A DNA stretch of 64,000 bases from an uncultured virus (IMG/VR IMGVR_UViG_3300033148_007826) (Duplodnaviria > Heunggongvirae > Uroviricota > Caudoviricetes): IMG/VR virus record IMGVR_UViG_3300033148_007826; one strand, written 5' to 3'. A program made the translations under genes and the position numbers. Positions within the stretch are counted from its first letter, which is position 1; each line of letters opens with the position of its first letter. The notes under the pieces were generated by a model. The model made no database searches. It was not told where the DNA came from and was given only the letters and a program-made list of their open reading frames with translations. Positions 1 through 64,000 of this stretch are shown here, piece after piece.

Positions 1-1495
1 TAACTGATGTTGCCTTTGCAGAAATAACTATTATCGAGTAGTTAGATAGGTCTTGGGCGTTTTGGGTGAATGAATTATCGTCTAAAATATCCACATTATC
101 GAAGCTATTGTTAAGTATGCCCCAAAAGCACATCTCGAAGTCGGCATCTATCCCCGCTGGATTATTGACTATGAATGCTGCATCACCTGAAGTGCCCTCA
201 CCTCTTGTAATTGCATCTATAGTCGGCTCCCAAGTAGTGATTTCCCCGTATCCTAAATATCCTGCATACTCGATTGATGATAATGTGCCATTTGATTCGA
301 ACAGTATTTTGTATGGGGACATTTTGATATATCCGAAATCTTGACTGGTCGGGATGAGTTCGTTCTCTTGTATTATGTACTGGTATTCCCCATGTGTTCC
401 TGATATATTGATTGTTTGATAATTATATGTTGGCGTATATTTGTAGGTTGGTAATTGTGTGGGAGTTGATACTGTCTCGCTCTGAACTGGCCTCTTCGAT
501 GAACTTATTGGTTCGGCCTGTTTCTCATCATAAGACACTTTATCAGCTTCGATTGTCGTTGATTCTGGGATAAGTCCAACCCTATATGAGCCGCCTTGAA
601 TATCAAGAGAGTGAAAGATTCCAGATGCCTGTATTTTCAGTGGTAGCACCATGTCTCCTGTCTTTTCACCAATTTCCAGAAATGAATCTTTCTGATAGTC
701 TGCCCATATTGATTCTGAGAAAGATGAGATTTCATTCTGATAATGGGCATCGTTTCTCACTTCAATCACAGTGAATAGGGCCTTCATCTCATTCATTTCG
801 TAGTGGTAAGGATACAAGTCTGTTGGATTTAATAGAGTTACCTGCTTTCCTTTTATCAATTTTGAATTGTCTTCGCCAAATTCGTTAATATGGTCTGGGT
901 TCCCGTGGTCACCCCAACCACCCCAGTCGTAACTATCCGATGAATGAGTATAGACCCGTGGAGAATAGAGGGTTTGTTCGCTGGTGGCTATCTCTATCAT
1001 ATTGGAGGCGTTGATGGGGGCTATCCTGTATGGTGTGGGGTAATCTGGAATCTCCAAGAAGATTCGGACCCCCGCCCGTCCAATGTATTTGGATTCGTTC
1101 ATTTCCACGATGATGGCGATATACTTGTCATTGAAATATATGCCTACCTCGCCATCGTCTGAATATAGGGCGTTGTTGTATGCTTCCTTGTGGTAGTCCA
1201 CATTAGATGGTTCCACCTTAATTATTGAGATTGGAATGATGAGTACGCCAATAAGTAAAATACAGGCCGTTATTGCAGTGATGAGAATAGGGGCCAATGG
1301 TTTCTTCTCTACAAAGCGTTGTGACATTCTGGTGCTATTACCGTTGGTAAGTCCATTTCCGTTCGTCAAGCCATTGCCATTGGTAAGCCCGTTGCCGTTT
1401 GTGAGGCCAGATTTGGGCGATAATGATGGTGTGCTTCCGAGGCCGTTTGTCAGACCCCCGACCCCCCGCAAGCCCGTTTTACTGTCCCCCCTCAT
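1..1495 (-). CDS. Membrane-anchored protein with N-terminal GLTNGN repeats, runs off left edge (partial)
   Basis: Not in ORF track; read manually from ATG 1495 (ATGA overlap with upstream stop): MRGDSKTG...(GLTNGN)x4...then hydrophobic TM segment; frame checked open at both ends of the span. Confidence 0.8.
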   Translation of the reverse strand, partial: MRGDSKTGLRGVGGLTNGLGSTPSLSPKSGLTNGNGLTNGNGLTNGNGLTNGNSTRMSQRFVEKKPLAPILITAITACILLIGVLIIPISIIKVEPSNVDYHKEAYNNALYSDDGEVGIYFNDKYIAIIVEMNESKYIGRAGVRIFLEIPDYPTPYRIAPINASNMIEIATSEQTLYSPRVYTHSSDSYDWGGWGDHGNPDHINEFGEDNSKLIKGKQVTLLNPTDLYPYHYEMNEMKALFTVIEVRNDAHYQNEISSFSESIWADYQKDSFLEIGEKTGDMVLPLKIQASGIFHSLDIQGGSYRVGLIPESTTIEADKVSYDEKQAEPISSSKRPVQSETVSTPTQLPTYKYTPTYNYQTINISGTHGEYQYIIQENELIPTSQDFGYIKMSPYKILFESNGTLSSIEYAGYLGYGEITTWEPTIDAITRGEGTSGDAAFIVNNPAGIDADFEMCFWGILNNSFDNVDILDDNSFTQNAQDLSNYSIIVISAKATSV

Positions 1496-2535
1496 GAACA
1501 GGATACCTCCATCTCATCGTCTACGAAGACGTAATAGCCAATTCCTGGGACGAACTGAGTTTCTACTGTATCCAGTCCGGGGGCATATACACGGGTCTTG
1601 TAATGGTCTACCCCTATCCTTTCTGTTACTGTGTGTGGAATGCCGCCGAGGACATCCGTATTGGTACAGGGCGTTGGTAGGCCCATCAGGTTGACACCTT
1701 CGTTGAGTTCCACGCTTAGATGCGGGGTAGATAGGATGGCCGATATTGAGGTTCCAGTGTATGAATATAGATGAAAGCCTTCTCCTGGCTGAATCTTATA
1801 CGAATAATCGTCCCTGACCTTGACAAATGTGCGATATGAGTCCTCAGTGCCGTTTTCCCTGCGAACTGTAATTGAGGAAACTCCATATTGTTCCAGTAAA
1901 TCCACCACAGGGATTGGACTCCCACCTGGATTAGATAGGAGATTCGAGCCTTTCTGGACGTTCCATGTGTGCCGGAATGTGCTTACCACTGACCTGTCCC
2001 CATAAAAGTATATCTTTACGATATGGGAGCCCGATGAGATGTTGGTAGTGAACTGTCCTGGCCCTGACGCCCACCAATTCGGGTATATCTGGTCATCCAC
2101 GGTTATCTTGGTCGGCGTGACATTGGAGTTGATGAACGTCAGGTTGAGTTCTGGACTACCAGTGATGTCGAGGTGGACCGTGTAGACGAACTGCTTCTGT
2201 ATTTCGGTCAGGAACCATACGAATGTGCCTGGAATGTCAATTACCTCGTTCTGGTGGTCATCGTATAGGTCTTCGACATCGACAACGAGCCTTTCTATAT
2301 TGAACGTGCTCACGTTATACTCGTAGTTGGTTGACCATGACATATTCATCAGGCCGTAATATGAATTGTTGAACCTCTGTATGTTGTAACTGTCCGTGAC
2401 ACCGTTCGAGGTGAATACGTCGTTTCTTTCACGCCATTCGAGAGGACCGAACGATTCTGTCGCCCATACCGCTGATACGCTGATTATAATGAGAACTGAC
2501 ACTATACCCAGTGTTATCAGCTTCTTGAGGTTCAT
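1492..2535 (-). CDS. Secreted surface protein with C-terminal LxxGxNL repeat domain
   Basis: Signal peptide; VQKGSNLLSNP and LNEGVNLMGLP repeats; class A promoter at 2559-2581. Confidence 0.8.
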   Translation of the reverse strand: MNLKKLITLGIVSVLIIISVSAVWATESFGPLEWRERNDVFTSNGVTDSYNIQRFNNSYYGLMNMSWSTNYEYNVSTFNIERLVVDVEDLYDDHQNEVIDIPGTFVWFLTEIQKQFVYTVHLDITGSPELNLTFINSNVTPTKITVDDQIYPNWWASGPGQFTTNISSGSHIVKIYFYGDRSVVSTFRHTWNVQKGSNLLSNPGGSPIPVVDLLEQYGVSSITVRRENGTEDSYRTFVKVRDDYSYKIQPGEGFHLYSYTGTSISAILSTPHLSVELNEGVNLMGLPTPCTNTDVLGGIPHTVTERIGVDHYKTRVYAPGLDTVETQFVPGIGYYVFVDDEMEVSCS

Positions 2536-2591
2536 CGTGACGTAAAAGTGGCTTCCTTATATATATACATTTGTAACCAATCACTATGCAT

Positions 2592-2924
2592 CTATTCACA
2601 AGATGTCTTCATCTTCTTGAGGAAATCGGCGAGTTCTCCCTCTGGAACATTACCTTCTAGCGGCAGGTCGGTAATTGTTCCATCGCCGCAGACAGGATAT
2701 ACCGATGGATATGCAGAGAAATCCTTTGCCATTGCCTCGCCTGCCTTTCCGAACTTCCCGACAAGCTCCTTCTCGATTTGCCTCATGGATTTCCCTGATG
2801 TATCTATGATTTCCACGTTTTCCCCCTTTTTTATAGCTTCTTCAAGCTTCGGGTGAAAATCCTGACAATGCCCGCATCCGTTCATGTTGATAATTGCAAC
2901 AGCCGTGGCTTTCTTTCTTGCCAT
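2592..2924 (-). CDS. Thioredoxin-fold protein (CGHC active site)
   Basis: MNGCGHCQDF and cis-Pro-like AYPSVY; start moved to MARKK after GAGGTGG RBS. Confidence 0.7.
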   Translation of the reverse strand: MARKKATAVAIINMNGCGHCQDFHPKLEEAIKKGENVEIIDTSGKSMRQIEKELVGKFGKAGEAMAKDFSAYPSVYPVCGDGTITDLPLEGNVPEGELADFLKKMKTSCE

Positions 2925-2934
2925 CGTAACCACC

Positions 2935-3438
2935 TCATTTCCTTCTGCCTCTAGGCTTCCTTCTCCGCCCCTTTCTCTTTGAATATGACTCGGCTTGACC
3001 GATGATGTCGGATAATGCGAATCCCAGGTCATCCGTTACCTTGCCGACACCTCCGAAGTCTTTGGCCTTTGTCTTGACATCAAAGAAGTTGGTCTTCTGG
3101 ACCTTCTCCCAGAATTTCGGGTCGTTGAGGTCGTCTGCCGTGATTGTTGGGTTGACCCTAACTTTTCTCCCCTTTTTTACTTCAAGGTCACCTTCCAGCC
3201 AGAGTTCGAGAACCTTGTTATCACGACTTGCAGAGAAGATAGCCCCATGCTTTCCGGCGAGAAGTGCGGGGTCTTGCTTCCTGAAGTCGAGTTCGTTGAT
3301 GTGAATCCTGAAACCGAGGGACTGAATCTTTTGAACGAATTCTGCCTCTGTTAAACACTGATTATCAATGATGATTCCGCCATCTCGTTTACAGGCGATT
3401 ATTTCGGCTGGACGCTTGATTTGACGGCTCTTAACCAT
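2935..3438 (-). CDS. Hypothetical protein with basic C-terminal tail
   Basis: Start MVKSRQ after GGAGA RBS and class A promoter 3465-3485. Confidence 0.7.
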   Translation of the reverse strand: MVKSRQIKRPAEIIACKRDGGIIIDNQCLTEAEFVQKIQSLGFRIHINELDFRKQDPALLAGKHGAIFSASRDNKVLELWLEGDLEVKKGRKVRVNPTITADDLNDPKFWEKVQKTNFFDVKTKAKDFGGVGKVTDDLGFALSDIIGQAESYSKRKGRRRKPRGRRK

Positions 3439-3481
3439 TGTATCTCCTGAATGGGCGTAGTTCGTATAAATAGTTTTGTAA

Positions 3482-4447
3482 TCAACCTTGGATGGATGTC
3501 TGTAGCAACTTGTTCCATACGTCCTTCCAATCTGAATCCGGCATGGAGGGCTTAGGACATTTCTCATCCATCTCGTCATCTATGAATACGGAATCCCCAC
3601 CTGGGAACTTCCATTCCCCGCCTTTGTAATATTGATATGATTTTCCCTTATAGAAAAAGTCTCCATCTGATGTGATGTCGCTCCAATTTTCTCCAGTTGG
3701 AAGGTCGAACTCGTGTCCCTCTGTAATGTTTCCAAATTTGCTTTTGGTGTATCTCATCATCTTGCAGCCGCTATCCTCAGCATATATTATATCGAGATAC
3801 AGCCTATCCTCAAACGTCCCCTTGAATGAGGCGTATCCAAGCATATTGTCCACAATGTCTCCGAGCTTGACCATGTTGATGTTGACTTGTTCACTTCCGC
3901 CCAGCAGGTCTGTAAGTTCAAATGAATTTGCCATGAGTGCAAAATGTATTTTCTTTATGGGCGGTTTCTTTGCCTTTTTCTTGATGCCGGGGGCATCGAC
4001 TTCCTCCTCTATTTCCTTGAGGATGTCCTTCGACTTAGCCTTGGGCTTTTTAACGCCGGAACAATGCTTTTTGATGAGATTTGCAAGCTGTACCTTTTTA
4101 TTGGAAAACATATCATGCCACTGGTTTTGCTTGTATCCATATTCGAATGGTGTCTTGAGCCATAAGATGTCGTTAGCAGCTTCATTGATTTCTTTATGGA
4201 GTCCAGTTGCTTTAAGATACTCATTGAAATCAATCACATCTACAAGTTGAATCATGTCCTTATTGAATCCGCTGGTATCTATGGTCTTCACGACAATTCG
4301 TGCAGTACATAATTTGGTATCAGGATTGGATTCCAATAGTACCTTGATATGGAGCTGTGAATCCCCCATTGATTGGACGAATTCGTTCCCTGCGATAATC
4401 TTGTCAAAATCTATTGATTCCTCAAGTTCTTTGAGTGCGAACGGCAT
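3482..4447 (-). CDS. Hypothetical protein, probable paralog of 4892-6436
   Basis: Long ORF; C-terminus DWKDVWNKLL resembles DWKTVWKDMYEKLL. Confidence 0.75.
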   Translation of the reverse strand: MPFALKELEESIDFDKIIAGNEFVQSMGDSQLHIKVLLESNPDTKLCTARIVVKTIDTSGFNKDMIQLVDVIDFNEYLKATGLHKEINEAANDILWLKTPFEYGYKQNQWHDMFSNKKVQLANLIKKHCSGVKKPKAKSKDILKEIEEEVDAPGIKKKAKKPPIKKIHFALMANSFELTDLLGGSEQVNINMVKLGDIVDNMLGYASFKGTFEDRLYLDIIYAEDSGCKMMRYTKSKFGNITEGHEFDLPTGENWSDITSDGDFFYKGKSYQYYKGGEWKFPGGDSVFIDDEMDEKCPKPSMPDSDWKDVWNKLLQTSIQG

Positions 4448-4890
4448 TATATTAGCCCCCATATTAGTACGAGGAGGACTCCTATGATACTAACCGAAAG
4501 CACGAGCCAGGGCCATATCCTTGCCGGGGGTTTCGCTCCTTTCTCATAGATGCATAGGCCCATTCCATTCCGGGTCCGGCAAACCTTCAAACCCTTATCC
4601 TTGTAGTATTGCTCATAGCGGTCTGCCTGTTTCTCACTGGAATACATCTTACATGATATACCCTCTCTGAATTCGAGCTTGACGTTTGCCTTAGTTCCAT
4701 CGGGTGTATATAGAAGTTTTTTGTTGCCACCGACAATCCAACCATGTGGACATTGAGCGACTTTGGTTCCAGGTTCTACCTCGATGCCTTTCTTATCCTT
4801 CAGCTCCTTGCATTCTTCTGGAGTGATGCATCTAGTGTCAACGACTGATACTCCGGGGTATGGTCCTGTATGAGTCCGCTTTAATCCCAT
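4447..4890 (-). CDS. Cys-containing protein with C-terminal membrane anchor
   Basis: Start MGLKRT after GGAGG; C-terminal hydrophobic helix. Confidence 0.7.
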   Translation of the reverse strand: MGLKRTHTGPYPGVSVVDTRCITPEECKELKDKKGIEVEPGTKVAQCPHGWIVGGNKKLLYTPDGTKANVKLEFREGISCKMYSSEKQADRYEQYYKDKGLKVCRTRNGMGLCIYEKGAKPPARIWPWLVLSVSIIGVLLVLIWGLI

Positions 4891-4891
4891 T

Positions 4892-6436
4892 TCATTCCTC
4901 CAGAAGCTTTTCGTACATATCCTTCCAGACAGTCTTCCAGTCCTGTTTCTCGGCGGTGTCGGGTAGAACTCCGCAGTGGTCGGAGAGCATCTGGAGAAGG
5001 TTTTTCTCATCGCCTTCAGTTGTCTTCCAGCCAGTGTTTATAATTCCGTTTTGATTTATGCTCCAATAATCACCATGGGTGCTGATGGGTGGGGAGAATT
5101 CGATAAAGTCGGATGCCTTCTTCCCTTTTGGAATGATGATTGATTGCTTGTCAATGTCTTTGACTTCGCCTGATTCGATGCCTTTGTTGAACCTGTGAAT
5201 CTTACATTGGCCTGCCATATCCTTGTATAGCAGGAAACCGAATAGATTCTTCTCTGATGGGGACTCGGCAGTTGCCCATCCAATGAGGTCTTTCTGGAAA
5301 TCTTGAACCACCCCCTTCCACTCCATACCAGATGAAAACCCGATTTCGGTCCAGTGGAAGGTTGGTTCACATTGCTCCTCTATCATTTCGAGGACTTTAT
5401 CAGTTTGAATAGGGTTCCCCTTATCATCATAATACAGTTTGGCGATTAATGCTTGGACCAGACCAACTTCCGTCAGTGGGTCTTTGATTGGGAACTTGCC
5501 ATTCTGGATTGCATAGATGAGTGATAGGTCCACGCCGTCCACAAAGGTCTTATCATCCAGGGATGTTATCTCCCCAGTTGTAGTATTCTTGATTAATCTT
5601 GTGAGAGTGCATTTATCCAGATAATTCTTGCGGATAATCGTACCGACAATCTTCTTCTCCTTTTTGATTTTGTGAGTGCCAAAAGCGATGATGTCAGGTT
5701 TAATCTCAAGCACTTCGTCAACTAAAAACTTGTGCTTCTCCTTGGGTTCATCTAGGGTGGGTTTGGTAACAAGCCAATCATGATTCCAACTAAATATATC
5801 TTCTTCAACTGTAATCTCATCATCCTCAATACCTGTTACTGTGAGGATAGTTTCAGCTTTGGGTAATAGGAAAGTGTTGATATTTTCTTCTTTGAGTTCC
5901 TCAAGTGACTTTACCTTAACCTTATCCCCAACCTTGAGTTTGCTCATGTCAGTGACATATCCTGGTTCAGTGAACAGTGAACCGAGCCCTTCCATCGCTT
6001 CCTTTTCCTCTTTATTTTTCCCAGCCTTTTTCGAAACCTTGCAGTTCTGCTTGAGGAACGCAGAGAGCTTGAGCTTTTCGCCTTCTTTGTCCTTCCATTT
6101 GGTATTCTTGATGCCCGCACTGGGTCCGAATAGTCCACCATGGAAGCTGGCGACATCGTGTTCCTTCATAAAATCTGATACGTCCTTGACCTTTGGATTG
6201 GTTGTTGGTAGATTTATACCACCGATTGAGGATGTGAAATCGTCTGGACCAATGCCTGTTTTCAGTGTTCTTTTGAACAGTTCCAGTTGACAGTTATCTA
6301 TCCCCGGCTCCTTGAATATTACACCAAGCCAGTAATAATTGTTGTCTTCATAAGAGTATCCTGTGAATTGATGTGCCAACACTTCAGCTCCGGCTGGGAG
6401 AACTCCGACTATATCCTCTACTTCAAGCTGAGGCAT
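4892..6436 (-). CDS. Hypothetical protein with internally repeated domain
   Basis: 514-aa ORF, class A promoter at 6466-6489. Confidence 0.8.
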   Translation of the reverse strand: MPQLEVEDIVGVLPAGAEVLAHQFTGYSYEDNNYYWLGVIFKEPGIDNCQLELFKRTLKTGIGPDDFTSSIGGINLPTTNPKVKDVSDFMKEHDVASFHGGLFGPSAGIKNTKWKDKEGEKLKLSAFLKQNCKVSKKAGKNKEEKEAMEGLGSLFTEPGYVTDMSKLKVGDKVKVKSLEELKEENINTFLLPKAETILTVTGIEDDEITVEEDIFSWNHDWLVTKPTLDEPKEKHKFLVDEVLEIKPDIIAFGTHKIKKEKKIVGTIIRKNYLDKCTLTRLIKNTTTGEITSLDDKTFVDGVDLSLIYAIQNGKFPIKDPLTEVGLVQALIAKLYYDDKGNPIQTDKVLEMIEEQCEPTFHWTEIGFSSGMEWKGVVQDFQKDLIGWATAESPSEKNLFGFLLYKDMAGQCKIHRFNKGIESGEVKDIDKQSIIIPKGKKASDFIEFSPPISTHGDYWSINQNGIINTGWKTTEGDEKNLLQMLSDHCGVLPDTAEKQDWKTVWKDMYEKLLEE

Positions 6437-6625
6437 CTTGATTCCAGCCCAAAATATGCTTAGTTTATATATATACGTTTGTAATCAATTCCGATGGCGA
6501 TTAAGTTGTTGGTTCCACTTCTTGCGCTCATCTGACTTCGAATGGTTTTTAATCCTTCCGAGCAATGCTTGTTCTTCCTGAGTGAGTCCGCTCTCCATAT
6601 TGAATCCCTCTGTAAATTCATCCGT

Positions 6626-7777
6626 CTATGATTCTTCAGGTTTCTTCGTTTTCATAGATGCATAGGCGAAGATGACAACGATGACGATTACTGCAAAGAC
6701 GGCGATTCCGATGATGTACCATGGAGAGTATCCCAATGTCGGCGTTGCAGCACGAGACTCCACGGTTCCCCCCGTACCTGTACCGAGAGAGGAGAACTTG
6801 AAGACCCAACTGCTGTCCCCTGCCGGAGTGCTGATGACCGTATCAATCGTCCGTATGGTATCCTTTTTGAATACCAGACCTGTTTCCCCATATGCCTCGA
6901 CATGGACCTCATATGAGATGTCCGTTCTGACCTGATACAGCTCGATTTCGCCGTTCTCATCGGTGAGCCGTTGGTACTCCGCCCTCGGAACCGTACTTGT
7001 CTGCTCGACGAGGCTGACGACGGCCCCGGAGATTGTAGCACCGTCGGGGTCTTGAACGACCATCGTGATGTTGCCCATGGTCGGTGGAATTACCTTTGGA
7101 GCGTTGGTTGGTATCAGCGTGTAGGTATACGCATCCTCGTAACGATATGAGCCGCTTGTGGACCATTTAATGGTATGATATGCCGACTCCGCCGGGTAGT
7201 CCTTGGTATTCATGAGGTCGAAGCCTATCTGGAACTGGATTTCTATCGGGTTGGTGTATCCATACGATTCATTATGTAATCTCAGATATTCAGAGGTTAT
7301 AGTCAGGGATTCCAAGCCGCCAACCTTTTGTCTCCACACATTGGATTGTGTTGTTGTGCGGGTAAAGGTCATCTTATCTGCGAGTTTGGCATTGTACCAT
7401 CGTAATGAGAAGGTCGTCCATTGCGTGAGCCCTATGCTCCCCTGAGCGTTACCGGAGGATGCATCGAAGAATAGAACGCCACCTTCCACGGGTATCGTAG
7501 CCTCTGTCCAGGTATCTGAGTCGGAGTTATAGTCAACTACGCCTCCGAAAACGCTTGATTCTCCCTCTACCGTAGTGCCTCCACCATCATCTCCACCGCC
7601 TCCCTCTGTCGGTGGGAAACTATCGGAATCGAAAGGGTCGGTCCCAGCCTGGAGTTCTTCGGAGTTGGTGAACCCGTCCCCATCCTGGTCCCTTACATCC
7701 TCGCTGGTGCATCCAGTTACGGCAACGGCCAATAGAAGACACAGTGCGAGTCCGGCGAATAGCTTCAGTTTCACCAT
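6626..7777 (-). CDS. Lipoprotein-like surface protein (DxDGDG Ca-binding repeat, carboxypeptidase-regulatory-like domain, C-terminal TM)
   Basis: AVTGC lipobox; DQDGDGFTNSEELQAGTDP; VQDPDGATISGAVV; TM plus basic tail. Confidence 0.75.
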   Translation of the reverse strand: MVKLKLFAGLALCLLLAVAVTGCTSEDVRDQDGDGFTNSEELQAGTDPFDSDSFPPTEGGGGDDGGGTTVEGESSVFGGVVDYNSDSDTWTEATIPVEGGVLFFDASSGNAQGSIGLTQWTTFSLRWYNAKLADKMTFTRTTTQSNVWRQKVGGLESLTITSEYLRLHNESYGYTNPIEIQFQIGFDLMNTKDYPAESAYHTIKWSTSGSYRYEDAYTYTLIPTNAPKVIPPTMGNITMVVQDPDGATISGAVVSLVEQTSTVPRAEYQRLTDENGEIELYQVRTDISYEVHVEAYGETGLVFKKDTIRTIDTVISTPAGDSSWVFKFSSLGTGTGGTVESRAATPTLGYSPWYIIGIAVFAVIVIVVIFAYASMKTKKPEES

Positions 7778-8913
7778 TCTGAATCACTCCCTGAGAGTGA
7801 CCCGGAGAAGATGTTCGTGCTTCCCGTATCCGCCCCTCTGTCGGTTTCGACCTCACCACCATATATCCAAGTGGTCTTGGCGAGTAATTGAGCTTCGGTG
7901 TTGAGCAAGTCAACCTTGTCCTCAGTTTGGTCGTAGGCTACCCCCGTTGAAATTGTTCTGAAGAACTGGACCACCTTCACTATCGCCGTGATAATGAGGG
8001 CGATTGCCGTCTGCGCCAAGCCTGCTATCCCGTAAGGGACTTTGCTGGCAACGATGTCTTTGATGTCACTGTATGTAAGGGGCGTCCCAAGAATGGTTTC
8101 GACCTGGACGTATGAGCCTGTAGCCGCCACGCTGATGAGATGCTGTCCTAATACTTTGAACGGGGTGAAGACGTAGACAGTTATCACATCCGTCGTGTTG
8201 ACCTCTTCTGAGGATTTGGCTGGGTCGAATGGGAGTGGAATCGGGACTGGTATTTGGATGTCCCTGGAGAAGAATGTCTTTCCCGTGATTGCTCCCTTTG
8301 CGGTGATGGTGAATTGCAGTGTTGGCGTTGCTATGGATTTCTCGGCCACGAGTGCGTGTACCTTCTCCTCTACCCGTGCATATGCACGGCTTCCATCGAC
8401 AGGGGGCATCACGAGTCCACGGCTTCTCTGTTCCTTGTACTCTGCATCTCTTGTGGTGTCGAACAATATTTGACTTCCGCTGAGAAGGCCGTCCTTGGTA
8501 TCCATGAGCTTTGCGCCTTTGAAAATGCTTCCGTTTCCGAATCCCTGATTGTTGCCTAGCTGTCCGGGTGACCGGATTACACCATCTTCGAGAATGTTCG
8601 GACTCAGTATCCTCTTCAACAGAGGTTTTTCAATGTCCTGGTTATTGTCGTCCACACCGCCAATAGGTTCCAGCGTTACGTTGTAATTCCCCACCTTGTA
8701 GTTTGTCGTTGATGATAATGAGCCGTCGCTCGGTGCATGGCTGGTAGACCATTGGCCGCCGACGATGCTGAGTCTGCATCTTACCTTCGTTGAAAAGAAT
8801 CCCTCATCGGTCCCAGTGCCATCCCCCTCATCGCCAAAGCTGATACAGCCCGTTGCTGATGTGGCAATTAATATCACGATGCACAATACTGCGATTATCT
8901 TCCATCTTTTCAA
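7771..8913 (-). CDS. Lipoprotein-like membrane protein
   Basis: SATGC lipobox; TTG start after GGTGATACC; internal TM. Confidence 0.75.
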   Translation of the reverse strand: MKRWKIIAVLCIVILIATSATGCISFGDEGDGTGTDEGFFSTKVRCRLSIVGGQWSTSHAPSDGSLSSTTNYKVGNYNVTLEPIGGVDDNNQDIEKPLLKRILSPNILEDGVIRSPGQLGNNQGFGNGSIFKGAKLMDTKDGLLSGSQILFDTTRDAEYKEQRSRGLVMPPVDGSRAYARVEEKVHALVAEKSIATPTLQFTITAKGAITGKTFFSRDIQIPVPIPLPFDPAKSSEEVNTTDVITVYVFTPFKVLGQHLISVAATGSYVQVETILGTPLTYSDIKDIVASKVPYGIAGLAQTAIALIITAIVKVVQFFRTISTGVAYDQTEDKVDLLNTEAQLLAKTTWIYGGEVETDRGADTGSTNIFSGSLSGSDSEW

Positions 8914-8974
8914 GGTATCACCCCTGTTGGTAGAGATTCCGGCGAATGTGAAGTCCCGAACCTTTCAGCCCTAT

Positions 8975-9391
8975 CTATCCCTCCGCCGCTACTTTTCCCG
9001 ATAACTCCTTCAGCTTTGCAAGACGGTCTTTCTTGGTCGCCAATTCCTTCTCTTCACTTTCAATCTCGGTTTCCATCTGTGCAAGCTCTTGGTCGGGCAC
9101 ACCGTTGAGAATTTGCGTTAGCTTGTTCTTCTTGGCGTGTACGTTCTTGAGATGGGTTTGTGCTACAGAGGCGGATTGGGCACTGCACACGATGAGGTCG
9201 TCCGAATGAGGAAGTCCCGGCTGCGACTCTAACCGGGCTTTCTGCATGGACATACACTTGTCCGCCTGCTTGTTCGCATCGTGGTATAGTTCCATCTCGT
9301 CGCTGATTTCTAACTTCAGGGCCATGACCTGCTTTGCTACGTCTGGAGGTAGGTCTGTTGGAAGTCCTGTTTTCTTCTTAAAGAATCCCAT
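8975..9391 (-). CDS. Coiled-coil hypothetical protein
   Basis: Start MGFFKKK after GGAGGTGGTGA and TATA box at about 9423-9435. Confidence 0.7.
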   Translation of the reverse strand: MGFFKKKTGLPTDLPPDVAKQVMALKLEISDEMELYHDANKQADKCMSMQKARLESQPGLPHSDDLIVCSAQSASVAQTHLKNVHAKKNKLTQILNGVPDQELAQMETEIESEEKELATKKDRLAKLKELSGKVAAEG

Positions 9392-9441
9392 GGGTTCACC
9401 ACCTCCTTGATTGATTGCGCCCTTTATATATATATCGGCGA

Positions 9442-9762
9442 TTAGCCGACCAGGGCCCCATAGATGCCTCCGATTATTATTGCTCCCATCGTCCCGTGAA
9501 GTACGCCTTGGATGAGGTATCTCAATGCCCCACACATCTTTGAGATGGTCAGAGATATTACACCGAGAATGATAAGTAGAGCCCCTGCTCCAATGGCCTT
9601 TGTCTCAGGCGAATTGAACAGGTTCGTTACAAATACGAGTGCATCTGTTGAAGTGGATAGTATCGTAGCTATCAGCATTAATCCTAAGAATGCTCCCAGG
9701 ACCGCCCCGATAACGTAAAGGGCTATCTTCATCGGCTTTGGTACTACCATGTCACCCGGCAT
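9442..9762 (-). CDS. Small three-TM membrane protein
   Basis: Three hydrophobic helices; GGAGG RBS. Confidence 0.7.
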   Translation of the reverse strand: MPGDMVVPKPMKIALYVIGAVLGAFLGLMLIATILSTSTDALVFVTNLFNSPETKAIGAGALLIILGVISLTISKMCGALRYLIQGVLHGTMGAIIIGGIYGALVG

Positions 9763-9819
9763 ATGGATTCCTCCTGATACCTCGTTTGAAGTTCAGGTTC
9801 TTGCGGTTGAATGTAATGA

Positions 9820-11403
9820 CTATTTAGGAACGTGGCAACCGTCATTCTGCATCTGACCGCCGACCTTCTTGCAATCTCTGGTGCTCATATCGGCGACTAT
9901 GACTTCCTTTCTTGCGGCAATGATGTAGGCCACTATTAAGACGACGACGACAGCGGCGAATGCTGCCACGATGTAGAGGAGGGTCGTCTGGTCTATCTGG
10001 ATGTCCCCGGCGAATTCGAGATTGAACTGCCTATCGGTTTCCCCACTGACCTCGGAGATGACGGACCTGTTCATCGCCTGAACGCATGAGGCTGTCACGA
10101 CGACTGGGATTCTCTGCTGTGAAATTCCCAGATTGGCTCCAGGTATTTCTATCGAGAGCGTGAGGTCTTCGTACTCGCCAGCTTCTACAGATACATCATA
10201 AGGATGCTCGTATATGGTTCCAGTGTACTTGACGATGGTTGTGTCTATCTTTGCATCGTACACACCATAAGAGTCGCTAACGAGTCCATTGGTTGCACTG
10301 TCGTAGGTGTCGCCCGTGACGGGGCCGCTCACTACTGAAACGGCTCCGGGGTTGGCTATTGCATCCTCATGGTCCAGAATCGGAAAGCCCTCAATTGTGA
10401 TGACATCCCTGTAGAACCCGCCAAGGACAGAGCCGTTGGCGTTCTTGATGAGGAACTTCCACCCCAGGTCGGCGTAGAACTGATTGCCGATAACGTTGAG
10501 CCTCACAGTTTCATTCACGAGAGCTGACCCATAAACTCTGAAATCGAAATCCACTGTCGTATTCGGTGAGATGCTGGTTTCATTGCTTTCGGAGAGCAAC
10601 AGCAGATTGACATCATAATCGTCCTCGACAACTGTGGTCGTGATGGTCTGGGTCAGAACACTGGAAGTTGAGAGTGATGTCATGGTCACGTTGAACGTCA
10701 GAGTATCGCCGACAACCGCATCAGCGGCGGGTTCCACATCGACGTAGAACGTGCTGAATCCGGTTGCGGGTATCTGAACGTAGTCAATCTCATCATTGAT
10801 GGAGTGTACCCCAGAAGTCCCGTGGGCCAGCATCGACCAGCCGAAGGTGACGTTGAAAGCCCTGTTGTAGTCTATGCTGAAATCGGAGAAGGCGACCTGA
10901 ACGGTGTCATCTGAGTTGCCTTCGTTGTATAGTACAACATCGTATTCCGTCCAAGAACCGAGTGCGACAACGCCTGTGAACCTAGCGGGGAGTGAATATA
11001 TCTGAGTGTCAATGATTTCATCGACTATGAGGGTCACGGTGAAACTGCCCGCTCTGGTGTTGGAGAACTCCACGTTCAGGGGGAACTCCTGTCCATACTG
11101 GACGCCACTACCAGCCGTGAGATTGATGTAGACCGCAACTGTTGAGAGTGCGGGCACAGTGATTTGACTGGTCTGATAATCGAGAATGTAGCCTTCTGGC
11201 GGCTCCTCGACAACGACGAACGTTGTTGCCGATTCGGTTCCTGGGTTGTAAACCTCGAACAGATAGGAGGCGTCGCCGTTCGGGAGAATGTAGCTCACGG
11301 TGTCCTCTTGGCTGATAACTAGGTTGTCGGTCTGTCCCATCACCGTCGGGATGGCGGTTATGGTCATCAGCAAAGCCAGTATAACTGTAATTGTTCTTTT
11401 CAT
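9820..11403 (-). CDS. Ig-like (NEW3/COG1470-like) surface protein with C-terminal TM and Cys-pair tail
   Basis: Signal peptide, V-x-N-x-G beta-sandwich repeats, TM, tail CKKVGGQMQNDGC. Confidence 0.75.
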   Translation of the reverse strand: MKRTITVILALLMTITAIPTVMGQTDNLVISQEDTVSYILPNGDASYLFEVYNPGTESATTFVVVEEPPEGYILDYQTSQITVPALSTVAVYINLTAGSGVQYGQEFPLNVEFSNTRAGSFTVTLIVDEIIDTQIYSLPARFTGVVALGSWTEYDVVLYNEGNSDDTVQVAFSDFSIDYNRAFNVTFGWSMLAHGTSGVHSINDEIDYVQIPATGFSTFYVDVEPAADAVVGDTLTFNVTMTSLSTSSVLTQTITTTVVEDDYDVNLLLLSESNETSISPNTTVDFDFRVYGSALVNETVRLNVIGNQFYADLGWKFLIKNANGSVLGGFYRDVITIEGFPILDHEDAIANPGAVSVVSGPVTGDTYDSATNGLVSDSYGVYDAKIDTTIVKYTGTIYEHPYDVSVEAGEYEDLTLSIEIPGANLGISQQRIPVVVTASCVQAMNRSVISEVSGETDRQFNLEFAGDIQIDQTTLLYIVAAFAAVVVVLIVAYIIAARKEVIVADMSTRDCKKVGGQMQNDGCHVPK

Positions 11404-11408
11404 TGAAA

Positions 11409-12770
11409 TCACTCCTTAATCTTGCCCTCATACTCGGTTCCGTTCTTTCTCCTCGTTGCGACAACTGCGAATGAGATTATGATGACTATGAGAACTGCCG
11501 CTATTGCGATAATTGCGATTGTGTAACTTGATTCCACTTCCACCGAGGCATATGCATCGGCTTCCGCACCGCCGACCTCATATGAATCCGTGACGCTGTT
11601 CTTGTTGTTGATGGCCACGGTCACGGTGGCGGCAAGGTTGTCGCCTTTTACGGCATCCTCCCCGGCGGTGACGGCTATTCTGTAAACATCTCCGGTTTCG
11701 CCAGGTTGAAGGTCGGCGGTTAAGAGGTCTTCCACATCCGTCCACTCGGCCCCATCCCATGACTGGAGTTTGGCAGTAATCGAACCAGTTATAGTCGTTG
11801 AGAGTTCGAGAGTGTAATCGTATGTACTGTTTGATGCACCATTTTCCACCCTGAAGTTCAAGTATCCTGTTTCCCCTGCAAGAAGGTCCAGACCTGATGC
11901 TCCGAATGGTACGATGTCTATACTTATTGATGGGCTTCCAGTCTTGGCAAAATGAGAGTATGGAGTGGATGAAACCCATTCTGTGTCAACTCCCGAACCG
12001 TTCAACCTGTAACGAAGGTCAAAAGAAGTTTGGCGTAAGGTGGAAACGTTTGTGGCGAGGGTTGACGAATATTCGAATCGCAGATAGGCGGATTGCGTTC
12101 CGATGGCTGGGAATGATATTTGGTGGGCCGCCGGGGATGCCGCCTTTGTCCATTCATCAGCAATGTTGAGCTTGTAATACAATGCTGGGTAATCCTCAGT
12201 TTCCCTCCAGTCATCCGGGTTTGCTAAGACTTCTGTGAATTTGACTGTGTAGACCCTCAGACCAAGCATATTATGGAGTGTGAGGTCCACACTAGCTGGT
12301 TCGCCGTTGGCGACCTCTTCAGCAAGAGGTGGTGCGGTTGCAGTTGTATGGAGTTCCAACCATGTTCCAGCCCTGACAGTCGCTTCCCAGGTCTGCTCGT
12401 CGCCGTATCCCCTTCCCGTAGCTGCGAAAAGTTGAATCGAGAGGTTCGTCAATTCGGCGTCATCATCGGCGGTGAGAGTGAGGTTGAAATAGAGCGTTTC
12501 GTATGCATCTATATAGAATTGCTCCCTATCGTTCAGGTCCACAGTCAGACCGTCGGCAGCCAGATATGTGATGGTAACGCTGGTTCCGCTCGTATCGTTG
12601 TTCACGACCTTGTAGGCAACGTCGATTGATTGTCCCTGGTTCAGTTCGATGTCTTCGTCGAGTATAACGATGTCCACGCCCACAGTTTGGCCCGAGGCCA
12701 TTGGTAGAGCGATGATTGTGAACATCATCACTGCCAAAAGAGTTCCGATTGTCTTTGTCCTGTCTTTCAT
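11409..12770 (-). CDS. Ig-like (NEW3-like) surface protein with C-terminal TM
   Basis: Signal peptide, beta-sandwich repeats, TM followed by RRK. Confidence 0.75.
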   Translation of the reverse strand: MKDRTKTIGTLLAVMMFTIIALPMASGQTVGVDIVILDEDIELNQGQSIDVAYKVVNNDTSGTSVTITYLAADGLTVDLNDREQFYIDAYETLYFNLTLTADDDAELTNLSIQLFAATGRGYGDEQTWEATVRAGTWLELHTTATAPPLAEEVANGEPASVDLTLHNMLGLRVYTVKFTEVLANPDDWRETEDYPALYYKLNIADEWTKAASPAAHQISFPAIGTQSAYLRFEYSSTLATNVSTLRQTSFDLRYRLNGSGVDTEWVSSTPYSHFAKTGSPSISIDIVPFGASGLDLLAGETGYLNFRVENGASNSTYDYTLELSTTITGSITAKLQSWDGAEWTDVEDLLTADLQPGETGDVYRIAVTAGEDAVKGDNLAATVTVAINNKNSVTDSYEVGGAEADAYASVEVESSYTIAIIAIAAVLIVIIISFAVVATRRKNGTEYEGKIKE

Positions 12771-12790
12771 CAACATTCCTCCTTTAATCG

Positions 12791-14224
12791 TCAATATCTT
12801 CCCCCGCCTAGTGGTCCCTTCCTACTACCCTTTTCCTTGGGCTGGCACATATCAAGTGCCGGATTCCAGTCGCCACCTTTGGCTTCGCACTGAATCATTT
12901 GCATCTTGATGGCAGTTCGCCTCTGGACAAAGTAAAGTACGAGTAAGATGGATACTACTGCAACAATGAGAATGGCCCACCAATATTCAAGCAATGTGGC
13001 AGAGAATGGTGTCGGTGCTTCTGGCTGGGCCGAGCCGAAACCGAGATTCTCGAAGATGCGTGAGGTCACTCTTGCCTCCACAATAACTCCGAGAGCGATG
13101 GTGTCAGAGCCGGAGCGAACTCCCTCTGTTGGCGTGACCTGAAGCTGGAATTTCCTGGTTTCCCCGGTATCAATCGAGGTAATATAGGAATTGTCTATGG
13201 TCGAGTTGGTCCAATCGCCCTTTCCATTTATCCGGGCCGTATCGTATTCCCCGGTAACGGTGTTGTACTCGTACAGCTTGACATTCCACTTGTTGAGAAT
13301 CCCTGTAGGTGTATCCCCAATGCCTCCCGTGTAGAACTTGAGAGCTAGGGGGGCTTCCACGAGTCCAACATTCGATATTGTGAAATTGTAGAATGCAGTT
13401 TCGCCGATTCCGAGATTCTTCGTGTTGATTTCTCCAGAGGCGAGGTCCATGCTGATGCTGTAGACGTTCTCGGTCACACCCACGAATCTTCCTGTAGCGG
13501 TCAATTCGGTGATTGTGCCTGTGACCTTCGCTTTTACCTGTATCCAATGCGAAGTATTCGTACCAATCAGAGGGGTGATGAGAATATCATATTGGGATTG
13601 AACCGTCACTTGAGATACAGAAGTTGTTATGGTAAACAGTTGCTCCCATGAGATTGCCGGACTTTCCGTTTGACCGGAATGGCTTACGACCTCGTATCCC
13701 GCCGAGAACGTTTCAGTTGATATACCGAGGACGTTCACTTTGAGAGGATAGGCGTCACCAGGGTTTGTAGTAATCCTCGTTTCGTAGGATGTTCCAATGT
13801 TCAGACCCCACGCAACTTCCACTGGAGTTCCCGATACCGTAGTGACATATTCCTGAACATCTACGAATCCACCACGGCTGGAAGTGGCTTCCAGTTGGGC
13901 GACATATGAATCTCCTGGGTCCACTCCTTCGCTGGAGTTGACCCAAAGATAGGATAATGCATACGAACCCGCCGGAACCAATATGACCGACGGGGTTATG
14001 GATGTTGTCCAGTTCGATGTCGGATTGGCGATAGACAGGGATACCGTTATGTCATAGTCCACCTGGCTCACAATCGTTATATTGTAAGCGGCGGAGCCAC
14101 CGACAGATATGGATTGGTTCTGTTCTCCACTGATGATGAACGGCTCTGTTGCTGTGGCTGGTATGTTCACTATCAGCAGAGCCAGTACCAGGCCCACTAT
14201 CATGATGCCTATTTTCCTCGACAT
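12791..14224 (-). CDS. Ig-like (NEW3-like) surface protein with C-terminal TM and Cys-pair tail
   Basis: Signal peptide, TM, tail CEAKGGDWNPALDMC. Confidence 0.75.
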   Translation of the reverse strand: MSRKIGIMIVGLVLALLIVNIPATATEPFIISGEQNQSISVGGSAAYNITIVSQVDYDITVSLSIANPTSNWTTSITPSVILVPAGSYALSYLWVNSSEGVDPGDSYVAQLEATSSRGGFVDVQEYVTTVSGTPVEVAWGLNIGTSYETRITTNPGDAYPLKVNVLGISTETFSAGYEVVSHSGQTESPAISWEQLFTITTSVSQVTVQSQYDILITPLIGTNTSHWIQVKAKVTGTITELTATGRFVGVTENVYSISMDLASGEINTKNLGIGETAFYNFTISNVGLVEAPLALKFYTGGIGDTPTGILNKWNVKLYEYNTVTGEYDTARINGKGDWTNSTIDNSYITSIDTGETRKFQLQVTPTEGVRSGSDTIALGVIVEARVTSRIFENLGFGSAQPEAPTPFSATLLEYWWAILIVAVVSILLVLYFVQRRTAIKMQMIQCEAKGGDWNPALDMCQPKEKGSRKGPLGGGRY

Positions 14225-14252
14225 TGGTATCGCCTTCCTGCGGATGTTCTGT

Positions 14253-14747
14253 CTACTTGTACTTGATGACAAGTGCGATGACGACGATGATGATGATGGC
14301 AGCCACGGCTATGATTGCCACCCAGACCCATGGGTTGGACCAGAAGGATACTCCCGGTGCGGCTGGGGCTCCGGCCCTCGTTAGGGTGATGGTAACTATC
14401 TGACGGGTTTCGTTGAGGTCGGTGATGAGACTCGCCGAGCCCTCATAGTCCACGCCGCCGGATGTCACAGTCGCTTCGACAACGAGAACGTCCCCGTCCC
14501 TCAATCCATTCTCCAGGTTGAGAGCAGAAAGGGCGAACTTGCCGCCGTTATCTGTTATTTCGATTACACTTGTGTCATTCGTCCTTTGATTGGTGAGGAA
14601 GACACTAGCATCGTCTACGCCGACATCATTGAGCTTGACGGTTCCGAAGATAGCGTGTTCGTCCTGATACGCAGAGGCCGTGAAGCCGACCAGGATGACA
14701 GTCAATAGCAGGCAGATTGCTCCGATTGAGATTATCTTGTTGTTCAT
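14253..14747 (-). CDS. Carboxypeptidase-regulatory-like domain protein with TM anchor (paralog of 25154-25681)
   Basis: SAYQDEHAIFGTV...LTNQRT similar to SASQDPYVIAG...LFNQRT. Confidence 0.75.
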   Translation of the reverse strand: MNNKIISIGAICLLLTVILVGFTASAYQDEHAIFGTVKLNDVGVDDASVFLTNQRTNDTSVIEITDNGGKFALSALNLENGLRDGDVLVVEATVTSGGVDYEGSASLITDLNETRQIVTITLTRAGAPAAPGVSFWSNPWVWVAIIAVAAIIIIVVIALVIKYK

Positions 14748-14749
14748 TT

Positions 14750-17239
14750 CTACCACCTCCCTAGAGTGGTTTCCGATTCAAGGAAGACCCAGAAGCCTTC
14801 CTCGAATGCCACCTCATGGGCTGATGCTTCAGGGCTACCTTCGAGTAGCGTCCTGTAGATACCATCATCGTCCCTGTAGGTGAAGGTTGTCGCTCCGAAC
14901 ATCACCATAACGTCCTGAGCCGTGTAGTCGAACTGATAGTAGCTGATTCCCACGAAGCTAACCCCGGCGGGGAATGTGACTCCGGCAAGTCCCGTGGTTT
15001 CATTAGTAGTGAGAATCGGGATAGTTATATTCACTGTAGAGTTCACATGAATCATATATGCAGTGTGGCCGTTGAGGGGCGCATTATCTCCAAAGAGTCC
15101 TAGTTCCGCACCTGCGTCCAGAGCTACATGATACACACCGTTGTCGTCCCTCCACGTTATCATCTCGACATATTCGTTGTCGAGGAGGTCGTACACGGTG
15201 AAGTTGGCGTGTGGTGTGTATGGGAATGAAACGACGTTGAAGCCGGGTACGAGGGTGATGTTCTGAATGGCGGTAGTCACCTGATTCTCAAGAGGGCCTA
15301 TCTCGAAGTAGGTCGTATCATTGTCACCATCATCGTTCACAGTGTAGTAAACGACGTTCTCGAATGAATCATTGCTTGCGAGCGTGTCGTTCCACGAGGA
15401 GGTATTGATGACGTAGTATCCGTCAGGAATGGTGAAGTATACCTCAACGTTCTTGTTGCTCGAAGAGGCCGAATCAATCGTCAGGTTGTGGTATTCCAGA
15501 GAGTTGTCAACATCCGCTGTGACGTTTCCGGTCTGGCCCATGAAGACATAGCCGATGTCCTCAACTGGGCCGTACTCGAATGTGAGCGTTGTGATGCTCT
15601 CCGTCAGGTTGAAGTCGTAATACTCACCGTCCATTAACATCTCGATGTTGTTGTCGGTGTCGTACCAGGCGGGGTCGTCATCGAAGATGAACTCGACCAT
15701 ATCGAGAGTTTCGGCCTCGGTGATTGTCCCGTCCATGTTGCCGAACAAGTCCGCCCAGTAGAGGAGGAGGTATATTCCGTTGTCCTGAACTTCCATGTAT
15801 TCTCCGGTTCCGTTCCTCCAGTCGTCCAGTGTGATGTTATAGTAGGTTCCGGCGTTCCCCCTGGCGGTTCCCATGGTTTCCAGAACGATGTCGTGTGTGG
15901 TGTTCTCCGTGATTTCATCGAGGTGGTCAGTCATGAAGGCATGGTCGTAGGAGTCCACGGTTAGGTAATATGTGAAATTCGCCTCATTCGGGACGTACAT
16001 CTCATAGTAACCAGTCGCATTGGTCGTCGTGTAGTTGAGTGCCAGGAAAGTCCCGAGAATCAGGGCTCCGTTGTTCCTGTTGTACGCAAAGATGTTCACA
16101 TCTTCTCCATCAACGGGCTCACCATCTTCATCGGTGATAGTTCCGTTAAGGGTGATGTTCTCGTTTGCGGAGTGCATGGTGATGTTAAGTTCGGTGAGTT
16201 CGAGAGCGTCGGGGAAGACCTTGTGCATCTCGCCATAGTATCCATCAGTCTCGGCAAGGACGCAAAGACCATGCTCCGAATAGTTCTGGTCGAACTCGTA
16301 CATTCCGCCCGGAAGGAAGTATCCATCATAACCAGCCGAGAAGAACTCCTCGGGGGTGAAGGTGAACACCACATTCGAGGGGTCGTCAATGAGATTGCCT
16401 GATTCGTCCACGAGGTATCCCTGAACATGAGTCACGAGGTCGTCCGTGAAGACCAAGGTGGCAACGTCGTTGGTATCGAGAGTGTAAGTCCAATTTCCTT
16501 GCCATCCGACCTGGGAGGTTTCCGCCCAATTCCCGGCAATCGGATACTCCTCATTGTAGGTGTATCCGTAGTAGTAGACGTACTCGGAGTCCATCGTGTA
16601 CCATGCTGTGCTGAGTGGGATGACGAACTCTGCCTGAGAATGGTCCTCGGCGTTGTATTCGGAGGCGGCGAAGGTCCAGTTGAAGTCCACGCCGAAAATG
16701 CTGTAATTTCCGGCTGAATCGGCGGTGCTTCCCCAGTATCCACCATAATCCCTATTGTGCCAGTCGTTGTAGAAGTCGGTGATATAAGCACCCTCTATCT
16801 CATCACTGCTGATATTGTAATATATGTTTTGAGCAAATGAGGGTTCGTATGTGTCATTGAAATAGCCATCATGGTCTATGTCAATTTGGATGTCGAAATA
16901 CGTTTCACCCAAATCCCATAAACTTGGATATGTGGCGTTGATGACTGAGGCATTCTCGAAGATGAAGTCACACCATATATACAGATAATCCCCATCTGTC
17001 TTGAACGTGAGATAAAAGTCCTCAGCGTCGTTGTAAAAGGTCGTCTGGTGTCCATCATACTCGCCTGCCGTGTTCAGGCCGTCAATGGTCATCGCTTCAG
17101 TCGAATAGGTGGCCGTGTGTTCCGTACCAGTCTCTATTCCGACAGTCGTTTCCCAACCAGATGCCATGCCGCTGAATACAGTCAGCATAGCGACGGTCAT
17201 GAGCATAGCCCCGATAATCGTGGTCTGAACCTTCTTCAT
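14750..17239 (-). CDS. Large acidic secreted surface glycoprotein with C-terminal LxxGxN domain
   Basis: Signal peptide, many N-x-S/T sequons, ITLVPGFNVVSFP; AGGTGAG RBS; class A promoter 17284-17305. Confidence 0.8.
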   Translation of the reverse strand: MKKVQTTIIGAMLMTVAMLTVFSGMASGWETTVGIETGTEHTATYSTEAMTIDGLNTAGEYDGHQTTFYNDAEDFYLTFKTDGDYLYIWCDFIFENASVINATYPSLWDLGETYFDIQIDIDHDGYFNDTYEPSFAQNIYYNISSDEIEGAYITDFYNDWHNRDYGGYWGSTADSAGNYSIFGVDFNWTFAASEYNAEDHSQAEFVIPLSTAWYTMDSEYVYYYGYTYNEEYPIAGNWAETSQVGWQGNWTYTLDTNDVATLVFTDDLVTHVQGYLVDESGNLIDDPSNVVFTFTPEEFFSAGYDGYFLPGGMYEFDQNYSEHGLCVLAETDGYYGEMHKVFPDALELTELNITMHSANENITLNGTITDEDGEPVDGEDVNIFAYNRNNGALILGTFLALNYTTTNATGYYEMYVPNEANFTYYLTVDSYDHAFMTDHLDEITENTTHDIVLETMGTARGNAGTYYNITLDDWRNGTGEYMEVQDNGIYLLLYWADLFGNMDGTITEAETLDMVEFIFDDDPAWYDTDNNIEMLMDGEYYDFNLTESITTLTFEYGPVEDIGYVFMGQTGNVTADVDNSLEYHNLTIDSASSSNKNVEVYFTIPDGYYVINTSSWNDTLASNDSFENVVYYTVNDDGDNDTTYFEIGPLENQVTTAIQNITLVPGFNVVSFPYTPHANFTVYDLLDNEYVEMITWRDDNGVYHVALDAGAELGLFGDNAPLNGHTAYMIHVNSTVNITIPILTTNETTGLAGVTFPAGVSFVGISYYQFDYTAQDVMVMFGATTFTYRDDDGIYRTLLEGSPEASAHEVAFEEGFWVFLESETTLGRW

Positions 17240-17283
17240 GATACTCACCTTATGGTCTTCCAAACTCGCTACGATTAAGGAAG

Positions 17284-17305
17284 TATATATACGTTTGTAA
17301 TCAAT
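17284..17305 (-). promoter_or_regulatory. Class A promoter motif, representative copy (consensus TTGRTTACAAAYNTATWTATA; about 17 copies)
   Basis: Copies near 2560, 3465, 6467, 17284, 25711, 26771, 27223, 32435, 32833, 39527, 43916, 44366, 46339, 46993, 47346, 47722, 51804, 60486, 63519, each just upstream of a gene start. Confidence 0.85.
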
Positions 17306-17329
17306 CGTCGATTTCCGCTTGGGGTAATT

Positions 17330-17629
17330 CTATTTCAATTCCCATGAATCCGGCTCGCCCCTGATTCTCGCCAGCTTCTTCCGCCCGCCGGATGTTACTC
17401 TCATGATGAGTCGTTTAGCGGCAGCCGTCTGTGGAACCAATTGACGCCGCTCAACCGTGTACTGGTCTTTCGGAAGCAGGTAACTCTGGGTCTGAGGACG
17501 CTTCTTCCCCGGAACTTTGCATGAACGCCTGAGATGATTTCCAGGTCGTCCGATGTCCTGTGTTCTTATGGTCCCTGGTTCACATTCCGTCTTGTGGTCC
17601 CTTACGACGATTGAGTAGAAATTCTTCAT
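17330..17629 (-). CDS. Small basic hypothetical protein
   Basis: GAGGT RBS right after upstream stop; 99 aa. Confidence 0.6.
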   Translation of the reverse strand: MKNFYSIVVRDHKTECEPGTIRTQDIGRPGNHLRRSCKVPGKKRPQTQSYLLPKDQYTVERRQLVPQTAAAKRLIMRVTSGGRKKLARIRGEPDSWELK

Positions 17630-17638
17630 CAGAATACC

Positions 17639-20600
17639 TCATAGGTCCAATGTCTGCTCGATTTTTGAGTGGACGAGGATGGCACTTCCTCTCGGGATTG
17701 TCACGGATTCGTATCCTGGTAGAATCGTCCTGTAGACGCCATCCGCAGATTTGTAAGTGAGCGTGTTCAACTCGTAGTACAGGAACAGTTCATCGCTCTG
17801 AACGGTCTTCAAGACCGGGATGAACCCGAAATCGTTGAAACCGACAATAATTGGAGCAGAGTTTAGAGGGTCGCCCGCTATCGGCAGGACATATGATTGA
17901 TTGAAGAACATGAAGTAAGGCACTCCGCCCGTGATGTTTCCCCTGGCTGACGAAGGTGTGCCTGCATATAATGTTCGGTAAACGCCGCTGACCCTGGATG
18001 TTATTGTTATAATGTTGTAACCTGATGCATGAAGGGCTTGCACGAATTCGAGGGTGGTAAACTCGACGTTGAGCGGGATGGTCAGTAGATTAGAGCCCTT
18101 GTTCAGTTCCATATTGTAGCTTCCGAAGGCGAATTCAATGCCGTCGGCTTTTGTAGATGAGTATCCGATACGGCTGAGTGTTTCCCCCTGGTATGTGGCA
18201 GTTACATTGTATTCTAGTCTATCGTATTCGCCATTATCCTCGATTGTATAGGCCGTGATTATTGGATAATCCTGGTATGACGCCCTATTTCCGCCTGAGA
18301 GATTGTACGAATCAGCGAATGACCAGCCAAGGATGTCCTGATTCTCTATGAATCCACGGCTGGATGTCCTGAATTCCCCGTAGTCCGTACTCTCACCCTC
18401 AATATCCACCTGGATGTTGTTGAGCGGGCCAATATCCACAGTCGGGTTCCTCTTGAACTGCGATAGGACTGGTTCGAAGCTTGCTTCTATCGTGGTCGTA
18501 TAGCCCACTCCGAGGATGGAGGTACTATCCATCTCGTAGCCAGCGATGTGATGATTGTCCACCATGAATACCTGGCTGTCCGTCAAATCCCAGGATACCA
18601 TGTTGTTCGGTATCGAGAAGTTGAAACCCATCATGAGGATGTTTGCGTTCACCGCCATAAAGCCGTCCCTGTCAGTTACCAGAGAGCTTTGGGTGAATTG
18701 TGCAGTTCCGTCTATCTTCATGGAGTGCGTGTATGGATGGCCTTCCTCCGGGTGGAACAGGTCACCATAGCTGTAGAAGGTGGTTCCCCTCGATACGAAC
18801 GGCATGAAACCGCCGTAATCGCCACTTCTCGATGTTACTGTCGAGTTCCTGAAAGTCACCGCTTGGCTTGCTTTGGTCATTACGGCATATCTCAACTCGA
18901 TGTTCGAGTTCTCAGTCCATACTCCATGCAGGGCCGAGTCCAGGTCTGCGCTCAGAAGTGTTCCTCCTGTATTCTCCAGATAGAAACCATTGGCGATTCC
19001 CCTCATTGTAACGTTGTCGCCGTACAATGTGCAATCATAGAGCGTTATCACATAAGGGTATGCCGACCTCGCCCAGAAGTTGTAAGCCTCGAAATCCGTG
19101 ATGGTGATTGTTATGTCGTGCGCCTCAAAACCAGTGTTGTTCATCGTCGTGCCATCAATAGTTCCATTCCCACCAGTTGCGTTTATTGTCGTGGCGTTAC
19201 TGGATATTATTGTTGAGTCTCTGATTAAGAACTCCCCGATGATGTTCACTGTTCCGTTTAGTTCGCCCTCGGATTCAATTAAGATTATCATATTGGAGAA
19301 TTCGGGCCAAAGTAGTGTTATATCCGGGGTGATAATGATTTCACGGAAATATATTTCATATTCCCTACCTGCCATCATTTCTGTCCAGGCATAGTTGCCC
19401 GCCGCCGATGGTGTGACAAGTGTTGAGTTGGATACGTTCAAGTTCTGAATCTCACCCTGGACCCAGCCTGTCCCAGCGATATTCATGCTGACGTTATAGC
19501 TATAGTAATACATCAAAGTCGAAGTCTTGTTCCAGACCCGCAATTCCACAGTCCCGTTCCCAGGCAGAGTTGTCGTGTGGTCCACTTCAGAGAACGTCAT
19601 GTTATTTGTATTCAATGGCACTGTTATTTCCGTATCATCAAGGTATACAACCCAGTTATTGAATATTGGTGGACCAGCAAAGGATATTTTCGATGTGTCG
19701 ATGGCGGTGTTTTTCAGGTATGTCGCACTACCGAATGTAGATATTGCGAGAGAGGACGCTCCAGATAGGTCGGAATCATAGATATAACATAGGGCATTCG
19801 TTCCCACTGAGAATCCTTTGACGGTGTTCGTAGTGGCATTATAGAACGAGATGTTGCACGTTGAGCCCACTGTCCAGCCCTGACCGTCGATTGCCAGGGT
19901 ATTGTTGATATACCCTGTAGTGCTTGTGAACTGCCCCATCAACGAGTTCGAGATGTCGTGTTCCCCAGTGTATCCATCAATAAGCACTTGTGTTGAAGTC
20001 AGGTATGGGTAGGTGTCGTTGCCATAGCAGTCGCTCATCGTGAGGTTGCCATTGACCAGACGGATTGAGACATTCCCGGCCCCGGCGACCCCATCAATAA
20101 ATGACGTATCGGATACAGTATAGTTAGAGTAGGTCGAGTCGAAGCCCTCGACGAAGCCGTGGAACACGGAGTCCGTCACGGTCACTGTGCAAGAGTCAAT
20201 ATCGAATATCTCGCTGAACCTCCAGGTGTAGAGGTCGTTCATCTCGACTATGCAGTGGTCAATATTGAAACCATCTATCGCATGAGTTCCGTTGAACTCG
20301 ATGGAGTTGAGGATAAGGTAGGTTGCGCCGGATACGTTCCATGTGGAGTTCTTAATTGTTCCGTTCCGATTGAATGAATAGAAATGGAGGCTCTTGTTGA
20401 TGGTGGCATTTTGATATTCCCACGTTCCGTTGAAGATGCGTAGCACGTTTCCGGCAGAAGCGGCGGTTACTGCGGTCTGGATTGAGGCGAAACCCTTGGA
20501 AAGATTCTCGTTCGTGACCATAAGTGGTGGTTGGGCGAGATGGTATGCCTGAGTAATCGGGTAATAATCCTTTGAACCAGCAGTACCCAATAAAGATGTG

Positions 20601-23260
20601 GGAATATCCACTATGTAGTCTGAGTTAGGTACGTCCTGATTTTCACCCATGTATATATCAGGGGTCGTCCAGTTGTCCCAGTAGTTGCCGCCCCCGAGTG
20701 GATAGGTCCGATTCCAGACGTTGTTTAAGCCGACATCAGTAGCCTGTATGGTGTTGCCGATGAAGTTGTTGTGATAGAAGGTGTTGTTTCCACCATTGAC
20801 ATCCACACCGATAGAACTGTTGGAGATATTGTTGTTGAAGAAGACGTTGTTGTATGAGTCGTTGACCCATATTGCGGCCACGTTGAAGTCATTGAAATCG
20901 TTGCCGTAGATTGTCGTATAGTTCGTTGTCCACATCTTCAGGCCGTGGTCCCAATGACCTGCGTGGTTCCCGGTGTCTGCGGTGTTATTCTTCCAAGTGC
21001 TGTATTCCACAGATTGAAGCCAGTTGGAACCAGCATTGCTCATGGTGTTATTTTCGATAGTTACGTTGTATCCCAGATGGATATAAACATCCGTACCCGT
21101 GGAAAAAGTATTGTCGCTGAAAGTGCATCCAATAATTTTTGAATCCCACCACCCGATGCCGTAAATTCCGTCCACACTGTTGTTGACGATACGGCAATTA
21201 CGGATAGTGATGTTGTTGCCATGATACTGTGCTGTCGGTGCCGTTGCCGGAGCAATCCCATAGGTTCCATTATGGATATTGCATTCCTCAATAGTGATTC
21301 GACTGTTGCCCCCGGCCCCATAATATATCTTGATGGCTTCTGTCCAATCTTGTAATTCTGTCTGTAGAATAGTTACATCTTGCGAGGACGTTATTTCTAT
21401 CCCGTAAATACCATCATCTGCATTGGAGTAAATGTAGCTATCGTAGATGCTGATGTTGTTGCTGGATTGAATGTTTATGCCGTACAGGGCCGGGCTTTCA
21501 GCTTCTATGGTCATCTGGGAGATGTTGACTATCTTCCTCGAAATGATGTGTAGGGCATCCGAGGAATCAAGGTCTATCTTGAAGTTCGTCAGATTGACAT
21601 AACCGCTGTTGAGCGTTAATATGCCATCATCTGTGAAGTTCATCACGGAGGTCGTACCGTTGCCAATGATACTCACACGGTTACCAATCGGTACGGTGCA
21701 GTTCTGGTGGAACGTTCCATTCCAGATATAAACGGTGTCCCCATCAACAGTGGCATTGAGAGCATCGTAGAGACTGTTGTAGCCAGCGGCACTACCCACC
21801 GGACCAACCGTTAGCTCAGGAGGTAATATCGGCGGGTACAGCGTTACGAGAGGGTAGTAATCTACTGAACCCGCACTTCCCAATAATGATGTCGAGTTGT
21901 CTACAATATTATCTGAACCGAGAACGTCCTGATTCACACCACTATACAAGTCAGGCGTTGTCCAGTTGTCCCAGTAGTTACCACCACCAAGGGCGTAGGT
22001 CTGGTTCCAGACGTTATTCGTCCCATTGTCGATGGCGTGGATGCCGTTCCCAACTAAGTTGTTCCAGTAGATAGAGTTGTTGGCACTCCCATACCATGCC
22101 CCGATGCCAATCGTGTTGTTTGAAACCGTGTTGGCATATATCGTGTTGTTGTGGGAGCTGTTGATGTATAATCCATAATGGAGCATATCGTTCCACGAAT
22201 TATCATAGATTGATGTCCATGATGTGTCGAGGATTCTCAGCCCGAAATCGTAATTACCCGCATGATTGCCTGAATCAATTGTGTTGTTCTGGAAGACACA
22301 GTTTTGCGCCGTATCGAACCAGTTAGAGCCAGCGTTGACCATGGTGTTGTTCTCCACCGTGAAATAAGTGACAGTATCGAGGTACACATCTGTCCCATAA
22401 ACCGGGGTGTTACTGCGGAAGTAGGTATCCGATAAAATCGCATAATCCACCCCGATAAGGTAACAACCATCGTTGGAATTGTTGTGTATGTAATTGTTTC
22501 TCAACGTCCAATTATCCCCATGATGGGTCGGCCCGATGCCAGGATTACATTCGATTCCGAAACCATTGTCCCAGACGATGCTATCCTCAATTATCATGCG
22601 TGAGGTATCCCCCAACGAGTTATCAATGAATATGCCCCTGTAAAAGCCATATACCTCCACGTTCTTGATGGAGAGGTCGTCACAGTCATCCACGAAAATG
22701 CCTTGCCAGCTATGTGCTGTGATAGTCGAATATACCGTCGTATTCTCCAATGATAGCCTATCGCAATTTTCTAATTTGAAACCTTGTGGGCTCGCACCAG
22801 GGCATCTGATTATTGTATCATTGAAATACACATCATCCGCATTCTGAATCGGAAGTGATATTCCAGTCGTTAAATTGATGCTCATCTCTGTCACGTTCAC
22901 AAAGTTCGCTGTAATCTTTAACTTCGCACCCGCCACAGAAACATCCAAGAATGTGTTCGCAGTTCCGTTTCCTTCTATTGTGACTTGCGTGGTGACAAAG
23001 ACATTGACTACATGAGAATATTCCCCATCCCAAACGTAGATGTTGTCCCCGTTCGCACTTGCGTTGAGGGCATCATAGAGGGTGTTGTAGTCAGCCGCAC
23101 CTCCAGTGGGACCAACGGTATGGTCAGCGGCTTGTGCCTCGGTTGATGCTATTGCCATTGCCAGAACGACCATTGCCATTATAGCCAGGAGAATGATTGA
23201 TATGTGCATGAACAGCCTGATATTCTTTTCTCTGACGATTCGATTATCCTGTTCTCTCAT
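17639..23260 (-). CDS. Giant right-handed beta-helix (NosD/CASH-like) surface protein, 1873 aa
   Basis: Parallel beta-helix repeats, duplicated GGGNYWDNWTTPD modules, C-terminal ELNKGSNLLTIP domain. Confidence 0.85.
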   Translation of the reverse strand: MREQDNRIVREKNIRLFMHISIILLAIMAMVVLAMAIASTEAQAADHTVGPTGGAADYNTLYDALNASANGDNIYVWDGEYSHVVNVFVTTQVTIEGNGTANTFLDVSVAGAKLKITANFVNVTEMSINLTTGISLPIQNADDVYFNDTIIRCPGASPQGFKLENCDRLSLENTTVYSTITAHSWQGIFVDDCDDLSIKNVEVYGFYRGIFIDNSLGDTSRMIIEDSIVWDNGFGIECNPGIGPTHHGDNWTLRNNYIHNNSNDGCYLIGVDYAILSDTYFRSNTPVYGTDVYLDTVTYFTVENNTMVNAGSNWFDTAQNCVFQNNTIDSGNHAGNYDFGLRILDTSWTSIYDNSWNDMLHYGLYINSSHNNTIYANTVSNNTIGIGAWYGSANNSIYWNNLVGNGIHAIDNGTNNVWNQTYALGGGNYWDNWTTPDLYSGVNQDVLGSDNIVDNSTSLLGSAGSVDYYPLVTLYPPILPPELTVGPVGSAAGYNSLYDALNATVDGDTVYIWNGTFHQNCTVPIGNRVSIIGNGTTSVMNFTDDGILTLNSGYVNLTNFKIDLDSSDALHIISRKIVNISQMTIEAESPALYGINIQSSNNISIYDSYIYSNADDGIYGIEITSSQDVTILQTELQDWTEAIKIYYGAGGNSRITIEECNIHNGTYGIAPATAPTAQYHGNNITIRNCRIVNNSVDGIYGIGWWDSKIIGCTFSDNTFSTGTDVYIHLGYNVTIENNTMSNAGSNWLQSVEYSTWKNNTADTGNHAGHWDHGLKMWTTNYTTIYGNDFNDFNVAAIWVNDSYNNVFFNNNISNSSIGVDVNGGNNTFYHNNFIGNTIQATDVGLNNVWNRTYPLGGGNYWDNWTTPDIYMGENQDVPNSDYIVDIPTSLLGTAGSKDYYPITQAYHLAQPPLMVTNENLSKGFASIQTAVTAASAGNVLRIFNGTWEYQNATINKSLHFYSFNRNGTIKNSTWNVSGATYLILNSIEFNGTHAIDGFNIDHCIVEMNDLYTWRFSEIFDIDSCTVTVTDSVFHGFVEGFDSTYSNYTVSDTSFIDGVAGAGNVSIRLVNGNLTMSDCYGNDTYPYLTSTQVLIDGYTGEHDISNSLMGQFTSTTGYINNTLAIDGQGWTVGSTCNISFYNATTNTVKGFSVGTNALCYIYDSDLSGASSLAISTFGSATYLKNTAIDTSKISFAGPPIFNNWVVYLDDTEITVPLNTNNMTFSEVDHTTTLPGNGTVELRVWNKTSTLMYYYSYNVSMNIAGTGWVQGEIQNLNVSNSTLVTPSAAGNYAWTEMMAGREYEIYFREIIITPDITLLWPEFSNMIILIESEGELNGTVNIIGEFLIRDSTIISSNATTINATGGNGTIDGTTMNNTGFEAHDITITITDFEAYNFWARSAYPYVITLYDCTLYGDNVTMRGIANGFYLENTGGTLLSADLDSALHGVWTENSNIELRYAVMTKASQAVTFRNSTVTSRSGDYGGFMPFVSRGTTFYSYGDLFHPEEGHPYTHSMKIDGTAQFTQSSLVTDRDGFMAVNANILMMGFNFSIPNNMVSWDLTDSQVFMVDNHHIAGYEMDSTSILGVGYTTTIEASFEPVLSQFKRNPTVDIGPLNNIQVDIEGESTDYGEFRTSSRGFIENQDILGWSFADSYNLSGGNRASYQDYPIITAYTIEDNGEYDRLEYNVTATYQGETLSRIGYSSTKADGIEFAFGSYNMELNKGSNLLTIPLNVEFTTLEFVQALHASGYNIITITSRVSGVYRTLYAGTPSSARGNITGGVPYFMFFNQSYVLPIAGDPLNSAPIIVGFNDFGFIPVLKTVQSDELFLYYELNTLTYKSADGVYRTILPGYESVTIPRGSAILVHSKIEQTLDL

Positions 23261-23264
23261 GTAA

Positions 23265-25139
23265 TCACACCCTCAAAACGTATGATATTTCGGAGTCTAT
23301 GTATAATGCCCCTGGCTGGATTGGGAAATCGGTAACCCCATATTCCTCGCCATATATCCTCCATTCGCCGTCAACAAGTCCACTAATGATAACTTCCCCG
23401 TCAATCTCTTGAGCCAGGTCAGAGGCCATTGTAGCGTCATTATAGCCGATAAGATTCATTCCGGGTAATAGCGTCACGAAATTCACTGTTGGGACCATTG
23501 CGTACTGATATGAACCCTCTGATGAGGCGAATACGATATACCCGACCCCGGCTTCGAGGTCGAAGTTGTTCTCGACGTTCTTTACTTCTCGGATATATGT
23601 GGTGTAAATGCCATTTGTTCCCCTTTTGGTTATGGTGTCCCCTCCGGTGATTTCTAGGAACTCGTCAGCAGTGATTCGTGGGCTTGATGGGAAGTTGAGA
23701 TAATTGTCCCCTATTTCTAGTGTGATTGTGTACTGTTCTTCCGATACGTCAGTGATGATTCGTGTGACACCTGAAATCGTGGTTCCGTTCACCGTACTGT
23801 ATGAGTCTCCAACCCTGTATCTGGTAAACAGTTGATGCTCGACTGGTGTGACAGTAATCTCGCCCCACAGCCATTCGCCCTCATCTATCTTCGCCTCAGT
23901 CCTCCCACCCACTTCTGGAGATTCAATCCTCAGCGTGGTTGCGTCAACATAGACGATGAGCGGCCTTTCGATGGTTTGATAAGACCCGGTTAAGCCGCCG
24001 CTATGGAAAGACTTAAGGAAATCACCCCATGCATAACGCTCGGCGAACTGATAGCTGTAGAACTCGCCCTTTATGTCATGCTGTAGTGGTACGAGGTACA
24101 CCGAGGTTCCTGTTCCGGGTCCATATGAGGAGTACATTGATACAATGGAATTATCCATCTCCGTCAATGTTAAGTCTATCTGGTTTCTGAAATTGACGTT
24201 CTGGGTGAGGGCTCTGATGTTTTCCAAGAAATGACCCGTATCTATGAAAGCGTGGGCAACGTTGTCACTGTCCTCGTATTTCAAGGTCTGACTATAGGCT
24301 GAACTGATTGTGGCCTGCCCCTCGTATTTTAGAAACTGAGTTGTCTCCACGAGTTGAGGCAGATAGTCGTTCAGGTAATTTTCCGATTCTATCGCAGTGA
24401 GGGTTGTTGGTACGGATATTGGCTGATAGAACTCCCGGTAGCTCTCGATGACCTCCCTGCACATATTAGCAGGCGTGGTGGTTCCGGTCACCTCGGCGCA
24501 GAAGTCATAGTTCCACCCGTCCCAAGGCTCGTAGTCCGGCGAGGCGATGATATAGTCGGCGTTGCGGGCATATTCGGTGAATACGGAAGTCATTCCCATC
24601 AGGCAGGCGTCAAAGCCCAGGATGTCGAAGTGCTGTCCAAAGAGTGCGCTCTCGATTTCCCCCGGCCCGAGCCTATCCTCATTACTGGTATCGTCGAAGT
24701 TGGAGCCCAGGAATCCAATTCCGTGGTTCCAAAGGACCAGCATGGTCTTATCTGCCGGATATTCTCTCTGGGCGGCCTTTACGAAGTCCTCAAGGGTATT
24801 TGGGTTTCCCATGTTCGGTTCAGAGGGCAACCCTAGTGAGCTTGTAGGCAGGACGACCTCTCCGCCCGAATCAATCTTGATGATGCTGGCTGGCTTTGCA
24901 TATAGGTCTTGATAGACAATCACGGTCACATCCTGTCCAATGGGCCGCATCTCGGATACGTCAATGTCGGCAGCGGATGGCCTGACCTGCCCGAAGACGC
25001 TGGATTGGATTCCCAGGTTGTTGTCAGCGGCCTGGTAGACCATCACGAGCCAGGTTGGGTTCTCAGAGTTCGTTACTGGAATGGTCGTTAGTAGAAGGAG
25101 TCCTATTGCAAGCACACATACACACTTCGAGATTTTCAT
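23265..25139 (-). CDS. Secreted clostripain-family (C11) cysteine peptidase
   Basis: WLVMVYQAADNNL, LWNHGIG (His), FDACLM (Cys); C-terminal LxxGxN domain. Confidence 0.85.
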   Translation of the reverse strand: MKISKCVCVLAIGLLLLTTIPVTNSENPTWLVMVYQAADNNLGIQSSVFGQVRPSAADIDVSEMRPIGQDVTVIVYQDLYAKPASIIKIDSGGEVVLPTSSLGLPSEPNMGNPNTLEDFVKAAQREYPADKTMLVLWNHGIGFLGSNFDDTSNEDRLGPGEIESALFGQHFDILGFDACLMGMTSVFTEYARNADYIIASPDYEPWDGWNYDFCAEVTGTTTPANMCREVIESYREFYQPISVPTTLTAIESENYLNDYLPQLVETTQFLKYEGQATISSAYSQTLKYEDSDNVAHAFIDTGHFLENIRALTQNVNFRNQIDLTLTEMDNSIVSMYSSYGPGTGTSVYLVPLQHDIKGEFYSYQFAERYAWGDFLKSFHSGGLTGSYQTIERPLIVYVDATTLRIESPEVGGRTEAKIDEGEWLWGEITVTPVEHQLFTRYRVGDSYSTVNGTTISGVTRIITDVSEEQYTITLEIGDNYLNFPSSPRITADEFLEITGGDTITKRGTNGIYTTYIREVKNVENNFDLEAGVGYIVFASSEGSYQYAMVPTVNFVTLLPGMNLIGYNDATMASDLAQEIDGEVIISGLVDGEWRIYGEEYGVTDFPIQPGALYIDSEISYVLRV

Positions 25140-25153
25140 CTGAATCACCCGGT

Positions 25154-25681
25154 CTAGCTATTATATGGGTCTTTCTCTTTCTTCCGCATTGCCATCAATA
25201 GGACGAAGGAAATGATGGCGATAATTACGATGACGAGGATGCCTATCAGCATTGAAGATGATGCCGTTTCCACCGGGGCCCTTGTCGGCCCTGCAACTCC
25301 GAGGACCATGTTGGTGTCGAGGTCGCCAGGTCGTGGATTCATCTGAGTGTCGTACCTCTGGACAGTAATCCATTTTGATGCCGTCAAGCCATCCTTAGTG
25401 GCAGTGACCTTGATTGTGTCGCCCTCATTGAACCCATTGCCCAGATTGATAAGCTCGGCGGAATAGGTTCCGTTCACTCCAGACTTATCCTCAGAGAACG
25501 GCGATGTGAAGGTTTCGTCCGTTCTTTGGTTGAACAACGTTATCGTAGCTCCCTGGACTGGGTTGCCTTCCTGGTCCGAGAGAATCCCTGCGATAACGTA
25601 GGGGTCTTGGCTTGCTGATACACTTCCGACTATCGTACTCATCATGAGTAGCGTCAATACGATGCAGAATAACCGCTTCAT
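25154..25681 (-). CDS. Carboxypeptidase-regulatory-like domain protein with TM anchor
   Basis: Signal peptide, DQEGNPVQGATITL, TM; class A variant promoter 25711-25736. Confidence 0.75.
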   Translation of the reverse strand: MKRLFCIVLTLLMMSTIVGSVSASQDPYVIAGILSDQEGNPVQGATITLFNQRTDETFTSPFSEDKSGVNGTYSAELINLGNGFNEGDTIKVTATKDGLTASKWITVQRYDTQMNPRPGDLDTNMVLGVAGPTRAPVETASSSMLIGILVIVIIAIISFVLLMAMRKKEKDPYNS

Positions 25682-25731
25682 ATGGTTCACCAATGTCCAA
25701 AACCATATAGATTATATAAATAGGTTTGGTT

Positions 25732-26112
25732 TCAATCCTCATCCATTCCTATGATGGTGATGTCCTCGGGGCCGACCACAATCTCCCCATAGAATACATC
25801 CACATTCTCAACACCCCTCTCAAGGACACCGGGTTTCAACCGGATGGATAGGATTCCCTCACATTCTCCAATCTCGTACTTTATACCCTCATCCTCATTC
25901 GCCATAATGCAATATTCTTCTGCCTCCCGTCTGTTATCTGTTATCCATATCCCTGGAACCGATGGAGGAACTGAAAAACCGTTCTGCATTATATTTCTGG
26001 CCCTATTCGATGACGTTCCATGATAGTAGGTTTTCTCTGTATCGAGAGGGAATGTGCATTTCTGCCTATGAGGATTCCATACCATGTCTTCGGGACATTC
26101 CTTTGGTTCCAT
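25732..26112 (-). CDS. ADP-ribosyltransferase-fold-like protein (YHGT motif) with N-terminal Cys-pair motif
   Basis: YYHGTSS...GF...GIWIT...EAEEY; start MEPKEC after GGAGGAG. Confidence 0.55.
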   Translation of the reverse strand: MEPKECPEDMVWNPHRQKCTFPLDTEKTYYHGTSSNRARNIMQNGFSVPPSVPGIWITDNRREAEEYCIMANEDEGIKYEIGECEGILSIRLKPGVLERGVENVDVFYGEIVVGPEDITIIGMDED

Positions 26113-26747
26113 CACTCCTCCAGCTCGTAGAAACAGAAGTCTTTGTTCGGCGGACACTTCCATGAGGTGAGCAATCCCGTTATCGCCATCGCCGTAAGCA
26201 TGAACTGTAGTCCGATTGAGATAGACCACCCGCTGATGTAATACTCTGTGTGGTTCGTCAATATCAAGCCCTCCACAATGAAGTCTGCGACGAGTGCCAA
26301 TACCCCAACAATCAGAGGAATCGAGGGCCGCTTTGATATTGAAACTCCCCAGATGCCCAGTATTATCAGTCCTGGCAAAAGTGTTGACCTGTGCCAGATG
26401 CAGTAAATAAGTAGAATGATGCCAACCGATGGCAGAGCGACGTAATCCAGTGCCTTCTTTCTCTGTGGTTCGTCCGAAATGGCATAGAGGGTCATCAAGA
26501 GTGCGGTCAGGAGAAAGCCTGCGGTGAAGTAGCCCATCAATATCTCGATTGGAATATCGAATACCATGAGCAAGCTCGTAACATCGTCGTAACTCCACGA
26601 GCCGTTCGATGTCCCCCATAATTCGATGGCGAGCCCGATGATGAATCCCACGATTCCCAGAAGCCAGCTCTCCTTTTTCTTTCGGATAAGGATTGTCACG
26701 GCGAATATGGTTACCATACAGGCTACAAAGAAGATTTGGTAAATCAT
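26112..26747 (-). CDS. Multi-pass membrane protein
   Basis: About 7 hydrophobic helices; class A promoter 26771-26792. Confidence 0.75.
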   Translation of the reverse strand: MIYQIFFVACMVTIFAVTILIRKKKESWLLGIVGFIIGLAIELWGTSNGSWSYDDVTSLLMVFDIPIEILMGYFTAGFLLTALLMTLYAISDEPQRKKALDYVALPSVGIILLIYCIWHRSTLLPGLIILGIWGVSISKRPSIPLIVGVLALVADFIVEGLILTNHTEYYISGWSISIGLQFMLTAMAITGLLTSWKCPPNKDFCFYELEE

Positions 26748-26853
26748 CAAGATAGAAAATCAGGTTAAATGTATATATAGATTTGTAATCAAATTTGAAA
26801 TTAAAGAAAGAAATAATAAAAAAGGAAAATGGTTATTACGGGGGGTTCGAAGT

Positions 26854-27189
26854 CTAGTTACAGTAATCCCGAACGTTCTCCTGCGCCTTCATCATCACCC
26901 ATAGCGAGTAGATGATGAAGATGACACCGAGAGCGAGGATTATCCAGCCCACCCAGAAGAAGTAGAACCCTACTGTCTCCATGGTGATTGCGAGCTGTTC
27001 CGTTGCCTCGACTCCGACATCTGCGGCCCTGCTTGAGACTTCTGCCGTGGACCAGTTCATCATGGCCCATCCGCCCCATACCAGTAGGCCCGCTATTATC
27101 GTAATGAAAATAGCGGCCACAAGGTTCTGAATACTGTTGCCCCTGGTATTCTTGGCTATCTTGCAACTCTGTTTCTTATCGGATTCCAA
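26854..27189 (-). CDS. Two-TM membrane protein
   Basis: TTG start after AGGTGA; class A promoter 27223-27243. Confidence 0.7.
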   Translation of the reverse strand: MESDKKQSCKIAKNTRGNSIQNLVAAIFITIIAGLLVWGGWAMMNWSTAEVSSRAADVGVEATEQLAITMETVGFYFFWVGWIILALGVIFIIYSLWVMMKAQENVRDYCN

Positions 27190-27293
27190 TGTGGTCACCT
27201 AATACTGAAAAATCGTAGAAAGTATAAATAGGTTTGTAATCAAAATTAATATGTCTTTGGAACGTTTTCTTCGCACTGGGTCTTTTCTTTCTA

Positions 27294-27482
27294 CTATGGA
27301 ACCCAAATCTCACATGGAACAGTTCGTGATGTTGTTGCCCTTGCATATTCGGATAGTGGAATCTTGGTATCAACGACAATGGTGCGTTCCTCATCTTCTA
27401 CTCGTATCCGTATCGTGTCTTCTCCTTTGCCCCCCTCAGCCAGAGAGATTGTAAGATGACCCTTCTTCCATTCTCTACTCAT
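27294..27482 (-). CDS. Small hypothetical protein
   Basis: MSREWKK overlapping upstream stop. Confidence 0.5.
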   Translation of the reverse strand: MSREWKKGHLTISLAEGGKGEDTIRIRVEDEERTIVVDTKIPLSEYARATTSRTVPCEIWVP

Positions 27483-27699
27483 CTGATTTTCCACCCTGTC
27501 CCTCAACGTTCTCCAGATTTGTCCAGCACCAATAGCTCCCTGTTCCAACCCAATGTACTTCTTCGCAATGTGGAAGTAGTGTATGATGGACCTTAACCCG
27601 TTGTCTGCGAGTAAGTGTATATTGTTTTCTGGATGGGTGCGTTGTATGAACTATCGCCCCCTTCTTGATTGTGATTTCGTCCCCTGGTTTGATGTTCAT
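27475..27699 (-). CDS. Small hypothetical protein
   Basis: ATGA overlap, GAGGAGG RBS. Confidence 0.6.
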   Translation of the reverse strand: MNIKPGDEITIKKGAIVHTTHPSRKQYTLTRRQRVKVHHTLLPHCEEVHWVGTGSYWCWTNLENVEGQGGKSDE

Positions 27700-27893
27700 T
27701 TTTCTTCCTCCTCAACGTCTTTCTTGGCCTTCTCGGACTGGTCAGCGTAATAAGAATAATCGCAATTCCAGCAGACATAATCTGAGACTGTTGGCGATAG
27801 TGGTATCCGTTCACACGGCTTACCGCAATGGGGACAGTTCCTTATCCCCTTCTCATTCTGACCTTCCTTATCCGATGTTTCTGGCTTCATCAA
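27696..27893 (-). CDS. Small zinc-ribbon protein
   Basis: CPHC...CWNC. Confidence 0.55.
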   Translation of the reverse strand: MMKPETSDKEGQNEKGIRNCPHCGKPCERIPLSPTVSDYVCWNCDYSYYADQSEKAKKDVEEEEK

Positions 27894-27925
27894 TTATCCA
27901 TACTCCTTGGGACTTTATATGGTTT

Positions 27926-28411
27926 TCACTCCACATCTGCGGAATTACCGCAGTTCCGGCAGATGTCTTTCCTTCCCTTGGGCCTTCCTTTCGCATCGCA
28001 CCTTCTCTTGCGTGTCTTCTTTGCCGGAATCGCCATCGAGATGTGACAGATGTTGCAGTGTAGGATGTCGGCCCCGCCGATGGGAAGCATCTCATACGGT
28101 TGCTTGCCGTAGTAATAGGGTCGTATCGTGTCTGCTGTAGCATCTATAGAATCCCCGCTTGCGGTGATTACTATTGATGCTTCAGAAACCTCAGTGACCT
28201 CGTAGGGAGTTCTACCCCATTCCTTGCCGTCGAACAGTTGAACAGCATCGCCGACTTTGATGCAGAACTTCACCGTGATTTCTCTTCGCTTTATCTTCAC
28301 CTCGAATGAGGACTTGATGCATTTCTTGGAGTGGTGATATTTTCCACACCAGTCGCATTCCTGCTTTCCGACTGGATGTGCCGAAGCTGGTTCTACCTTG
28401 GTTGCTTCCAT
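27926..28411 (-). CDS. Cys-rich hypothetical protein
   Basis: GGTGATACC RBS; several CxxC. Confidence 0.65.
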   Translation of the reverse strand: MEATKVEPASAHPVGKQECDWCGKYHHSKKCIKSSFEVKIKRREITVKFCIKVGDAVQLFDGKEWGRTPYEVTEVSEASIVITASGDSIDATADTIRPYYYGKQPYEMLPIGGADILHCNICHISMAIPAKKTRKRRCDAKGRPKGRKDICRNCGNSADVE

Positions 28412-28423
28412 GGTATCACCCGC

Positions 28424-29143
28424 TCACAGCTTGGCCTGGCCCTTTCCGATGAGTTCTTCTAGCTCGGCCTCGGCCTGCTGTATCTTGATGTTCTTCTTGT
28501 CCTCCATCTCCTTCCACTTCAAGGCGTTCTTCTTTATCTTCTTGAGCCTCTTGGCTGTGGACGCAGTATCGGATTGATGGTCCGGGTCGTCGTCAGGGAC
28601 GGCCACTGGCGTTACCCCAATCTTTTCGAGGTATTCCTTGACTGTATCATCGAGGAATGACTCGGGGACGATTATCTCTATCTTAGTCGGCTTGAAAGCA
28701 TAGAAGATGCCTGGGCTGGACTCTTCCCCCTCACCCAACGCCTCTGGGTGGGCGAACATGGTCCAGGTTTCCTGTAGCTTGAGGTCGCCTGGAATGAACG
28801 GGAGCCTCTTTGATACACCCATCTCGCCGCACTCGACGGCGAATTCCTTTGGGGTGGGGTAGTGCTTCTTGCCGACCCACATGAGGCCGACCTGCTTCTC
28901 GGTCTTCATGGGGCAATCGGCCATCACCGGGCACTTCTTACAGTCCTTGGTCTTGAAGAAGCCGACGGGGTTGGTCATCCATGTCCATGTCCTGTTCTGG
29001 GTGTATCCCAGGCCGCAGGTGGGACAGTTGTGGAGTTCGTAAGGGATGTTGGGGCATTCGAAGTCCATGCCCCCGCCGATGAGATACAATCCGCCTATCT
29101 TCCTGTAGCCACAGCCTCTTGGTTCTTCAACTGCCATTTTCAT
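28424..29143 (-). CDS. Phage-type Cys-rich hypothetical protein
   Basis: EPRGCGYRKIGGLYL N-terminus; coupled start. Confidence 0.7.
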   Translation of the reverse strand: MKMAVEEPRGCGYRKIGGLYLIGGGMDFECPNIPYELHNCPTCGLGYTQNRTWTWMTNPVGFFKTKDCKKCPVMADCPMKTEKQVGLMWVGKKHYPTPKEFAVECGEMGVSKRLPFIPGDLKLQETWTMFAHPEALGEGEESSPGIFYAFKPTKIEIIVPESFLDDTVKEYLEKIGVTPVAVPDDDPDHQSDTASTAKRLKKIKKNALKWKEMEDKKNIKIQQAEAELEELIGKGQAKL

Positions 29144-29301
29144 CCCTCCATATGGATTTCCTCGGTCACGACCACGGATGGCTCTCGCTTCTCAGGCATA
29201 CCGTGATGCTTCAGAACTGTCTCTAGCTCCTTCACGATTGTCTTCACTTTGTCTTCATCGCAGTGCAACACTATCACGAGCCTCTTCTCTATCTTGACCA
29301 T
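29140..29301 (-). CDS. Small hypothetical protein
   Basis: MVKIEK after AGGTGG RBS; fills gap in operon. Confidence 0.5.
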   Translation of the reverse strand: MVKIEKRLVIVLHCDEDKVKTIVKELETVLKHHGMPEKREPSVVVTEEIHMEG

Positions 29302-29302
29302 G

Positions 29303-30217
29303 TTATCCACCTTCCTTTTCTTCCGGTTCCCCGTATTTCTCCTTGAGGCGTTGGTATTCCGCCTGTTCTGCCTTTTCCTTCTGGAGTTCGGCTTCGACAC
29401 GCCTTTCCTGCTTTCTCGCCTCCACTTTATCGTGATGTTCCGCAACCTTGGCCTTCCAATTTGACCAGAGCCATTCCAACGGAAATTCCACCGAGTCTTC
29501 GTCATGGCCGCCGAAGCTCCATGATTCCTCCCAATGAGATGAGATGATGCCGTCTGAGATTGTCCAGTTTTTATAACTACGATTATTGCCAGGTTCCAGA
29601 GCCTTTGAGATGCCGAATATCAGTTTGTTCAGCCTGATTTTTGATGCAAGTAGCTCCCGTATCATTTCTTCCGTATAGGTTTCTGTCTCACCATCTGCCA
29701 TCTGGTCCGGCCTGTTCGGACCAACGCTTTCGAATTTAGGCCATGTGACCAGGCCGAAACTTTTGTACGACCCATCTGATTCCTCTGGGAAGAACTTCCC
29801 TGTGATGATGTCGCCGTTCCGAGATAATTCGAAGGGGATTATCTTTCCGATGGTCCCTTTTGGGATGTAGTCATTCCCATCCTTGGTCAATCGTACCCGG
29901 AACGTCTTGGCCAATTTCTCCGCATAGGAAGTTGGTGTTCTCTTTGGGGGCTTTGGCTCCCACTTGTCGAAGTCCACGCACTTGTCCTGAGACTTCCAGG
30001 CGCATTGCGCTCCGTGGGAACCCCTCTTGCACCCGGCACAGTTCTTCTCGTCATTAACTATCTGTGTGAGGGTCTTCTCTAGCATTCCGGCATTGTCTAA
30101 TGCCCATGCCAGGCAAACCGGGTTTTCAACATCACTATATCGGTCCAAATCGGCCCCAATTGCATTCAGTAGTAGATGAAGGGCCGATGTTGTTTCCTCA
30201 TTCAAAACCATCTTCAT
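29303..30217 (-). CDS. Hypothetical protein
   Basis: Long ORF, ATGA overlap. Confidence 0.7.
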   Translation of the reverse strand: MKMVLNEETTSALHLLLNAIGADLDRYSDVENPVCLAWALDNAGMLEKTLTQIVNDEKNCAGCKRGSHGAQCAWKSQDKCVDFDKWEPKPPKRTPTSYAEKLAKTFRVRLTKDGNDYIPKGTIGKIIPFELSRNGDIITGKFFPEESDGSYKSFGLVTWPKFESVGPNRPDQMADGETETYTEEMIRELLASKIRLNKLIFGISKALEPGNNRSYKNWTISDGIISSHWEESWSFGGHDEDSVEFPLEWLWSNWKAKVAEHHDKVEARKQERRVEAELQKEKAEQAEYQRLKEKYGEPEEKEGG

Positions 30218-30492
30218 TCCTCCATGCCTATGCATACCCTCATGCCTTCAAGGTCCACCAGGACTTGAACGTATGAGAAGACGTATCCCTCGTTGGGATA
30301 GAACTTGTCTATGAGGTCTTGCATCTTGTCCATATCACGGTCTATCGTGTTATCCCCCGCCTCGGGGACCACATCGCTGATGAAAAGTTCCACGAACTCA
30401 TGGAATCCCCAGTTGACGATTTCCTCGCCCCATTGTTCCTTCTTCACAAGCTTCCATAGATAGGTCGTTTGTTCCGGCTTTACCTGTTCCAT
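30214..30492 (-). CDS. Small acidic hypothetical protein
   Basis: GGTGACACGATG start; class B variant promoter at about 30520. Confidence 0.7.
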   Translation of the reverse strand: MEQVKPEQTTYLWKLVKKEQWGEEIVNWGFHEFVELFISDVVPEAGDNTIDRDMDKMQDLIDKFYPNEGYVFSYVQVLVDLEGMRVCIGMEE

Positions 30493-30685
30493 CGTGTCAC
30501 CAATAGAACCATAGGATTTGGGGGTTTTTATAGTTTTCGTAGTTCTCGGGATATTATAGACCGTTGCACCACACCCGAAAGACTGGCCTTGTATCGTCTA
30601 TAGAGCCTATAGATGTGCAATAGTGCGAAACCTTACCTAGTTCATTGAATTGGCGGAGCCGACATTGACTCCGCCGTGGGTAGCA

Positions 30686-31360
30686 TTATTCTTTGAACGT
30701 CCTCTTCATATGAGGCGGCAGTTTCAGGCTTGTCTCATGGACGGTGATGATGATAGATTCGTCTATCTCTATATATTGGTCAGGTGATTTCTCGGTTCCG
30801 TTGGTATTGTAGAATATTGATATTTTACCGTCGGATACCAAGTCCTTGACCGGGGGGGAGTTGGTGTCCTTGCTGGCTGACCAAGTTTGGTTCGAGAAGA
30901 TGTTGGAACCCGTGTGTTCCGTGTTCATGATGGTGTACCAGGACGATTCTTTCCAGTCGTAGATTGAAATCGTCCCTCCTTGGTACGGAATCTCTCCATT
31001 TACATAACTGTATGCCCAATATGATGCGTTGGTCCTGAACTTCAGTTCCATGATGTTGTCAGGGACAGTGTAGTTGAGCACGACCCCGGTATTGTCGGGG
31101 CTACCCCAAACACTCAAAATGTTCCCATCTGTCCAGTTGGTGTCCCATAGCGAACCCGTAATGGAGGGCCATGATTCGAACGGAACCCATCCCTCGCCCG
31201 CATAACTCACGACCTGATAGGAGAAGTGCCTTTCTTTCGGAAGGCGGAAGTTCCTCATATCCTGCCTGAGTGCCTCCTTGTTGACGAGGGCGGATGCTAT
31301 GCTTGATGTCATTGCCAGTATCAGCACACATACCATGATTGTGGCCGTGATGCGCTTCAT
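30686..31360 (-). CDS. Secreted hypothetical protein
   Basis: Signal peptide MKRITAT...; class B promoter 31386-31397. Confidence 0.7.
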   Translation of the reverse strand: MKRITATIMVCVLILAMTSSIASALVNKEALRQDMRNFRLPKERHFSYQVVSYAGEGWVPFESWPSITGSLWDTNWTDGNILSVWGSPDNTGVVLNYTVPDNIMELKFRTNASYWAYSYVNGEIPYQGGTISIYDWKESSWYTIMNTEHTGSNIFSNQTWSASKDTNSPPVKDLVSDGKISIFYNTNGTEKSPDQYIEIDESIIITVHETSLKLPPHMKRTFKE

Positions 31361-31589
31361 GCTATCCCAAAAACTTGATTTACTTGGGGCTTTATATAAT
31401 TTTCTAAGGTTTGGGCGGGGCAGAAGATGGTCTTCGCCCCGCCCGGTGGGGGTTGGGGGGTTGGTGTATGTAGTTGGGGGGGGTTGGCTTTCCTTTTTTG
31501 AGGTAAAAACCAATATGTAGAATGCTCGGGGACTTTATATGCTTTTCTATTTCGCAAGGTTAAATAAACAGAACGTTATTAATATTACC

Positions 31590-31811
31590 ATGAACCGAGA
31601 TGACTACCGGAGAAAACAGGAACGCAGACGGGCAGCCACGAAAAAGCACATTGAAAGGCGAGTCAGACTTGCTCGTTGGTTCGGCATTCCTGATGACTTC
31701 AAGTGGCTGAAGGAACCTCATCGGCTCCACAAGTACAATATGGTATGCTCGTGTTCGATTTGTAGTCAGCCCAGGCATAATCGTCATAAGTTTCAGAGAG
31801 AGGCTTGTTGA
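31590..31811 (+). CDS. Small basic protein with CSCxxC motif
   Basis: MNRDDYRRK...CSCSICS; TTAAATA box upstream; resembles 45597-45986. Confidence 0.55.
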   Translation: MNRDDYRRKQERRRAATKKHIERRVRLARWFGIPDDFKWLKEPHRLHKYNMVCSCSICSQPRHNRHKFQREAC

Positions 31812-31845
31812 AGAACCAGTAATGGCCTCTCTCTTTGATTCTGCC

Positions 31846-32394
31846 TTATATCAGGCTCGTGAACAGTCTGATGAATATTCCAAGTATGATTGCACCGACA
31901 GACAGCACGAGGATAATCGCCGCCACTATCTTGATTGGGGCGGGGATGACCAGGGCCACTACGAAAGCGACCAGACTCATCAGCGTCAGTATTCCAGCGA
32001 TGATGGTGAGTATCGGGAAGCCGGGGACGATGAACAGTATGAACGTCACGCCGCCGAGAATAACCGATAACGCCAAGAGTGCGATTAGCACGAGTATCTT
32101 GCCGGGTGGTGGTACGAGTAGTATGGTAATAACGGCCCCGATAGCCCCGATGAAGCCGAGGATTATCAGGATGATGGAGAAGTAGTTGATGAGCGTTCCG
32201 CCGCCGATGAAGCTCCTGGTGGTGGTGTCGTTATTGAGGACGTAGATGGCGAGAGCGACAATCGCAAAGAGAGCGAACATTACTCCGAGCAGGAGGCCCT
32301 TTGCCCCAGAGCTTAACTTCTCTCTGGGTGTGCATTTGTTCTGTCTCGGATTGAAATCCATGCCCTTCTTTTCGCAACTTTCCTTGGTAACCAT
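31846..32394 (-). CDS. Multi-pass membrane protein with N-terminal Cys-pair motif
   Basis: CEKKGMDFNPRQNKC then TM helices; class A promoter 32435-32456. Confidence 0.7.
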   Translation of the reverse strand: MVTKESCEKKGMDFNPRQNKCTPREKLSSGAKGLLLGVMFALFAIVALAIYVLNNDTTTRSFIGGGTLINYFSIILIILGFIGAIGAVITILLVPPPGKILVLIALLALSVILGGVTFILFIVPGFPILTIIAGILTLMSLVAFVVALVIPAPIKIVAAIILVLSVGAIILGIFIRLFTSLI

Positions 32395-32456
32395 GTTATC
32401 GGCTCCTATCAGCAACGAGTCTATTTCGGAGGAAATATATATAGGTTTGTAACCAA

Positions 32457-32810
32457 TTACCGCCAATGGTCGGGTCTTGCCCGTCTTATTTTCTTTGCCG
32501 TGTCTTTAACTGGGCACGAGGCAATGATTGTATTAACGTTGATGAACCGAACATCGCAATCCGTGTAGGTTTCGAGTTCATCTTTCAGAGCATTCAAATC
32601 CCGAGGGGCTCCTTCTGGTGTGAATCTTACCGTCACCGTATCTCCATCCCTCCAAAGCACGGCAGATTCTTCAGACACAATCTTTTCCATACCTTCTGGG
32701 AGTCCTTCGAAGCCGGACGGATTGACTATGAATAGTGCGGGGTCGCCTTTCAACGTGCCTTCCACATTGGTTGGTCTACGCACACCGAAGATGAATGGTT
32801 GTTCTGTCAT
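32457..32810 (-). CDS. Small hypothetical protein
   Basis: Class A promoter 32833-32853. Confidence 0.65.
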   Translation of the reverse strand: MTEQPFIFGVRRPTNVEGTLKGDPALFIVNPSGFEGLPEGMEKIVSEESAVLWRDGDTVTVRFTPEGAPRDLNALKDELETYTDCDVRFINVNTIIASCPVKDTAKKIRRARPDHWR

Positions 32811-32878
32811 TGGCACTAATTACATCAGATTGTATAAATACGTTTGTAACCAAAGTCACACGCCTCTTAATGGAAAGA

Positions 32879-33028
32879 TGCTCCCGTCGGGATTCGAACC
32901 CAAGTCCCCGGCTATCTTTCGGGCGGTTGAACCTCAATCCAACCAAGAATGTGCGTCCACATTCCACTGAACCGAATCAGTTTCCCGACGAAAGGCCGGA
33001 ATGATTGTCCTGTCTACACTACGGGAGC
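32879..33028 (-). tRNA. tRNA-Glu(TTC) with 75-nt intron at 37/38 (32914-32988)
   Basis: Cloverleaf; canonical BHB with CUUU/AAAG central helix and CG^U, AU^A bulges. Confidence 0.9.
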
Positions 33029-33037
33029 ATATTATAG

Positions 33038-33109
33038 AGCCACCAGCCGGAGTCGAACCGACACCTAATCCTTACCATGGACTTGTTCTGCCATTAGAAC
33101 TATGGTGGC
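33038..33109 (-). tRNA. tRNA-Thr(GGT)
   Basis: Cloverleaf GCCACCA/TGGTGGC, U73. Confidence 0.9.
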
Positions 33110-33120
33110 AAAATTTATGT

Positions 33121-33369
33121 TCATTCGGTCTGCATCAACATCGTGAATATGTCTGCGGGCGTGAAATATTTGTGGGCGTACACGCCACACTTGGGGCATT
33201 TTGCCATTACGTCAACAACCGGGTCCGAATCCTCTTCATATGGCATGGACCCATTTACTGCGTTCCAGTCTGTGGTCTTGAACTTGAGATAGTCCCACTT
33301 ATCATCATCATCGCTTTCGTCTTGCTTGACAAAGCAAGAGTCGCACTTGAATGGGAGTTCTTTGTTCAT
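33121..33369 (-). CDS. Small zinc-ribbon protein
   Basis: CDSC...CPKC. Confidence 0.6.
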   Translation of the reverse strand: MNKELPFKCDSCFVKQDESDDDDKWDYLKFKTTDWNAVNGSMPYEEDSDPVVDVMAKCPKCGVYAHKYFTPADIFTMLMQTE

Positions 33370-33746
33370 TATTTTTCCCCCTTCTGGCAGTTATTCGTGC
33401 ATCGCCATGCCCTTCGTTGCCCTTCATCCATTGATAGTTCCATAGGACTTCCACATATTGGACAGCAGTTATTCTCCCCATGCTTTATCTTCTGCCTGTC
33501 GTACATGATTTCTGAATCATGAAGAATCAATTTGATTCTATGCGATGGGATACTTGTCTGGGGTATTTGATTGATAACGATGAACGAGCCTTCTATCTTG
33601 GCTATCATCAAACCCTTGACCCTGGCTTCAGCTAATGGTGCTCCACGGCTGGTATAGACTACTTCGACCTTATTAAAGTCGAAAGCATCGTCGTGCCACA
33701 GCCTATTGAGAACTGTGATTGGTGTCTTTTCCTTAATAGAGGTCAT
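33369..33746 (-). CDS. DUF504/MJ1316-like RNA-end recognition domain with zinc ribbon
   Basis: VLNRLWHD...YTSRGAP...IPSHRI motif; CPIC...CTNNC. Confidence 0.7.
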   Translation of the reverse strand: MTSIKEKTPITVLNRLWHDDAFDFNKVEVVYTSRGAPLAEARVKGLMIAKIEGSFIVINQIPQTSIPSHRIKLILHDSEIMYDRQKIKHGENNCCPICGSPMELSMDEGQRRAWRCTNNCQKGEK

Positions 33747-33793
33747 CGTGTCACCAGTAGAACTATAGGATTGGGGGGTTTATATGGTTTGTT

Positions 33794-34384
33794 CTACGTT
33801 TCCTTGACCGGGTTCCATTCTTCTTCGGTCAGCCCGAAGGTCCAGGCGATGCCCGCCTTGCAGGTCTTTGTGGTCGGGGGTACTCGTAGAAGATACGTCT
33901 TGTCCGTGGATGCGTCCTTGACCTTGACAACTACGATAGGCTCCGAGAGCTTGGTCGCACTGATTCGGATGAGCTGGCTTTCGCCATCCTTGTGGAGAGT
34001 CCTTCCACCGACCCCACGGACGAACTTCTCGAAGCCATAGTTCTCTATCAGATACCTGCGTATCTCCTGATTGTTACAGTTGAGGATTTCCCTGGCTTGA
34101 AGATTTCCCTCTGCGAGCTTGATGATGAGGAGGTAATCCCTGAGTGGTATGACTAATGCTCGATGTGTTGCCCTGGAGAGCTGTCTGTAAGGGCCTGTGA
34201 AGAATGTTGAATATTTGTAATCTTTCCATTTGGTTCGTTGCCAGAAATTACCACCAGCCCTTTTCTTCTTGGTGATGAGGTCTTCTCTCACTCTTATGAG
34301 GCCCCTGTGGAAGTAAATGTCGATTCCTGGGTATAGCTGGAGTCTCACAGGTAGAACGCTACGGATTTGGTCGTAGTGGCCCAT
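33794..34384 (-). CDS. DUF6745-like phage protein
   Basis: C-terminal YLLRVPP...CKAGIAWTFGL. Confidence 0.7.
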   Translation of the reverse strand: MGHYDQIRSVLPVRLQLYPGIDIYFHRGLIRVREDLITKKKRAGGNFWQRTKWKDYKYSTFFTGPYRQLSRATHRALVIPLRDYLLIIKLAEGNLQAREILNCNNQEIRRYLIENYGFEKFVRGVGGRTLHKDGESQLIRISATKLSEPIVVVKVKDASTDKTYLLRVPPTTKTCKAGIAWTFGLTEEEWNPVKET

Positions 34385-34415
34385 TATATCCTTGATTGTG
34401 GACTTCAGATGTCCA

Positions 34416-34727
34416 TTAGTCTGCGACAGTTCTGCTCCCCCCGAGAGCGTATTCCTTCTGGCGAATGACTTCCCAGATGCCTTCGTCGAGTTCGACGGTC
34501 CCATGCTCCTCGTGGACTACCTCGGCATCATCGAAGACATGGACGAACATATCGTTCCCGATTCCAGAGAGTAGGTCCGCATTGCCCTGGAGCCTGTGGG
34601 CGTGTCCGGTAGCTTCTCCTTCGACGATTATCTTGTCCTTCTTCGGACTCAGGTATCGCTTGGTGTCCACTGGGATGTGGTCCCTCTTGATGAACAGTAC
34701 GTCACCCTGTCTCATGTGTTTGACCAT
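34416..34727 (-). CDS. RQGDV/GEATGHAH phage protein (usual DUF6745 neighbour)
   Basis: RQGDV...EGEATGHAH...HEEH...RQKEY. Confidence 0.75.
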   Translation of the reverse strand: MVKHMRQGDVLFIKRDHIPVDTKRYLSPKKDKIIVEGEATGHAHRLQGNADLLSGIGNDMFVHVFDDAEVVHEEHGTVELDEGIWEVIRQKEYALGGSRTVAD

Positions 34728-34728
34728 T

Positions 34729-34929
34729 TCAGTCGCCCCCTGTGGTGGACCTGCCAACCAATATCCCAATTAGCAGAGGGGGCAGTATGAGGGCGAGCAT
34801 GGCTGGCACGGCCTCCCACCCCATCGTTTCACCGGATGATTGCTGTCCGACCATGGAGATAGCGACCATCAACATGAATAGCAGATATATGACCATTATC
34901 ACTATTGATATTATTCCAGAGACTTTCAT
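34729..34929 (-). CDS. Small membrane protein
   Basis: GGTGACACGATG; class B promoter 34956-34967. Confidence 0.65.
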   Translation of the reverse strand: MKVSGIISIVIMVIYLLFMLMVAISMVGQQSSGETMGWEAVPAMLALILPPLLIGILVGRSTTGGD

Positions 34930-34983
34930 CGTGTCACCGTGATATAGTAGCTATTGGGACTTTATATGATTATTGGTTCTTAT

Positions 34984-35409
34984 TCATACAAGCCCGAGAT
35001 ACTCTGCTATATCTGCAAGCGACACGAATAGCAACAATCCTAATAGGCCACCTATGATTGCCCCCACATATATTAATAAACTTGATGGTTGAGTAAAGTA
35101 AGTGCCCAATCCAATGGACTCATATTCCTCTTGAGTGACCTCGTGTGTTTCTCCATCTATCGTTTTCACGACATATATCTGTGGCCCATTGACGAGGTAA
35201 TATGTTTCATCCTCTATTCGGGTTCCATTGTCATCAACAAAAGTAACGTTGTAGATTTGAGTGTAGGTACTCTTCTCTATAACCTCTGATGTCGCAACCT
35301 CGCCTTCTTCAACCAGAGCACCGATGTATCCTCCGGCGATTGCACAGGCAACGATTAGGAAAACCAATACCGAGATAAAAGCTATTAGCCCTTTCTTTTC
35401 ATCATCCAT
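34984..35409 (-). CDS. Two-TM membrane protein
   Basis: GGTGACACGATG start MDDEKK. Confidence 0.7.
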   Translation of the reverse strand: MDDEKKGLIAFISVLVFLIVACAIAGGYIGALVEEGEVATSEVIEKSTYTQIYNVTFVDDNGTRIEDETYYLVNGPQIYVVKTIDGETHEVTQEEYESIGLGTYFTQPSSLLIYVGAIIGGLLGLLLFVSLADIAEYLGLV

Positions 35410-35467
35410 CGTGTCACCACTAATACATATTCCTTGGGGGTTTATAAGCTTTACCAAGTCCACCAAT

Positions 35468-35707
35468 TTAGAATATGTTGTCTAATAATGTTTTTCCACA
35501 ACTGGAACAACCCATTATCTTGCCATATCCATTACAATTGTTGCACCGCCCCTCCATCTGTTCAAATATTTCAATAATGTCATCCCAGGCGATAGTCGCA
35601 TACCCGACGCCCGAACGATAAACTGATACCCCATCCTTCTTTTCCATATGAACTTCTTCTGTCCTGGCAATCCCATGCTCGTCCTTGGATTTTACCATCT
35701 TTTTCAT
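35468..35707 (-). CDS. Small zinc-finger protein
   Basis: CNNCNG...CSSCG; class B promoter 35747-35758. Confidence 0.6.
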   Translation of the reverse strand: MKKMVKSKDEHGIARTEEVHMEKKDGVSVYRSGVGYATIAWDDIIEIFEQMEGRCNNCNGYGKIMGCSSCGKTLLDNIF

Positions 35708-35761
35708 GTCGCTCACCTTTGTAATATCAATAAGAACTAAATCTTTGGGACTTTATATGGT

Positions 35762-35926
35762 TTACCATGTTTCCCATCCCTCTGTGTTGAACCAAACCTC
35801 CGGCTCACGGCCTTTGGATATGAGAAACTTGTTCTTGTAGCGGAACTTCCGCCAGAGATAACGTCTAACTTCCTTGCGCTCTTTACGATAGGGCCTCGGG
35901 TTGTCCCTTCTGTGTGTTCGTGTCAT
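35762..35926 (-). CDS. 54-aa basic protein (below ORF-track cutoff)
   Basis: MTRTHRRDNPRPYRK...NTEGWETW read manually. Confidence 0.5.
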   Translation of the reverse strand: MTRTHRRDNPRPYRKERKEVRRYLWRKFRYKNKFLISKGREPEVWFNTEGWETW

Positions 35927-35961
35927 TCTCACGACATTTTATGAGCCCCTGGAAAGTAAAG

Positions 35962-36034
35962 TAACAGGGACAGGATTTGAACCTGCATCTTCCGAGTCAT
36001 GAGCCCGGCACTCATCCAATTGAGCTACCCTGTT
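35962..36034 (-). tRNA. tRNA-Met(CAT), initiator-like
   Basis: A1-U72; GGG in anticodon stem. Confidence 0.85.
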
Positions 36035-36035
36035 A

Positions 36036-36255
36036 TGGTACACCATCTGCGTGGCGTTGGAGCCAAAGGCGCACCCTTCACGGATGTAACCCCTGTTGCT
36101 CAGTGGCTCCCGACTCGGAAGGTATAGGTGTGATGCCTTCTGGTCTACGCCACACAGTTTTGGTTTTCCATGCCCGAAGGCGGCAAAGGAATGCCCGATG
36201 AATGGGTCTATCCTACTACCACTCTCGGCATTGACCAGTAAGTAGAGCATGGTAT
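36036..36255 (-). ncRNA. Unknown 220-nt structured RNA closed by 7-bp acceptor-like stem and ACCA
   Basis: ATACCAT/ATGGTGT+ACCA; 11-bp CTGTGTGGCGT/ACGCCACGCAG; GGAGCCA/TGGCTCC; lies between two tRNAs. Confidence 0.65.
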
Positions 36256-36268
36256 ATAATCGTTATGA

Positions 36269-36343
36269 TGGGCCTGGGGCGATTCGAACACCCGGCTTCT
36301 GGATTAAGAGTCCAGTCCATTTACCTAGCTATGGTACAGGCCC
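36269..36343 (-). tRNA. tRNA-Lys(CTT)
   Basis: Cloverleaf GGGCCTG/CAGGCCC. Confidence 0.9.
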
Positions 36344-36346
36344 ATG

Positions 36347-36405
36347 AAGGGATGCCGGGACTCAAACCCAGTTGAACATGGCTCCTTCCAGTCGCCATCA
36401 TCCCT
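36347..36405 (-). ncRNA. 59-nt anticodon-less tRNA-like RNA, copy 1
   Basis: AGGGATG-ATGGC-GACTGGAAGGA-GCCAT-GTTCAA-CTGGG-TTTGAGT-CCCGG-CATCCCT-T; covaries with copy 2. Confidence 0.8.
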
Positions 36406-36419
36406 ATGGTATCCTAAAA

Positions 36420-36618
36420 TGAGATGCCTGGTTTTTGGTCAAGAGCCTGACGCACCGTTGTCTCCGGCTCTCAACTCCCCGACGGTGCTAGGTGCCCCGG
36501 CGCATCCCGTAGGGGTCAGGGCGTCGTCATCCGCACCGTACTCTTTGTCCGACGCACGAGCGTAACCAGGCAAGGTCAAGTGCGCCGCCGGAGGGGTCAC
36601 GGTAGTTACCTCCGGTCC
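36420..36618 (-). ncRNA. Unknown GC-rich structured RNA
   Basis: Directly after class B promoter 36636-36647; helices CCGGAGG/CCTCCGG, GCCTGGTT/AACCAGGC, CCTGAC/GTCAGG, GCACCGT/ACGGTGC; no minus-strand ORF. Confidence 0.55.
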
Positions 36619-36655
36619 TATTAGCCGATATGGTTGGGACTTTAAATAGATTTGG

Positions 36656-36958
36656 TCAGTCTTCGAAGTGAGATATTACCTTCGGAGAGAGATGGTCTTT
36701 CTTCACCAATGCTATGACCATGATTTTCGCAGAGTGGAGCGGGGTCACGCTTTTGAGGTGTTTCTCTGCAATGGCCTCATCTGGCAGGAATACGTTGGTT
36801 TTGAGTTCGACTCCCTTGACTCCCTTTATCTTCTTCACGGTTATACTGACATCCCCGAGTTCGAGAATCAGTGGAATCCGGTCTTCTTCTTCTACTACGT
36901 TCATTGTCTTCTGTCCGAATTCATTCAACGCCTTATCCTTGTGAATTACCACAACCAT
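36656..36958 (-). CDS. Hypothetical protein
   Basis: GGTGACACGATG; class B promoter 36986-36997. Confidence 0.7.
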   Translation of the reverse strand: MVVVIHKDKALNEFGQKTMNVVEEEDRIPLILELGDVSITVKKIKGVKGVELKTNVFLPDEAIAEKHLKSVTPLHSAKIMVIALVKKDHLSPKVISHFED

Positions 36959-36985
36959 CGTGTCACCTATGGAATGGTAGGAGGG

Positions 36986-36997
36986 GGGACTTTATAT
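36986..36997 (-). promoter_or_regulatory. Class B promoter motif, representative copy (ATATAAAGTCCC; more than 20 copies with variants)
   Basis: Copies near 31386, 31529, 34956, 35747, 36636, 36986, 37892, 38390, 38811, 45089, 51211, 55020, 58470, 61118, 61493 and on + strand at 51928, 63557. Confidence 0.85.
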
Positions 36998-37003
36998 GGA
37001 TTT

Positions 37004-37864
37004 CTATTGTTGGAGCTTTTCTGTGGGGTCGTCGGCCTTGCTCTCCACCCCACTCATAGCCTTCAATGCCCTGACGTACCAGACGTTGTTGATGTCCCCA
37101 TCTGTTATCTCTCTGAGGGTTTCTTCGCTCTTTATTGCGCCCCACCAGCTCTCTCCGCCCCAGATTATCTTGTCGAATTCTGGAACGTAGATGGCCGGGT
37201 TGTTCGAGCCCATGATTGTGAGTGTGTCCTCGCCCTCGTGGTAGGGTAGGAGGTAGAGGCAGAATGAGCCCAGATAAAATCCCAGGTAAGTCTTGTTCCC
37301 ATATTCCTTGGCACATGGCCTGATGCTCACAGGCGTAAGAGGTTTCGTCCGTCCAATCAGACTCCCTTCTGGATTGAACGACAACCTGATGCCCGTTACA
37401 GGATGTTTGAGCTGGATGGTCTTGAGTTCCTTGAAGGCTTCATAGTCCTCCTTTGGTTCGGTGAGCATACGAGCGAACCTATCCACGTTTTTTGACTCAG
37501 AGAGAATAGTGGAGTTGGCTCTCTCGATTCGGCCTTTGAGCCAGTCATCGGGTGGCTGGTCTACCTTCTCGTATCCCCAATTATATCTTTCTTTAGTCCA
37601 GCCTTCCATATCACGGTAGGCCCAGTCTTTTGCCTCCCCCTTGATAACCTCATCTTCCTCATCGGCAGGGAATTCCTTGTAGTCGTCCCGTGTCGTTTGC
37701 CCCACTCCCACAGACACCCAGAAGCGATACCACTGCGTACCTGTCTTCCTGAAAAGACCCTTTGGACAATTCTGTGGTCCGGTCTTGCAAGATTCCAGGT
37801 CGTCGCATTCCTCGCATTCATTCGGAATATTCGCCGTAAGATGTTCTGGAGTATTTCCGGTCAT
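37004..37864 (-). CDS. Hypothetical protein
   Basis: GGTGACACGATG; class B promoter at about 37892. Confidence 0.75.
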   Translation of the reverse strand: MTGNTPEHLTANIPNECEECDDLESCKTGPQNCPKGLFRKTGTQWYRFWVSVGVGQTTRDDYKEFPADEEDEVIKGEAKDWAYRDMEGWTKERYNWGYEKVDQPPDDWLKGRIERANSTILSESKNVDRFARMLTEPKEDYEAFKELKTIQLKHPVTGIRLSFNPEGSLIGRTKPLTPVSIRPCAKEYGNKTYLGFYLGSFCLYLLPYHEGEDTLTIMGSNNPAIYVPEFDKIIWGGESWWGAIKSEETLREITDGDINNVWYVRALKAMSGVESKADDPTEKLQQ

Positions 37865-37906
37865 CGTGTCACCTGTGGAATGGTAGGATGGGGGACTTTA
37901 TATGGT

Positions 37907-38362
37907 TTACTCTTCTGCGATTTGATAATTGTGATGTTGGAACTCGTCAATAGTGCCGACGAATATCTCACCATTATTGTCTTTGAATATTTTCATGCCA
38001 TAGAGGGCGAGAACCCATAATGCTGAGACAATACTGAAATACTCTATAGAGTTGCTGAAATAGTGGTGCGAGAGTGTCATGTACTTGTGGTACTCTGTCC
38101 TCTGGGCCTGGGTCGGCCAGTCTTTTAATGATTTGGTGATGGTTTCTGCGAGGTTCCTGTTGATTTTTGCCAGCCTATCATAATCTATGAGAAGGGTTAG
38201 AGCTTCCGTATGATTTATGGGTGCGTTACGGTGGGTTTCATAATATTTCTTGATTCTGTCCTTGAGTTCCTCTTTGATATTATTGAATATGCCCCTATAA
38301 CGTTCCAGATTATTTTCTGTAGGGGGGCGGAAATAGTTAATTCTCTCATTGAATGCGAACAT
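37907..38362 (-). CDS. Hypothetical protein
   Basis: GGTGACAAG RBS; class B promoter 38390-38401. Confidence 0.7.
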   Translation of the reverse strand: MFAFNERINYFRPPTENNLERYRGIFNNIKEELKDRIKKYYETHRNAPINHTEALTLLIDYDRLAKINRNLAETITKSLKDWPTQAQRTEYHKYMTLSHHYFSNSIEYFSIVSALWVLALYGMKIFKDNNGEIFVGTIDEFQHHNYQIAEE

Positions 38363-38415
38363 CTTGTCACCAAATAATCCTAATCCTTTGGGACTTTATA
38401 TGGATTTCGATTTGT

Positions 38416-38790
38416 TCACTCCCGCTCAACCAAACACTTGGGAGCCTCGGTATTGACCTTCATCCTTCTGATGCCCCTGAAGCCCTTCATCCGTATCGGG
38501 TCAATCTCGTGGAAAGGTCCACCCCTCTGGATGTAGAACCCTGCGGGCCAGTTCTGACCCGTGGAGAGGCACTTGAAGCCTTTCTTTTCCTCGACGACAT
38601 CCACGACCTTCTGAAAGCCCTTGATTTCGCCGTCGTGTACTACGAAAACCCTGTCTCCAGGTTTGGCATTCGGCTTGTATCCGAGCCTGTAGTTGAGAAC
38701 GATGTCGGGGTCTTTCGCCGCCGCATCGAGTTCTTCCTCATACTTCTCCCACGGTATTGATTTCGGGATGGTGATTATCCAATCTTCCAT
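38416..38790 (-). CDS. ASCH/PUA-like hypothetical protein
   Basis: Start MEDWII; KPGDRVFVVHDGEIKG; class B promoter 38811-38822. Confidence 0.55.
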   Translation of the reverse strand: MEDWIITIPKSIPWEKYEEELDAAAKDPDIVLNYRLGYKPNAKPGDRVFVVHDGEIKGFQKVVDVVEEKKGFKCLSTGQNWPAGFYIQRGGPFHEIDPIRMKGFRGIRRMKVNTEAPKCLVERE

Positions 38791-38831
38791 GTGATTGAAT
38801 GATAGAACGGGGGACTTTATATAGATTTCGA

Positions 38832-38970
38832 AGCCGCTGGCAGGATTCGAACCTGCAATCTGTCCCTGGCTTGTGTACGTCGGGTATGGCGGGAATTGAA
38901 CCCACGGACCATCCTCCATACCCGCAATCCATTACAAGGGGACCGCTTTAACCATTGAAGCTACAACGGC
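38832..38970 (-). tRNA. tRNA-Thr(TGT) with 65-nt intron at 37/38 (38868-38932)
   Basis: BHB with CUUG/CAAG central helix and UA^A, CC^A bulges; U73. Confidence 0.9.
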
Positions 38971-39052
38971 ATATTTATTGCGGCAGAACCACCTGATGAT
39001 GATTCTGCCGCCCTGGTTTTCTCCTTTTCTATCTCGGCAATCACCTCCTGAG

Positions 39053-39126
39053 AGCCACCGAAGGGATTCGAACCCCCAGCCTACTGATTACGAGTCAGTC
39101 GCTCTATCCATTGGAGCTACAGTGGC
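39053..39126 (-). tRNA. tRNA-Thr(CGT)
   Basis: Cloverleaf, U73. Confidence 0.9.
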
Positions 39127-39135
39127 ATAAAATAG

Positions 39136-39211
39136 CGGAAGGAGCCGGATTTGAACCGACGATTGCTCGATTAACAGTCGAGTGCCTTGAACCAGACTTG
39201 GCCATCCTCCC
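39136..39211 (-). tRNA. tRNA-Asn(GTT)
   Basis: Cloverleaf, G73. Confidence 0.9.
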
Positions 39212-39236
39212 ATCTAGGATAATATGGAATGGAAAA

Positions 39237-39494
39237 TTATATGCATCTTGCGTCCCAGAATTCCTGCTGCCTTTTATTTCTCTCGATTGTAAATACAACC
39301 CCGAGAAGACCAGTCTGAGCAGTTATCAGCATCATTGTTGTAATGGCTATCGTTTCCATGTTTGTCAAGCTGAAGATGATTGTGATTGTTCCAAATACGA
39401 CCACTAATATCAAGGAGATGATTGCCATATACGCCATCTTCTCATATTTGGCTTTGAGGACAGGACATAATCTTTCTCTCTCACTCTCTTTCAT
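39237..39494 (-). CDS. Small two-TM membrane protein
   Basis: Class A promoter 39527-39547. Confidence 0.65.
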   Translation of the reverse strand: MKESERERLCPVLKAKYEKMAYMAIISLILVVVFGTITIIFSLTNMETIAITTMMLITAQTGLLGVVFTIERNKRQQEFWDARCI

Positions 39495-39627
39495 GGGAAT
39501 TCCCTTCAATCATCAAGCATTAAATCTATAAATAGATTTGTAATGAATAAGTTTTTAAACTCCCAATTCCTTTGTTCCTTCGAGTTCATTGTGACATGGG
39601 CTCGTAATCCATTGCGAGGTGGATAAT

Positions 39628-40818
39628 ATGATAGAGCAAGCAAAGCAACTACAAAAGCATATTTTAGATAGAATTGAGGAAATAGCTCTGGCCGTCAGGA
39701 AAACGAGGTTCGTCCGAACATACCCGCTCAAGCTTGGGTCGGCCCATATCGCCGAACAATTCGCCACACTCGGCGTCGCATTGACCGGAGAGCTATTGGA
39801 TTCGTACACCTTGAGCGTCCGTGACATGAAAATCGAGGTCCGAGGAAGCCGGGGCAGGAAAGATGAAAGTCACTCCTACTGGGAGGCGGAGCTGTACCGG
39901 GACGAGCGTTATACCAGCGAAAACCCCGGTGAGCTGAGTGAGTTCATGCGAGCCATCGTCCTCAATAATGAGGATGAAGTGGCTTTCTATCGTATGATGC
40001 GGTCAATCGTGCCCTCGGAAGGCCCCCCTTCGGTGTTCCACACATGGAGAAATGGATACACCGTGAAGCCTTCGAATACCTACCATCCCAAAGACGAGAA
40101 CGACAAGACTGGTGTTCTGATACAGCATCTTTCCACGCTCATCGTCGCTGCCGCTCTGCAACTTCCGAACAGCCGCCGGACTGATGAGCACAAGTCCCTG
40201 GCTAGACAGCTTCTACAATTCCTTATAACTGGCAATGTCCCGCTCAACAAGCCCGAGCGGATTGACATCTCTAAGCCGAGTTCATGGCCAAAGCCGCTCC
40301 TCGCACTCAGCGATTACGGGTCGGAGCTGGTCTGGAAGTTCGGAAGTTACTGCAAGGATTGTGGTAAGAAGCTCCGTGGGTGCTTTTGCGAGCCCACCAG
40401 TAAAGAGCCTTTCGATATGCACACCATGGTAGGGGACCGATGCTGGGAATGTACGGCGAAGTACATGAAGCATTATCTGGCACAGCAGTTCGACGACCAG
40501 TTCGATGAGAAGACCTGTGTGCGTCTTTTCGACAATCACACTGAAAACACCTGGGAGTGGATTCTTGAAGACCTTCCTCACTATGATAATGATGTCGCTC
40601 GCAGAAAGAAAGCCCTACAGAAGTGGAAGAATGAGTACGGAGCCTACTTCACCAACCCCAAGAGAAACAAGGATGGCCAATATAAGACCAAGCTGAAGCT
40701 CCCCATGGATGATAAGACACTCGCAGGATTCTGGGACATCCTTGAGAATTGCTGGGCCGAGATGGAGCCCGGTGACCCGGATGACGACTCCTGTTCCTGC
40801 CCTGCTTGGGAAGGTTAA
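39628..40818 (+). CDS. Hypothetical protein with Cys clusters
   Basis: About 396-aa plus-strand ORF; GAGGTGG RBS. Confidence 0.75.
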   Translation: MIEQAKQLQKHILDRIEEIALAVRKTRFVRTYPLKLGSAHIAEQFATLGVALTGELLDSYTLSVRDMKIEVRGSRGRKDESHSYWEAELYRDERYTSENPGELSEFMRAIVLNNEDEVAFYRMMRSIVPSEGPPSVFHTWRNGYTVKPSNTYHPKDENDKTGVLIQHLSTLIVAAALQLPNSRRTDEHKSLARQLLQFLITGNVPLNKPERIDISKPSSWPKPLLALSDYGSELVWKFGSYCKDCGKKLRGCFCEPTSKEPFDMHTMVGDRCWECTAKYMKHYLAQQFDDQFDEKTCVRLFDNHTENTWEWILEDLPHYDNDVARRKKALQKWKNEYGAYFTNPKRNKDGQYKTKLKLPMDDKTLAGFWDILENCWAEMEPGDPDDDSCSCPAWEG

Positions 40819-40819
40819 G

Positions 40820-40893
40820 TGCTTCCGCCCGGATTCGAACCGGAGTCTCCTGGTCGAGAGCCAGGTGTGATTAACCGCCTACACTACGGAAGC
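40820..40893 (-). tRNA. tRNA-Glu(CTC)
   Basis: Cloverleaf. Confidence 0.9.
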
Positions 40894-40901
40894 ATGACGT
40901 A

Positions 40902-40977
40902 CAATAGTACGTTTAGTACGTTCCGGGCAAAAAGTACGTTAGGTACGTTTCGGACGAATAGTACGTTAGGTACGTTT
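40902..40977. repeat. 27-bp unit x3, each with two GTACGTT
   Basis: GTACGTT at 40907, 40916, 40934, 40943, 40961, 40970. Confidence 0.9.
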
Positions 40978-40980
40978 TGA

Positions 40981-41051
40981 CAGCCCCACTCGGATTCGAA
41001 CCGAGATTACCAGCTCCAAAGGCTGGTGAATTGCCATTATTCGATGGGGCT
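40981..41051 (-). tRNA. tRNA-Gln(TTG)
   Basis: Cloverleaf, A1-U72. Confidence 0.9.
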
Positions 41052-41059
41052 ATCGTGAT

Positions 41060-41479
41060 TTATTTATCCAGCTTGAGTAATTTGACGAACTTCTTCCATA
41101 TTCCAGACTCGACCTCTTTTTCATCGCCGTTGCAGTACGAGCCCGTGGGGACGAGTGCGACCTCGAACATCATGCCGTCATACCATCTCTTATCGTAGAG
41201 AACTGCATGGCGGCCCTGGAGATTGCCCTTATCCAGAAGTTCCTTCAGGTCACGAAAGTCCATCCACAACCTTTGGGGGGTGCTTATACCCGCATCGAGT
41301 ATCACTTTCTTCTCTGTCTCAGAGAGGGTCTTATCGGGTTGCTTTCCTTTCAAGAACTCCACAGGCTTCTGGGGGCTGAAAAAAGTTCCTCTCTTGGTTT
41401 CTTTCAGTGTGCCTTCGATTCTCTTCAATGTCTGCTTAGACACTACCATTACGTCACATGATTTCTTGTCTGGGGTCAT
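41060..41479 (-). CDS. Hypothetical protein
   Basis: ORF between tRNAs. Confidence 0.6.
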   Translation of the reverse strand: MTPDKKSCDVMVVSKQTLKRIEGTLKETKRGTFFSPQKPVEFLKGKQPDKTLSETEKKVILDAGISTPQRLWMDFRDLKELLDKGNLQGRHAVLYDKRWYDGMMFEVALVPTGSYCNGDEKEVESGIWKKFVKLLKLDK

Positions 41480-41518
41480 ACTTAACCATATTAAGCATGA
41501 CATTGATAAATCTTTCGA

Positions 41519-41592
41519 TGGGCCTGACAGGACTCGAACCTGTACTCGCCAGTATATCAGACTGGGGCATTAACCAGTTATGCTACAAGCCC
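41519..41592 (-). tRNA. tRNA-Ile(GAT)
   Basis: Cloverleaf. Confidence 0.9.
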
Positions 41593-41593
41593 A

Positions 41594-41668
41594 TGGTAGT
41601 CCCGCCAGGATTTGAACCTGGACCAGTTGGCTCAGAACCAACGATGCTGCCAGTTACACTACGGGACT
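41594..41668 (-). tRNA. tRNA-Gln(CTG), CCA encoded
   Basis: Cloverleaf, A1-U72. Confidence 0.9.
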
Positions 41669-41966
41669 ATTTCGGTAGAAGTGCAACTTGATATGAATCG
41701 AAATAGACGACCTGGGACCGCTTCGGATTCTTGCGTTGTTCTACACGGACCCAGAACCCCCTCGCTTCAGCCATCTTCGCCAGCTTTCTTCCGACCTTGT
41801 TCCATCCCCATTTGGTAAAATAGAATCTGGCTCGGGGATTGATGTTCTTCTTCTTTGGGGGATTTAGGCCGAGGGCGGTCATCTGTTCGTTGAAGAAGTG
41901 GGCAACCTTGCCTTTCGTAGAGTTGTCGTCTGTGTATCCTTCCCGAAGGACCAGGCGGTATATCAT
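41667..41966 (-). CDS. Small basic hypothetical protein
   Basis: TATA box upstream; 99 aa. Confidence 0.6.
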   Translation of the reverse strand: MIYRLVLREGYTDDNSTKGKVAHFFNEQMTALGLNPPKKKNINPRARFYFTKWGWNKVGRKLAKMAEARGFWVRVEQRKNPKRSQVVYFDSYQVALLPK

Positions 41967-42108
41967 GATTGCTCGATGGCCTTGGAGGTTTATAAAATAT
42001 AGGAAGCCCGTCCTGGGGAGTGGACGGGATTGTATAGGCCCGTTTCGGAATATCCGAATCCTATACTACTTGGCAATACATGATTGCCTTCCAGGTTAAT
42101 ATTAATTG

Positions 42109-42258
42109 TGGTGGGAACGACGGGATTCAAACCCGTTCTTCATCGCCTTTCTCCAACTTCTTGTACCCTAATCGGGCGGCGACTATATGCTTTACACACT
42201 CACCGAATATGCTTGCGGTTGTCTCGGCTACCTCCTTGCGGAGTTACATCACGTTCCC
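42109..42258 (-). ncRNA. 150-nt expanded tRNA-like RNA, no assignable anticodon
   Basis: GGGAACG/CGTTCCC+ACCA, T-arm ACGGG-TTTGAAT-CCCGT, extra hairpins in D and anticodon regions. Confidence 0.7.
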
Positions 42259-42268
42259 ATGACATTAG

Positions 42269-42342
42269 TGGGAGCAGTGGGATTCGAACCCGCACTTTCT
42301 CGCTCTGGAGGCGAGCGTGATACCTGATTACACTATGCTCCC
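42269..42342 (-). tRNA. tRNA-Trp(CCA)
   Basis: Cloverleaf, intron-less. Confidence 0.9.
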
Positions 42343-42343
42343 A

Positions 42344-42417
42344 TGGCGGCCCGTGGGGGTGTCGAACCCCCGTCCACTCGCCGACAACGAGCGATGATTC
42401 CGTTACACCAACGAGCC
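42344..42417 (-). tRNA. tRNA-Asp(GTC), CCA encoded
   Basis: Cloverleaf, G73. Confidence 0.9.
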
Positions 42418-42420
42418 TTC

Positions 42421-42557
42421 TCATATCCAAGTCATATCCAAGTCATGACCTAAGAATGACCTAAGAATGACCTAAGAATGACCTAAGAATGACCTAAGAA
42501 TGACCTAAGAATGACCTAAGAAATCATCCATTTGATGTCCATTTGATGTCCATTTGA
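42421..42557. repeat. Three abutting 11-bp tandem arrays
   Basis: TCATATCCAAG x2, ATGACCTAAGA x7 (42445-42521), TCCATTTGATG x about 3. Confidence 0.95.
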
Positions 42558-42631
42558 CCTTACTGAGTTCAATCTGGAACAATACATATCTGACGGTCTA
42601 TAGTATTGATGGAATCGCCTGAAATTAAAGA

Positions 42632-42704
42632 TGGACCTGACCGGACTCGAACCGATAGTCTTCTGCTTGCAAAACAGGTGCATTTCCAATTATGCTACAG
42701 GCCC
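42632..42704 (-). tRNA. tRNA-Ala(TGC)
   Basis: Cloverleaf with G3-U70. Confidence 0.9.
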
Positions 42705-42734
42705 TCGTGGGGCATTACGCCCCTGGTTTGTCGG

Positions 42735-43388
42735 CTACTGGTATCGGGACATCCTCATCATCTCCCAAAGACCGTTCTCGTCCGTGTACCCGACGCTTCT
42801 TACGTCCGTTACCCGTTCCTGTAGTCATATGGGCAGGTCTTTGATGTATCTGTCCTTGGTCATGCCGGGACCGCCGACAAGCAATCCCTGACCGTCCTTG
42901 AGGCAGGCTCGGGTCTGTTCCCCCACATGGCGGAGCCATTGGAGCAACGCTCTTTCCCTATCCCTCTCGAACCTCCGCTGTGACTGTCCCCCGGCCTTGT
43001 GCTTCCGGGGAACCATGGAGGTTTCATGCCACAGGACTTGGATGTTCTCGCCGTCCGTCTGTCCTATGGTCGCTTTGTTCGCATCCACGACCACGAGCAA
43101 CGTGGCCGGGACTTCGACAGGCCGTACCACTATGAACTGATTTCCGCAGTGGTAGATTCTCCTTTTTCCCTCGTAGGGCTCGACGGTTGCCTGCGACCCG
43201 TCTGCGAACACGGCGAGGCCCTGGTCCAATAGCTCGATGTCGCCGAGGATGTGCAGGATTCTCCTGAGTCCCGCCTCGACGCTCTTTCGAGTATGCTTAG
43301 ACTTGATGTTCCGTGCCTCTGCCAGTTCTCTCTGGACGAATTGCTATGGCCGTCTACTGCCTTGGGGGAGGTATAGGCTTATTTTCAT
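42735..43388 (-). CDS. prf1: aRF1/eRF1-like peptide chain release factor (N+M domains) interrupted by in-frame TAG (codon 15) and TGA (codon 188)
   Basis: GAGGTGAG RBS; ISLYLP, NIKS, YHCGNQF and HKAGGQSQRRFER motifs; homology continues past the TGA (GYTDENGLWEM). Confidence 0.85.
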
Positions 43389-43476
43389 TGTTCTCACCTC
43401 GATGGAAATTGATTATAGGACGAAATGATGGTTGTTCGTAATTATATGCGCATAAAAATCTTTATATATTATAGGG

Positions 43477-43542
43477 TGTGGCCACAAATGTATATATAAT
43501 GGGTCGGTTGTGTGGCCACAATTCTATATTTGTGGCCACAAA
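43477..43542. promoter_or_regulatory. Three TGTGGCCACA palindromes upstream of the aRF1 TATA box
   Basis: 43477-43486, 43511-43520, 43531-43540 (last extends to 14-bp TTTGTGGCCACAAA). Confidence 0.6.
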
Positions 43543-43544
43543 TT

Positions 43545-43892
43545 CTACTCCTCTATCTTGCAACTTCCCTTCTCGTTGTCCCACTTGCCGCCGTCACGCA
43601 AGCACTCGGCTTTCTTCCAATGCTTGATGCCGATACCCATAGAGATAATGATGAGTGGAAAGGAGACACCCATGAATAGGAATTCCATCGGCCATGAAAC
43701 TGTCGGAGTGAGGAGAGTTCCTGGGGCTATGATGGATTGGATTATCAGTAAGACGACAAGCACGGTTAATGCGAATATGAAGAAGTGGATTGTATGTTTG
43801 TGGTAGAGGTATCTTCCAAACAGATACGAAATTATTGGTAGGATTATCCAATATGCTAAGACCAACTCGATTATAGCAACAGTTAGGCTCAT
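43545..43892 (-). CDS. Three-TM membrane protein with Cys-pair tail (tandem paralog 1)
   Basis: Tail CLRDGGKWDNEKGSCKIEE; class A promoter 43916-43936. Confidence 0.75.
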   Translation of the reverse strand: MSLTVAIIELVLAYWIILPIISYLFGRYLYHKHTIHFFIFALTVLVVLLIIQSIIAPGTLLTPTVSWPMEFLFMGVSFPLIIISMGIGIKHWKKAECLRDGGKWDNEKGSCKIEE

Positions 43893-43994
43893 GTGGTTAG
43901 ACATTAGGATGGGGGTATAAATATATTTGTAACCAAGAGATGGGGGTGGCCGTCTACTGCCTTGATTGGAATATATGCTTATGATGGTGGGAGG

Positions 43995-44342
43995 CTACTC
44001 CTCTATCTTGCAACTTCCCTTCTCGTTGTCCCACTTGCCCCCGTCACGGAGGCACTTGGCTTTATCTGCGTGTTTCACGCCGATTACGATGAAAGCGAAA
44101 TAGAGTATGGCCCCAACACCAAATATTAGGAGTTCTATCGGCCATGGAATTGTTGAGATGAAGGGGGCTTCGGGGTCCAAGACGGATTTGACTATCACTA
44201 ATATGACGATGAAAACTACTGTGAATATGAGGAAATGGATGGTGTAATCATGAAACAGGTATCTGCCATACAAATATGCGGCGATTGACCCGAGTATCCA
44301 GACGGCAAAGACCAACGTTATTATATCTGTAACTTGGCTCAT
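43995..44342 (-). CDS. Three-TM membrane protein with Cys-pair tail (tandem paralog 2)
   Basis: Identical tail; class A variant promoter 44366-44386. Confidence 0.75.
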   Translation of the reverse strand: MSQVTDIITLVFAVWILGSIAAYLYGRYLFHDYTIHFLIFTVVFIVILVIVKSVLDPEAPFISTIPWPIELLIFGVGAILYFAFIVIGVKHADKAKCLRDGGKWDNEKGSCKIEE

Positions 44343-44391
44343 CTGATTCGATATTGTGATTGGGATATAAATATGTTTGGAGTCAAAGATA

Positions 44392-44465
44392 TGGGCCTGC
44401 CCGGATTTGAACCGAAATCTCCGACTCCCAAAGACGGAAGGATAGCCAAGTTACCCCACAGGCCC
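44392..44465 (-). tRNA. tRNA-Pro(TGG)
   Basis: Cloverleaf. Confidence 0.9.
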
Positions 44466-44537
44466 ATAGAATTACTGTTTGTTGTAATTTCAGCAATTGG
44501 AATTACTGTTTTGAGAGATTAATAGTAATGTGTAGGA

Positions 44538-45062
44538 TTATTCGGCCCAATCCATGGAATGGGCCTTGTCTTCTTCTTTTTCTTCCTCGATAATCTGGAA
44601 CATTTCATCGGCGTCTATAGTCGGGATGCCTTCCTTTAGCCAGTCCTTATCCTCAACCTCGACAATCCGGTATTGACTGAACAGATAACAATACCCTTCA
44701 TTTATTTCGAAGTCGTGGACGAAATGAACATAGTGAGGCATATCATCCTGATAGTAGTGTGGAGCCTTGAACATGAGAAGTGATATTTCAGCCCCTTCGT
44801 ATTGTCCGGTTTCAATTACCCCCTGAATTATCGAATCTGCTTGCTGGAGGTGTTCTATCTCGCCAAGATTGATTAGACCATCTTTTCTGAACATCTTTAT
44901 GAACTTGGGCGAGTCCATGAAATATTCCAGATACGTCCCATCTGGGAAGTTATCTTGAATGATTCCGACACCAAAAGCGATTTCTTCTTTGATTCGCTGG
45001 TCTGGATGGTGAGACAATTTATCGAAATTGAACGTTTTCAATATTTCTGCTTCGTCAACCAT
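44538..45062 (-). CDS. Acidic hypothetical protein
   Basis: Class B promoter 45089-45100. Confidence 0.7.
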   Translation of the reverse strand: MVDEAEILKTFNFDKLSHHPDQRIKEEIAFGVGIIQDNFPDGTYLEYFMDSPKFIKMFRKDGLINLGEIEHLQQADSIIQGVIETGQYEGAEISLLMFKAPHYYQDDMPHYVHFVHDFEINEGYCYLFSQYRIVEVEDKDWLKEGIPTIDADEMFQIIEEEKEEDKAHSMDWAE

Positions 45063-45120
45063 GATGATACCATAGATAATGAATGACTGGGACTTTATAT
45101 GCTTTATGGGAAAAAATAGT

Positions 45121-45507
45121 TTAGGCGGCGTTCCCCTCCATGATTCTGTCCAACATCATGAAGAATAGTGCGATGAGTTCGAGCAACGCCGCCATTGGAA
45201 GTTGGTTATCCCGTGCCTCGTATCGGTACATGGTCCTTTCCTGCTTGGTCGGCTTGAAGTCCATCGGCTTCATCGGCCTGTCGAACCTGTGGACCTCGTT
45301 GTGACACGCTCTGCACAGAACCTCGATGTTCTCGGGCTCGTCGCCCCCGCCGTCCCTCGTCGGGACGATGTGGTGTCTCGTCAGGTTCGTGTGCGGTGTC
45401 TTGCAGTTCGGGTTGGAACATCCCTTCTTCATCTTCGCCTTGATTTTTGGATGCTCCCTCCATGCTCCCTTGGCTTGGCATCTTTCCCAGTAGTCTTCTG
45501 CTCCCGT
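45121..45507 (-). CDS. HNH endonuclease (possible ACG start)
   Basis: HHIVP...GG...N...LCRACHNEVH; GAGGTGA RBS precedes in-frame ACG at 45507. Confidence 0.7.
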   Translation of the reverse strand, partial: TGAEDYWERCQAKGAWREHPKIKAKMKKGCSNPNCKTPHTNLTRHHIVPTRDGGGDEPENIEVLCRACHNEVHRFDRPMKPMDFKPTKQERTMYRYEARDNQLPMAALLELIALFFMMLDRIMEGNAA

Positions 45508-45596
45508 TGTATCACCTCTGGAGATTGATTATGTATGAATACCTTTATTTATTAGATTGTTGATAGGAGTCTTATGGAATTTCTAATGTCCCCTCG

Positions 45597-45986
45597 ATGC
45601 CCGAAAGGTTAGCAAGGCGAGCTTGCGACCTTTGGGTGAGAATATTGAAGGACAAATCGTATTATCGTAAACAGTGGGCCAAACGGCAACATAATTCTCG
45701 AAAGTATATTGCTCGTAGACTTCGTGTGAGGCAGCAGTGGGGTTTGTATGATTGGACCCTGGCTTACCCCGCTCTTTATGAGAGTGGTAGCCATCACCTG
45801 ATAGAGAGGGATAATGGCTGGTGGAGGACGAGGCCAACACCTCATCGGTGGGATAAGAACAACATGGCTCAGTGTTCGTGTCTTGCGTGTTCTAGTGAGA
45901 AGTTCAAATGTAAGGGCCTTAGCAAGCGGCGAAGACTTGAACTCCTCGGACAAATAAGAATAATTTATAATGTGGTGTATGATTAA
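45597..45986 (+). CDS. Basic protein with CSCxxC motif
   Basis: PHRWDKNNMAQCSCLACS similar to 31590-31811. Confidence 0.55.
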   Translation: MPERLARRACDLWVRILKDKSYYRKQWAKRQHNSRKYIARRLRVRQQWGLYDWTLAYPALYESGSHHLIERDNGWWRTRPTPHRWDKNNMAQCSCLACSSEKFKCKGLSKRRRLELLGQIRIIYNVVYD

Positions 45987-46315
45987 ATACTGACTGGTTG
46001 AAAATCGAGCATTGAAACTCTTACATCACGACCTAGAGCCTCTGTAAGAATAATATTCAAATCAATCGAGTCGAATGTGACTTTGCGGCCCCTGACCTCT
46101 CTTGCGGGTACAACGCATAGATGGGTAGCTTTTCCCGCCGTTTCCCCAATATCTGGAGTCTTATTGAGACTTGGCTTGAAACATTTCGTGCCTGGGGCTA
46201 TTTCCGAAAGACTATTCTCTATCTTAGAGATGGACTCTTTAGTGTCCTCGTCATTCATAATTATGGGATACCTAATTTCGAACAGACTCTCGCCCGGATT
46301 AAGTGCTTTATCCAT
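45983..46315 (-). CDS. Small hypothetical protein
   Basis: Class A promoter 46339-46360. Confidence 0.65.
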   Translation of the reverse strand: MDKALNPGESLFEIRYPIIMNDEDTKESISKIENSLSEIAPGTKCFKPSLNKTPDIGETAGKATHLCVVPAREVRGRKVTFDSIDLNIILTEALGRDVRVSMLDFQPVSI

Positions 46316-46366
46316 CCAATTAGTGATTTCATAGGAATTATAAATACGTTTGTATTCAAAATTAAA

Positions 46367-46567
46367 TGGCGTGGGGAAGGAGATTTGAACTCCCGTGGCA
46401 AATTAATGCCCACCCGATTTCCAGATGGTTCTGACCAAACTCGATTCCCGTGAAACGGGAGCCGAATAGCGTTCCCGTGAACAGGAAACCTTTCCGTTCC
46501 CGTGATACGGGGGGTCCAGTCCCGAAATTCAAGTCGGGGGCGATTGACCAGGCTCCGCCATCCCCAC
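46367..46567 (-). tRNA. tRNA-Ser (probably TGA) with about 109-nt intron (46419-46527), CCA encoded
   Basis: Long variable arm, G73; only a relaxed BHB (CUUG/CUGG). Confidence 0.8.
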
Positions 46568-46577
46568 ATTTAAAATA

Positions 46578-46964
46578 TTAAAGGTTGATTTTCCGGCAGA
46601 CTTCTGATGTTCTTCCATCAGTGGTGACTGTCTCACATTTCTGAATGGAGAACTTCTCAACCTTTGCCGTCACAGTCAACGAAATGATGCTCAGGATGAC
46701 CAGGATTAAATCCAATCCCTGAACCACGGCCCAACCATGCTTGAGGCCAACCACGATGATATAGCAAATTGTGAGGACTATGAATACTGCCAGGACCAGC
46801 GTGATAATCAGGCCGATATACGCTGAGGCAAAGCTTCCGGTGTAATAGCCAATGACCATAGTGAGTATGAGCGTTATAGTGATTCCGAGCAGAAGTAGCC
46901 CTAAGAACCAAGTGATGTCCAGCGCACCGATGTTCGGGTAGTCGAATATCCAGAGAGGCTCCAT
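46578..46964 (-). CDS. Three-TM membrane protein with Cys-pair tail
   Basis: Class A promoter 46993-47012. Confidence 0.7.
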   Translation of the reverse strand: MEPLWIFDYPNIGALDITWFLGLLLLGITITLILTMVIGYYTGSFASAYIGLIITLVLAVFIVLTICYIIVVGLKHGWAVVQGLDLILVILSIISLTVTAKVEKFSIQKCETVTTDGRTSEVCRKINL

Positions 46965-47039
46965 GGTATCAGTAGGTCTATCCTGTCGGCCCTATATATA
47001 GGTTTGTAACCAGTTTAGCAAGGACACTTGCCGTATCCG

Positions 47040-47318
47040 TTATAATCGGATGTGGTCATCCCAATACTTCTTGTGTCTGATTGTGTTCTTTATATCTTCC
47101 AGACTCGGGACAACAGCAGTAACGAATACGTCATTATCTTTTTTGAGAATATCGAAACACGAATCGTTTTGGGATATGAGCGAATTAATATCGCCGATAA
47201 CTTCGTTGGCTAATTTCTCATCGCTACATGATATTTTGAACCACTCCCCTTCTGGTCCACCAAAATAAGCATGACCGATGCCCTTGCTCGTTATCCTACA
47301 GCTTCCATTTTCCGGCAT
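47040..47318 (-). CDS. Small hypothetical protein (probable paralog of 47397-47690)
   Basis: Class A promoter 47346-47366. Confidence 0.65.
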   Translation of the reverse strand: MPENGSCRITSKGIGHAYFGGPEGEWFKISCSDEKLANEVIGDINSLISQNDSCFDILKKDNDVFVTAVVPSLEDIKNTIRHKKYWDDHIRL

Positions 47319-47396
47319 TGTATCGAATTTGATGATGTTGTGGCAATATATATATGTTTGTAATCAGGAGTGCGCCGTCAGGGACTTAGAATCTTG

Positions 47397-47690
47397 TTAC
47401 TTTGAACGCATCCTTTCACAGTCCGCATCACCCCAACATGGGGGTCGATGAGGCCAACCACTTGAATCTTTGGCCGCCTTTCTGACTTTCTTTTTGATTT
47501 TACGGCGGTCAGTTCCAAACATAGATTTGGTAATCACAAGTGTATTGCTCTTTTCGACCTGCCAGGCTGAGTCCGATAGGTCACCTTTCAATAATTTTTC
47601 TAAATGACGAGCCTCGTCTTCGGTAGAACAGGCTGTGATTATCTTGTGGTCCCCTTCTTTGGTGATGTCCTCAAGGATTTTACAGGTCAT
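47397..47690 (-). CDS. Small hypothetical protein
   Basis: Class A variant promoter 47722-47740. Confidence 0.65.
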   Translation of the reverse strand: MTCKILEDITKEGDHKIITACSTEDEARHLEKLLKGDLSDSAWQVEKSNTLVITKSMFGTDRRKIKKKVRKAAKDSSGWPHRPPCWGDADCERMRSK

Positions 47691-47740
47691 GTTATCAATA
47701 ATATCGAATTGCTTGTACCTTTATATAAGTTTGTTTTCAG

Positions 47741-47812
47741 TGCGCCGTCAGCGAGTCGAACGCTGTCCTACTGGTTGGAAGCCAGTTATGCTACCAGTTA
47801 CACCTACGGCGC
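47741..47812 (-). tRNA. tRNA-Gly(TCC)
   Basis: Cloverleaf. Confidence 0.9.
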
Positions 47813-47813
47813 A

Positions 47814-47892
47814 TGGTGAGCCCGTTCAGATTCGAACTGAAGAATAGATGGTTTGCGGCCAAATGCATTAGACCTGGCTCTGCCACGGGCTC
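47814..47892 (-). tRNA. Atypical tRNA with GCA anticodon (Cys?), CCA encoded
   Basis: Good acceptor and T arms; C33, A73 and two anticodon-stem mismatches. Confidence 0.6.
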
Positions 47893-47907
47893 TTGAGATA
47901 CTGACGA

Positions 47908-48195
47908 TTATCCATTATGTTCTGATAGCCATTTGGAGTATGCATTCGAGAAGACCCGATGATAGTAGAATGGATATAAGGAAATCCCGAGTAGTATGAA
48001 CCCACCAATTAAGCAAGCCCATGCCATCTCTATTGAATTGGTCCTATATGCAATAATCGCACCGATGAATACAGCCATGGATGATATGAGAGCCATCATA
48101 GTGAATATGAAATATTCATTTCTATTGCTTCGTACTTCTGAATATGAGTAGCATTTACCCAAGATGTCTATAGATTTAGAATCACAGCCGTCCAT
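47908..48195 (-). CDS. Small two-TM membrane protein
   Basis: Hydrophobic helices; N-terminal Cys pair. Confidence 0.6.
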   Translation of the reverse strand: MDGCDSKSIDILGKCYSYSEVRSNRNEYFIFTMMALISSMAVFIGAIIAYRTNSIEMAWACLIGGFILLGISLYPFYYHRVFSNAYSKWLSEHNG

Positions 48196-48241
48196 GATTC
48201 TTTGTATATATTTGGGGCTATTTAATGTTTATGTTTTGCTC

Positions 48242-49015
48242 TTATTGGATAGTTATGTTCACGGAATATGTGAAGTCCGTTTCTGGAGGAGGTAACCGCA
48301 TTTCTCCTATGAACGAGCCGCCGTCCAGAGATACGACAACGTTTGATTTCGCATCGTGGTCACCTATGACATTAATCTGGTATTCTGTCTCCTTGAGTTT
48401 GGAGTATAGGTCATGACGGCCAGATAATCCAATGGTTTTGAAACCCGCTACTTTATAGGCGGATTTGAATATCTTGATGTCACAATCGCAGGTGCAATAA
48501 TTCTGTGAGGTTGTTATCAGGATTACGACGTTGGCACTCGACGCTTTCTCTTTGATAATCGGTATGTACTTTTTGGTGAAATGCGATGTGGCATCGAGAC
48601 ATAAGACCTGTACTGGTTTATCGTCCATGCTCTCAATAAGAGCGGTGGGGTTATCTGACATCGGAGTATTCACGAACTCCGTCGTGACTTTACCATAGAA
48701 GGGACTTTCTTCATCATCCCAATACTTGTTCCCATAGCCCCTTACTATCATGTCCACGAGCGTTTTCATAGTGGTCGTATTTCCACTTCCGGCTTTTCCA
48801 AAGATGTGGATACGAACTATTCTGAGCTTCCCCTCGGTGATGTCGGGCGTGATGGCTTCTTGTAATAGATAATGTGGGCTGTGTTTTGGCTTATTCTTCG
48901 GATACACCAATACAAGGCATTCGTGGCCTTCATATTTCTTGAGGCCGTAGACGGCTCCGTTTTGATTTATGACTCCTCTGCTCGTGTCCAGAACGTCATG
49001 CTCCGTTATGTCCAT
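48242..49015 (-). CDS. DUF2080-like N-terminus fused to degenerate P-loop domain
   Basis: NGAVYGLKKYEGHECLVLV; GKAGSGNTT (Walker A Lys replaced). Confidence 0.6.
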   Translation of the reverse strand: MDITEHDVLDTSRGVINQNGAVYGLKKYEGHECLVLVYPKNKPKHSPHYLLQEAITPDITEGKLRIVRIHIFGKAGSGNTTTMKTLVDMIVRGYGNKYWDDEESPFYGKVTTEFVNTPMSDNPTALIESMDDKPVQVLCLDATSHFTKKYIPIIKEKASSANVVILITTSQNYCTCDCDIKIFKSAYKVAGFKTIGLSGRHDLYSKLKETEYQINVIGDHDAKSNVVVSLDGGSFIGEMRLPPPETDFTYSVNITIQ

Positions 49016-49074
49016 CTACCATCACCTTATCCCGATAAGGCGGTGTGTTATACTTAATGGTTTCTAAGGATTGA

Positions 49075-49515
49075 TTATGTCTTGCTCGTGCGGGCTATCT
49101 GCAAGCCGTTCTTCGTCATATGTGTCTTGCACTCATTCGACCCTTCGTTGAGTCCCCACGGACAATCGGCGCAATAGTACATCTCCTTTTTCTTGAGAGA
49201 GAGACAGCCCGGTTCATCCTCGTGCGGAAACCAAGCGGTTTTGCCGTTCTCCATCTTGAACAGTGTGCCGGGAACTCCCGAGTCTGTCGCACCATAGGGG
49301 CAATCCTCTATCTCCTTGACGGGGCATCCGAATTGCTCTATGACGGCTTTGGCGATGGCCGCTTTGTTCTCCGAGGTCATCGGGACGAATGCCTTCTTAG
49401 GGAAGATTAGAACCATGCATTCGTGTCCGGCGTACTTCTTGAAGCCGCTGATGGTCCCGTTGTATCCTACTTCCTTCCGTCCGGTGTCTAATACATTATC
49501 TTGTTCTACTTTCAT
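49075..49515 (-). CDS. DUF2080-like protein
   Basis: VGYNGTISGFKKYAGHECMVLI. Confidence 0.65.
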   Translation of the reverse strand: MKVEQDNVLDTGRKEVGYNGTISGFKKYAGHECMVLIFPKKAFVPMTSENKAAIAKAVIEQFGCPVKEIEDCPYGATDSGVPGTLFKMENGKTAWFPHEDEPGCLSLKKKEMYYCADCPWGLNEGSNECKTHMTKNGLQIARTSKT

Positions 49516-49569
49516 CTTATCACATCTTATATCTTGTATATCTCATGTGATATTTAAGGCTTTTGAAAG

Positions 49570-49641
49570 TGCGGAATCAGGGACTCGAACCCCGTTCTCA
49601 TCGCAGGCAACGATGTATCTTACCCGGTAGACCAATTCCGC
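49570..49641 (-). tRNA. tRNA-Gly(GCC)
   Basis: Cloverleaf. Confidence 0.9.
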
Positions 49642-49643
49642 AT

Positions 49644-49896
49644 ATGTCCGTCAATGTCCGTCAATGTCCGACGCTACCCCATAACGTTCTCATCCCCTCT
49701 CCTCATGAGACTCGTATCATAAGTGGGCCGTGTGAAACCCGTATACCTTCGGAAAGTCTTGGGAAAGTCTTGGGAAAGTCTTGGGAAAGTCTTGGGAAAG
49801 TCTTGGGGAATACTGTACTGGCTGGACTGTTAATCCTATGTTAATCCTATGTTAATCCTATGTTAATCCTATGTTAATCTTATGTTAATCCTATGT
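49644..49896. repeat. Cluster of 10-11-bp tandem arrays
   Basis: ATGTCCGTCA x about 3; GGAAAGTCTTG x5 (49751-49805); TGTTAATCCTA x6 (49828-49893). Confidence 0.95.
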
Positions 49897-50012
49897 CAAC
49901 CACCCATCGGTTGACTAAGAACGTCACGATTTGGGAAGAGGCGACATCTAGGCGACTGGTATTTTCTTCTGTCTATAGTTTCATGCCTGGTGCCCGATAT
50001 TATAGATTGAAG

Positions 50013-50087
50013 TGGGCCAGGTAGGATTTGAACCTACGCAAAACTCCTTGTAAGGGAGCCAACAACACCGGACTTGATTACTGGCCC
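50013..50087 (-). tRNA. tRNA-Val(TAC)
   Basis: Cloverleaf, weak D stem. Confidence 0.85.
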
Positions 50088-50088
50088 A

Positions 50089-50163
50089 TGGTGGGTACGA
50101 AGGGAGTCGAACCCCTGTCTGCGGCTTAGAAGGCCGCTATGCTATCCACTACACTACATACCC
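50089..50163 (-). tRNA. tRNA-Arg(TCT), CCA encoded
   Basis: Cloverleaf. Confidence 0.9.
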
Positions 50164-50209
50164 GTGATGTATTCAGATGTGTTACAAACGAATACGATTG
50201 AAGATGAGG

Positions 50210-50361
50210 TGGGCCAGGTTGGATTTGAACCAACATCCACCCGTCGGTTAAGCTTCTCAGGCCAAATCCGCAAAAGCAGAACAGAGAAGCACCAGCCCCG
50301 AATCCATCGGGAAATGGGAATTGAACCCATGGCCGAAGCCTTCCAGATTAGCCACTGGCCC
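50210..50361 (-). ncRNA. 152-nt expanded tRNA-like RNA with two T-arms
   Basis: GGGCCAG/CTGGCCC stem, D arm, terminal T-arm GTTGG-TTCAAAT-CCAAC, internal ATGGG-TTCAATT-CCCAT. Confidence 0.7.
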
Positions 50362-50368
50362 ATCTACC

Positions 50369-51184
50369 TTAGACATACTCGAACTTGACAGCACCGTGAA
50401 GTTCTTGCCACTTCACCAATCGTTCTCGTTGCGCCGCAGTAATTAAACTGTCTTTCAGGGCGTACCATTTCTTATTCGTACACTTGAGCCAGCCCTTGGC
50501 CTCAAGGATTTGTTCACTGTCGCCAGTTTCGTATGGGTATAACTCTCTGGCAATCAACTTAGACCTCTCGATATGCTGGCCGTGGGCGCACTTGTAGAAA
50601 TACCCAAGAGGGGATAGCCATCCGCTATCGGTTAGCTCATCATCATGATATTTGTTCTCGAACTCCTTGATGTTCTGCTCGATTACGACAGGTTCCAAGG
50701 TCTTTTTAAGATTGGTCCACTTGCGCTTGTACTTGCTTAATTCTCCCACGGTGATTTGCTTTATCTCGAAACTGATATTTGTCTCGTCTATTATCAGTCG
50801 GATGTTGTATTTCTTGCACAACTTGACGATGGTTTTGACATTCATACGCAGGCCGAATCTGCTGTGGTCCAAACCATAGAACATGATGCCCTCCTCGACT
50901 GTGAGATATTCCTTATACTCTTTCCTGTAGTAATACATCAATTGGGCGATTATTTCCCTGTCCTTGTATGGGATGTCATGGTCCGATTGATTTAGGTCCA
51001 GATATGTCCCTTTATCGAATATCTTGATGCACTCAACCGAATAAGACCCAGATATAGACTGTGGATGTTTTCGTATGAAGTTGTATACGAATTGTTTTAT
51101 ATTTTGTGTGTATCGCAGTAATCCATCAATGTCTTTGATTGCCTTTTGGAAGTCGTCTTTTGTCTTCGGCACTGTTCTTGCCAT
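50369..51184 (-). CDS. Hypothetical protein
   Basis: GGTGACACGATG start MARTV; class B promoter at about 51211. Confidence 0.75.
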   Translation of the reverse strand: MARTVPKTKDDFQKAIKDIDGLLRYTQNIKQFVYNFIRKHPQSISGSYSVECIKIFDKGTYLDLNQSDHDIPYKDREIIAQLMYYYRKEYKEYLTVEEGIMFYGLDHSRFGLRMNVKTIVKLCKKYNIRLIIDETNISFEIKQITVGELSKYKRKWTNLKKTLEPVVIEQNIKEFENKYHDDELTDSGWLSPLGYFYKCAHGQHIERSKLIARELYPYETGDSEQILEAKGWLKCTNKKWYALKDSLITAAQRERLVKWQELHGAVKFEYV

Positions 51185-51238
51185 CGTGTCACCATCATAT
51201 GATATGATTGGGGACTTTATATCCTTTTTGAGTCGAAG

Positions 51239-51313
51239 CGGGCACAACAGGATTCGAACCTGTGAATTCTGAGTTAGGAACTCAGAGCATTATCCAAGCT
51301 GTGCCATGTGCCC
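51239..51313 (-). tRNA. tRNA-Arg(CCT)
   Basis: Cloverleaf. Confidence 0.9.
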
Positions 51314-51349
51314 ATAGAATGTTCTTCAAACCGTTGAAGAAGAAAGTAT

Positions 51350-51781
51350 TTATTGGTTAAGCAAACAGTCGAGTATGCTCAGATTTTCCTGGGCGTGAAG
51401 AACGTCCTCATCTGTTACTTTAATGAATTTGCAATATCCCGCCAACTTTTCCGGGTCAATATGCTTCCAACCCTTTTCCGGCGTCCCACAGGCGGCAATT
51501 AAATCTTGATGTCGGCGGATGTGTTCTAAAATGCGCATATCGGTATCTAGGTATGAGATGTCATGGCGGCTCTTGAAGGTGCGTCCATCGTCCATATCAA
51601 CTACAACGTCTGTCTTGTCAACCCCTATTTTGGGAGCAGACCTGGCTATTTCTTTAAGCCTGTTATTTGCCAACTGGAGCGCATTAGGTCCAGTGAATTC
51701 CCATTCACCAGTTAATTCTATAGGCCCTTCTCCTCTGACCACCTTGATATTCGTGATAGATACCGCACATTTTCCAGCCAT
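51350..51781 (-). CDS. Hypothetical protein
   Basis: Class A promoter 51804-51824. Confidence 0.7.
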   Translation of the reverse strand: MAGKCAVSITNIKVVRGEGPIELTGEWEFTGPNALQLANNRLKEIARSAPKIGVDKTDVVVDMDDGRTFKSRHDISYLDTDMRILEHIRRHQDLIAACGTPEKGWKHIDPEKLAGYCKFIKVTDEDVLHAQENLSILDCLLNQ

Positions 51782-51828
51782 TGACTGTCAAAGCTCATAG
51801 TTAATATATATAAGTTTGTAATCAGAAG

Positions 51829-51903
51829 CGGGCGTGGCAGGATTCGAACCCACGAACTGCGACTCCGAAGGCCGCCGCACTATCCAGGCTATGCCACACG
51901 CCC
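51829..51903 (-). tRNA. tRNA-Arg(TCG)
   Basis: Cloverleaf. Confidence 0.9.
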
Positions 51904-52093
51904 ATGTGCTATCATTTTAGATAAAGTATATAAAGTCCCTGAACTTTCTGAAATCTATGAACTTTCAATATGTTGTATGGATGGACCCCTTGGATAATGT
52001 TTGGAAAGATTATATTCCTACTGGGGCAGCCAGAACGTTACTAGATAATATCAATGAGACTGATGGGTGTTTTCTGATACTATTGATGTGAAG

Positions 52094-52165
52094 TCTGGGG
52101 AGAGAGAGTCGAACTCCCGAGGAATGGGTCTACAATCCACCGCCATACCACTTGGCTATCCCCAG
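52094..52165 (-). tRNA. tRNA-Tyr(GTA)
   Basis: C1-G72 and short variable loop (archaeal/eukaryal type). Confidence 0.9.
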
Positions 52166-52175
52166 ATTGAATAGG

Positions 52176-52234
52176 AAAGCGTGTCGGGAATCAAACCCGA
52201 TTGAACAGGGCTCATTCCAGTCACCCTCACGCTT
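52176..52234 (-). ncRNA. 59-nt anticodon-less tRNA-like RNA, copy 2
   Basis: AAGCGTG-AGGGT-GACTGGAATGA-GCCCT-GTTCAA-TCGGG-TTTGATT-CCCGA-CACGCTT-T. Confidence 0.8.
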
Positions 52235-52268
52235 ATGTTATATACTATTTGTTACCAGATTTGGAAAG

Positions 52269-52342
52269 TGGAGGAGGGGAGATTTGAACTCCCGACATTT
52301 CAATTTTCAGTCGAACGGACCCCCAGGCTGTCCTACTCCTCC
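52269..52342 (-). tRNA. tRNA-Phe(GAA)
   Basis: Cloverleaf. Confidence 0.9.
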
Positions 52343-52352
52343 GTGATATTGA

Positions 52353-52427
52353 TGAGCCCGGAGGGATTCGAACCCCCGACACCTGGATTAAAAGTCCAGT
52401 GCATTATCCTAGCTATACTACGGGCCC
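52353..52427 (-). tRNA. tRNA-Lys(TTT)
   Basis: Cloverleaf. Confidence 0.9.
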
Positions 52428-52430
52428 ACA

Positions 52431-52766
52431 TTATGCATAGGCTGGGTCGGATTCTTTAGCTCCATCCCATTTTTCCTCATTTGCGAGGATTATCTCGTAT
52501 GTGGTATCGCCAACTTCAGCCTCGAAAACGTGCCCATAACTGTCTTTGAAACCTAGCATTAGGTCAGCAGTGAGTCGGCAGAACAATATCTGTGAACCTT
52601 TCTCAATGGATTCGGCCTGTGCAATAGCCACTTCACGGGTTATAATTGGGTTGGCAATGATGACATAAATTGGCCCTTCTGGTGTCCTATGCTTAGACAC
52701 ATACATTCCAGCGGGTGGCTGTAGAAGATGCATGAGCCTGGCTGGAAATCTGATTAAGAGCTTCAA
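52431..52766 (-). CDS. Hypothetical protein
   Basis: TTGA overlap with upstream stop. Confidence 0.6.
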   Translation of the reverse strand: MKLLIRFPARLMHLLQPPAGMYVSKHRTPEGPIYVIIANPIITREVAIAQAESIEKGSQILFCRLTADLMLGFKDSYGHVFEAEVGDTTYEIILANEEKWDGAKESDPAYA

Positions 52767-53221
52767 TTGGCTCGCCTCAATGCCGTATCAGTGATGATGT
52801 GTTCGCATCCCCCGCAGATGTAGTACCTGCTGGACCATCTTTCCACCTTGCCTTGTTCTGAACATCTTGGGCAGACGAGCTTCCCGTATATGTTGATGCC
52901 TTTCTTCTTAGCCGCCAGTTCCTTTATCTTCCAACGTGGAAGGGTGGAAATATTGAGAAGGCCGACCAATACGCCGATTATTATGAGCGCACATATGAGT
53001 AGGTTCAACCCCGAATGTTTAAGCAGGGTTCCGTCCTGCCAGCATATGAGTGTGCCCAGAGCCAGGAATATTAGCGAAACTACGCACATGACTATCCCAA
53101 AGCCGATGGCAAGGGCCTTCATTCCAGCTTCCGCCCCCAACATGGGACTGTCGAATTCCTCGCCGACCTTACCTGCGACTTCGGCGGCAAATCCAGCGGG
53201 TCCGCCTGATTTTAACGGCAT
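52763..53221 (-). CDS. Membrane protein with C-terminal zinc ribbon
   Basis: Two TM helices; CPRC...CGGC. Confidence 0.65.
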   Translation of the reverse strand: MPLKSGGPAGFAAEVAGKVGEEFDSPMLGAEAGMKALAIGFGIVMCVVSLIFLALGTLICWQDGTLLKHSGLNLLICALIIIGVLVGLLNISTLPRWKIKELAAKKKGINIYGKLVCPRCSEQGKVERWSSRYYICGGCEHIITDTALRRAN

Positions 53222-53236
53222 CCTGTCATCTCCTGC

Positions 53237-54991
53237 CTAAGTATCGTGTTCCATCTCTACTATGATGTTGACATCCTGGTTGTAGGATGATGACCCCGTT
53301 GCGAACATGATAAGGACGAAATCTCCCACCTCGTAGGCATACGGCCTTGAATTCGCATAGGCGTAGAATGTGAAATGCTGGTGCAAGGTGCGTTGGACCA
53401 CCACGGTCATGTTCAGTGTGGCATTGTATTCCGTATCATTTATAGTTACAGTGAAATCGAGCTTGATTTCCCATTCGGTAGTGCCATTGACGACGTAGTT
53501 ATACATTGATGTTATGGTCCCATTGATGGCGCACAGTGTCTCATTAGTCACACTGCCTGGGAGAGATGAGCCATTTATGAGTTCTATGTATTCTGGAAGG
53601 ACATCGGCGAGTGTTTCGCCCATTACCACCGTTGAGGATACGTCGTCGGCCCTGAGTAGGCTGACCCTCTGTAGGATGTTGTTTTCAGATAGTATGGGGC
53701 AGAACCATGTCTCCACGCCGTCTATGATTAGGAACATGGGCTGTGTAGCGTACCAACCGTCGAAGTTCTTTATTTTCGATGTGGCGACCTCTATGGCCCC
53801 GTCGCCATTCGCCATGCCCTCGACGTTGTAGAAGCTCATCTGACCCGTCTTGGTATCGGTCAGCATATATCCGACCATGGATTTGTCCGAACCTGACGGA
53901 CTCGTGAAATCTGTGAACCAGTAGGTACGGCCATCATTGGCGACAATCATGAATACGTCGCTCTCCTTGATTGAGTCATCCCCTTCGGAATTGGTGGCTC
54001 TTTTTGTTGGTATCTTCACATCGTCCTCCGATAAGACGGTGTTCCAGTAGCCGTGAACATATTTGCCCCACCATTGACAGTAATCCTCGGTCAGTTCCTC
54101 GGGGAACGCATTGTCAATCCATCCTGGCTGTGAGCCGATATTATATTCTGCTATGCTTAGATTGACCGGGGAAACCACCAATATCTTCGATACCACATCA
54201 CCATCGTAAGTGACGGTAGGGGTGCAAAGAGTCACGATGACCCATGGCTGACCTGATTCATCTATCTCGAATGTCCAGTATTGATGATATTGAGAATAAT
54301 CCCGGTATATTATCCTACCCATGTATTCTCCGAAGTATTCTCCATCATAGGCATAGTCAATAGAGTATTCGTTGACGAGTACGGCATCCGCATTGGGGTC
54401 TTCGGCATCCACGAGGACGTAACCACCCGTCACATGATACTCCCTGGCTTTCCAGAAGCCACGATGTACTAACGGACCCAACCACGTTAATGTGCCGTTA
54501 TACATGATTATTTCCATCTCCCCTATCTCGACACGGTTTCCGAGAGAACCGATTACCTTGTCTGCCTTCCAGCGGGCGTATTCATAGTTGACCTGGCGGA
54601 GATGCGTAGTGTCAATCCCGTTGGGCTGGTCCTCGTATGTGCTCACATTCGGGATTCCGTATAATCTGGATGTGACGAAAATCGGAGAGAATAACCCGAC
54701 GAGTAGAATCACCACGCACAGGATTCCGATTATTACTCTGGCTACGTCTTCGGAATCGTTTGCACTTGAGCCACAGAATATGATGCCAAGAAATACACCT
54801 AGCACGGCTGTCATCACCATCGAGAAAGCGTATGTATTGAACATCATCAGGTAGTTCACGATTGCTATTATTACGAAGAATGTCATGGCCATGAGCAGGC
54901 CCCATACTACTTTCACCTTTGTTCTTCCCAATAATGCGATTGTTATCAGGATTGCCACCGCACATATGATAGGTATTATCCAACCGGACAT
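53237..54991 (-). CDS. Large membrane protein with extracytoplasmic domain
   Basis: 584 aa; 4 N-terminal TM; AGGTGA RBS; class B promoter 55020-55031. Confidence 0.8.
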   Translation of the reverse strand: MSGWIIPIICAVAILITIALLGRTKVKVVWGLLMAMTFFVIIAIVNYLMMFNTYAFSMVMTAVLGVFLGIIFCGSSANDSEDVARVIIGILCVVILLVGLFSPIFVTSRLYGIPNVSTYEDQPNGIDTTHLRQVNYEYARWKADKVIGSLGNRVEIGEMEIIMYNGTLTWLGPLVHRGFWKAREYHVTGGYVLVDAEDPNADAVLVNEYSIDYAYDGEYFGEYMGRIIYRDYSQYHQYWTFEIDESGQPWVIVTLCTPTVTYDGDVVSKILVVSPVNLSIAEYNIGSQPGWIDNAFPEELTEDYCQWWGKYVHGYWNTVLSEDDVKIPTKRATNSEGDDSIKESDVFMIVANDGRTYWFTDFTSPSGSDKSMVGYMLTDTKTGQMSFYNVEGMANGDGAIEVATSKIKNFDGWYATQPMFLIIDGVETWFCPILSENNILQRVSLLRADDVSSTVVMGETLADVLPEYIELINGSSLPGSVTNETLCAINGTITSMYNYVVNGTTEWEIKLDFTVTINDTEYNATLNMTVVVQRTLHQHFTFYAYANSRPYAYEVGDFVLIMFATGSSSYNQDVNIIVEMEHDT

Positions 54992-55046
54992 TTGTTCACC
55001 TAAGTCTTTCTAATATCCGGGGACTTTATATGCTTTTTGAAAGGAA

Positions 55047-55135
55047 TGGTGCTGGAGGGAAGATTCGAACTTCCGACGTTGCCTATGTAGTGATTCCTAA
55101 GACCACCGCATTCGACCTGGCTCTGCTACTCCAGC
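55047..55135 (-). tRNA. tRNA-Leu(TAG), CCA encoded
   Basis: Long variable arm, A73. Confidence 0.9.
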
Positions 55136-55137
55136 TT

Positions 55138-55656
55138 TTAATGTGTGTCGTTATATTCCTGACACCAGTTGATGATGGTTTCCTCAGTCCATTTGAAATG
55201 ACGATTCTTCCGTATGTTTCGAGATTGAATCTTTCCGACAAGCTCTGCCCGCTTCTTCATATCAACCATGTCGTAACCCATATATTGATTTCGTCTTCCA
55301 ATTGGCCCCATTGAAATGTATTCGAGCATAACCCCGATATGTGGTTTTTTTATTACTGAGTAGGGAGATATTGTAGTTAATAATTTCTTTAATGATGGTC
55401 TTGCATAAATGCTTATTTCTGCCATTTTGCATCCTGTTCCGTAAGTACGAAATCGGGTATTGTAATTGAGGCCCAGGTCATCAAATATATGTTTAATGGT
55501 TTGGAACCATTTTCCTTCGGACATAGCGATGCTAAACGAGGGGGTGATGGCTATCCGATTCCCAAATTTTCTTTTTGATTTTCGTGTGATGACGTTGAAA
55601 TAAATTGAGCCTTCGCCATCAATCAATCCCGCCATCCAAGCTATTGTGGTAGACAT
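55138..55656 (-). CDS. Free-standing single-motif LAGLIDADG homing endonuclease
   Basis: IAWMAGLIDGEGSI. Confidence 0.85.
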   Translation of the reverse strand: MSTTIAWMAGLIDGEGSIYFNVITRKSKRKFGNRIAITPSFSIAMSEGKWFQTIKHIFDDLGLNYNTRFRTYGTGCKMAEISIYARPSLKKLLTTISPYSVIKKPHIGVMLEYISMGPIGRRNQYMGYDMVDMKKRAELVGKIQSRNIRKNRHFKWTEETIINWCQEYNDTH

Positions 55657-55708
55657 TGTTATACACCTATGATATTATGATATTGTGGGTTTATATGGTT
55701 TATCATGA

Positions 55709-55782
55709 TGAGGGTGACAAAATTCGAACCTGGGGTCACTCGGTTATGAGCCCACCGCATTACCGGGCTCTGCTACGCCAGC
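55709..55782 (-). pseudogene. Degenerate/chimeric tRNA (CAT anticodon)
   Basis: 5' half resembles tRNA-Leu(TAG); acceptor and T stems do not pair. Confidence 0.6.
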
Positions 55783-56338
55783 ATTTACCTATAAAGAAGT
55801 TGATGATAATATCAATCTTCCAGTTGATGAGGGTTCCTAAAGTCGGCCTGAAGATTTTCAATACGCTTGGGGGTATCGTTCCAGAGGGTTTGACCTGAAC
55901 CGATGGGATACCCCGGAACAAGCCAACGTCCACACCATTGATGCTGACCGGGAATGTTGGTTCTTTATCCTCTGCCTTGATGTTCGCATCTGGTTCTATT
56001 GTGCAGCCTTCTTTCAATAGGGTTTCCGCCTCGCATGATACTATCAACACTTTCCCCAGGACTCTTAGACCCCACCAGTTGTGTCTACTTTTCTTGACCC
56101 GCATCTCACCCCAGGCATATGCTATATTTTCTTTGGTCGTGAAATACAGCATATCTTCTTCCGATTCTGCTTTCCAGGTCTTATCGACCCCCGGACGCAT
56201 CCCTTCCCTGGCTATCTTAAGGGCCGTTTTCTTATCAGTGCCATGGTACAATGTGGTTGGCGTGTTGTTCGCCAGCCATGCGGTAAGCTCTGGAAGGCTT
56301 CTGTTCGGGGCAATCACATTTAATGGTATCGGCGTCAT
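55760..56338 (-). CDS. ADP-ribosyltransferase-fold-like protein (LYHGT)
   Basis: LYHGT...IAREGMRP...LYFTT...AYAW. Confidence 0.55.
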   Translation of the reverse strand: MTPIPLNVIAPNRSLPELTAWLANNTPTTLYHGTDKKTALKIAREGMRPGVDKTWKAESEEDMLYFTTKENIAYAWGEMRVKKSRHNWWGLRVLGKVLIVSCEAETLLKEGCTIEPDANIKAEDKEPTFPVSINGVDVGLFRGIPSVQVKPSGTIPPSVLKIFRPTLGTLINWKIDIIINFFIGKCWRSRAR

Positions 56339-56346
56339 TTGCTCAC

Positions 56347-56562
56347 CTATTGACCTCTCGTTCCTGGCGTCCTCTTGTAGCCATGGTGTTTATCGTGACA
56401 ATCCCTACAGAGAATCCTCCAGTTGGATGGAGTGTCCTCGCCACCTTTGGATAAAGGCTTGATATGATGAATGGATAGGTTATTTTCAGCTCCGCACTTT
56501 GAGCATATCCCTACACGGAGCATTCTGCGGCGTTGCCTGTTAATGTAATTGATGTGACTCAC
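56347..56562 (-). CDS. HNH endonuclease
   Basis: CSKC...HHIKP...GG...N...LCRDCHDKHH; GTGA overlap. Confidence 0.75.
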   Translation of the reverse strand: MSHINYINRQRRRMLRVGICSKCGAENNLSIHHIKPLSKGGEDTPSNWRILCRDCHDKHHGYKRTPGTRGQ

Positions 56563-57230
56563 GCCATCACCACGTTGAATCGGGGAGTTCTGCCCGTCCA
56601 ATGTGATTCTTCAGCCAAGTCGTCCAAGAACTCCTGAACGACGAGCTTGCCGAACTGCTTGACCGTATCGGCCTTCACGACGATGCCTTCCATGTTGGCC
56701 ACGGTGGAGAATGCCGACCTCTTGTTCTCACAGAGGGGAAGCAGGTCATCGAACTTGACCTTCCCCCTGAACATCACGGGAGCTGTCGTGAATCCGAGCC
56801 CGTTGAGGATTTTTATCTTGCGGTCCTGAGAGATGATGCGGCCAATACCTTCTTCGATAATGTCGAAGGCGATGAACCTGTCTGGAAGCCTGTCATACAC
56901 GATATTGTGCTGAACGTGCGCCCACTCGCCGACGACCCTGGTGTGCCTCGGTATTCCCTCGACCTTTTCGATGTTCGTCCATACCCAAGGCCACGCTCCT
57001 TTGAACTGGGTGCATTTGTCATATTCGGATAAATGCCTGTTCCGAGTGTAGATGACTGGCTTGCCGTTCTTGAAAGCAATAGACATCTGGGAGCCGTCAA
57101 TCTTCTCCTCAATTCTGGTATCCCCCTTCAGTAACCTCTTGACCTCACTGGGGTTGAGATAACGCTTATCGTGCCTTGCGGATATGGCGGAATGAGGTAT
57201 TCTCAGTGGTTTAGGATACTTCAGTTGCAT
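56559..57230 (-). CDS. RNA ligase (Rnl2-like nucleotidyltransferase)
   Basis: EKIDGSQ motif I, VVGEW, FIAFDI, MEGIVVK, FGKLV. Confidence 0.85.
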   Translation of the reverse strand: MQLKYPKPLRIPHSAISARHDKRYLNPSEVKRLLKGDTRIEEKIDGSQMSIAFKNGKPVIYTRNRHLSEYDKCTQFKGAWPWVWTNIEKVEGIPRHTRVVGEWAHVQHNIVYDRLPDRFIAFDIIEEGIGRIISQDRKIKILNGLGFTTAPVMFRGKVKFDDLLPLCENKRSAFSTVANMEGIVVKADTVKQFGKLVVQEFLDDLAEESHWTGRTPRFNVVMA

Positions 57231-57762
57231 TGTCTTCCTCTCTGAACTCTTTGAGCTTTAAAAGCACGGCGAGTTCCGTTTCAGTCGTTTTGATGGAGTT
57301 ATCCAGGTGAGTTCGGTTTCTCCTCATGCGGAAGTACCATTTCAACTGTTTTAAATCACCCTCACTGCCACTCAATTCGATGAGAATGGCGATTAATGCC
57401 ATTCCAACAACCATGAGTCGTCCTATAGCTGGTGTGAAATTTGCCTGAAATGTCCAGGTGGACATGAAGATTACCAGGCTAATGTATGAGGTTAAAATGA
57501 GGACTGGACATCCGAATAGAAAGCCTGAAAGACTCAACTCCAGATAATGGTCATAATCGACCCGTGCATACTTTACTTGGTCTTCTGCACCACAACTACC
57601 GGAGTCTGGTGTCACGACGAACTTTATCTCGGACTCTGGTATGTATCTTCTATAAGCCACCCAATGTCCAAGCTCGTGGACGATGGTATTCAATATCATT
57701 CCAAGGAGGTATGTCCCTGTTATTGCCATCAAGACCAAGAGTTCGTGTGTGCCTTCTGTCAT
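57211..57762 (-). CDS. Membrane metalloprotease-like (M50/S2P-type HExxH)
   Basis: IVHELGH within TM context; C-terminal GD. Confidence 0.6.
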   Translation of the reverse strand: MTEGTHELLVLMAITGTYLLGMILNTIVHELGHWVAYRRYIPESEIKFVVTPDSGSCGAEDQVKYARVDYDHYLELSLSGFLFGCPVLILTSYISLVIFMSTWTFQANFTPAIGRLMVVGMALIAILIELSGSEGDLKQLKWYFRMRRNRTHLDNSIKTTETELAVLLKLKEFREEDNATEVS

Positions 57763-57781
57763 ATTATTCACCTGAATGTGA

Positions 57782-57856
57782 TGGGACCAGACGGATTCGA
57801 ACCGACGACTACCCGGTTATGAGCCGGATGCTCTGACCAGACTAAACTATGGTCCC
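57782..57856 (-). tRNA. tRNA with CAT anticodon (Ile2 or elongator Met)
   Basis: Cloverleaf GGGACCA/TGGTCCC; Ile-like acceptor. Confidence 0.85.
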
Positions 57857-58432
57857 CTAAGTTGGTGGGGAAAACTCCCCGATTACAGGACCGTAGTAGT
57901 CCCCTATTGTTTTCATACCGCCATCATCAGTGGATTGCGTGTCTCCTATAGCGTGTAGAGAGGTGAACAATGATACCCATTTGGCACTGTAATTCGTTTC
58001 ATAATCCAGTGTGGCCCCATTCCAGCAAAAATTGGTCAGGTCATAACTTCCACCCGGAACAGCCGGGAAGCCTTTTATTGATTCGATTACTGTGCCATCG
58101 TCAAAGGTCGTCATTATGACAATCCTCTCAACACTCCGATTCTCTATTCGCTCTTTTACTAATTGAGAATCGTTTACGAAGTATTGGAGCCTATATCTCC
58201 AGCCCCCTTCTAGTTCCATGCCCATTACATTCAGGTTCACTATCTCTGTGGAACAGTTGGCGTAGATGATTTTCCCCATTCCCTCATTTGTGGGGGTGAT
58301 GATGAGTTCGGGCTGTTCTTCCGCCTCATTCGTCGTATGCTCATAGACGAATAGCCCGTATGTCGTTGCCATCCCCATGATGAATACACACATGAGAGCA
58401 ATGCCCACCGTGATTCTTTCCTTGCCTTTCAT
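57857..58432 (-). CDS. Membrane-anchored secreted protein
   Basis: Start MKGKE; class B promoter 58470-58481. Confidence 0.7.
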   Translation of the reverse strand: MKGKERITVGIALMCVFIMGMATTYGLFVYEHTTNEAEEQPELIITPTNEGMGKIIYANCSTEIVNLNVMGMELEGGWRYRLQYFVNDSQLVKERIENRSVERIVIMTTFDDGTVIESIKGFPAVPGGSYDLTNFCWNGATLDYETNYSAKWVSLFTSLHAIGDTQSTDDGGMKTIGDYYGPVIGEFSPPT

Positions 58433-58489
58433 TTTATCAACCTCTTTCGTGTAAGATTGACTAAGGCCGGGGACTTTATATGGTTTTAG

Positions 58490-58561
58490 GGGAAAGAGCG
58501 GGAGTCGAACCCACACTTACAGGGCCACGGTCTGTGGTGCTACCATTACACTATCTTTCCC
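58490..58561 (-). tRNA. tRNA-His(GTG)
   Basis: Encoded G-1 pairing with C73; atypical C33. Confidence 0.85.
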
Positions 58562-58606
58562 ATAGTAATAACGTATTTATATTGATTCATCCATTATGTA
58601 GGCTCA

Positions 58607-58771
58607 ATGGCATTTCCTGAACCCGTACCAGTCCTTACCGGAGAGCAAGCCGAGGAGTTCGCCCGAAGACTTCGTGATTTCAAGTTGACCGATGAGCAGA
58701 AGGCGTTTTACAGAGAGGCCATGCAGATTCATAGACGACATAAAGATGATGGAAAAAAATACATAAGATGA
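58607..58771 (+). CDS. 54-aa protein (below ORF-track cutoff)
   Basis: MAFPEPVPVLTGEQAEEFARRL read manually; TTTATA box upstream. Confidence 0.5.
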   Translation: MAFPEPVPVLTGEQAEEFARRLRDFKLTDEQKAFYREAMQIHRRHKDDGKKYIR

Positions 58772-59036
58772 TTCATTCCTCTACTACCGTTTCATTCATT
58801 TCATCTCGCAGCCATTCGACGAATTCCTCGTCGGTTCGATTCTCGACGAACTTGGCGTAGATTGCTTTGGCGAGATTTTCTCTCGGCTTCGTGTAGCAGA
58901 GGTTTCCGAACGGGTATCCGCTCTTTCCTCCTGGTTGGCGACCTTCTCGTGCTATCTCATCGGTGAAGGCGTAGCCATTCCAGAACGTCCTTTGGACTAT
59001 TCATGGCTGTTCACCTCGTTTGTTTTAAAGTGATGA

Positions 59037-59314
59037 TGCCGGGAGCAGGATTTGAACCTGCGATGTTTACCCTACGGTACAGATTTCCCAGAAACAAGAC
59101 CATTTGAGTTTGCTCCTCTTTTAAGTTCAAGCCCCAGAGAGCATGGGCCGCACTTTGGTCCGGCCCGGCTATAAAGTTGTCCCTCGGTCCTCTACTCGAT
59201 TCATAGAGGGGGTTGTCTCCATAGTCCCCAGGAGTTTACTTGCTTCCGCCTGAGTGCGGCGGAGTCCATGCTCTACTCGGTCTGCTCCAATCGACCTGGC
59301 TCTGGCATCCCGGC
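59037..59314 (-). tRNA. tRNA-Leu(TAA) with two introns: 30/31 (59127-59281, 155 nt) and 37/38 (59085-59119, 35 nt)
   Basis: BHBs GAGC/GCUU (AG^A, GA^A) and CUUA/UGGG (AA^A, AA^A); Leu-type D and variable arms, A73. Confidence 0.75.
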
Positions 59315-59324
59315 ATAAATTAAG

Positions 59325-59625
59325 AGGCGTGTGACCAACCTGAAGGGGTCCACCCTCATATCATAAGGTGCTAACTTCAGGTCAGGCCAAAAGAGTCCTC
59401 TGTCGCACAGAAGCCGAAACAACGAAACACGGTGACGATATGTTGAAAACAACCCCGGCACAACAAGGAGCCCTTCTAGCAGGCAATTATTGGTGTTTCC
59501 ACCAATGAATTCCTAGTATGGATAAAGGAACTCCCGGCGAGATAACGCTTACCCTCGACAGGGCGTTTCGTAAACGCCGAGGGCATTCGTCTATCCCATT
59601 GTGCCAGTTTCATGTTCCTCATCTC
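59325..59625 (-). ncRNA. Unknown structured RNA of about 300 nt
   Basis: Follows class B variant promoter 59649-59661; helices GGCACAA/TTGTGCC, CCCTCGGC/GTCGAGGG, ATTGGTG-GAAA-CACCAAT, ACCTGAAG/CTTCAGGT. Confidence 0.5.
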
Positions 59626-59754
59626 CGAGGTATTCTGTGGTATGTCGTGGGGGTTTAAAAAGATTTCGACAGTCATGCAAACTGTCTTCATCTCGCCTTA
59701 AACGTCACTCTCTTTCTTCTTCCAGTATCATGGTCTTTAACGTAAAATGTGACG

Positions 59755-60216
59755 CTACGGTGTTTCTTCATCATTTATGACCGCCACCCTGAACTTCCCC
59801 CCACTGGCTATCCATTCTTGTAGGATTTCCTTTGAGAGTTCGTCGTAGTAGGTTTCCCGCTCTACGACTATCTCTTGAATCCCCGCCTCTATGAGTTCCA
59901 GCATACAGTCTTTGCATGGGACACCCATAGCGGAGTAAAGAATAGCCCCATGGGTGCATCCGCTACCTATTGCTGTGACCAATAAGACTTTTCGTTCTGC
60001 GTGAAGGGCTCGACAATCCGCATGACCCGCCCAGTCTTTCTTCGTTCTACGACAGCTCTCACAGGGTTTTAGCGGAAGCGGTGGGCCGTTCCAGCCTGGG
60101 ATAAGTCTCCCACTTCGTAGTTCGAGAACGCACCCCAAATGTTTCTTTTTACAAGTTGAATTCTTGGAAGCGTTCCTGGCTATTGCCATCCGATTAGCAT
60201 CAGTTCTCCCCGTCAT
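59755..60216 (-). CDS. dCMP deaminase-like (CDA superfamily)
   Basis: LHAE and PCKDC zinc motifs. Confidence 0.85.
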   Translation of the reverse strand: MTGRTDANRMAIARNASKNSTCKKKHLGCVLELRSGRLIPGWNGPPLPLKPCESCRRTKKDWAGHADCRALHAERKVLLVTAIGSGCTHGAILYSAMGVPCKDCMLELIEAGIQEIVVERETYYDELSKEILQEWIASGGKFRVAVINDEETP

Positions 60217-60262
60217 GCTTTGGTATTATCTTTGGAGGTTTATATGAATTTCGGGTTGATTT

Positions 60263-60466
60263 TCAGCATCCTTTGGGCGGCGGGGAAACTTCGATAGACA
60301 AATCACAGACGAATAACCCTTGGTCATTCGCTACAACGGAGCAACCCGCCCCCGTCACTGTTGCATTAGGGCCTAATCCATCCTCAAATTCATTTCTGAA
60401 GCCGTATGCTTCATCCAAAGTTTTTCCTGAAACATGAACCCGGATTTGGGACGTTCCATTTGCCAT
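60263..60466 (-). CDS. Small hypothetical protein
   Basis: Class A promoter 60486-60508. Confidence 0.6.
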   Translation of the reverse strand: MANGTSQIRVHVSGKTLDEAYGFRNEFEDGLGPNATVTGAGCSVVANDQGLFVCDLSIEVSPPPKGC

Positions 60467-60514
60467 GCTAATTGATTGATGTAGTTATATAAATACGTTT
60501 GTAATCAAAATCAA

Positions 60515-60644
60515 TGGTGCTCCCGAGGTGATGGCTTGCTTATCTTCTGGCATTTAGCAAGTCTGCCCTCTGGGTGCTTCACAAGATGCTTGGTAGCTAT
60601 TCCCCAGATGCAGTTATCTTCTTCCTTGAACCTGCACCCGGAGC
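60515..60644 (-). ncRNA. Unknown 130-nt RNA closed by GCTCC/GGAGC stem and ACCA
   Basis: Three internal hairpins, two carrying AGAAGATAA. Confidence 0.6.
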
Positions 60645-60679
60645 AGTTCTTGGTCAGATAGATGGGGAATCCGTCCCAT

Positions 60680-61093
60680 CTACTCAACTTGGGTGACCTC
60701 CCCCGTGGTACTGTTTATCTCAAAGGTCATTTTCGTTGTGAACCAACCGGGGTTAGGTTCGGCCTCGTAGATAACCTCGTACCAGTCCCAGAACCATGTA
60801 TGAGAGTCCCAACCGCAATATTTCACGTTGTATGTCCCATTGACCTCCAGTTTCGACCACACGTTCCGGTCTATGGCGTGTTGTCCCTTCATGTGTACGT
60901 TATCCACCTCGAAGACACGGCCATCCTCTGTGACGAGCATATAGAAGCTCTCATCGCCGTTGTTGTCTATGTACTTCTCCTTCACGGTCAGCGTGGTCGT
61001 TTCCGTATGATACCATGACGCCGATATTGATATTGCGGCGATTATCACCAGAGCCACCACGATTATGATTCCGATAGTCTTTTTTTCCATCAT
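60680..61093 (-). CDS. Membrane-anchored secreted protein
   Basis: GGTGA RBS; class B promoter 61118-61129. Confidence 0.7.
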   Translation of the reverse strand: MMEKKTIGIIIVVALVIIAAISISASWYHTETTTLTVKEKYIDNNGDESFYMLVTEDGRVFEVDNVHMKGQHAIDRNVWSKLEVNGTYNVKYCGWDSHTWFWDWYEVIYEAEPNPGWFTTKMTFEINSTTGEVTQVE

Positions 61094-61123
61094 GTCACCG
61101 ATGGTACTGTAGGTTCGGGGACT

Positions 61124-61474
61124 TTATATTGGTATCGTTCCGCTTTCGACATCGGCGATAATTTCACTGATTTTATCGTGCATCTGCTTAATTAGTTCTC
61201 GCCGCTCCTTGAATGTCAAAGACTGAACAACCGAACCGCCGCCTGAGAATATAGCATAATGTACCCTTTCATCACCATTGACCAGGAATGTGAATGAAAT
61301 ATCCTTCCCGAGCTTTGTGTCGAACCTAACTTCTGAGAGGCTTTCGTCAACACATCGGATGCATATGTCTGCAAAACCCATCTCACGATTAGTGAGTTCG
61401 TAGGTGGGTGGAAACAGGCCACCCCATGTTCCCATCAATGCACCGCATCTCTGACAAAGGACCGTGACGCTCAT
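61124..61474 (-). CDS. Hypothetical protein with CxxC pairs
   Basis: Class B promoter at about 61493. Confidence 0.6.
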   Translation of the reverse strand: MSVTVLCQRCGALMGTWGGLFPPTYELTNREMGFADICIRCVDESLSEVRFDTKLGKDISFTFLVNGDERVHYAIFSGGGSVVQSLTFKERRELIKQMHDKISEIIADVESGTIPI

Positions 61475-61498
61475 GATAATGCTTAGGTATTGGGGACT

Positions 61499-62434
61499 TT
61501 ATAAGGATTTCCTCATCTCGTATACTCTCTTAATGAGTTCCCCGTCACCCTTGATGAACGGGAAGACCCAGATGGCTTCTCCTTGCTTGTTCTTGTAATA
61601 GTCACTGGTTAGGTGTCTCCAATGTCCCCGGACCCAGAAGGCGTGTGATGGGGAACTTCTCTTAGTAATCGCCGCAACAGCATCTAAATAGCACTTTGTT
61701 TTTCCCGTTACTGTGATTTTCATTCTGGACGGCATGATGGGTTTTCCCTTCTTTATTCGCTTTTCATTTGATTCTGCCCTTGGTCTACGGGTGCGGACCT
61801 CGACATCGGGATGATTCAAATAATCCACAGAATTCCAGAACAATCGGTCCATATTCCTTACCAGCACTCGATAGTTTTTCCTTGTTTTCACTTCTTCAAA
61901 TGCGGGGTCATATTTGCATATATGGCCATGAGGTGAGTACGCTCTTATTTCGAGAAGTTGTCCGACATCTCTTTCTGATAGTGAGAATAATGCAACCTGT
62001 GGCATATAATCTACTTTATTTTCTTCAATATATTCTCTAACTTTATCCCTATATCGTCTATCATTTTCAGATTCCGTTACAATGTGATATTCAACTGATG
62101 CCAGTCCACTGAGCCAATTGCCATTATATCCGAGCTTTAATGGCATATACATGAATCGGAAAGGGGTTGGTCTTGCAAAATGTTTATTATCCGTTAGGGA
62201 AAGCAATTTTAATATGTCAGGTCGAGGTGAGAAAGTATGGTATGAGCTGGATGTCGAAGAAGCGTCATTATATATCATCTGGGTAATCGCTTCTTCCGGT
62301 GTCTCTGCACTGAGGACTTCTTCTTCAAACCTCGGGTCATTAAAGCTCTTTTTCAATAATTTGGTTATGATGGCTAGGTTTTTAGCGGCCTCACCTGGAT
62401 TCATGACCTCTACATGAATGTCGTCGGGGTTCAT
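61499..62434 (-). CDS. Phage-type hypothetical protein
   Basis: C-terminal FWVRGHWR...IWVFPFIKG motif. Confidence 0.75.
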   Translation of the reverse strand: MNPDDIHVEVMNPGEAAKNLAIITKLLKKSFNDPRFEEEVLSAETPEEAITQMIYNDASSTSSSYHTFSPRPDILKLLSLTDNKHFARPTPFRFMYMPLKLGYNGNWLSGLASVEYHIVTESENDRRYRDKVREYIEENKVDYMPQVALFSLSERDVGQLLEIRAYSPHGHICKYDPAFEEVKTRKNYRVLVRNMDRLFWNSVDYLNHPDVEVRTRRPRAESNEKRIKKGKPIMPSRMKITVTGKTKCYLDAVAAITKRSSPSHAFWVRGHWRHLTSDYYKNKQGEAIWVFPFIKGDGELIKRVYEMRKSL

Positions 62435-62481
62435 CGAATATAAGAAGAGGTTGCGGCTTTATATGGGTTTCTGAGAATTGT

Positions 62482-62661
62482 TCAGGTGTATGGTAGAAAA
62501 GTCGAGTCGTTCTTGCTATCGGGCATGGGGTGGCTTCCGAACTCCTCCTCTTCACCTTCATCCTCCATCATCATGGTGAGAATGAAATTCACAGCGTTAC
62601 GCATATCTTTGACTTCTCGCTTGAGTTCTTTGACCTGCTTGAGTAGTTCCCCATCGCTCAT
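62482..62661 (-). CDS. 59-aa coiled-coil/acidic protein (below ORF-track cutoff)
   Basis: MSDGELLKQVKELKREVKDMRNAVNF read manually; TATA box upstream. Confidence 0.5.
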   Translation of the reverse strand: MSDGELLKQVKELKREVKDMRNAVNFILTMMMEDEGEEEEFGSHPMPDSKNDSTFLPYT

Positions 62662-62734
62662 AGGATTGGCTATGTCATGGTGGGTTTATATCCGTTTCTA
62701 TAACTTCGAGAGGAAATGTAGTCAGATTGAGTCC

Positions 62735-63058
62735 TTATAGGTTAATAAGGGCCCCGAAGTATATTATCGCCAATCCTATCCCCATGATGATTCCACCGCC
62801 GATGATTCCTTTGATTCCCAATGGTGGTAGAATCGGTATGAAGATGATTAGCCCGAGGAGGAAGAGGCCGAGGCCGAATAGAAGAATCCAGAATTCGGCG
62901 TACTCATAACTCACACGGGTTTCCTCAGCTTCACGCACTGAGGAATTGTATATGAGCATACTCATAGATATGACGAGTATGACTAATAAGACCGCCATTA
63001 CTGCGATAACCCTGTTGCTCGTCCTGCAATCGCATTTATCGCCCTTTTTTTCAGGCAT
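62735..63058 (-). CDS. Small membrane protein
   Basis: Three hydrophobic helices. Confidence 0.65.
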   Translation of the reverse strand: MPEKKGDKCDCRTSNRVIAVMAVLLVILVISMSMLIYNSSVREAEETRVSYEYAEFWILLFGLGLFLLGLIIFIPILPPLGIKGIIGGGIIMGIGLAIIYFGALINL

Positions 63059-63064
63059 CGTTGT

Positions 63065-63490
63065 CTACTCCGGTGTCTTGGGCTTCTTCTCGCAGATTAT
63101 GGGGGCTGTCTTGCAGATTTCCGGGTTGACGGCCTCTATCGCCCTGAGATGTACGATGGCGGCAACGATGCAGAAGATTGTCACCGGAATCAGGATGATT
63201 GTGAGTATGTAGATGAGGCTCCCGAAGGCACTGACAATCCAGAATGCGACGAGAAGATATACGGCAAGCCTACTCCGCTTCCATGCAAAGAATAGAATGA
63301 CGGCGAACAGGAGGGTCAGGAGAGCCAGCCCGAATACGAAGACCCAGAGGACCATACCGAAAGGTATGCCAACTATTGTGACGTTCAGTAACAGTCCGAG
63401 AACAAAGCCCAGTATCATGACTCCTACTGATGCGATGATTGCGAAAACGTCCATCACTAGGGCCATCTTGAATGCGGTTTCCGACTTCAT
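63065..63490 (-). CDS. Multi-pass membrane protein with Cys-pair tail
   Basis: Class A promoter 63519-63540. Confidence 0.7.
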   Translation of the reverse strand: MKSETAFKMALVMDVFAIIASVGVMILGFVLGLLLNVTIVGIPFGMVLWVFVFGLALLTLLFAVILFFAWKRSRLAVYLLVAFWIVSAFGSLIYILTIILIPVTIFCIVAAIVHLRAIEAVNPEICKTAPIICEKKPKTPE

Positions 63491-63594
63491 GTTATCAAAT
63501 CTCCAATTTCATAGAAGGTATATATATGTTTGTAATCAATTATGGCATCGAAGGTCTTATAAAGCCCCAAATGTCTTTATTAATTGGTGACACG

Positions 63595-63954
63595 ATGGAA
63601 ATGATAGGTCTATTAATCCTGGGGCATTTGGTCGGCGACTATCTGTTTCAGAACAAGCGCATGGCTGAGGCAAAAGGTTTTTTCACCCTAAGTGGCTGGT
63701 TCTGGTGCGGCCTGCATTCGGCAATCTATTCCATGACCATCTGTTTCTTCTTGTGGAATTTCAATCCCTGGCTGTTCGTGCTGATATTCCTAACACACTT
63801 TCCGATAGACAAGTTTTCAGTAGCCAGTTGGCTTTTCAAGTTGAAATATCGTGAGAGGGTCGATTTCGATAAGCCAGGACATCTCTTCATCTATGCGGCC
63901 AACGATAATGCGCTTCATCTACTGTTGATGTGGGCTGTCGTGGTGGTGATGTAA
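63595..63954 (+). CDS. DUF3307 family membrane protein
   Basis: GHLVGDYLFQ...H...THFPID...DNALH; GGTGACACGATG; class B promoter on + strand 63557-63568. Confidence 0.8.
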   Translation: MEMIGLLILGHLVGDYLFQNKRMAEAKGFFTLSGWFWCGLHSAIYSMTICFFLWNFNPWLFVLIFLTHFPIDKFSVASWLFKLKYRERVDFDKPGHLFIYAANDNALHLLLMWAVVVVM

Positions 63955-64000
63955 TGAAGACAGCAATCTTTCCAGGGACTTTCGACCCATTTACAATCGG
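63954..64000 (+). CDS. Start of HIGH-family nucleotidyltransferase (CoaD-like), partial
   Basis: MKTAIFPGTFDPFTI, cut by window edge. Confidence 0.6.
   Translation, partial: MKTAIFPGTFDPFTI

What the first reader, a model, noticed from the sequence alone, without database searches (positions are those of the whole stretch)
42735..43388. Release factor aRF1 gene with two in-frame stops in leaky contexts: candidate double-readthrough autoregulation
Seen: after a GAGGTGAG RBS the frame reads MKISLYLPQGSRRP*QFVQRELAEARNIKSK...YHCGNQF...HKAGGQSQRRFER...DLPI*LQERVTDVRSVGYTDENGLWEMMRMSRYQ*. NIKS, YxCxxxF and GGQ are intact, there is no frameshift, and domain 3 is absent. The internal stops are TAG-CAA-TTC (43344-43346) and TGA-CTA-C (42825-42827). 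Known: UAG-CAR-YYA is the TMV readthrough signal, UGA-CUA is the alphavirus/mammalian leaky context, bacterial RF2 autoregulates through an internal stop, and Mimivirus/Megavirus eRF1 genes need recoding at internal stops. Inference: full-length protein is made only when termination at both UAG and UGA is weak, i.e. a sensor that restores or retunes termination in the archaeal host. The ORF track shows only the middle fragment.
Basis: partly seen in the sequence, partly recalled or inferred. Interest (0 to 1): 0.92.

Follow-up and report, generated by a model that had tools for sequence, protein, structure and literature searches.

The report
Virus release-factor gene needing stop-codon readthrough
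A large virus-like element of an archaeon carries a miniature translation-termination factor gene that is itself interrupted by two stop codons, and its relatives in other such elements almost all carry similar conserved, leaky stops, which points to a built-in sensor of termination strength.

Summary
Window 42735-43388 (-) reads as a 217-codon aRF1/eRF1-like gene with NIKS, YxCxxxF and GGQ, no domain 3, and in-frame TAG (43344-43346) and TGA (42825-42827).

It is not an ordinary pseudogene:
- It belongs to a monophyletic family of about 215-aa two-domain release factors, found next to tRNA arrays on large virus-like contigs.
- All 14 distinct family members for which I obtained DNA carry 1-2 in-frame stops and no frameshift. 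None of 146 cellular-type aRF1 loci does.
- The stops fall at 9 alignment columns. The window's TGA column is shared with L020/L021 and with protein-only members.
- One clade holds TGA, TAG and TAA at a single column.
- dN/dS downstream of the shared TGA is 0.055, against 0.043 upstream.
- 13 of 16 internal stops are followed by C, and all 8 TGA are TGA-CTN.
- AlphaFold folds the read-through protein at pLDDT 93.

The window uses all three stops as ordinary terminators, and none of its 31 predicted tRNAs is a suppressor. The best reading is programmed readthrough that gates synthesis of a viral release factor, probably as negative feedback, as in prfB and the Mimivirus RF. The feedback itself is inferred. 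No reads, RNA or protein data could be obtained.

The parts
43477..43540 (-). Upstream control region: three exact copies of the 10-bp palindrome TGTGGCCACA (43477-43486, 43511-43520, 43531-43540), interleaved with A/T-rich TATA-like stretches. Likely the promoter and operator of the release-factor gene.
   Evidence: The 3 exact copies occur only here in 64 kb. With 1 mismatch allowed there are 5 matches against 1.86 expected. The function is inferred.
43394..43400 (-). Shine-Dalgarno-like GAGGTGA, 5 nt before the ATG.
   Evidence: A GGTGA-type motif also lies upstream of the ATG in 8 of the 16 family genes printed, the window included.
43347..43388 (-). Segment 1: codons 1-14 (MKISLYLPQGSRRP), the first beta-strand of the N domain.
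   Evidence: strand 2-7, pLDDT about 95. pN against L018 is 0.20, no higher than in the rest of the gene.
43344..43346 (-). In-frame TAG (codon 15), context CCA-TAG-CAA-TTC.
   Evidence: This column is R in 10 and Q or M in 4 of the other 14 aligned members. L025 has a TGA two residues upstream in the same loop.
42828..43343 (-). Segment 2: codons 16-187. It holds the rest of the N domain (NIKS 43299-43310; YHCGNQF 43134-43154) and most of the M domain (GGQ 42984-42992).
42825..42827 (-). In-frame TGA (codon 188), context ATA-TGA-CTA-CAG, in the loop between helix 177-184 and strand 193-198.
   Evidence: L020 and L021 have a TGA at the same alignment column. The ORFs of P0011, P0013, P0014, P0017, P0018, P0020, P0062, P0064 and P0094 end at this column.
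42738..42824 (-). Segment 3: codons 189-217 (LQERVTDVRSVGYTDENGLWEMMRMSRYQ), the last strand and helix of the M domain.
   Evidence: The Pfam match extends through it. pLDDT is about 97. GYTDENGLWE is invariant among 11 members. dN/dS for this segment in L020 against L021 is 0.055.
42735..42737 (-). Terminal TAG of the gene.
   Evidence: It is followed 30 nt later by tRNA-Ala.
32877..59315 (-). tRNA island in which the gene sits. ARAGORN finds 26 tRNA genes, or 31 when introns are allowed. Five have introns at the canonical anticodon-loop position, and none has a stop-reading anticodon. The island also holds an RNA ligase gene (56559-57230).

Best explanation
The locus is a working gene of a large virus-like element of an archaeon. 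It encodes a miniature class-I release factor with a decoding N domain (NIKS, YxCxxxF) and a catalytic M domain (GGQ). It has no C domain, which in cellular aRF1/eRF1 binds the GTPase partner and ABCE1.

The full 217-residue protein can be made only if ribosomes read through two in-frame stops, TAG-C at codon 15 and TGA-CTA at codon 188. Most likely near-cognate tRNAs do this; the element itself encodes Gln, Trp, Tyr, Lys, Cys and Arg tRNAs.

Release factors compete with those tRNAs at exactly these codons. Output of the gene should therefore fall when termination capacity (host aRF1 plus the viral factor) is high, and rise when it is low or when tRNAs are in excess. That would be a negative-feedback sensor, analogous to the in-frame stop of bacterial prfB and of the Mimivirus/Megavirus release-factor genes.

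Shown here: the stops are real, recurrent, conserved and sit in weak contexts, and the sequence after them is under purifying selection.
Inferred: the readthrough mechanism, which residue is inserted, the feedback loop, and release activity without a GTPase.
For: 1. Family.
- One search finds about 28 short relatives (44-63% identity) on contigs up to 135 kb.
- In a tree of 109 rows they form one clade (SH-aLRT 100, stem 1.57), outside any cellular phylum.

2. Stops are the rule.
- All 14 distinct members with DNA (the window plus 13 loci) have 1-2 in-frame stops and no frameshift.
- In the best tblastn HSPs, 15 of 17 compact locus entries contain a stop, against 0 of 146 cellular-type aRF1 loci and 0 of 14 giant-virus eRF1 loci.

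3. The stops are retained.
- The window's TGA column is also TGA in L020 and L021.
- One clade has TGA, TAG, TAA and TAG at a single column (L025, L026, L027, L032).
- L023 and L099 share TGA at codon 6. L022 and L024 share a TAG.
- L027 and L028 are identical, including the TAA, in two different metagenomes.
- ORFs ending exactly at the window's TGA column recur on 7, 4, 2 and 2 contigs.

4. Purifying selection past the stop.
- L020 against L021: dN/dS is 0.043 upstream (183 codons) and 0.055 downstream (31 codons), at pS about 0.6.
- L026 against L032, downstream of their TAG: 0.126.
- For the window against L018, pN is 0.20, 0.29 and 0.29 in the three segments.

5. Weak contexts.
- 13 of 16 internal stops are followed by C, against a background of 19.5%. 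By site this is 7 of 9, p = 2.6e-4.
- 11 of 16 are followed by a CTN codon, against a background of 5.6%. By site this is 5 of 9, p = 5.8e-5.
- All 8 internal TGA are TGA-CTN.
- The genes' true terminators are TAA in 11 of 14.
- Only 8 of 62 terminal stops in the window are followed by C.

6. Stop columns are less conserved than average (0.28 against 0.45, permutation p = 0.043). This is expected if a variable residue is inserted.

7. Fold. The read-through protein models at pLDDT 93.4 and pTM 0.74, with the post-TGA piece as an integral strand and helix. It matches the N and M domains of eRF1/aRF1, with TM 0.72-0.74 to ribosome-accommodated eRF1.

8. No sign of another genetic code.
- The window ends its genes with TAA 24, TAG 20 and TGA 18 times, and holds an intact 1873-codon ORF.
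- None of the 31 predicted tRNAs reads a stop.

9. Precedent. The Mimivirus/Megavirus RF genes use UGA-C readthrough plus a CUU-UAG-C or CUU-UAA-C frameshift as an autoregulatory device (PMC3521657: abstract, section 6 and passages of sections 7-10 read).
Against: - Nothing shows expression, readthrough or feedback. No run holding the sequence was listed.
- The window's TAG column is unique to it and is a fairly conserved Arg/Gln position, so that stop could be a recent lesion.
- Two stops in series imply a very low yield.
- Two full-length members have no internal stop (P0002, 218 aa; P0063, 219 aa), so a stop is not obligatory.
- L019 looks partly decayed: ACG in place of the start codon and TAG at an invariant Glu.
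- dS is near saturation for most pairs, so only a few pairs give usable ratios.
- The context statistics count related sequences; the site-level tests are the fairer ones.
- No conserved RNA structure follows the stops: z-scores -2.0, -0.36, -0.36, +0.82, -0.41 and -0.48.
- Only 64 kb of a contig of at least 135 kb was seen, so a suppressor tRNA elsewhere is not excluded.
- Only the best 80 of 370 confirmed metagenome hits were kept.
Confidence: 0.6

Rival explanations
1. Constitutive throttle or timer, not feedback. The leaky stops simply hold a potentially harmful release factor at a very low level. Alternatively, they delay it until the element's own near-cognate tRNAs have accumulated. In neither case does the factor act back on its own synthesis. 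A sub-variant concerns the codon-188 stop: it may give two isoforms, short and long, both functional.
For: - The comparative evidence is the same as for the best explanation.
- Stops occur anywhere from codon 6 to codon 209, which suits a plain attenuator.
- The gene sits inside a tRNA array in the window and in 7 of 9 homolog loci scanned.
- A subfamily of about 160 aa ends naturally soon after the GGQ helix. A product truncated at codon 188 might therefore not be useless.
Against: - Any release factor that recognises these codons necessarily competes at them, so some feedback is hard to avoid if the product is active.
- All three stop codons serve as internal stops, matching an omnipotent factor.
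- Weaker promoters or ribosome-binding sites would be a simpler way to lower expression.
Confidence: 0.2
2. The family uses programmed stops, but this particular copy is dead or dying. The lineage-specific TAG at codon 15 would be a recent inactivating mutation added to the older TGA.
For: - The TAG column is unique to the window among 15 aligned members and is mostly Arg.
- No close relative with DNA exists to date the change; the nearest is at 59% identity.
- L019 shows that decaying copies occur.
Against: - TAG is followed by C, the favoured weak context.
- L025 also carries two stops, one of them in the same loop.
- The 14 codons before the TAG, the SD motif and the promoter-like region are intact.
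- There are no other lesions in 217 codons.
- Gln occurs at this column in two members. A near-cognate reading of TAG as Gln would therefore fit, and a tRNA-Gln(CUG) is encoded nearby.
Confidence: 0.1
3. The stops are ordinary sense codons for this element or its host: a reassigned code, pyrrolysine at TAG, or a dedicated suppressor tRNA encoded outside the window.
For: - One relative (L099) lies in a bin labelled Methanomassiliicoccales, an order I recall as using pyrrolysine.
- Only 64 kb of at least 135 kb was seen.
Against: - All three stop codons occur as internal stops in the family, including three different ones at a single column.
- The window terminates its genes with TAG (20), TGA (18) and TAA (24), and long ORFs are intact under the standard code. 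Reading a stop as sense only merges frames and lowers the share of ORFs on the gene-bearing strand.
- There is no suppressor among the 31 tRNAs of the window or in 9 homolog loci.
- No PylS above cut-off was found in the L099 bin.
Confidence: 0.05
4. Sequencing or assembly error.
For: Reads could not be inspected.
Against: - In-frame stops occur in 13 independent homolog loci from different samples.
- The same stop is seen in two metagenomes (L027 and L028).
- ORFs ending at the same column are seen on up to 7 contigs.
- Errors would give indels at least as often as stops, and none was seen in the 14 core members.
Confidence: 0.02

Closest known systems
Mimivirus R726 / Megavirus mg280 class-I release factor genes (Jeudy et al. 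2012, PMC3521657)
   Same: - A virus-encoded eRF1/aRF1-type factor whose ORF holds two internal stops.
- The readthrough stop is UGA-C, while the genuine stop is a strong UAA.
- The recoding is conserved between homologs at about 47% identity.
- It is interpreted as autoregulation.
- A relative of the window's gene (L031) needs a +1 shift at CTT-TAG-C, the very motif reported for Mimivirus.
   Different: - The host domain differs: archaeal-type tRNA introns, SD motifs and TATA-like promoters here, against amoeba viruses.
- The window uses two readthroughs and no frameshift.
- The protein is a 217-residue N+M form with no C domain.
- The stop position turns over among relatives (9 columns) instead of being fixed.
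- In the tree the giant-virus sequences served as the outgroup, and the compact family lies among archaeal sequences.
- None of the 14 giant-virus loci fetched here had a stop in the N+M region.
Bacterial prfB (RF2) +1 frameshift autoregulation
   Same: A release-factor gene is interrupted by a stop codon that its own product recognises, followed by C. Low factor level favours recoding. (Recalled, and as described in PMC3521657 passages.)
   Different: - The protein family is unrelated (bacterial RF2).
- The recoding is a frameshift at CUU-UGA-C, not readthrough.
- There is one fixed site near the 5' end, and only UGA is used.
- Here all three stops are used, as expected for a factor of the omnipotent aRF1 type.
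Plant eRF1-1 autoregulation by readthrough and nonsense-mediated decay (PMC5397192; search listing and start of abstract only)
   Same: An eRF1-type factor controls its own level through the efficiency of termination at a stop codon of its own mRNA.
   Different: In plants the stop in question is the normal terminator and the effect works through mRNA decay. Here the stops are inside the coding region, and archaea have no known equivalent decay pathway (recalled).
Cellular aRF1 (e.g. PDB 4af1, 3agk)
   Same: - NIKS, YxCxxxF and GGQ are present.
- Pfam eRF1_2 scores 74.9 bits.
- A profile of the family hits 4af1 at 1.6e-21.
- The fold matches the N+M domains.
   Different: - About half the size.
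- It lacks the first helix of the N domain, has a shorter N-domain hairpin and has no C domain.
- The gene is interrupted by stops, which 0 of 146 cellular-type loci show.

Membership tests
aRF1/eRF1 class-I release factor | GGQ motif in an eRF1 domain 2 (Pfam PF03464 above its cut-off) | tested here: met
   GGQ is at codons 133-135. PF03464 scores 74.9 bits against a cut-off of 27.1. G133 and G134 are invariant and Q135 nearly so in 59 sequences.
aRF1/eRF1 class-I release factor | Stop-codon decoding motifs NIKS and YxCxxxF in an eRF1-type N domain | tested here: met
   - NIKS is at codons 27-30 and YHCGNQF at 79-85.
- Foldseek aligns about 240 columns, including the N domain, to eRF1/aRF1.
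- Pfam domain 1 (PF03463) did not reach E <= 1 for the window, although it is on record for several relatives.
- That these motifs define decoding is recalled.
aRF1/eRF1 class-I release factor | C-terminal domain 3 (PF03465), which binds the GTPase partner | tested here: not met
   - There is no PF03465 match.
- The ORF ends 30 nt before a tRNA gene.
- The whole family ends right after the M domain.
- It is therefore a truncated relative, not a canonical aRF1.
aRF1/eRF1 class-I release factor | Peptidyl-tRNA hydrolysis at stop codons on the ribosome | not testable with these tools
   This needs a release assay with the purified protein.
Autoregulated release-factor genes (prfB type, Mimivirus type) | Premature in-frame stop inside the factor's own ORF, with homologous coding sequence beyond it | tested here: met
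Autoregulated release-factor genes (prfB type, Mimivirus type) | Recoding signal conserved among diverged homologs, with purifying selection downstream | tested here: met
   - 14 of 14 core members with DNA carry stops.
- Columns are shared within and between clades.
- dN/dS after the stop is 0.055.
- The exact site is not fixed across the family.
Autoregulated release-factor genes (prfB type, Mimivirus type) | Weak termination context (stop followed by C) at the internal stop, and a strong one at the real end | tested here: met
   - 13 of 16 internal stops are followed by C. Terminal stops of the family genes are TAA in 11 of 14.
- Both internal stops of the window are followed by C.
- Its own terminator is TAG-C, which is an exception.
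Autoregulated release-factor genes (prfB type, Mimivirus type) | +1 frameshift at CUU-stop-C | tested here: not met
   The window keeps one frame throughout. Only the related locus L031 needs a +1 shift, at CTT-TAG-C.
Autoregulated release-factor genes (prfB type, Mimivirus type) | Recoding efficiency falls as factor level rises | not testable with these tools
   This needs reporter or in vitro titration experiments.
TMV-type readthrough signal (UAG-CAR-YYA, recalled) | Six-base 3' context CAR-YYA after UAG | tested here: not met
   The window has TAG-CAA-TTC. CAA fits, but TTC ends in C, not A. No other family member has TAG-CAR.

The most novel reading that the evidence does not exclude
Large archaeal viruses that carry near-complete tRNA sets also carry a minimal, GTPase-independent release factor whose gene is kept interrupted by at least one leaky stop codon. 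The stop may move or change type (TGA, TAG or TAA), but some stop is retained. On this reading the gene is a self-adjusting gauge of the balance between tRNA and release factor in the infected cell. This would be a third, independent origin of the release-factor-senses-itself circuit, after bacterial prfB and the Mimiviridae. It would also be the first comparative evidence for context-driven (stop-CUN) readthrough by ordinary tRNAs in archaea.
Probability: 0.5. Interest if true: 0.85.

Novelty: new variant of a known kind. Interest (0 to 1): 0.8.

Why it matters
- A 2021 review of recoding in archaea (PMC8211752) treats stop-codon readthrough there in terms of selenocysteine and pyrrolysine. 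I read only passages of it. A gene family with 9 recoding columns and a clear stop-C / TGA-CTN signature would be a ready set of natural test sequences for readthrough by ordinary tRNAs in archaea.
- It suggests that the weak-terminator rule known from eukaryotic eRF1 (recalled) also holds for aRF1.
- Viruses of archaea, like giant viruses of amoebae, would be meddling with termination as well as with tRNA supply.
- A two-domain factor lacking the GTPase-binding domain, if active, would be the smallest natural eRF1-type release factor. It would be a useful tool for studying termination.
- Practically, gene callers split or truncate nearly every member of the family, so the family is mis-annotated in public data.
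- My four literature searches found no paper describing release factors with internal stops in archaeal viruses. The library lacks most subscription journals.

Tried and rejected
- **Sequencing runs:** none was listed, and no RNA holder was listed. Reads and expression could not be examined.
- **Phage collection:** tblastn gave no match.
- **IMG/VR:** a single-protein scan found nothing. Profile scans found only one compact member (L001 = L098), plus a full-length viral aRF1 (L002) and giant-virus eRF1s.
- **Metagenome scan:** the first attempt failed because alignment A1 was too loose. It was repeated with the tighter A2.
- **Alternative genetic code:** rejected.
- **Suppressor tRNA in the window or in homolog loci:** none found.
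- **Pyrrolysine:** no PylS above cut-off in the one binned genome.
- **Downstream RNA structure as a readthrough stimulator:** no consistent signal.
- **Listing adjacent same-frame ORF pairs, to find other interrupted genes in the window:** too noisy to use.
- **Pfam and PHROGs on 27 and 45 window ORFs:** almost no named functions and no capsid, portal or terminase. "Virus" therefore rests on the IMG/VR label of L001, the tRNA array, and the HNH, RNA-ligase and dCMP-deaminase genes.
- **Host:** unresolved. L099 is binned with a Methanomassiliicoccales MAG. A 530-aa window ORF resembles surface proteins of Thermoplasmatota and Methanobacteriota. The tree does not nest the family in any phylum.
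- **P0028:** it ends at the GG of GGQ, which might mean a stop in place of Gln. Its contig is only 726 nt, so this was not counted.
Full report
**What is there**

- A GAGGTGA motif lies 5 nt before the ATG.
- 14 codons are followed by TAG-CAA-TTC, 172 codons by TGA-CTA-C, and 29 codons by a terminal TAG.
- NIKS (codons 27-30), YHCGNQF (79-85) and GGQ (133-135) are intact, and the frame never shifts.
- The mechanical ORF list shows only the middle piece.
- Pfam finds eRF1 domain 2. The match runs across the TGA to model position 125 of 133 and gains score from the third segment (74.9 against 66.5 bits).
- No domain 3 is possible, because tRNA-Ala starts 30 nt after the terminal stop.

**Setting**

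- Nearly all long ORFs of the window are on the minus strand. Most have no Pfam or PHROG family. The exceptions are HNH endonucleases, an RNA ligase, a dCMP deaminase, a 1873-aa beta-helix protein and a C11 peptidase.
- The gene lies inside a tRNA island. ARAGORN finds 26 tRNA genes, or 31 if introns are allowed. Five carry introns at the canonical anticodon-loop position, and none has a stop-reading anticodon. Rfam adds none.
- Three exact copies of the palindrome TGTGGCCACA, interleaved with TATA-like stretches, lie 90-150 nt upstream of the ATG and nowhere else in the window.
- No whole genome is held. The window's middle ORF is on record from a 135-kb contig.
- I take the element to be a large virus, or virus-like element, of an archaeon. 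The host is unresolved.

**The family**

- A protein search found about 28 short relatives (44-63% identity) on contigs up to 135 kb. Full-length aRF1s follow only at about 35% identity.
- In the alignment, many of these predicted proteins either end exactly at the window's TGA column (P0011, P0013, P0014, P0017, P0018, P0020) or begin just after the window's TAG region (P0003-P0007). P0002 (218 aa) is uninterrupted.
- I then fetched DNA: one locus from IMG/VR (L001 = L098), L018-L028, L031, L032 and L035 from metagenomes (best 80 of 370 confirmed hits kept), and L099 from a genome bin labelled Methanomassiliicoccales.
- Translating them in frame gave the central result. Every one of the 14 distinct members of about 215 codons (the window plus 13 loci) has one or two in-frame stops and no frameshift.

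| Alignment site (column, 0-based as printed) | Members and stop |
|---|---|
| Codon 6 (col 5) | L023 TGA-CTA; L099 TGA-CTT |
| Loop at codons 15-19 (cols 14, 16, 20) | L025 TGA-CTA; window TAG-CAA; L018 TGA-CTA |
| Col 71 | L001 TAG-CCA |
| Col 77 | L022 TAG-AAA; L024 TAG-AAG |
| Col 98 | L025 TGA-CTA; L026 TAG-CTC; L027/L028 TAA-CTA; L032 TAG-CTC |
| Col 190 | window TGA-CTA; L020 and L021 TGA-CTC |
| Near the end | L019 TAG-ATG |

- As a control, the best tblastn HSP contains a stop in 15 of 17 compact locus entries. It does so in 0 of 146 cellular-type aRF1 loci and 0 of 14 giant-virus eRF1 loci.
- The two compact entries without a stop are L031 and L035, described under noticed items.

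**Not pseudogenes**

Nei-Gojobori estimates:

| Pair | Segment | Codons | dN/dS |
|---|---|---|---|
| L020 vs L021 (both TGA at the window's column) | upstream of stop | 183 | 0.043 |
| L020 vs L021 | downstream of stop | 31 | 0.055 |
| L026 vs L032 | downstream of their TAG | 120 | 0.126 |
| Clade L025/L026/L027/L032 | downstream | 113-120 | 0.08-0.19, where dS could be estimated |

- For L020 against L021, pS is about 0.6-0.66.
- For the window against L018, synonymous sites are saturated, but pN is 0.20, 0.29 and 0.29 in the three segments. The pieces outside the called ORF are therefore as constrained as the middle.
- One clade keeps a stop at one column while changing its type (TGA, TAG, TAA, TAG). 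This is what selection for a stop as such would produce.
- L027 and L028 are identical, including the TAA, in two different metagenomes.
- ORFs ending at the window's TGA column recur on 7, 4, 2 and 2 contigs. Sequencing error is therefore not an explanation.
- A profile search of 1.84 billion representatives again returned mostly fragments whose ends coincide with the stop columns: profile positions 15-212, 1-182, 37-182, 96-213, 73-213 and 93-182. It also returned one more uninterrupted member, P0063. Fragments can also come from contig ends, so I use this only as consistency.

**Context**

- Of 16 internal stops, 13 are followed by C. Sense codons of these genes start with C 19.5% of the time. 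The binomial p is 1.8e-7 by sequence. By site it is 7 of 9, p = 2.6e-4.
- 11 of 16 are followed by a CTN leucine codon, against a background of 5.6%. By site it is 5 of 9, p = 5.8e-5.
- All 8 internal TGA are TGA-CTN.
- The genes' real terminators are TAA in 11 of 14.
- In the window, only 8 of 62 terminal stops of minus-strand ORFs are followed by C.
- Stop columns are less conserved than average (0.28 against 0.45, permutation p = 0.043). Two are exceptions: the window's TAG column (Arg in 10 and Gln or Met in 4 of the other 14 members) and L019's TAG at an invariant Glu.
- No consistent RNA structure follows the stops.

**Not another genetic code**

- Under the standard code the window has 81.6% ORF coverage and ends its minus-strand ORFs with TAA 24, TAG 20 and TGA 18 times.
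- Reading a stop as sense only merges frames and lowers the share of ORFs on the gene-bearing strand.
- No suppressor tRNA was found in the window or in nine homolog loci.
- The bin holding L099 has no PylS above cut-off.

**The protein**

- With a 59-sequence alignment, AlphaFold2 folds the read-through sequence (X at the stops) at mean pLDDT 93.4 and pTM 0.74.
- Both stop positions lie in loops. The post-TGA piece forms strand 193-198 and helix 204-210 at pLDDT about 97.
- Foldseek matches the N and M domains of eRF1/aRF1. The best TM (0.72-0.74, normalised by the query) is to ribosome-accommodated eRF1: 5lzu, 3jag and 6xa1.
- A family profile hits aRF1 4af1 at 1.6e-21.

**Phylogeny**

- The tree was a quick IQ-TREE search of 109 rows. 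The rows were the window, 13 DNA-derived members, 11 of the 28 protein-only members chosen for length, L002, 4 of the 14 giant-virus loci with a tblastn match as outgroup, and the 79 cellular-type genome loci (L100-L178), all with an HSP of 180 or more query residues.
- The compact family is one clade (SH-aLRT 100) on a long stem. Its sister is L002, a 337-aa uninterrupted viral aRF1 that also lies next to 18 tRNAs. This pairing carries a long-branch caveat.
- The stop at the window's TGA column needs at least 5 changes on this tree. It has therefore been gained or lost repeatedly.

**Interpretation**

- Full-length protein requires readthrough. Selection acts on the sequence beyond the stops, on keeping a stop, and on a weak context.
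- The natural reading is that synthesis of this factor is gated by the efficiency of termination itself. Because the product, if active, competes at those very codons, this gives negative feedback.
- The same logic was demonstrated for Mimivirus R726 and inferred for Megavirus mg280 (PMC3521657: abstract, section 6 and passages of sections 7-10 read). That paper reports UGA-C readthrough plus a CUU-UAG-C or CUU-UAA-C frameshift, and states that such devices are absent from eukaryotic and archaeal homologs.
- The use of all three stop codons fits a factor of the omnipotent aRF1 type.
- The link with tRNA arrays holds for the window and for 7 of 9 homolog loci scanned. It suggests that what is sensed is the balance between tRNAs and release factor in the infected cell. 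That last step is my inference.
- Feedback, the inserted residues, release activity and independence from a GTPase are all untested.

**Caveats**

- There are no read, RNA or protein data.
- The window's TAG is lineage-specific and could be recent.
- Two members lack stops (P0002, P0063).
- L019 looks partly decayed.
- dS is saturated for most pairs.
- The sequences are related, so the site-level statistics are the fairer ones.
- Only part of the contig and the best 80 metagenome hits were seen.

**Literature**

- Four searches found the Mimivirus paper, the plant eRF1 autoregulation paper (PMC5397192; listing only) and prfB papers (listings only).
- A review of recoding in archaea (PMC8211752; passages read) treats readthrough there as selenocysteine and pyrrolysine.
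- A survey of archaeal tailed viruses (PMC8651126; one passage) mentions release factors only in passing.
- None describes interrupted release-factor genes in archaeal viruses.

Noticed in passing
L031:3797-4436: This relative needs a +1 shift exactly at TGC-CTT-TAG-CGG, where frame 0 ends and the +1 frame carries the rest of the gene with no further stop. CTT-TAG-C is the motif reported for the Mimivirus RF frameshift, and it resembles the prfB site. The uninterrupted relative P0066 (293 aa) shows that this lineage keeps a short C-terminal extension. There is only one sequence, so a simple T insertion cannot be excluded.
   Followed up: partly
L035:283-870; P0069, P0071, P0072, P0076, P0078, P0079, P0084, P0085, P0091, P0127: A sister subfamily of about 160 aa matches only profile positions 1-160 (N domain, GGQ and the following helix) and then ends. 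In L035 no frame continues the homology. It may be an even smaller release-factor-like protein.
   Followed up: partly
window 43477-43540: Three exact copies of the palindrome TGTGGCCACA, spaced 34 and 20 bp apart and interleaved with TATA-like stretches, lie upstream of the release-factor gene and nowhere else in 64 kb. They are a likely operator for a dimeric regulator.
   Followed up: partly
window 32877-59315: ARAGORN with introns allowed adds five intron-bearing tRNA genes: Glu-ttc 32877-33029, Thr-tgt 38832-38970, Ser-tga 46367-46567, Gln-ttg 50208-50361 and Ser-gga 59035-59315. Four have the intron at the canonical position, which suggests reliance on an archaeal splicing endonuclease. 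Rfam did not report them.
   Followed up: partly
window 56559-57230: An RNA ligase gene (Pfam PF09414, 78.7 bits; PHROG RNA ligase) sits in the tRNA island. Together with the tRNAs and the release factor it looks like a translation-maintenance or tRNA-repair module.
   Followed up: no
window 43545-43904 and 43995-44342: Two tandem paralogous small genes (119 and 115 aa) lie just upstream of the release-factor gene. They look like membrane proteins from their hydrophobic runs. Both end in the same motif, CLRDGGKWDNEKGSCKIEE.
   Followed up: no
L019:204-857: This copy has ACG where all others have the ATG start, and no SD motif. Its in-frame TAG replaces the invariant Glu of GLWE, which close relatives at the protein level keep. 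It is possibly a decaying copy, or it may use a non-AUG start.
   Followed up: partly
L024:4915-5003; L025:2410-2486; L027 (bases just before 1602): In L024 and L025 the release-factor ATG lies 1-10 nt after an annotated tRNA gene (L024 tRNA-Lys 4915-4990, ATG 5001; L025 tRNA-Tyr 2410-2482, ATG 2484). In L027 tRNA-like sequence also abuts the ATG at 1602, but ARAGORN called no tRNA there. The mRNA 5' end may therefore be made by tRNA processing and be leaderless.
   Followed up: no
L002:3881-4894: A different viral contig (68.6 kb, IMG/VR) encodes an uninterrupted 337-aa aRF1 with a short C-terminal part. 18 tRNA genes lie 1.2-3.4 kb downstream. Release factor plus tRNA array is thus a recurring pairing, but this gene has no internal stops.
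   Followed up: partly
window 9820-11412: A 530-aa ORF with no Pfam or PHROG hit resembles, by language-model features (0.95) and predicted structure (TM 0.5-0.6), Ig-like repeat surface proteins of Thermoplasmatota and Methanobacteriota. This is a weak hint about the host.
   Followed up: partly
L020:3114-3291: ARAGORN calls a tmRNA that overlaps tRNA-Met in an archaeal-type tRNA array. It is probably a false positive.
   Followed up: no
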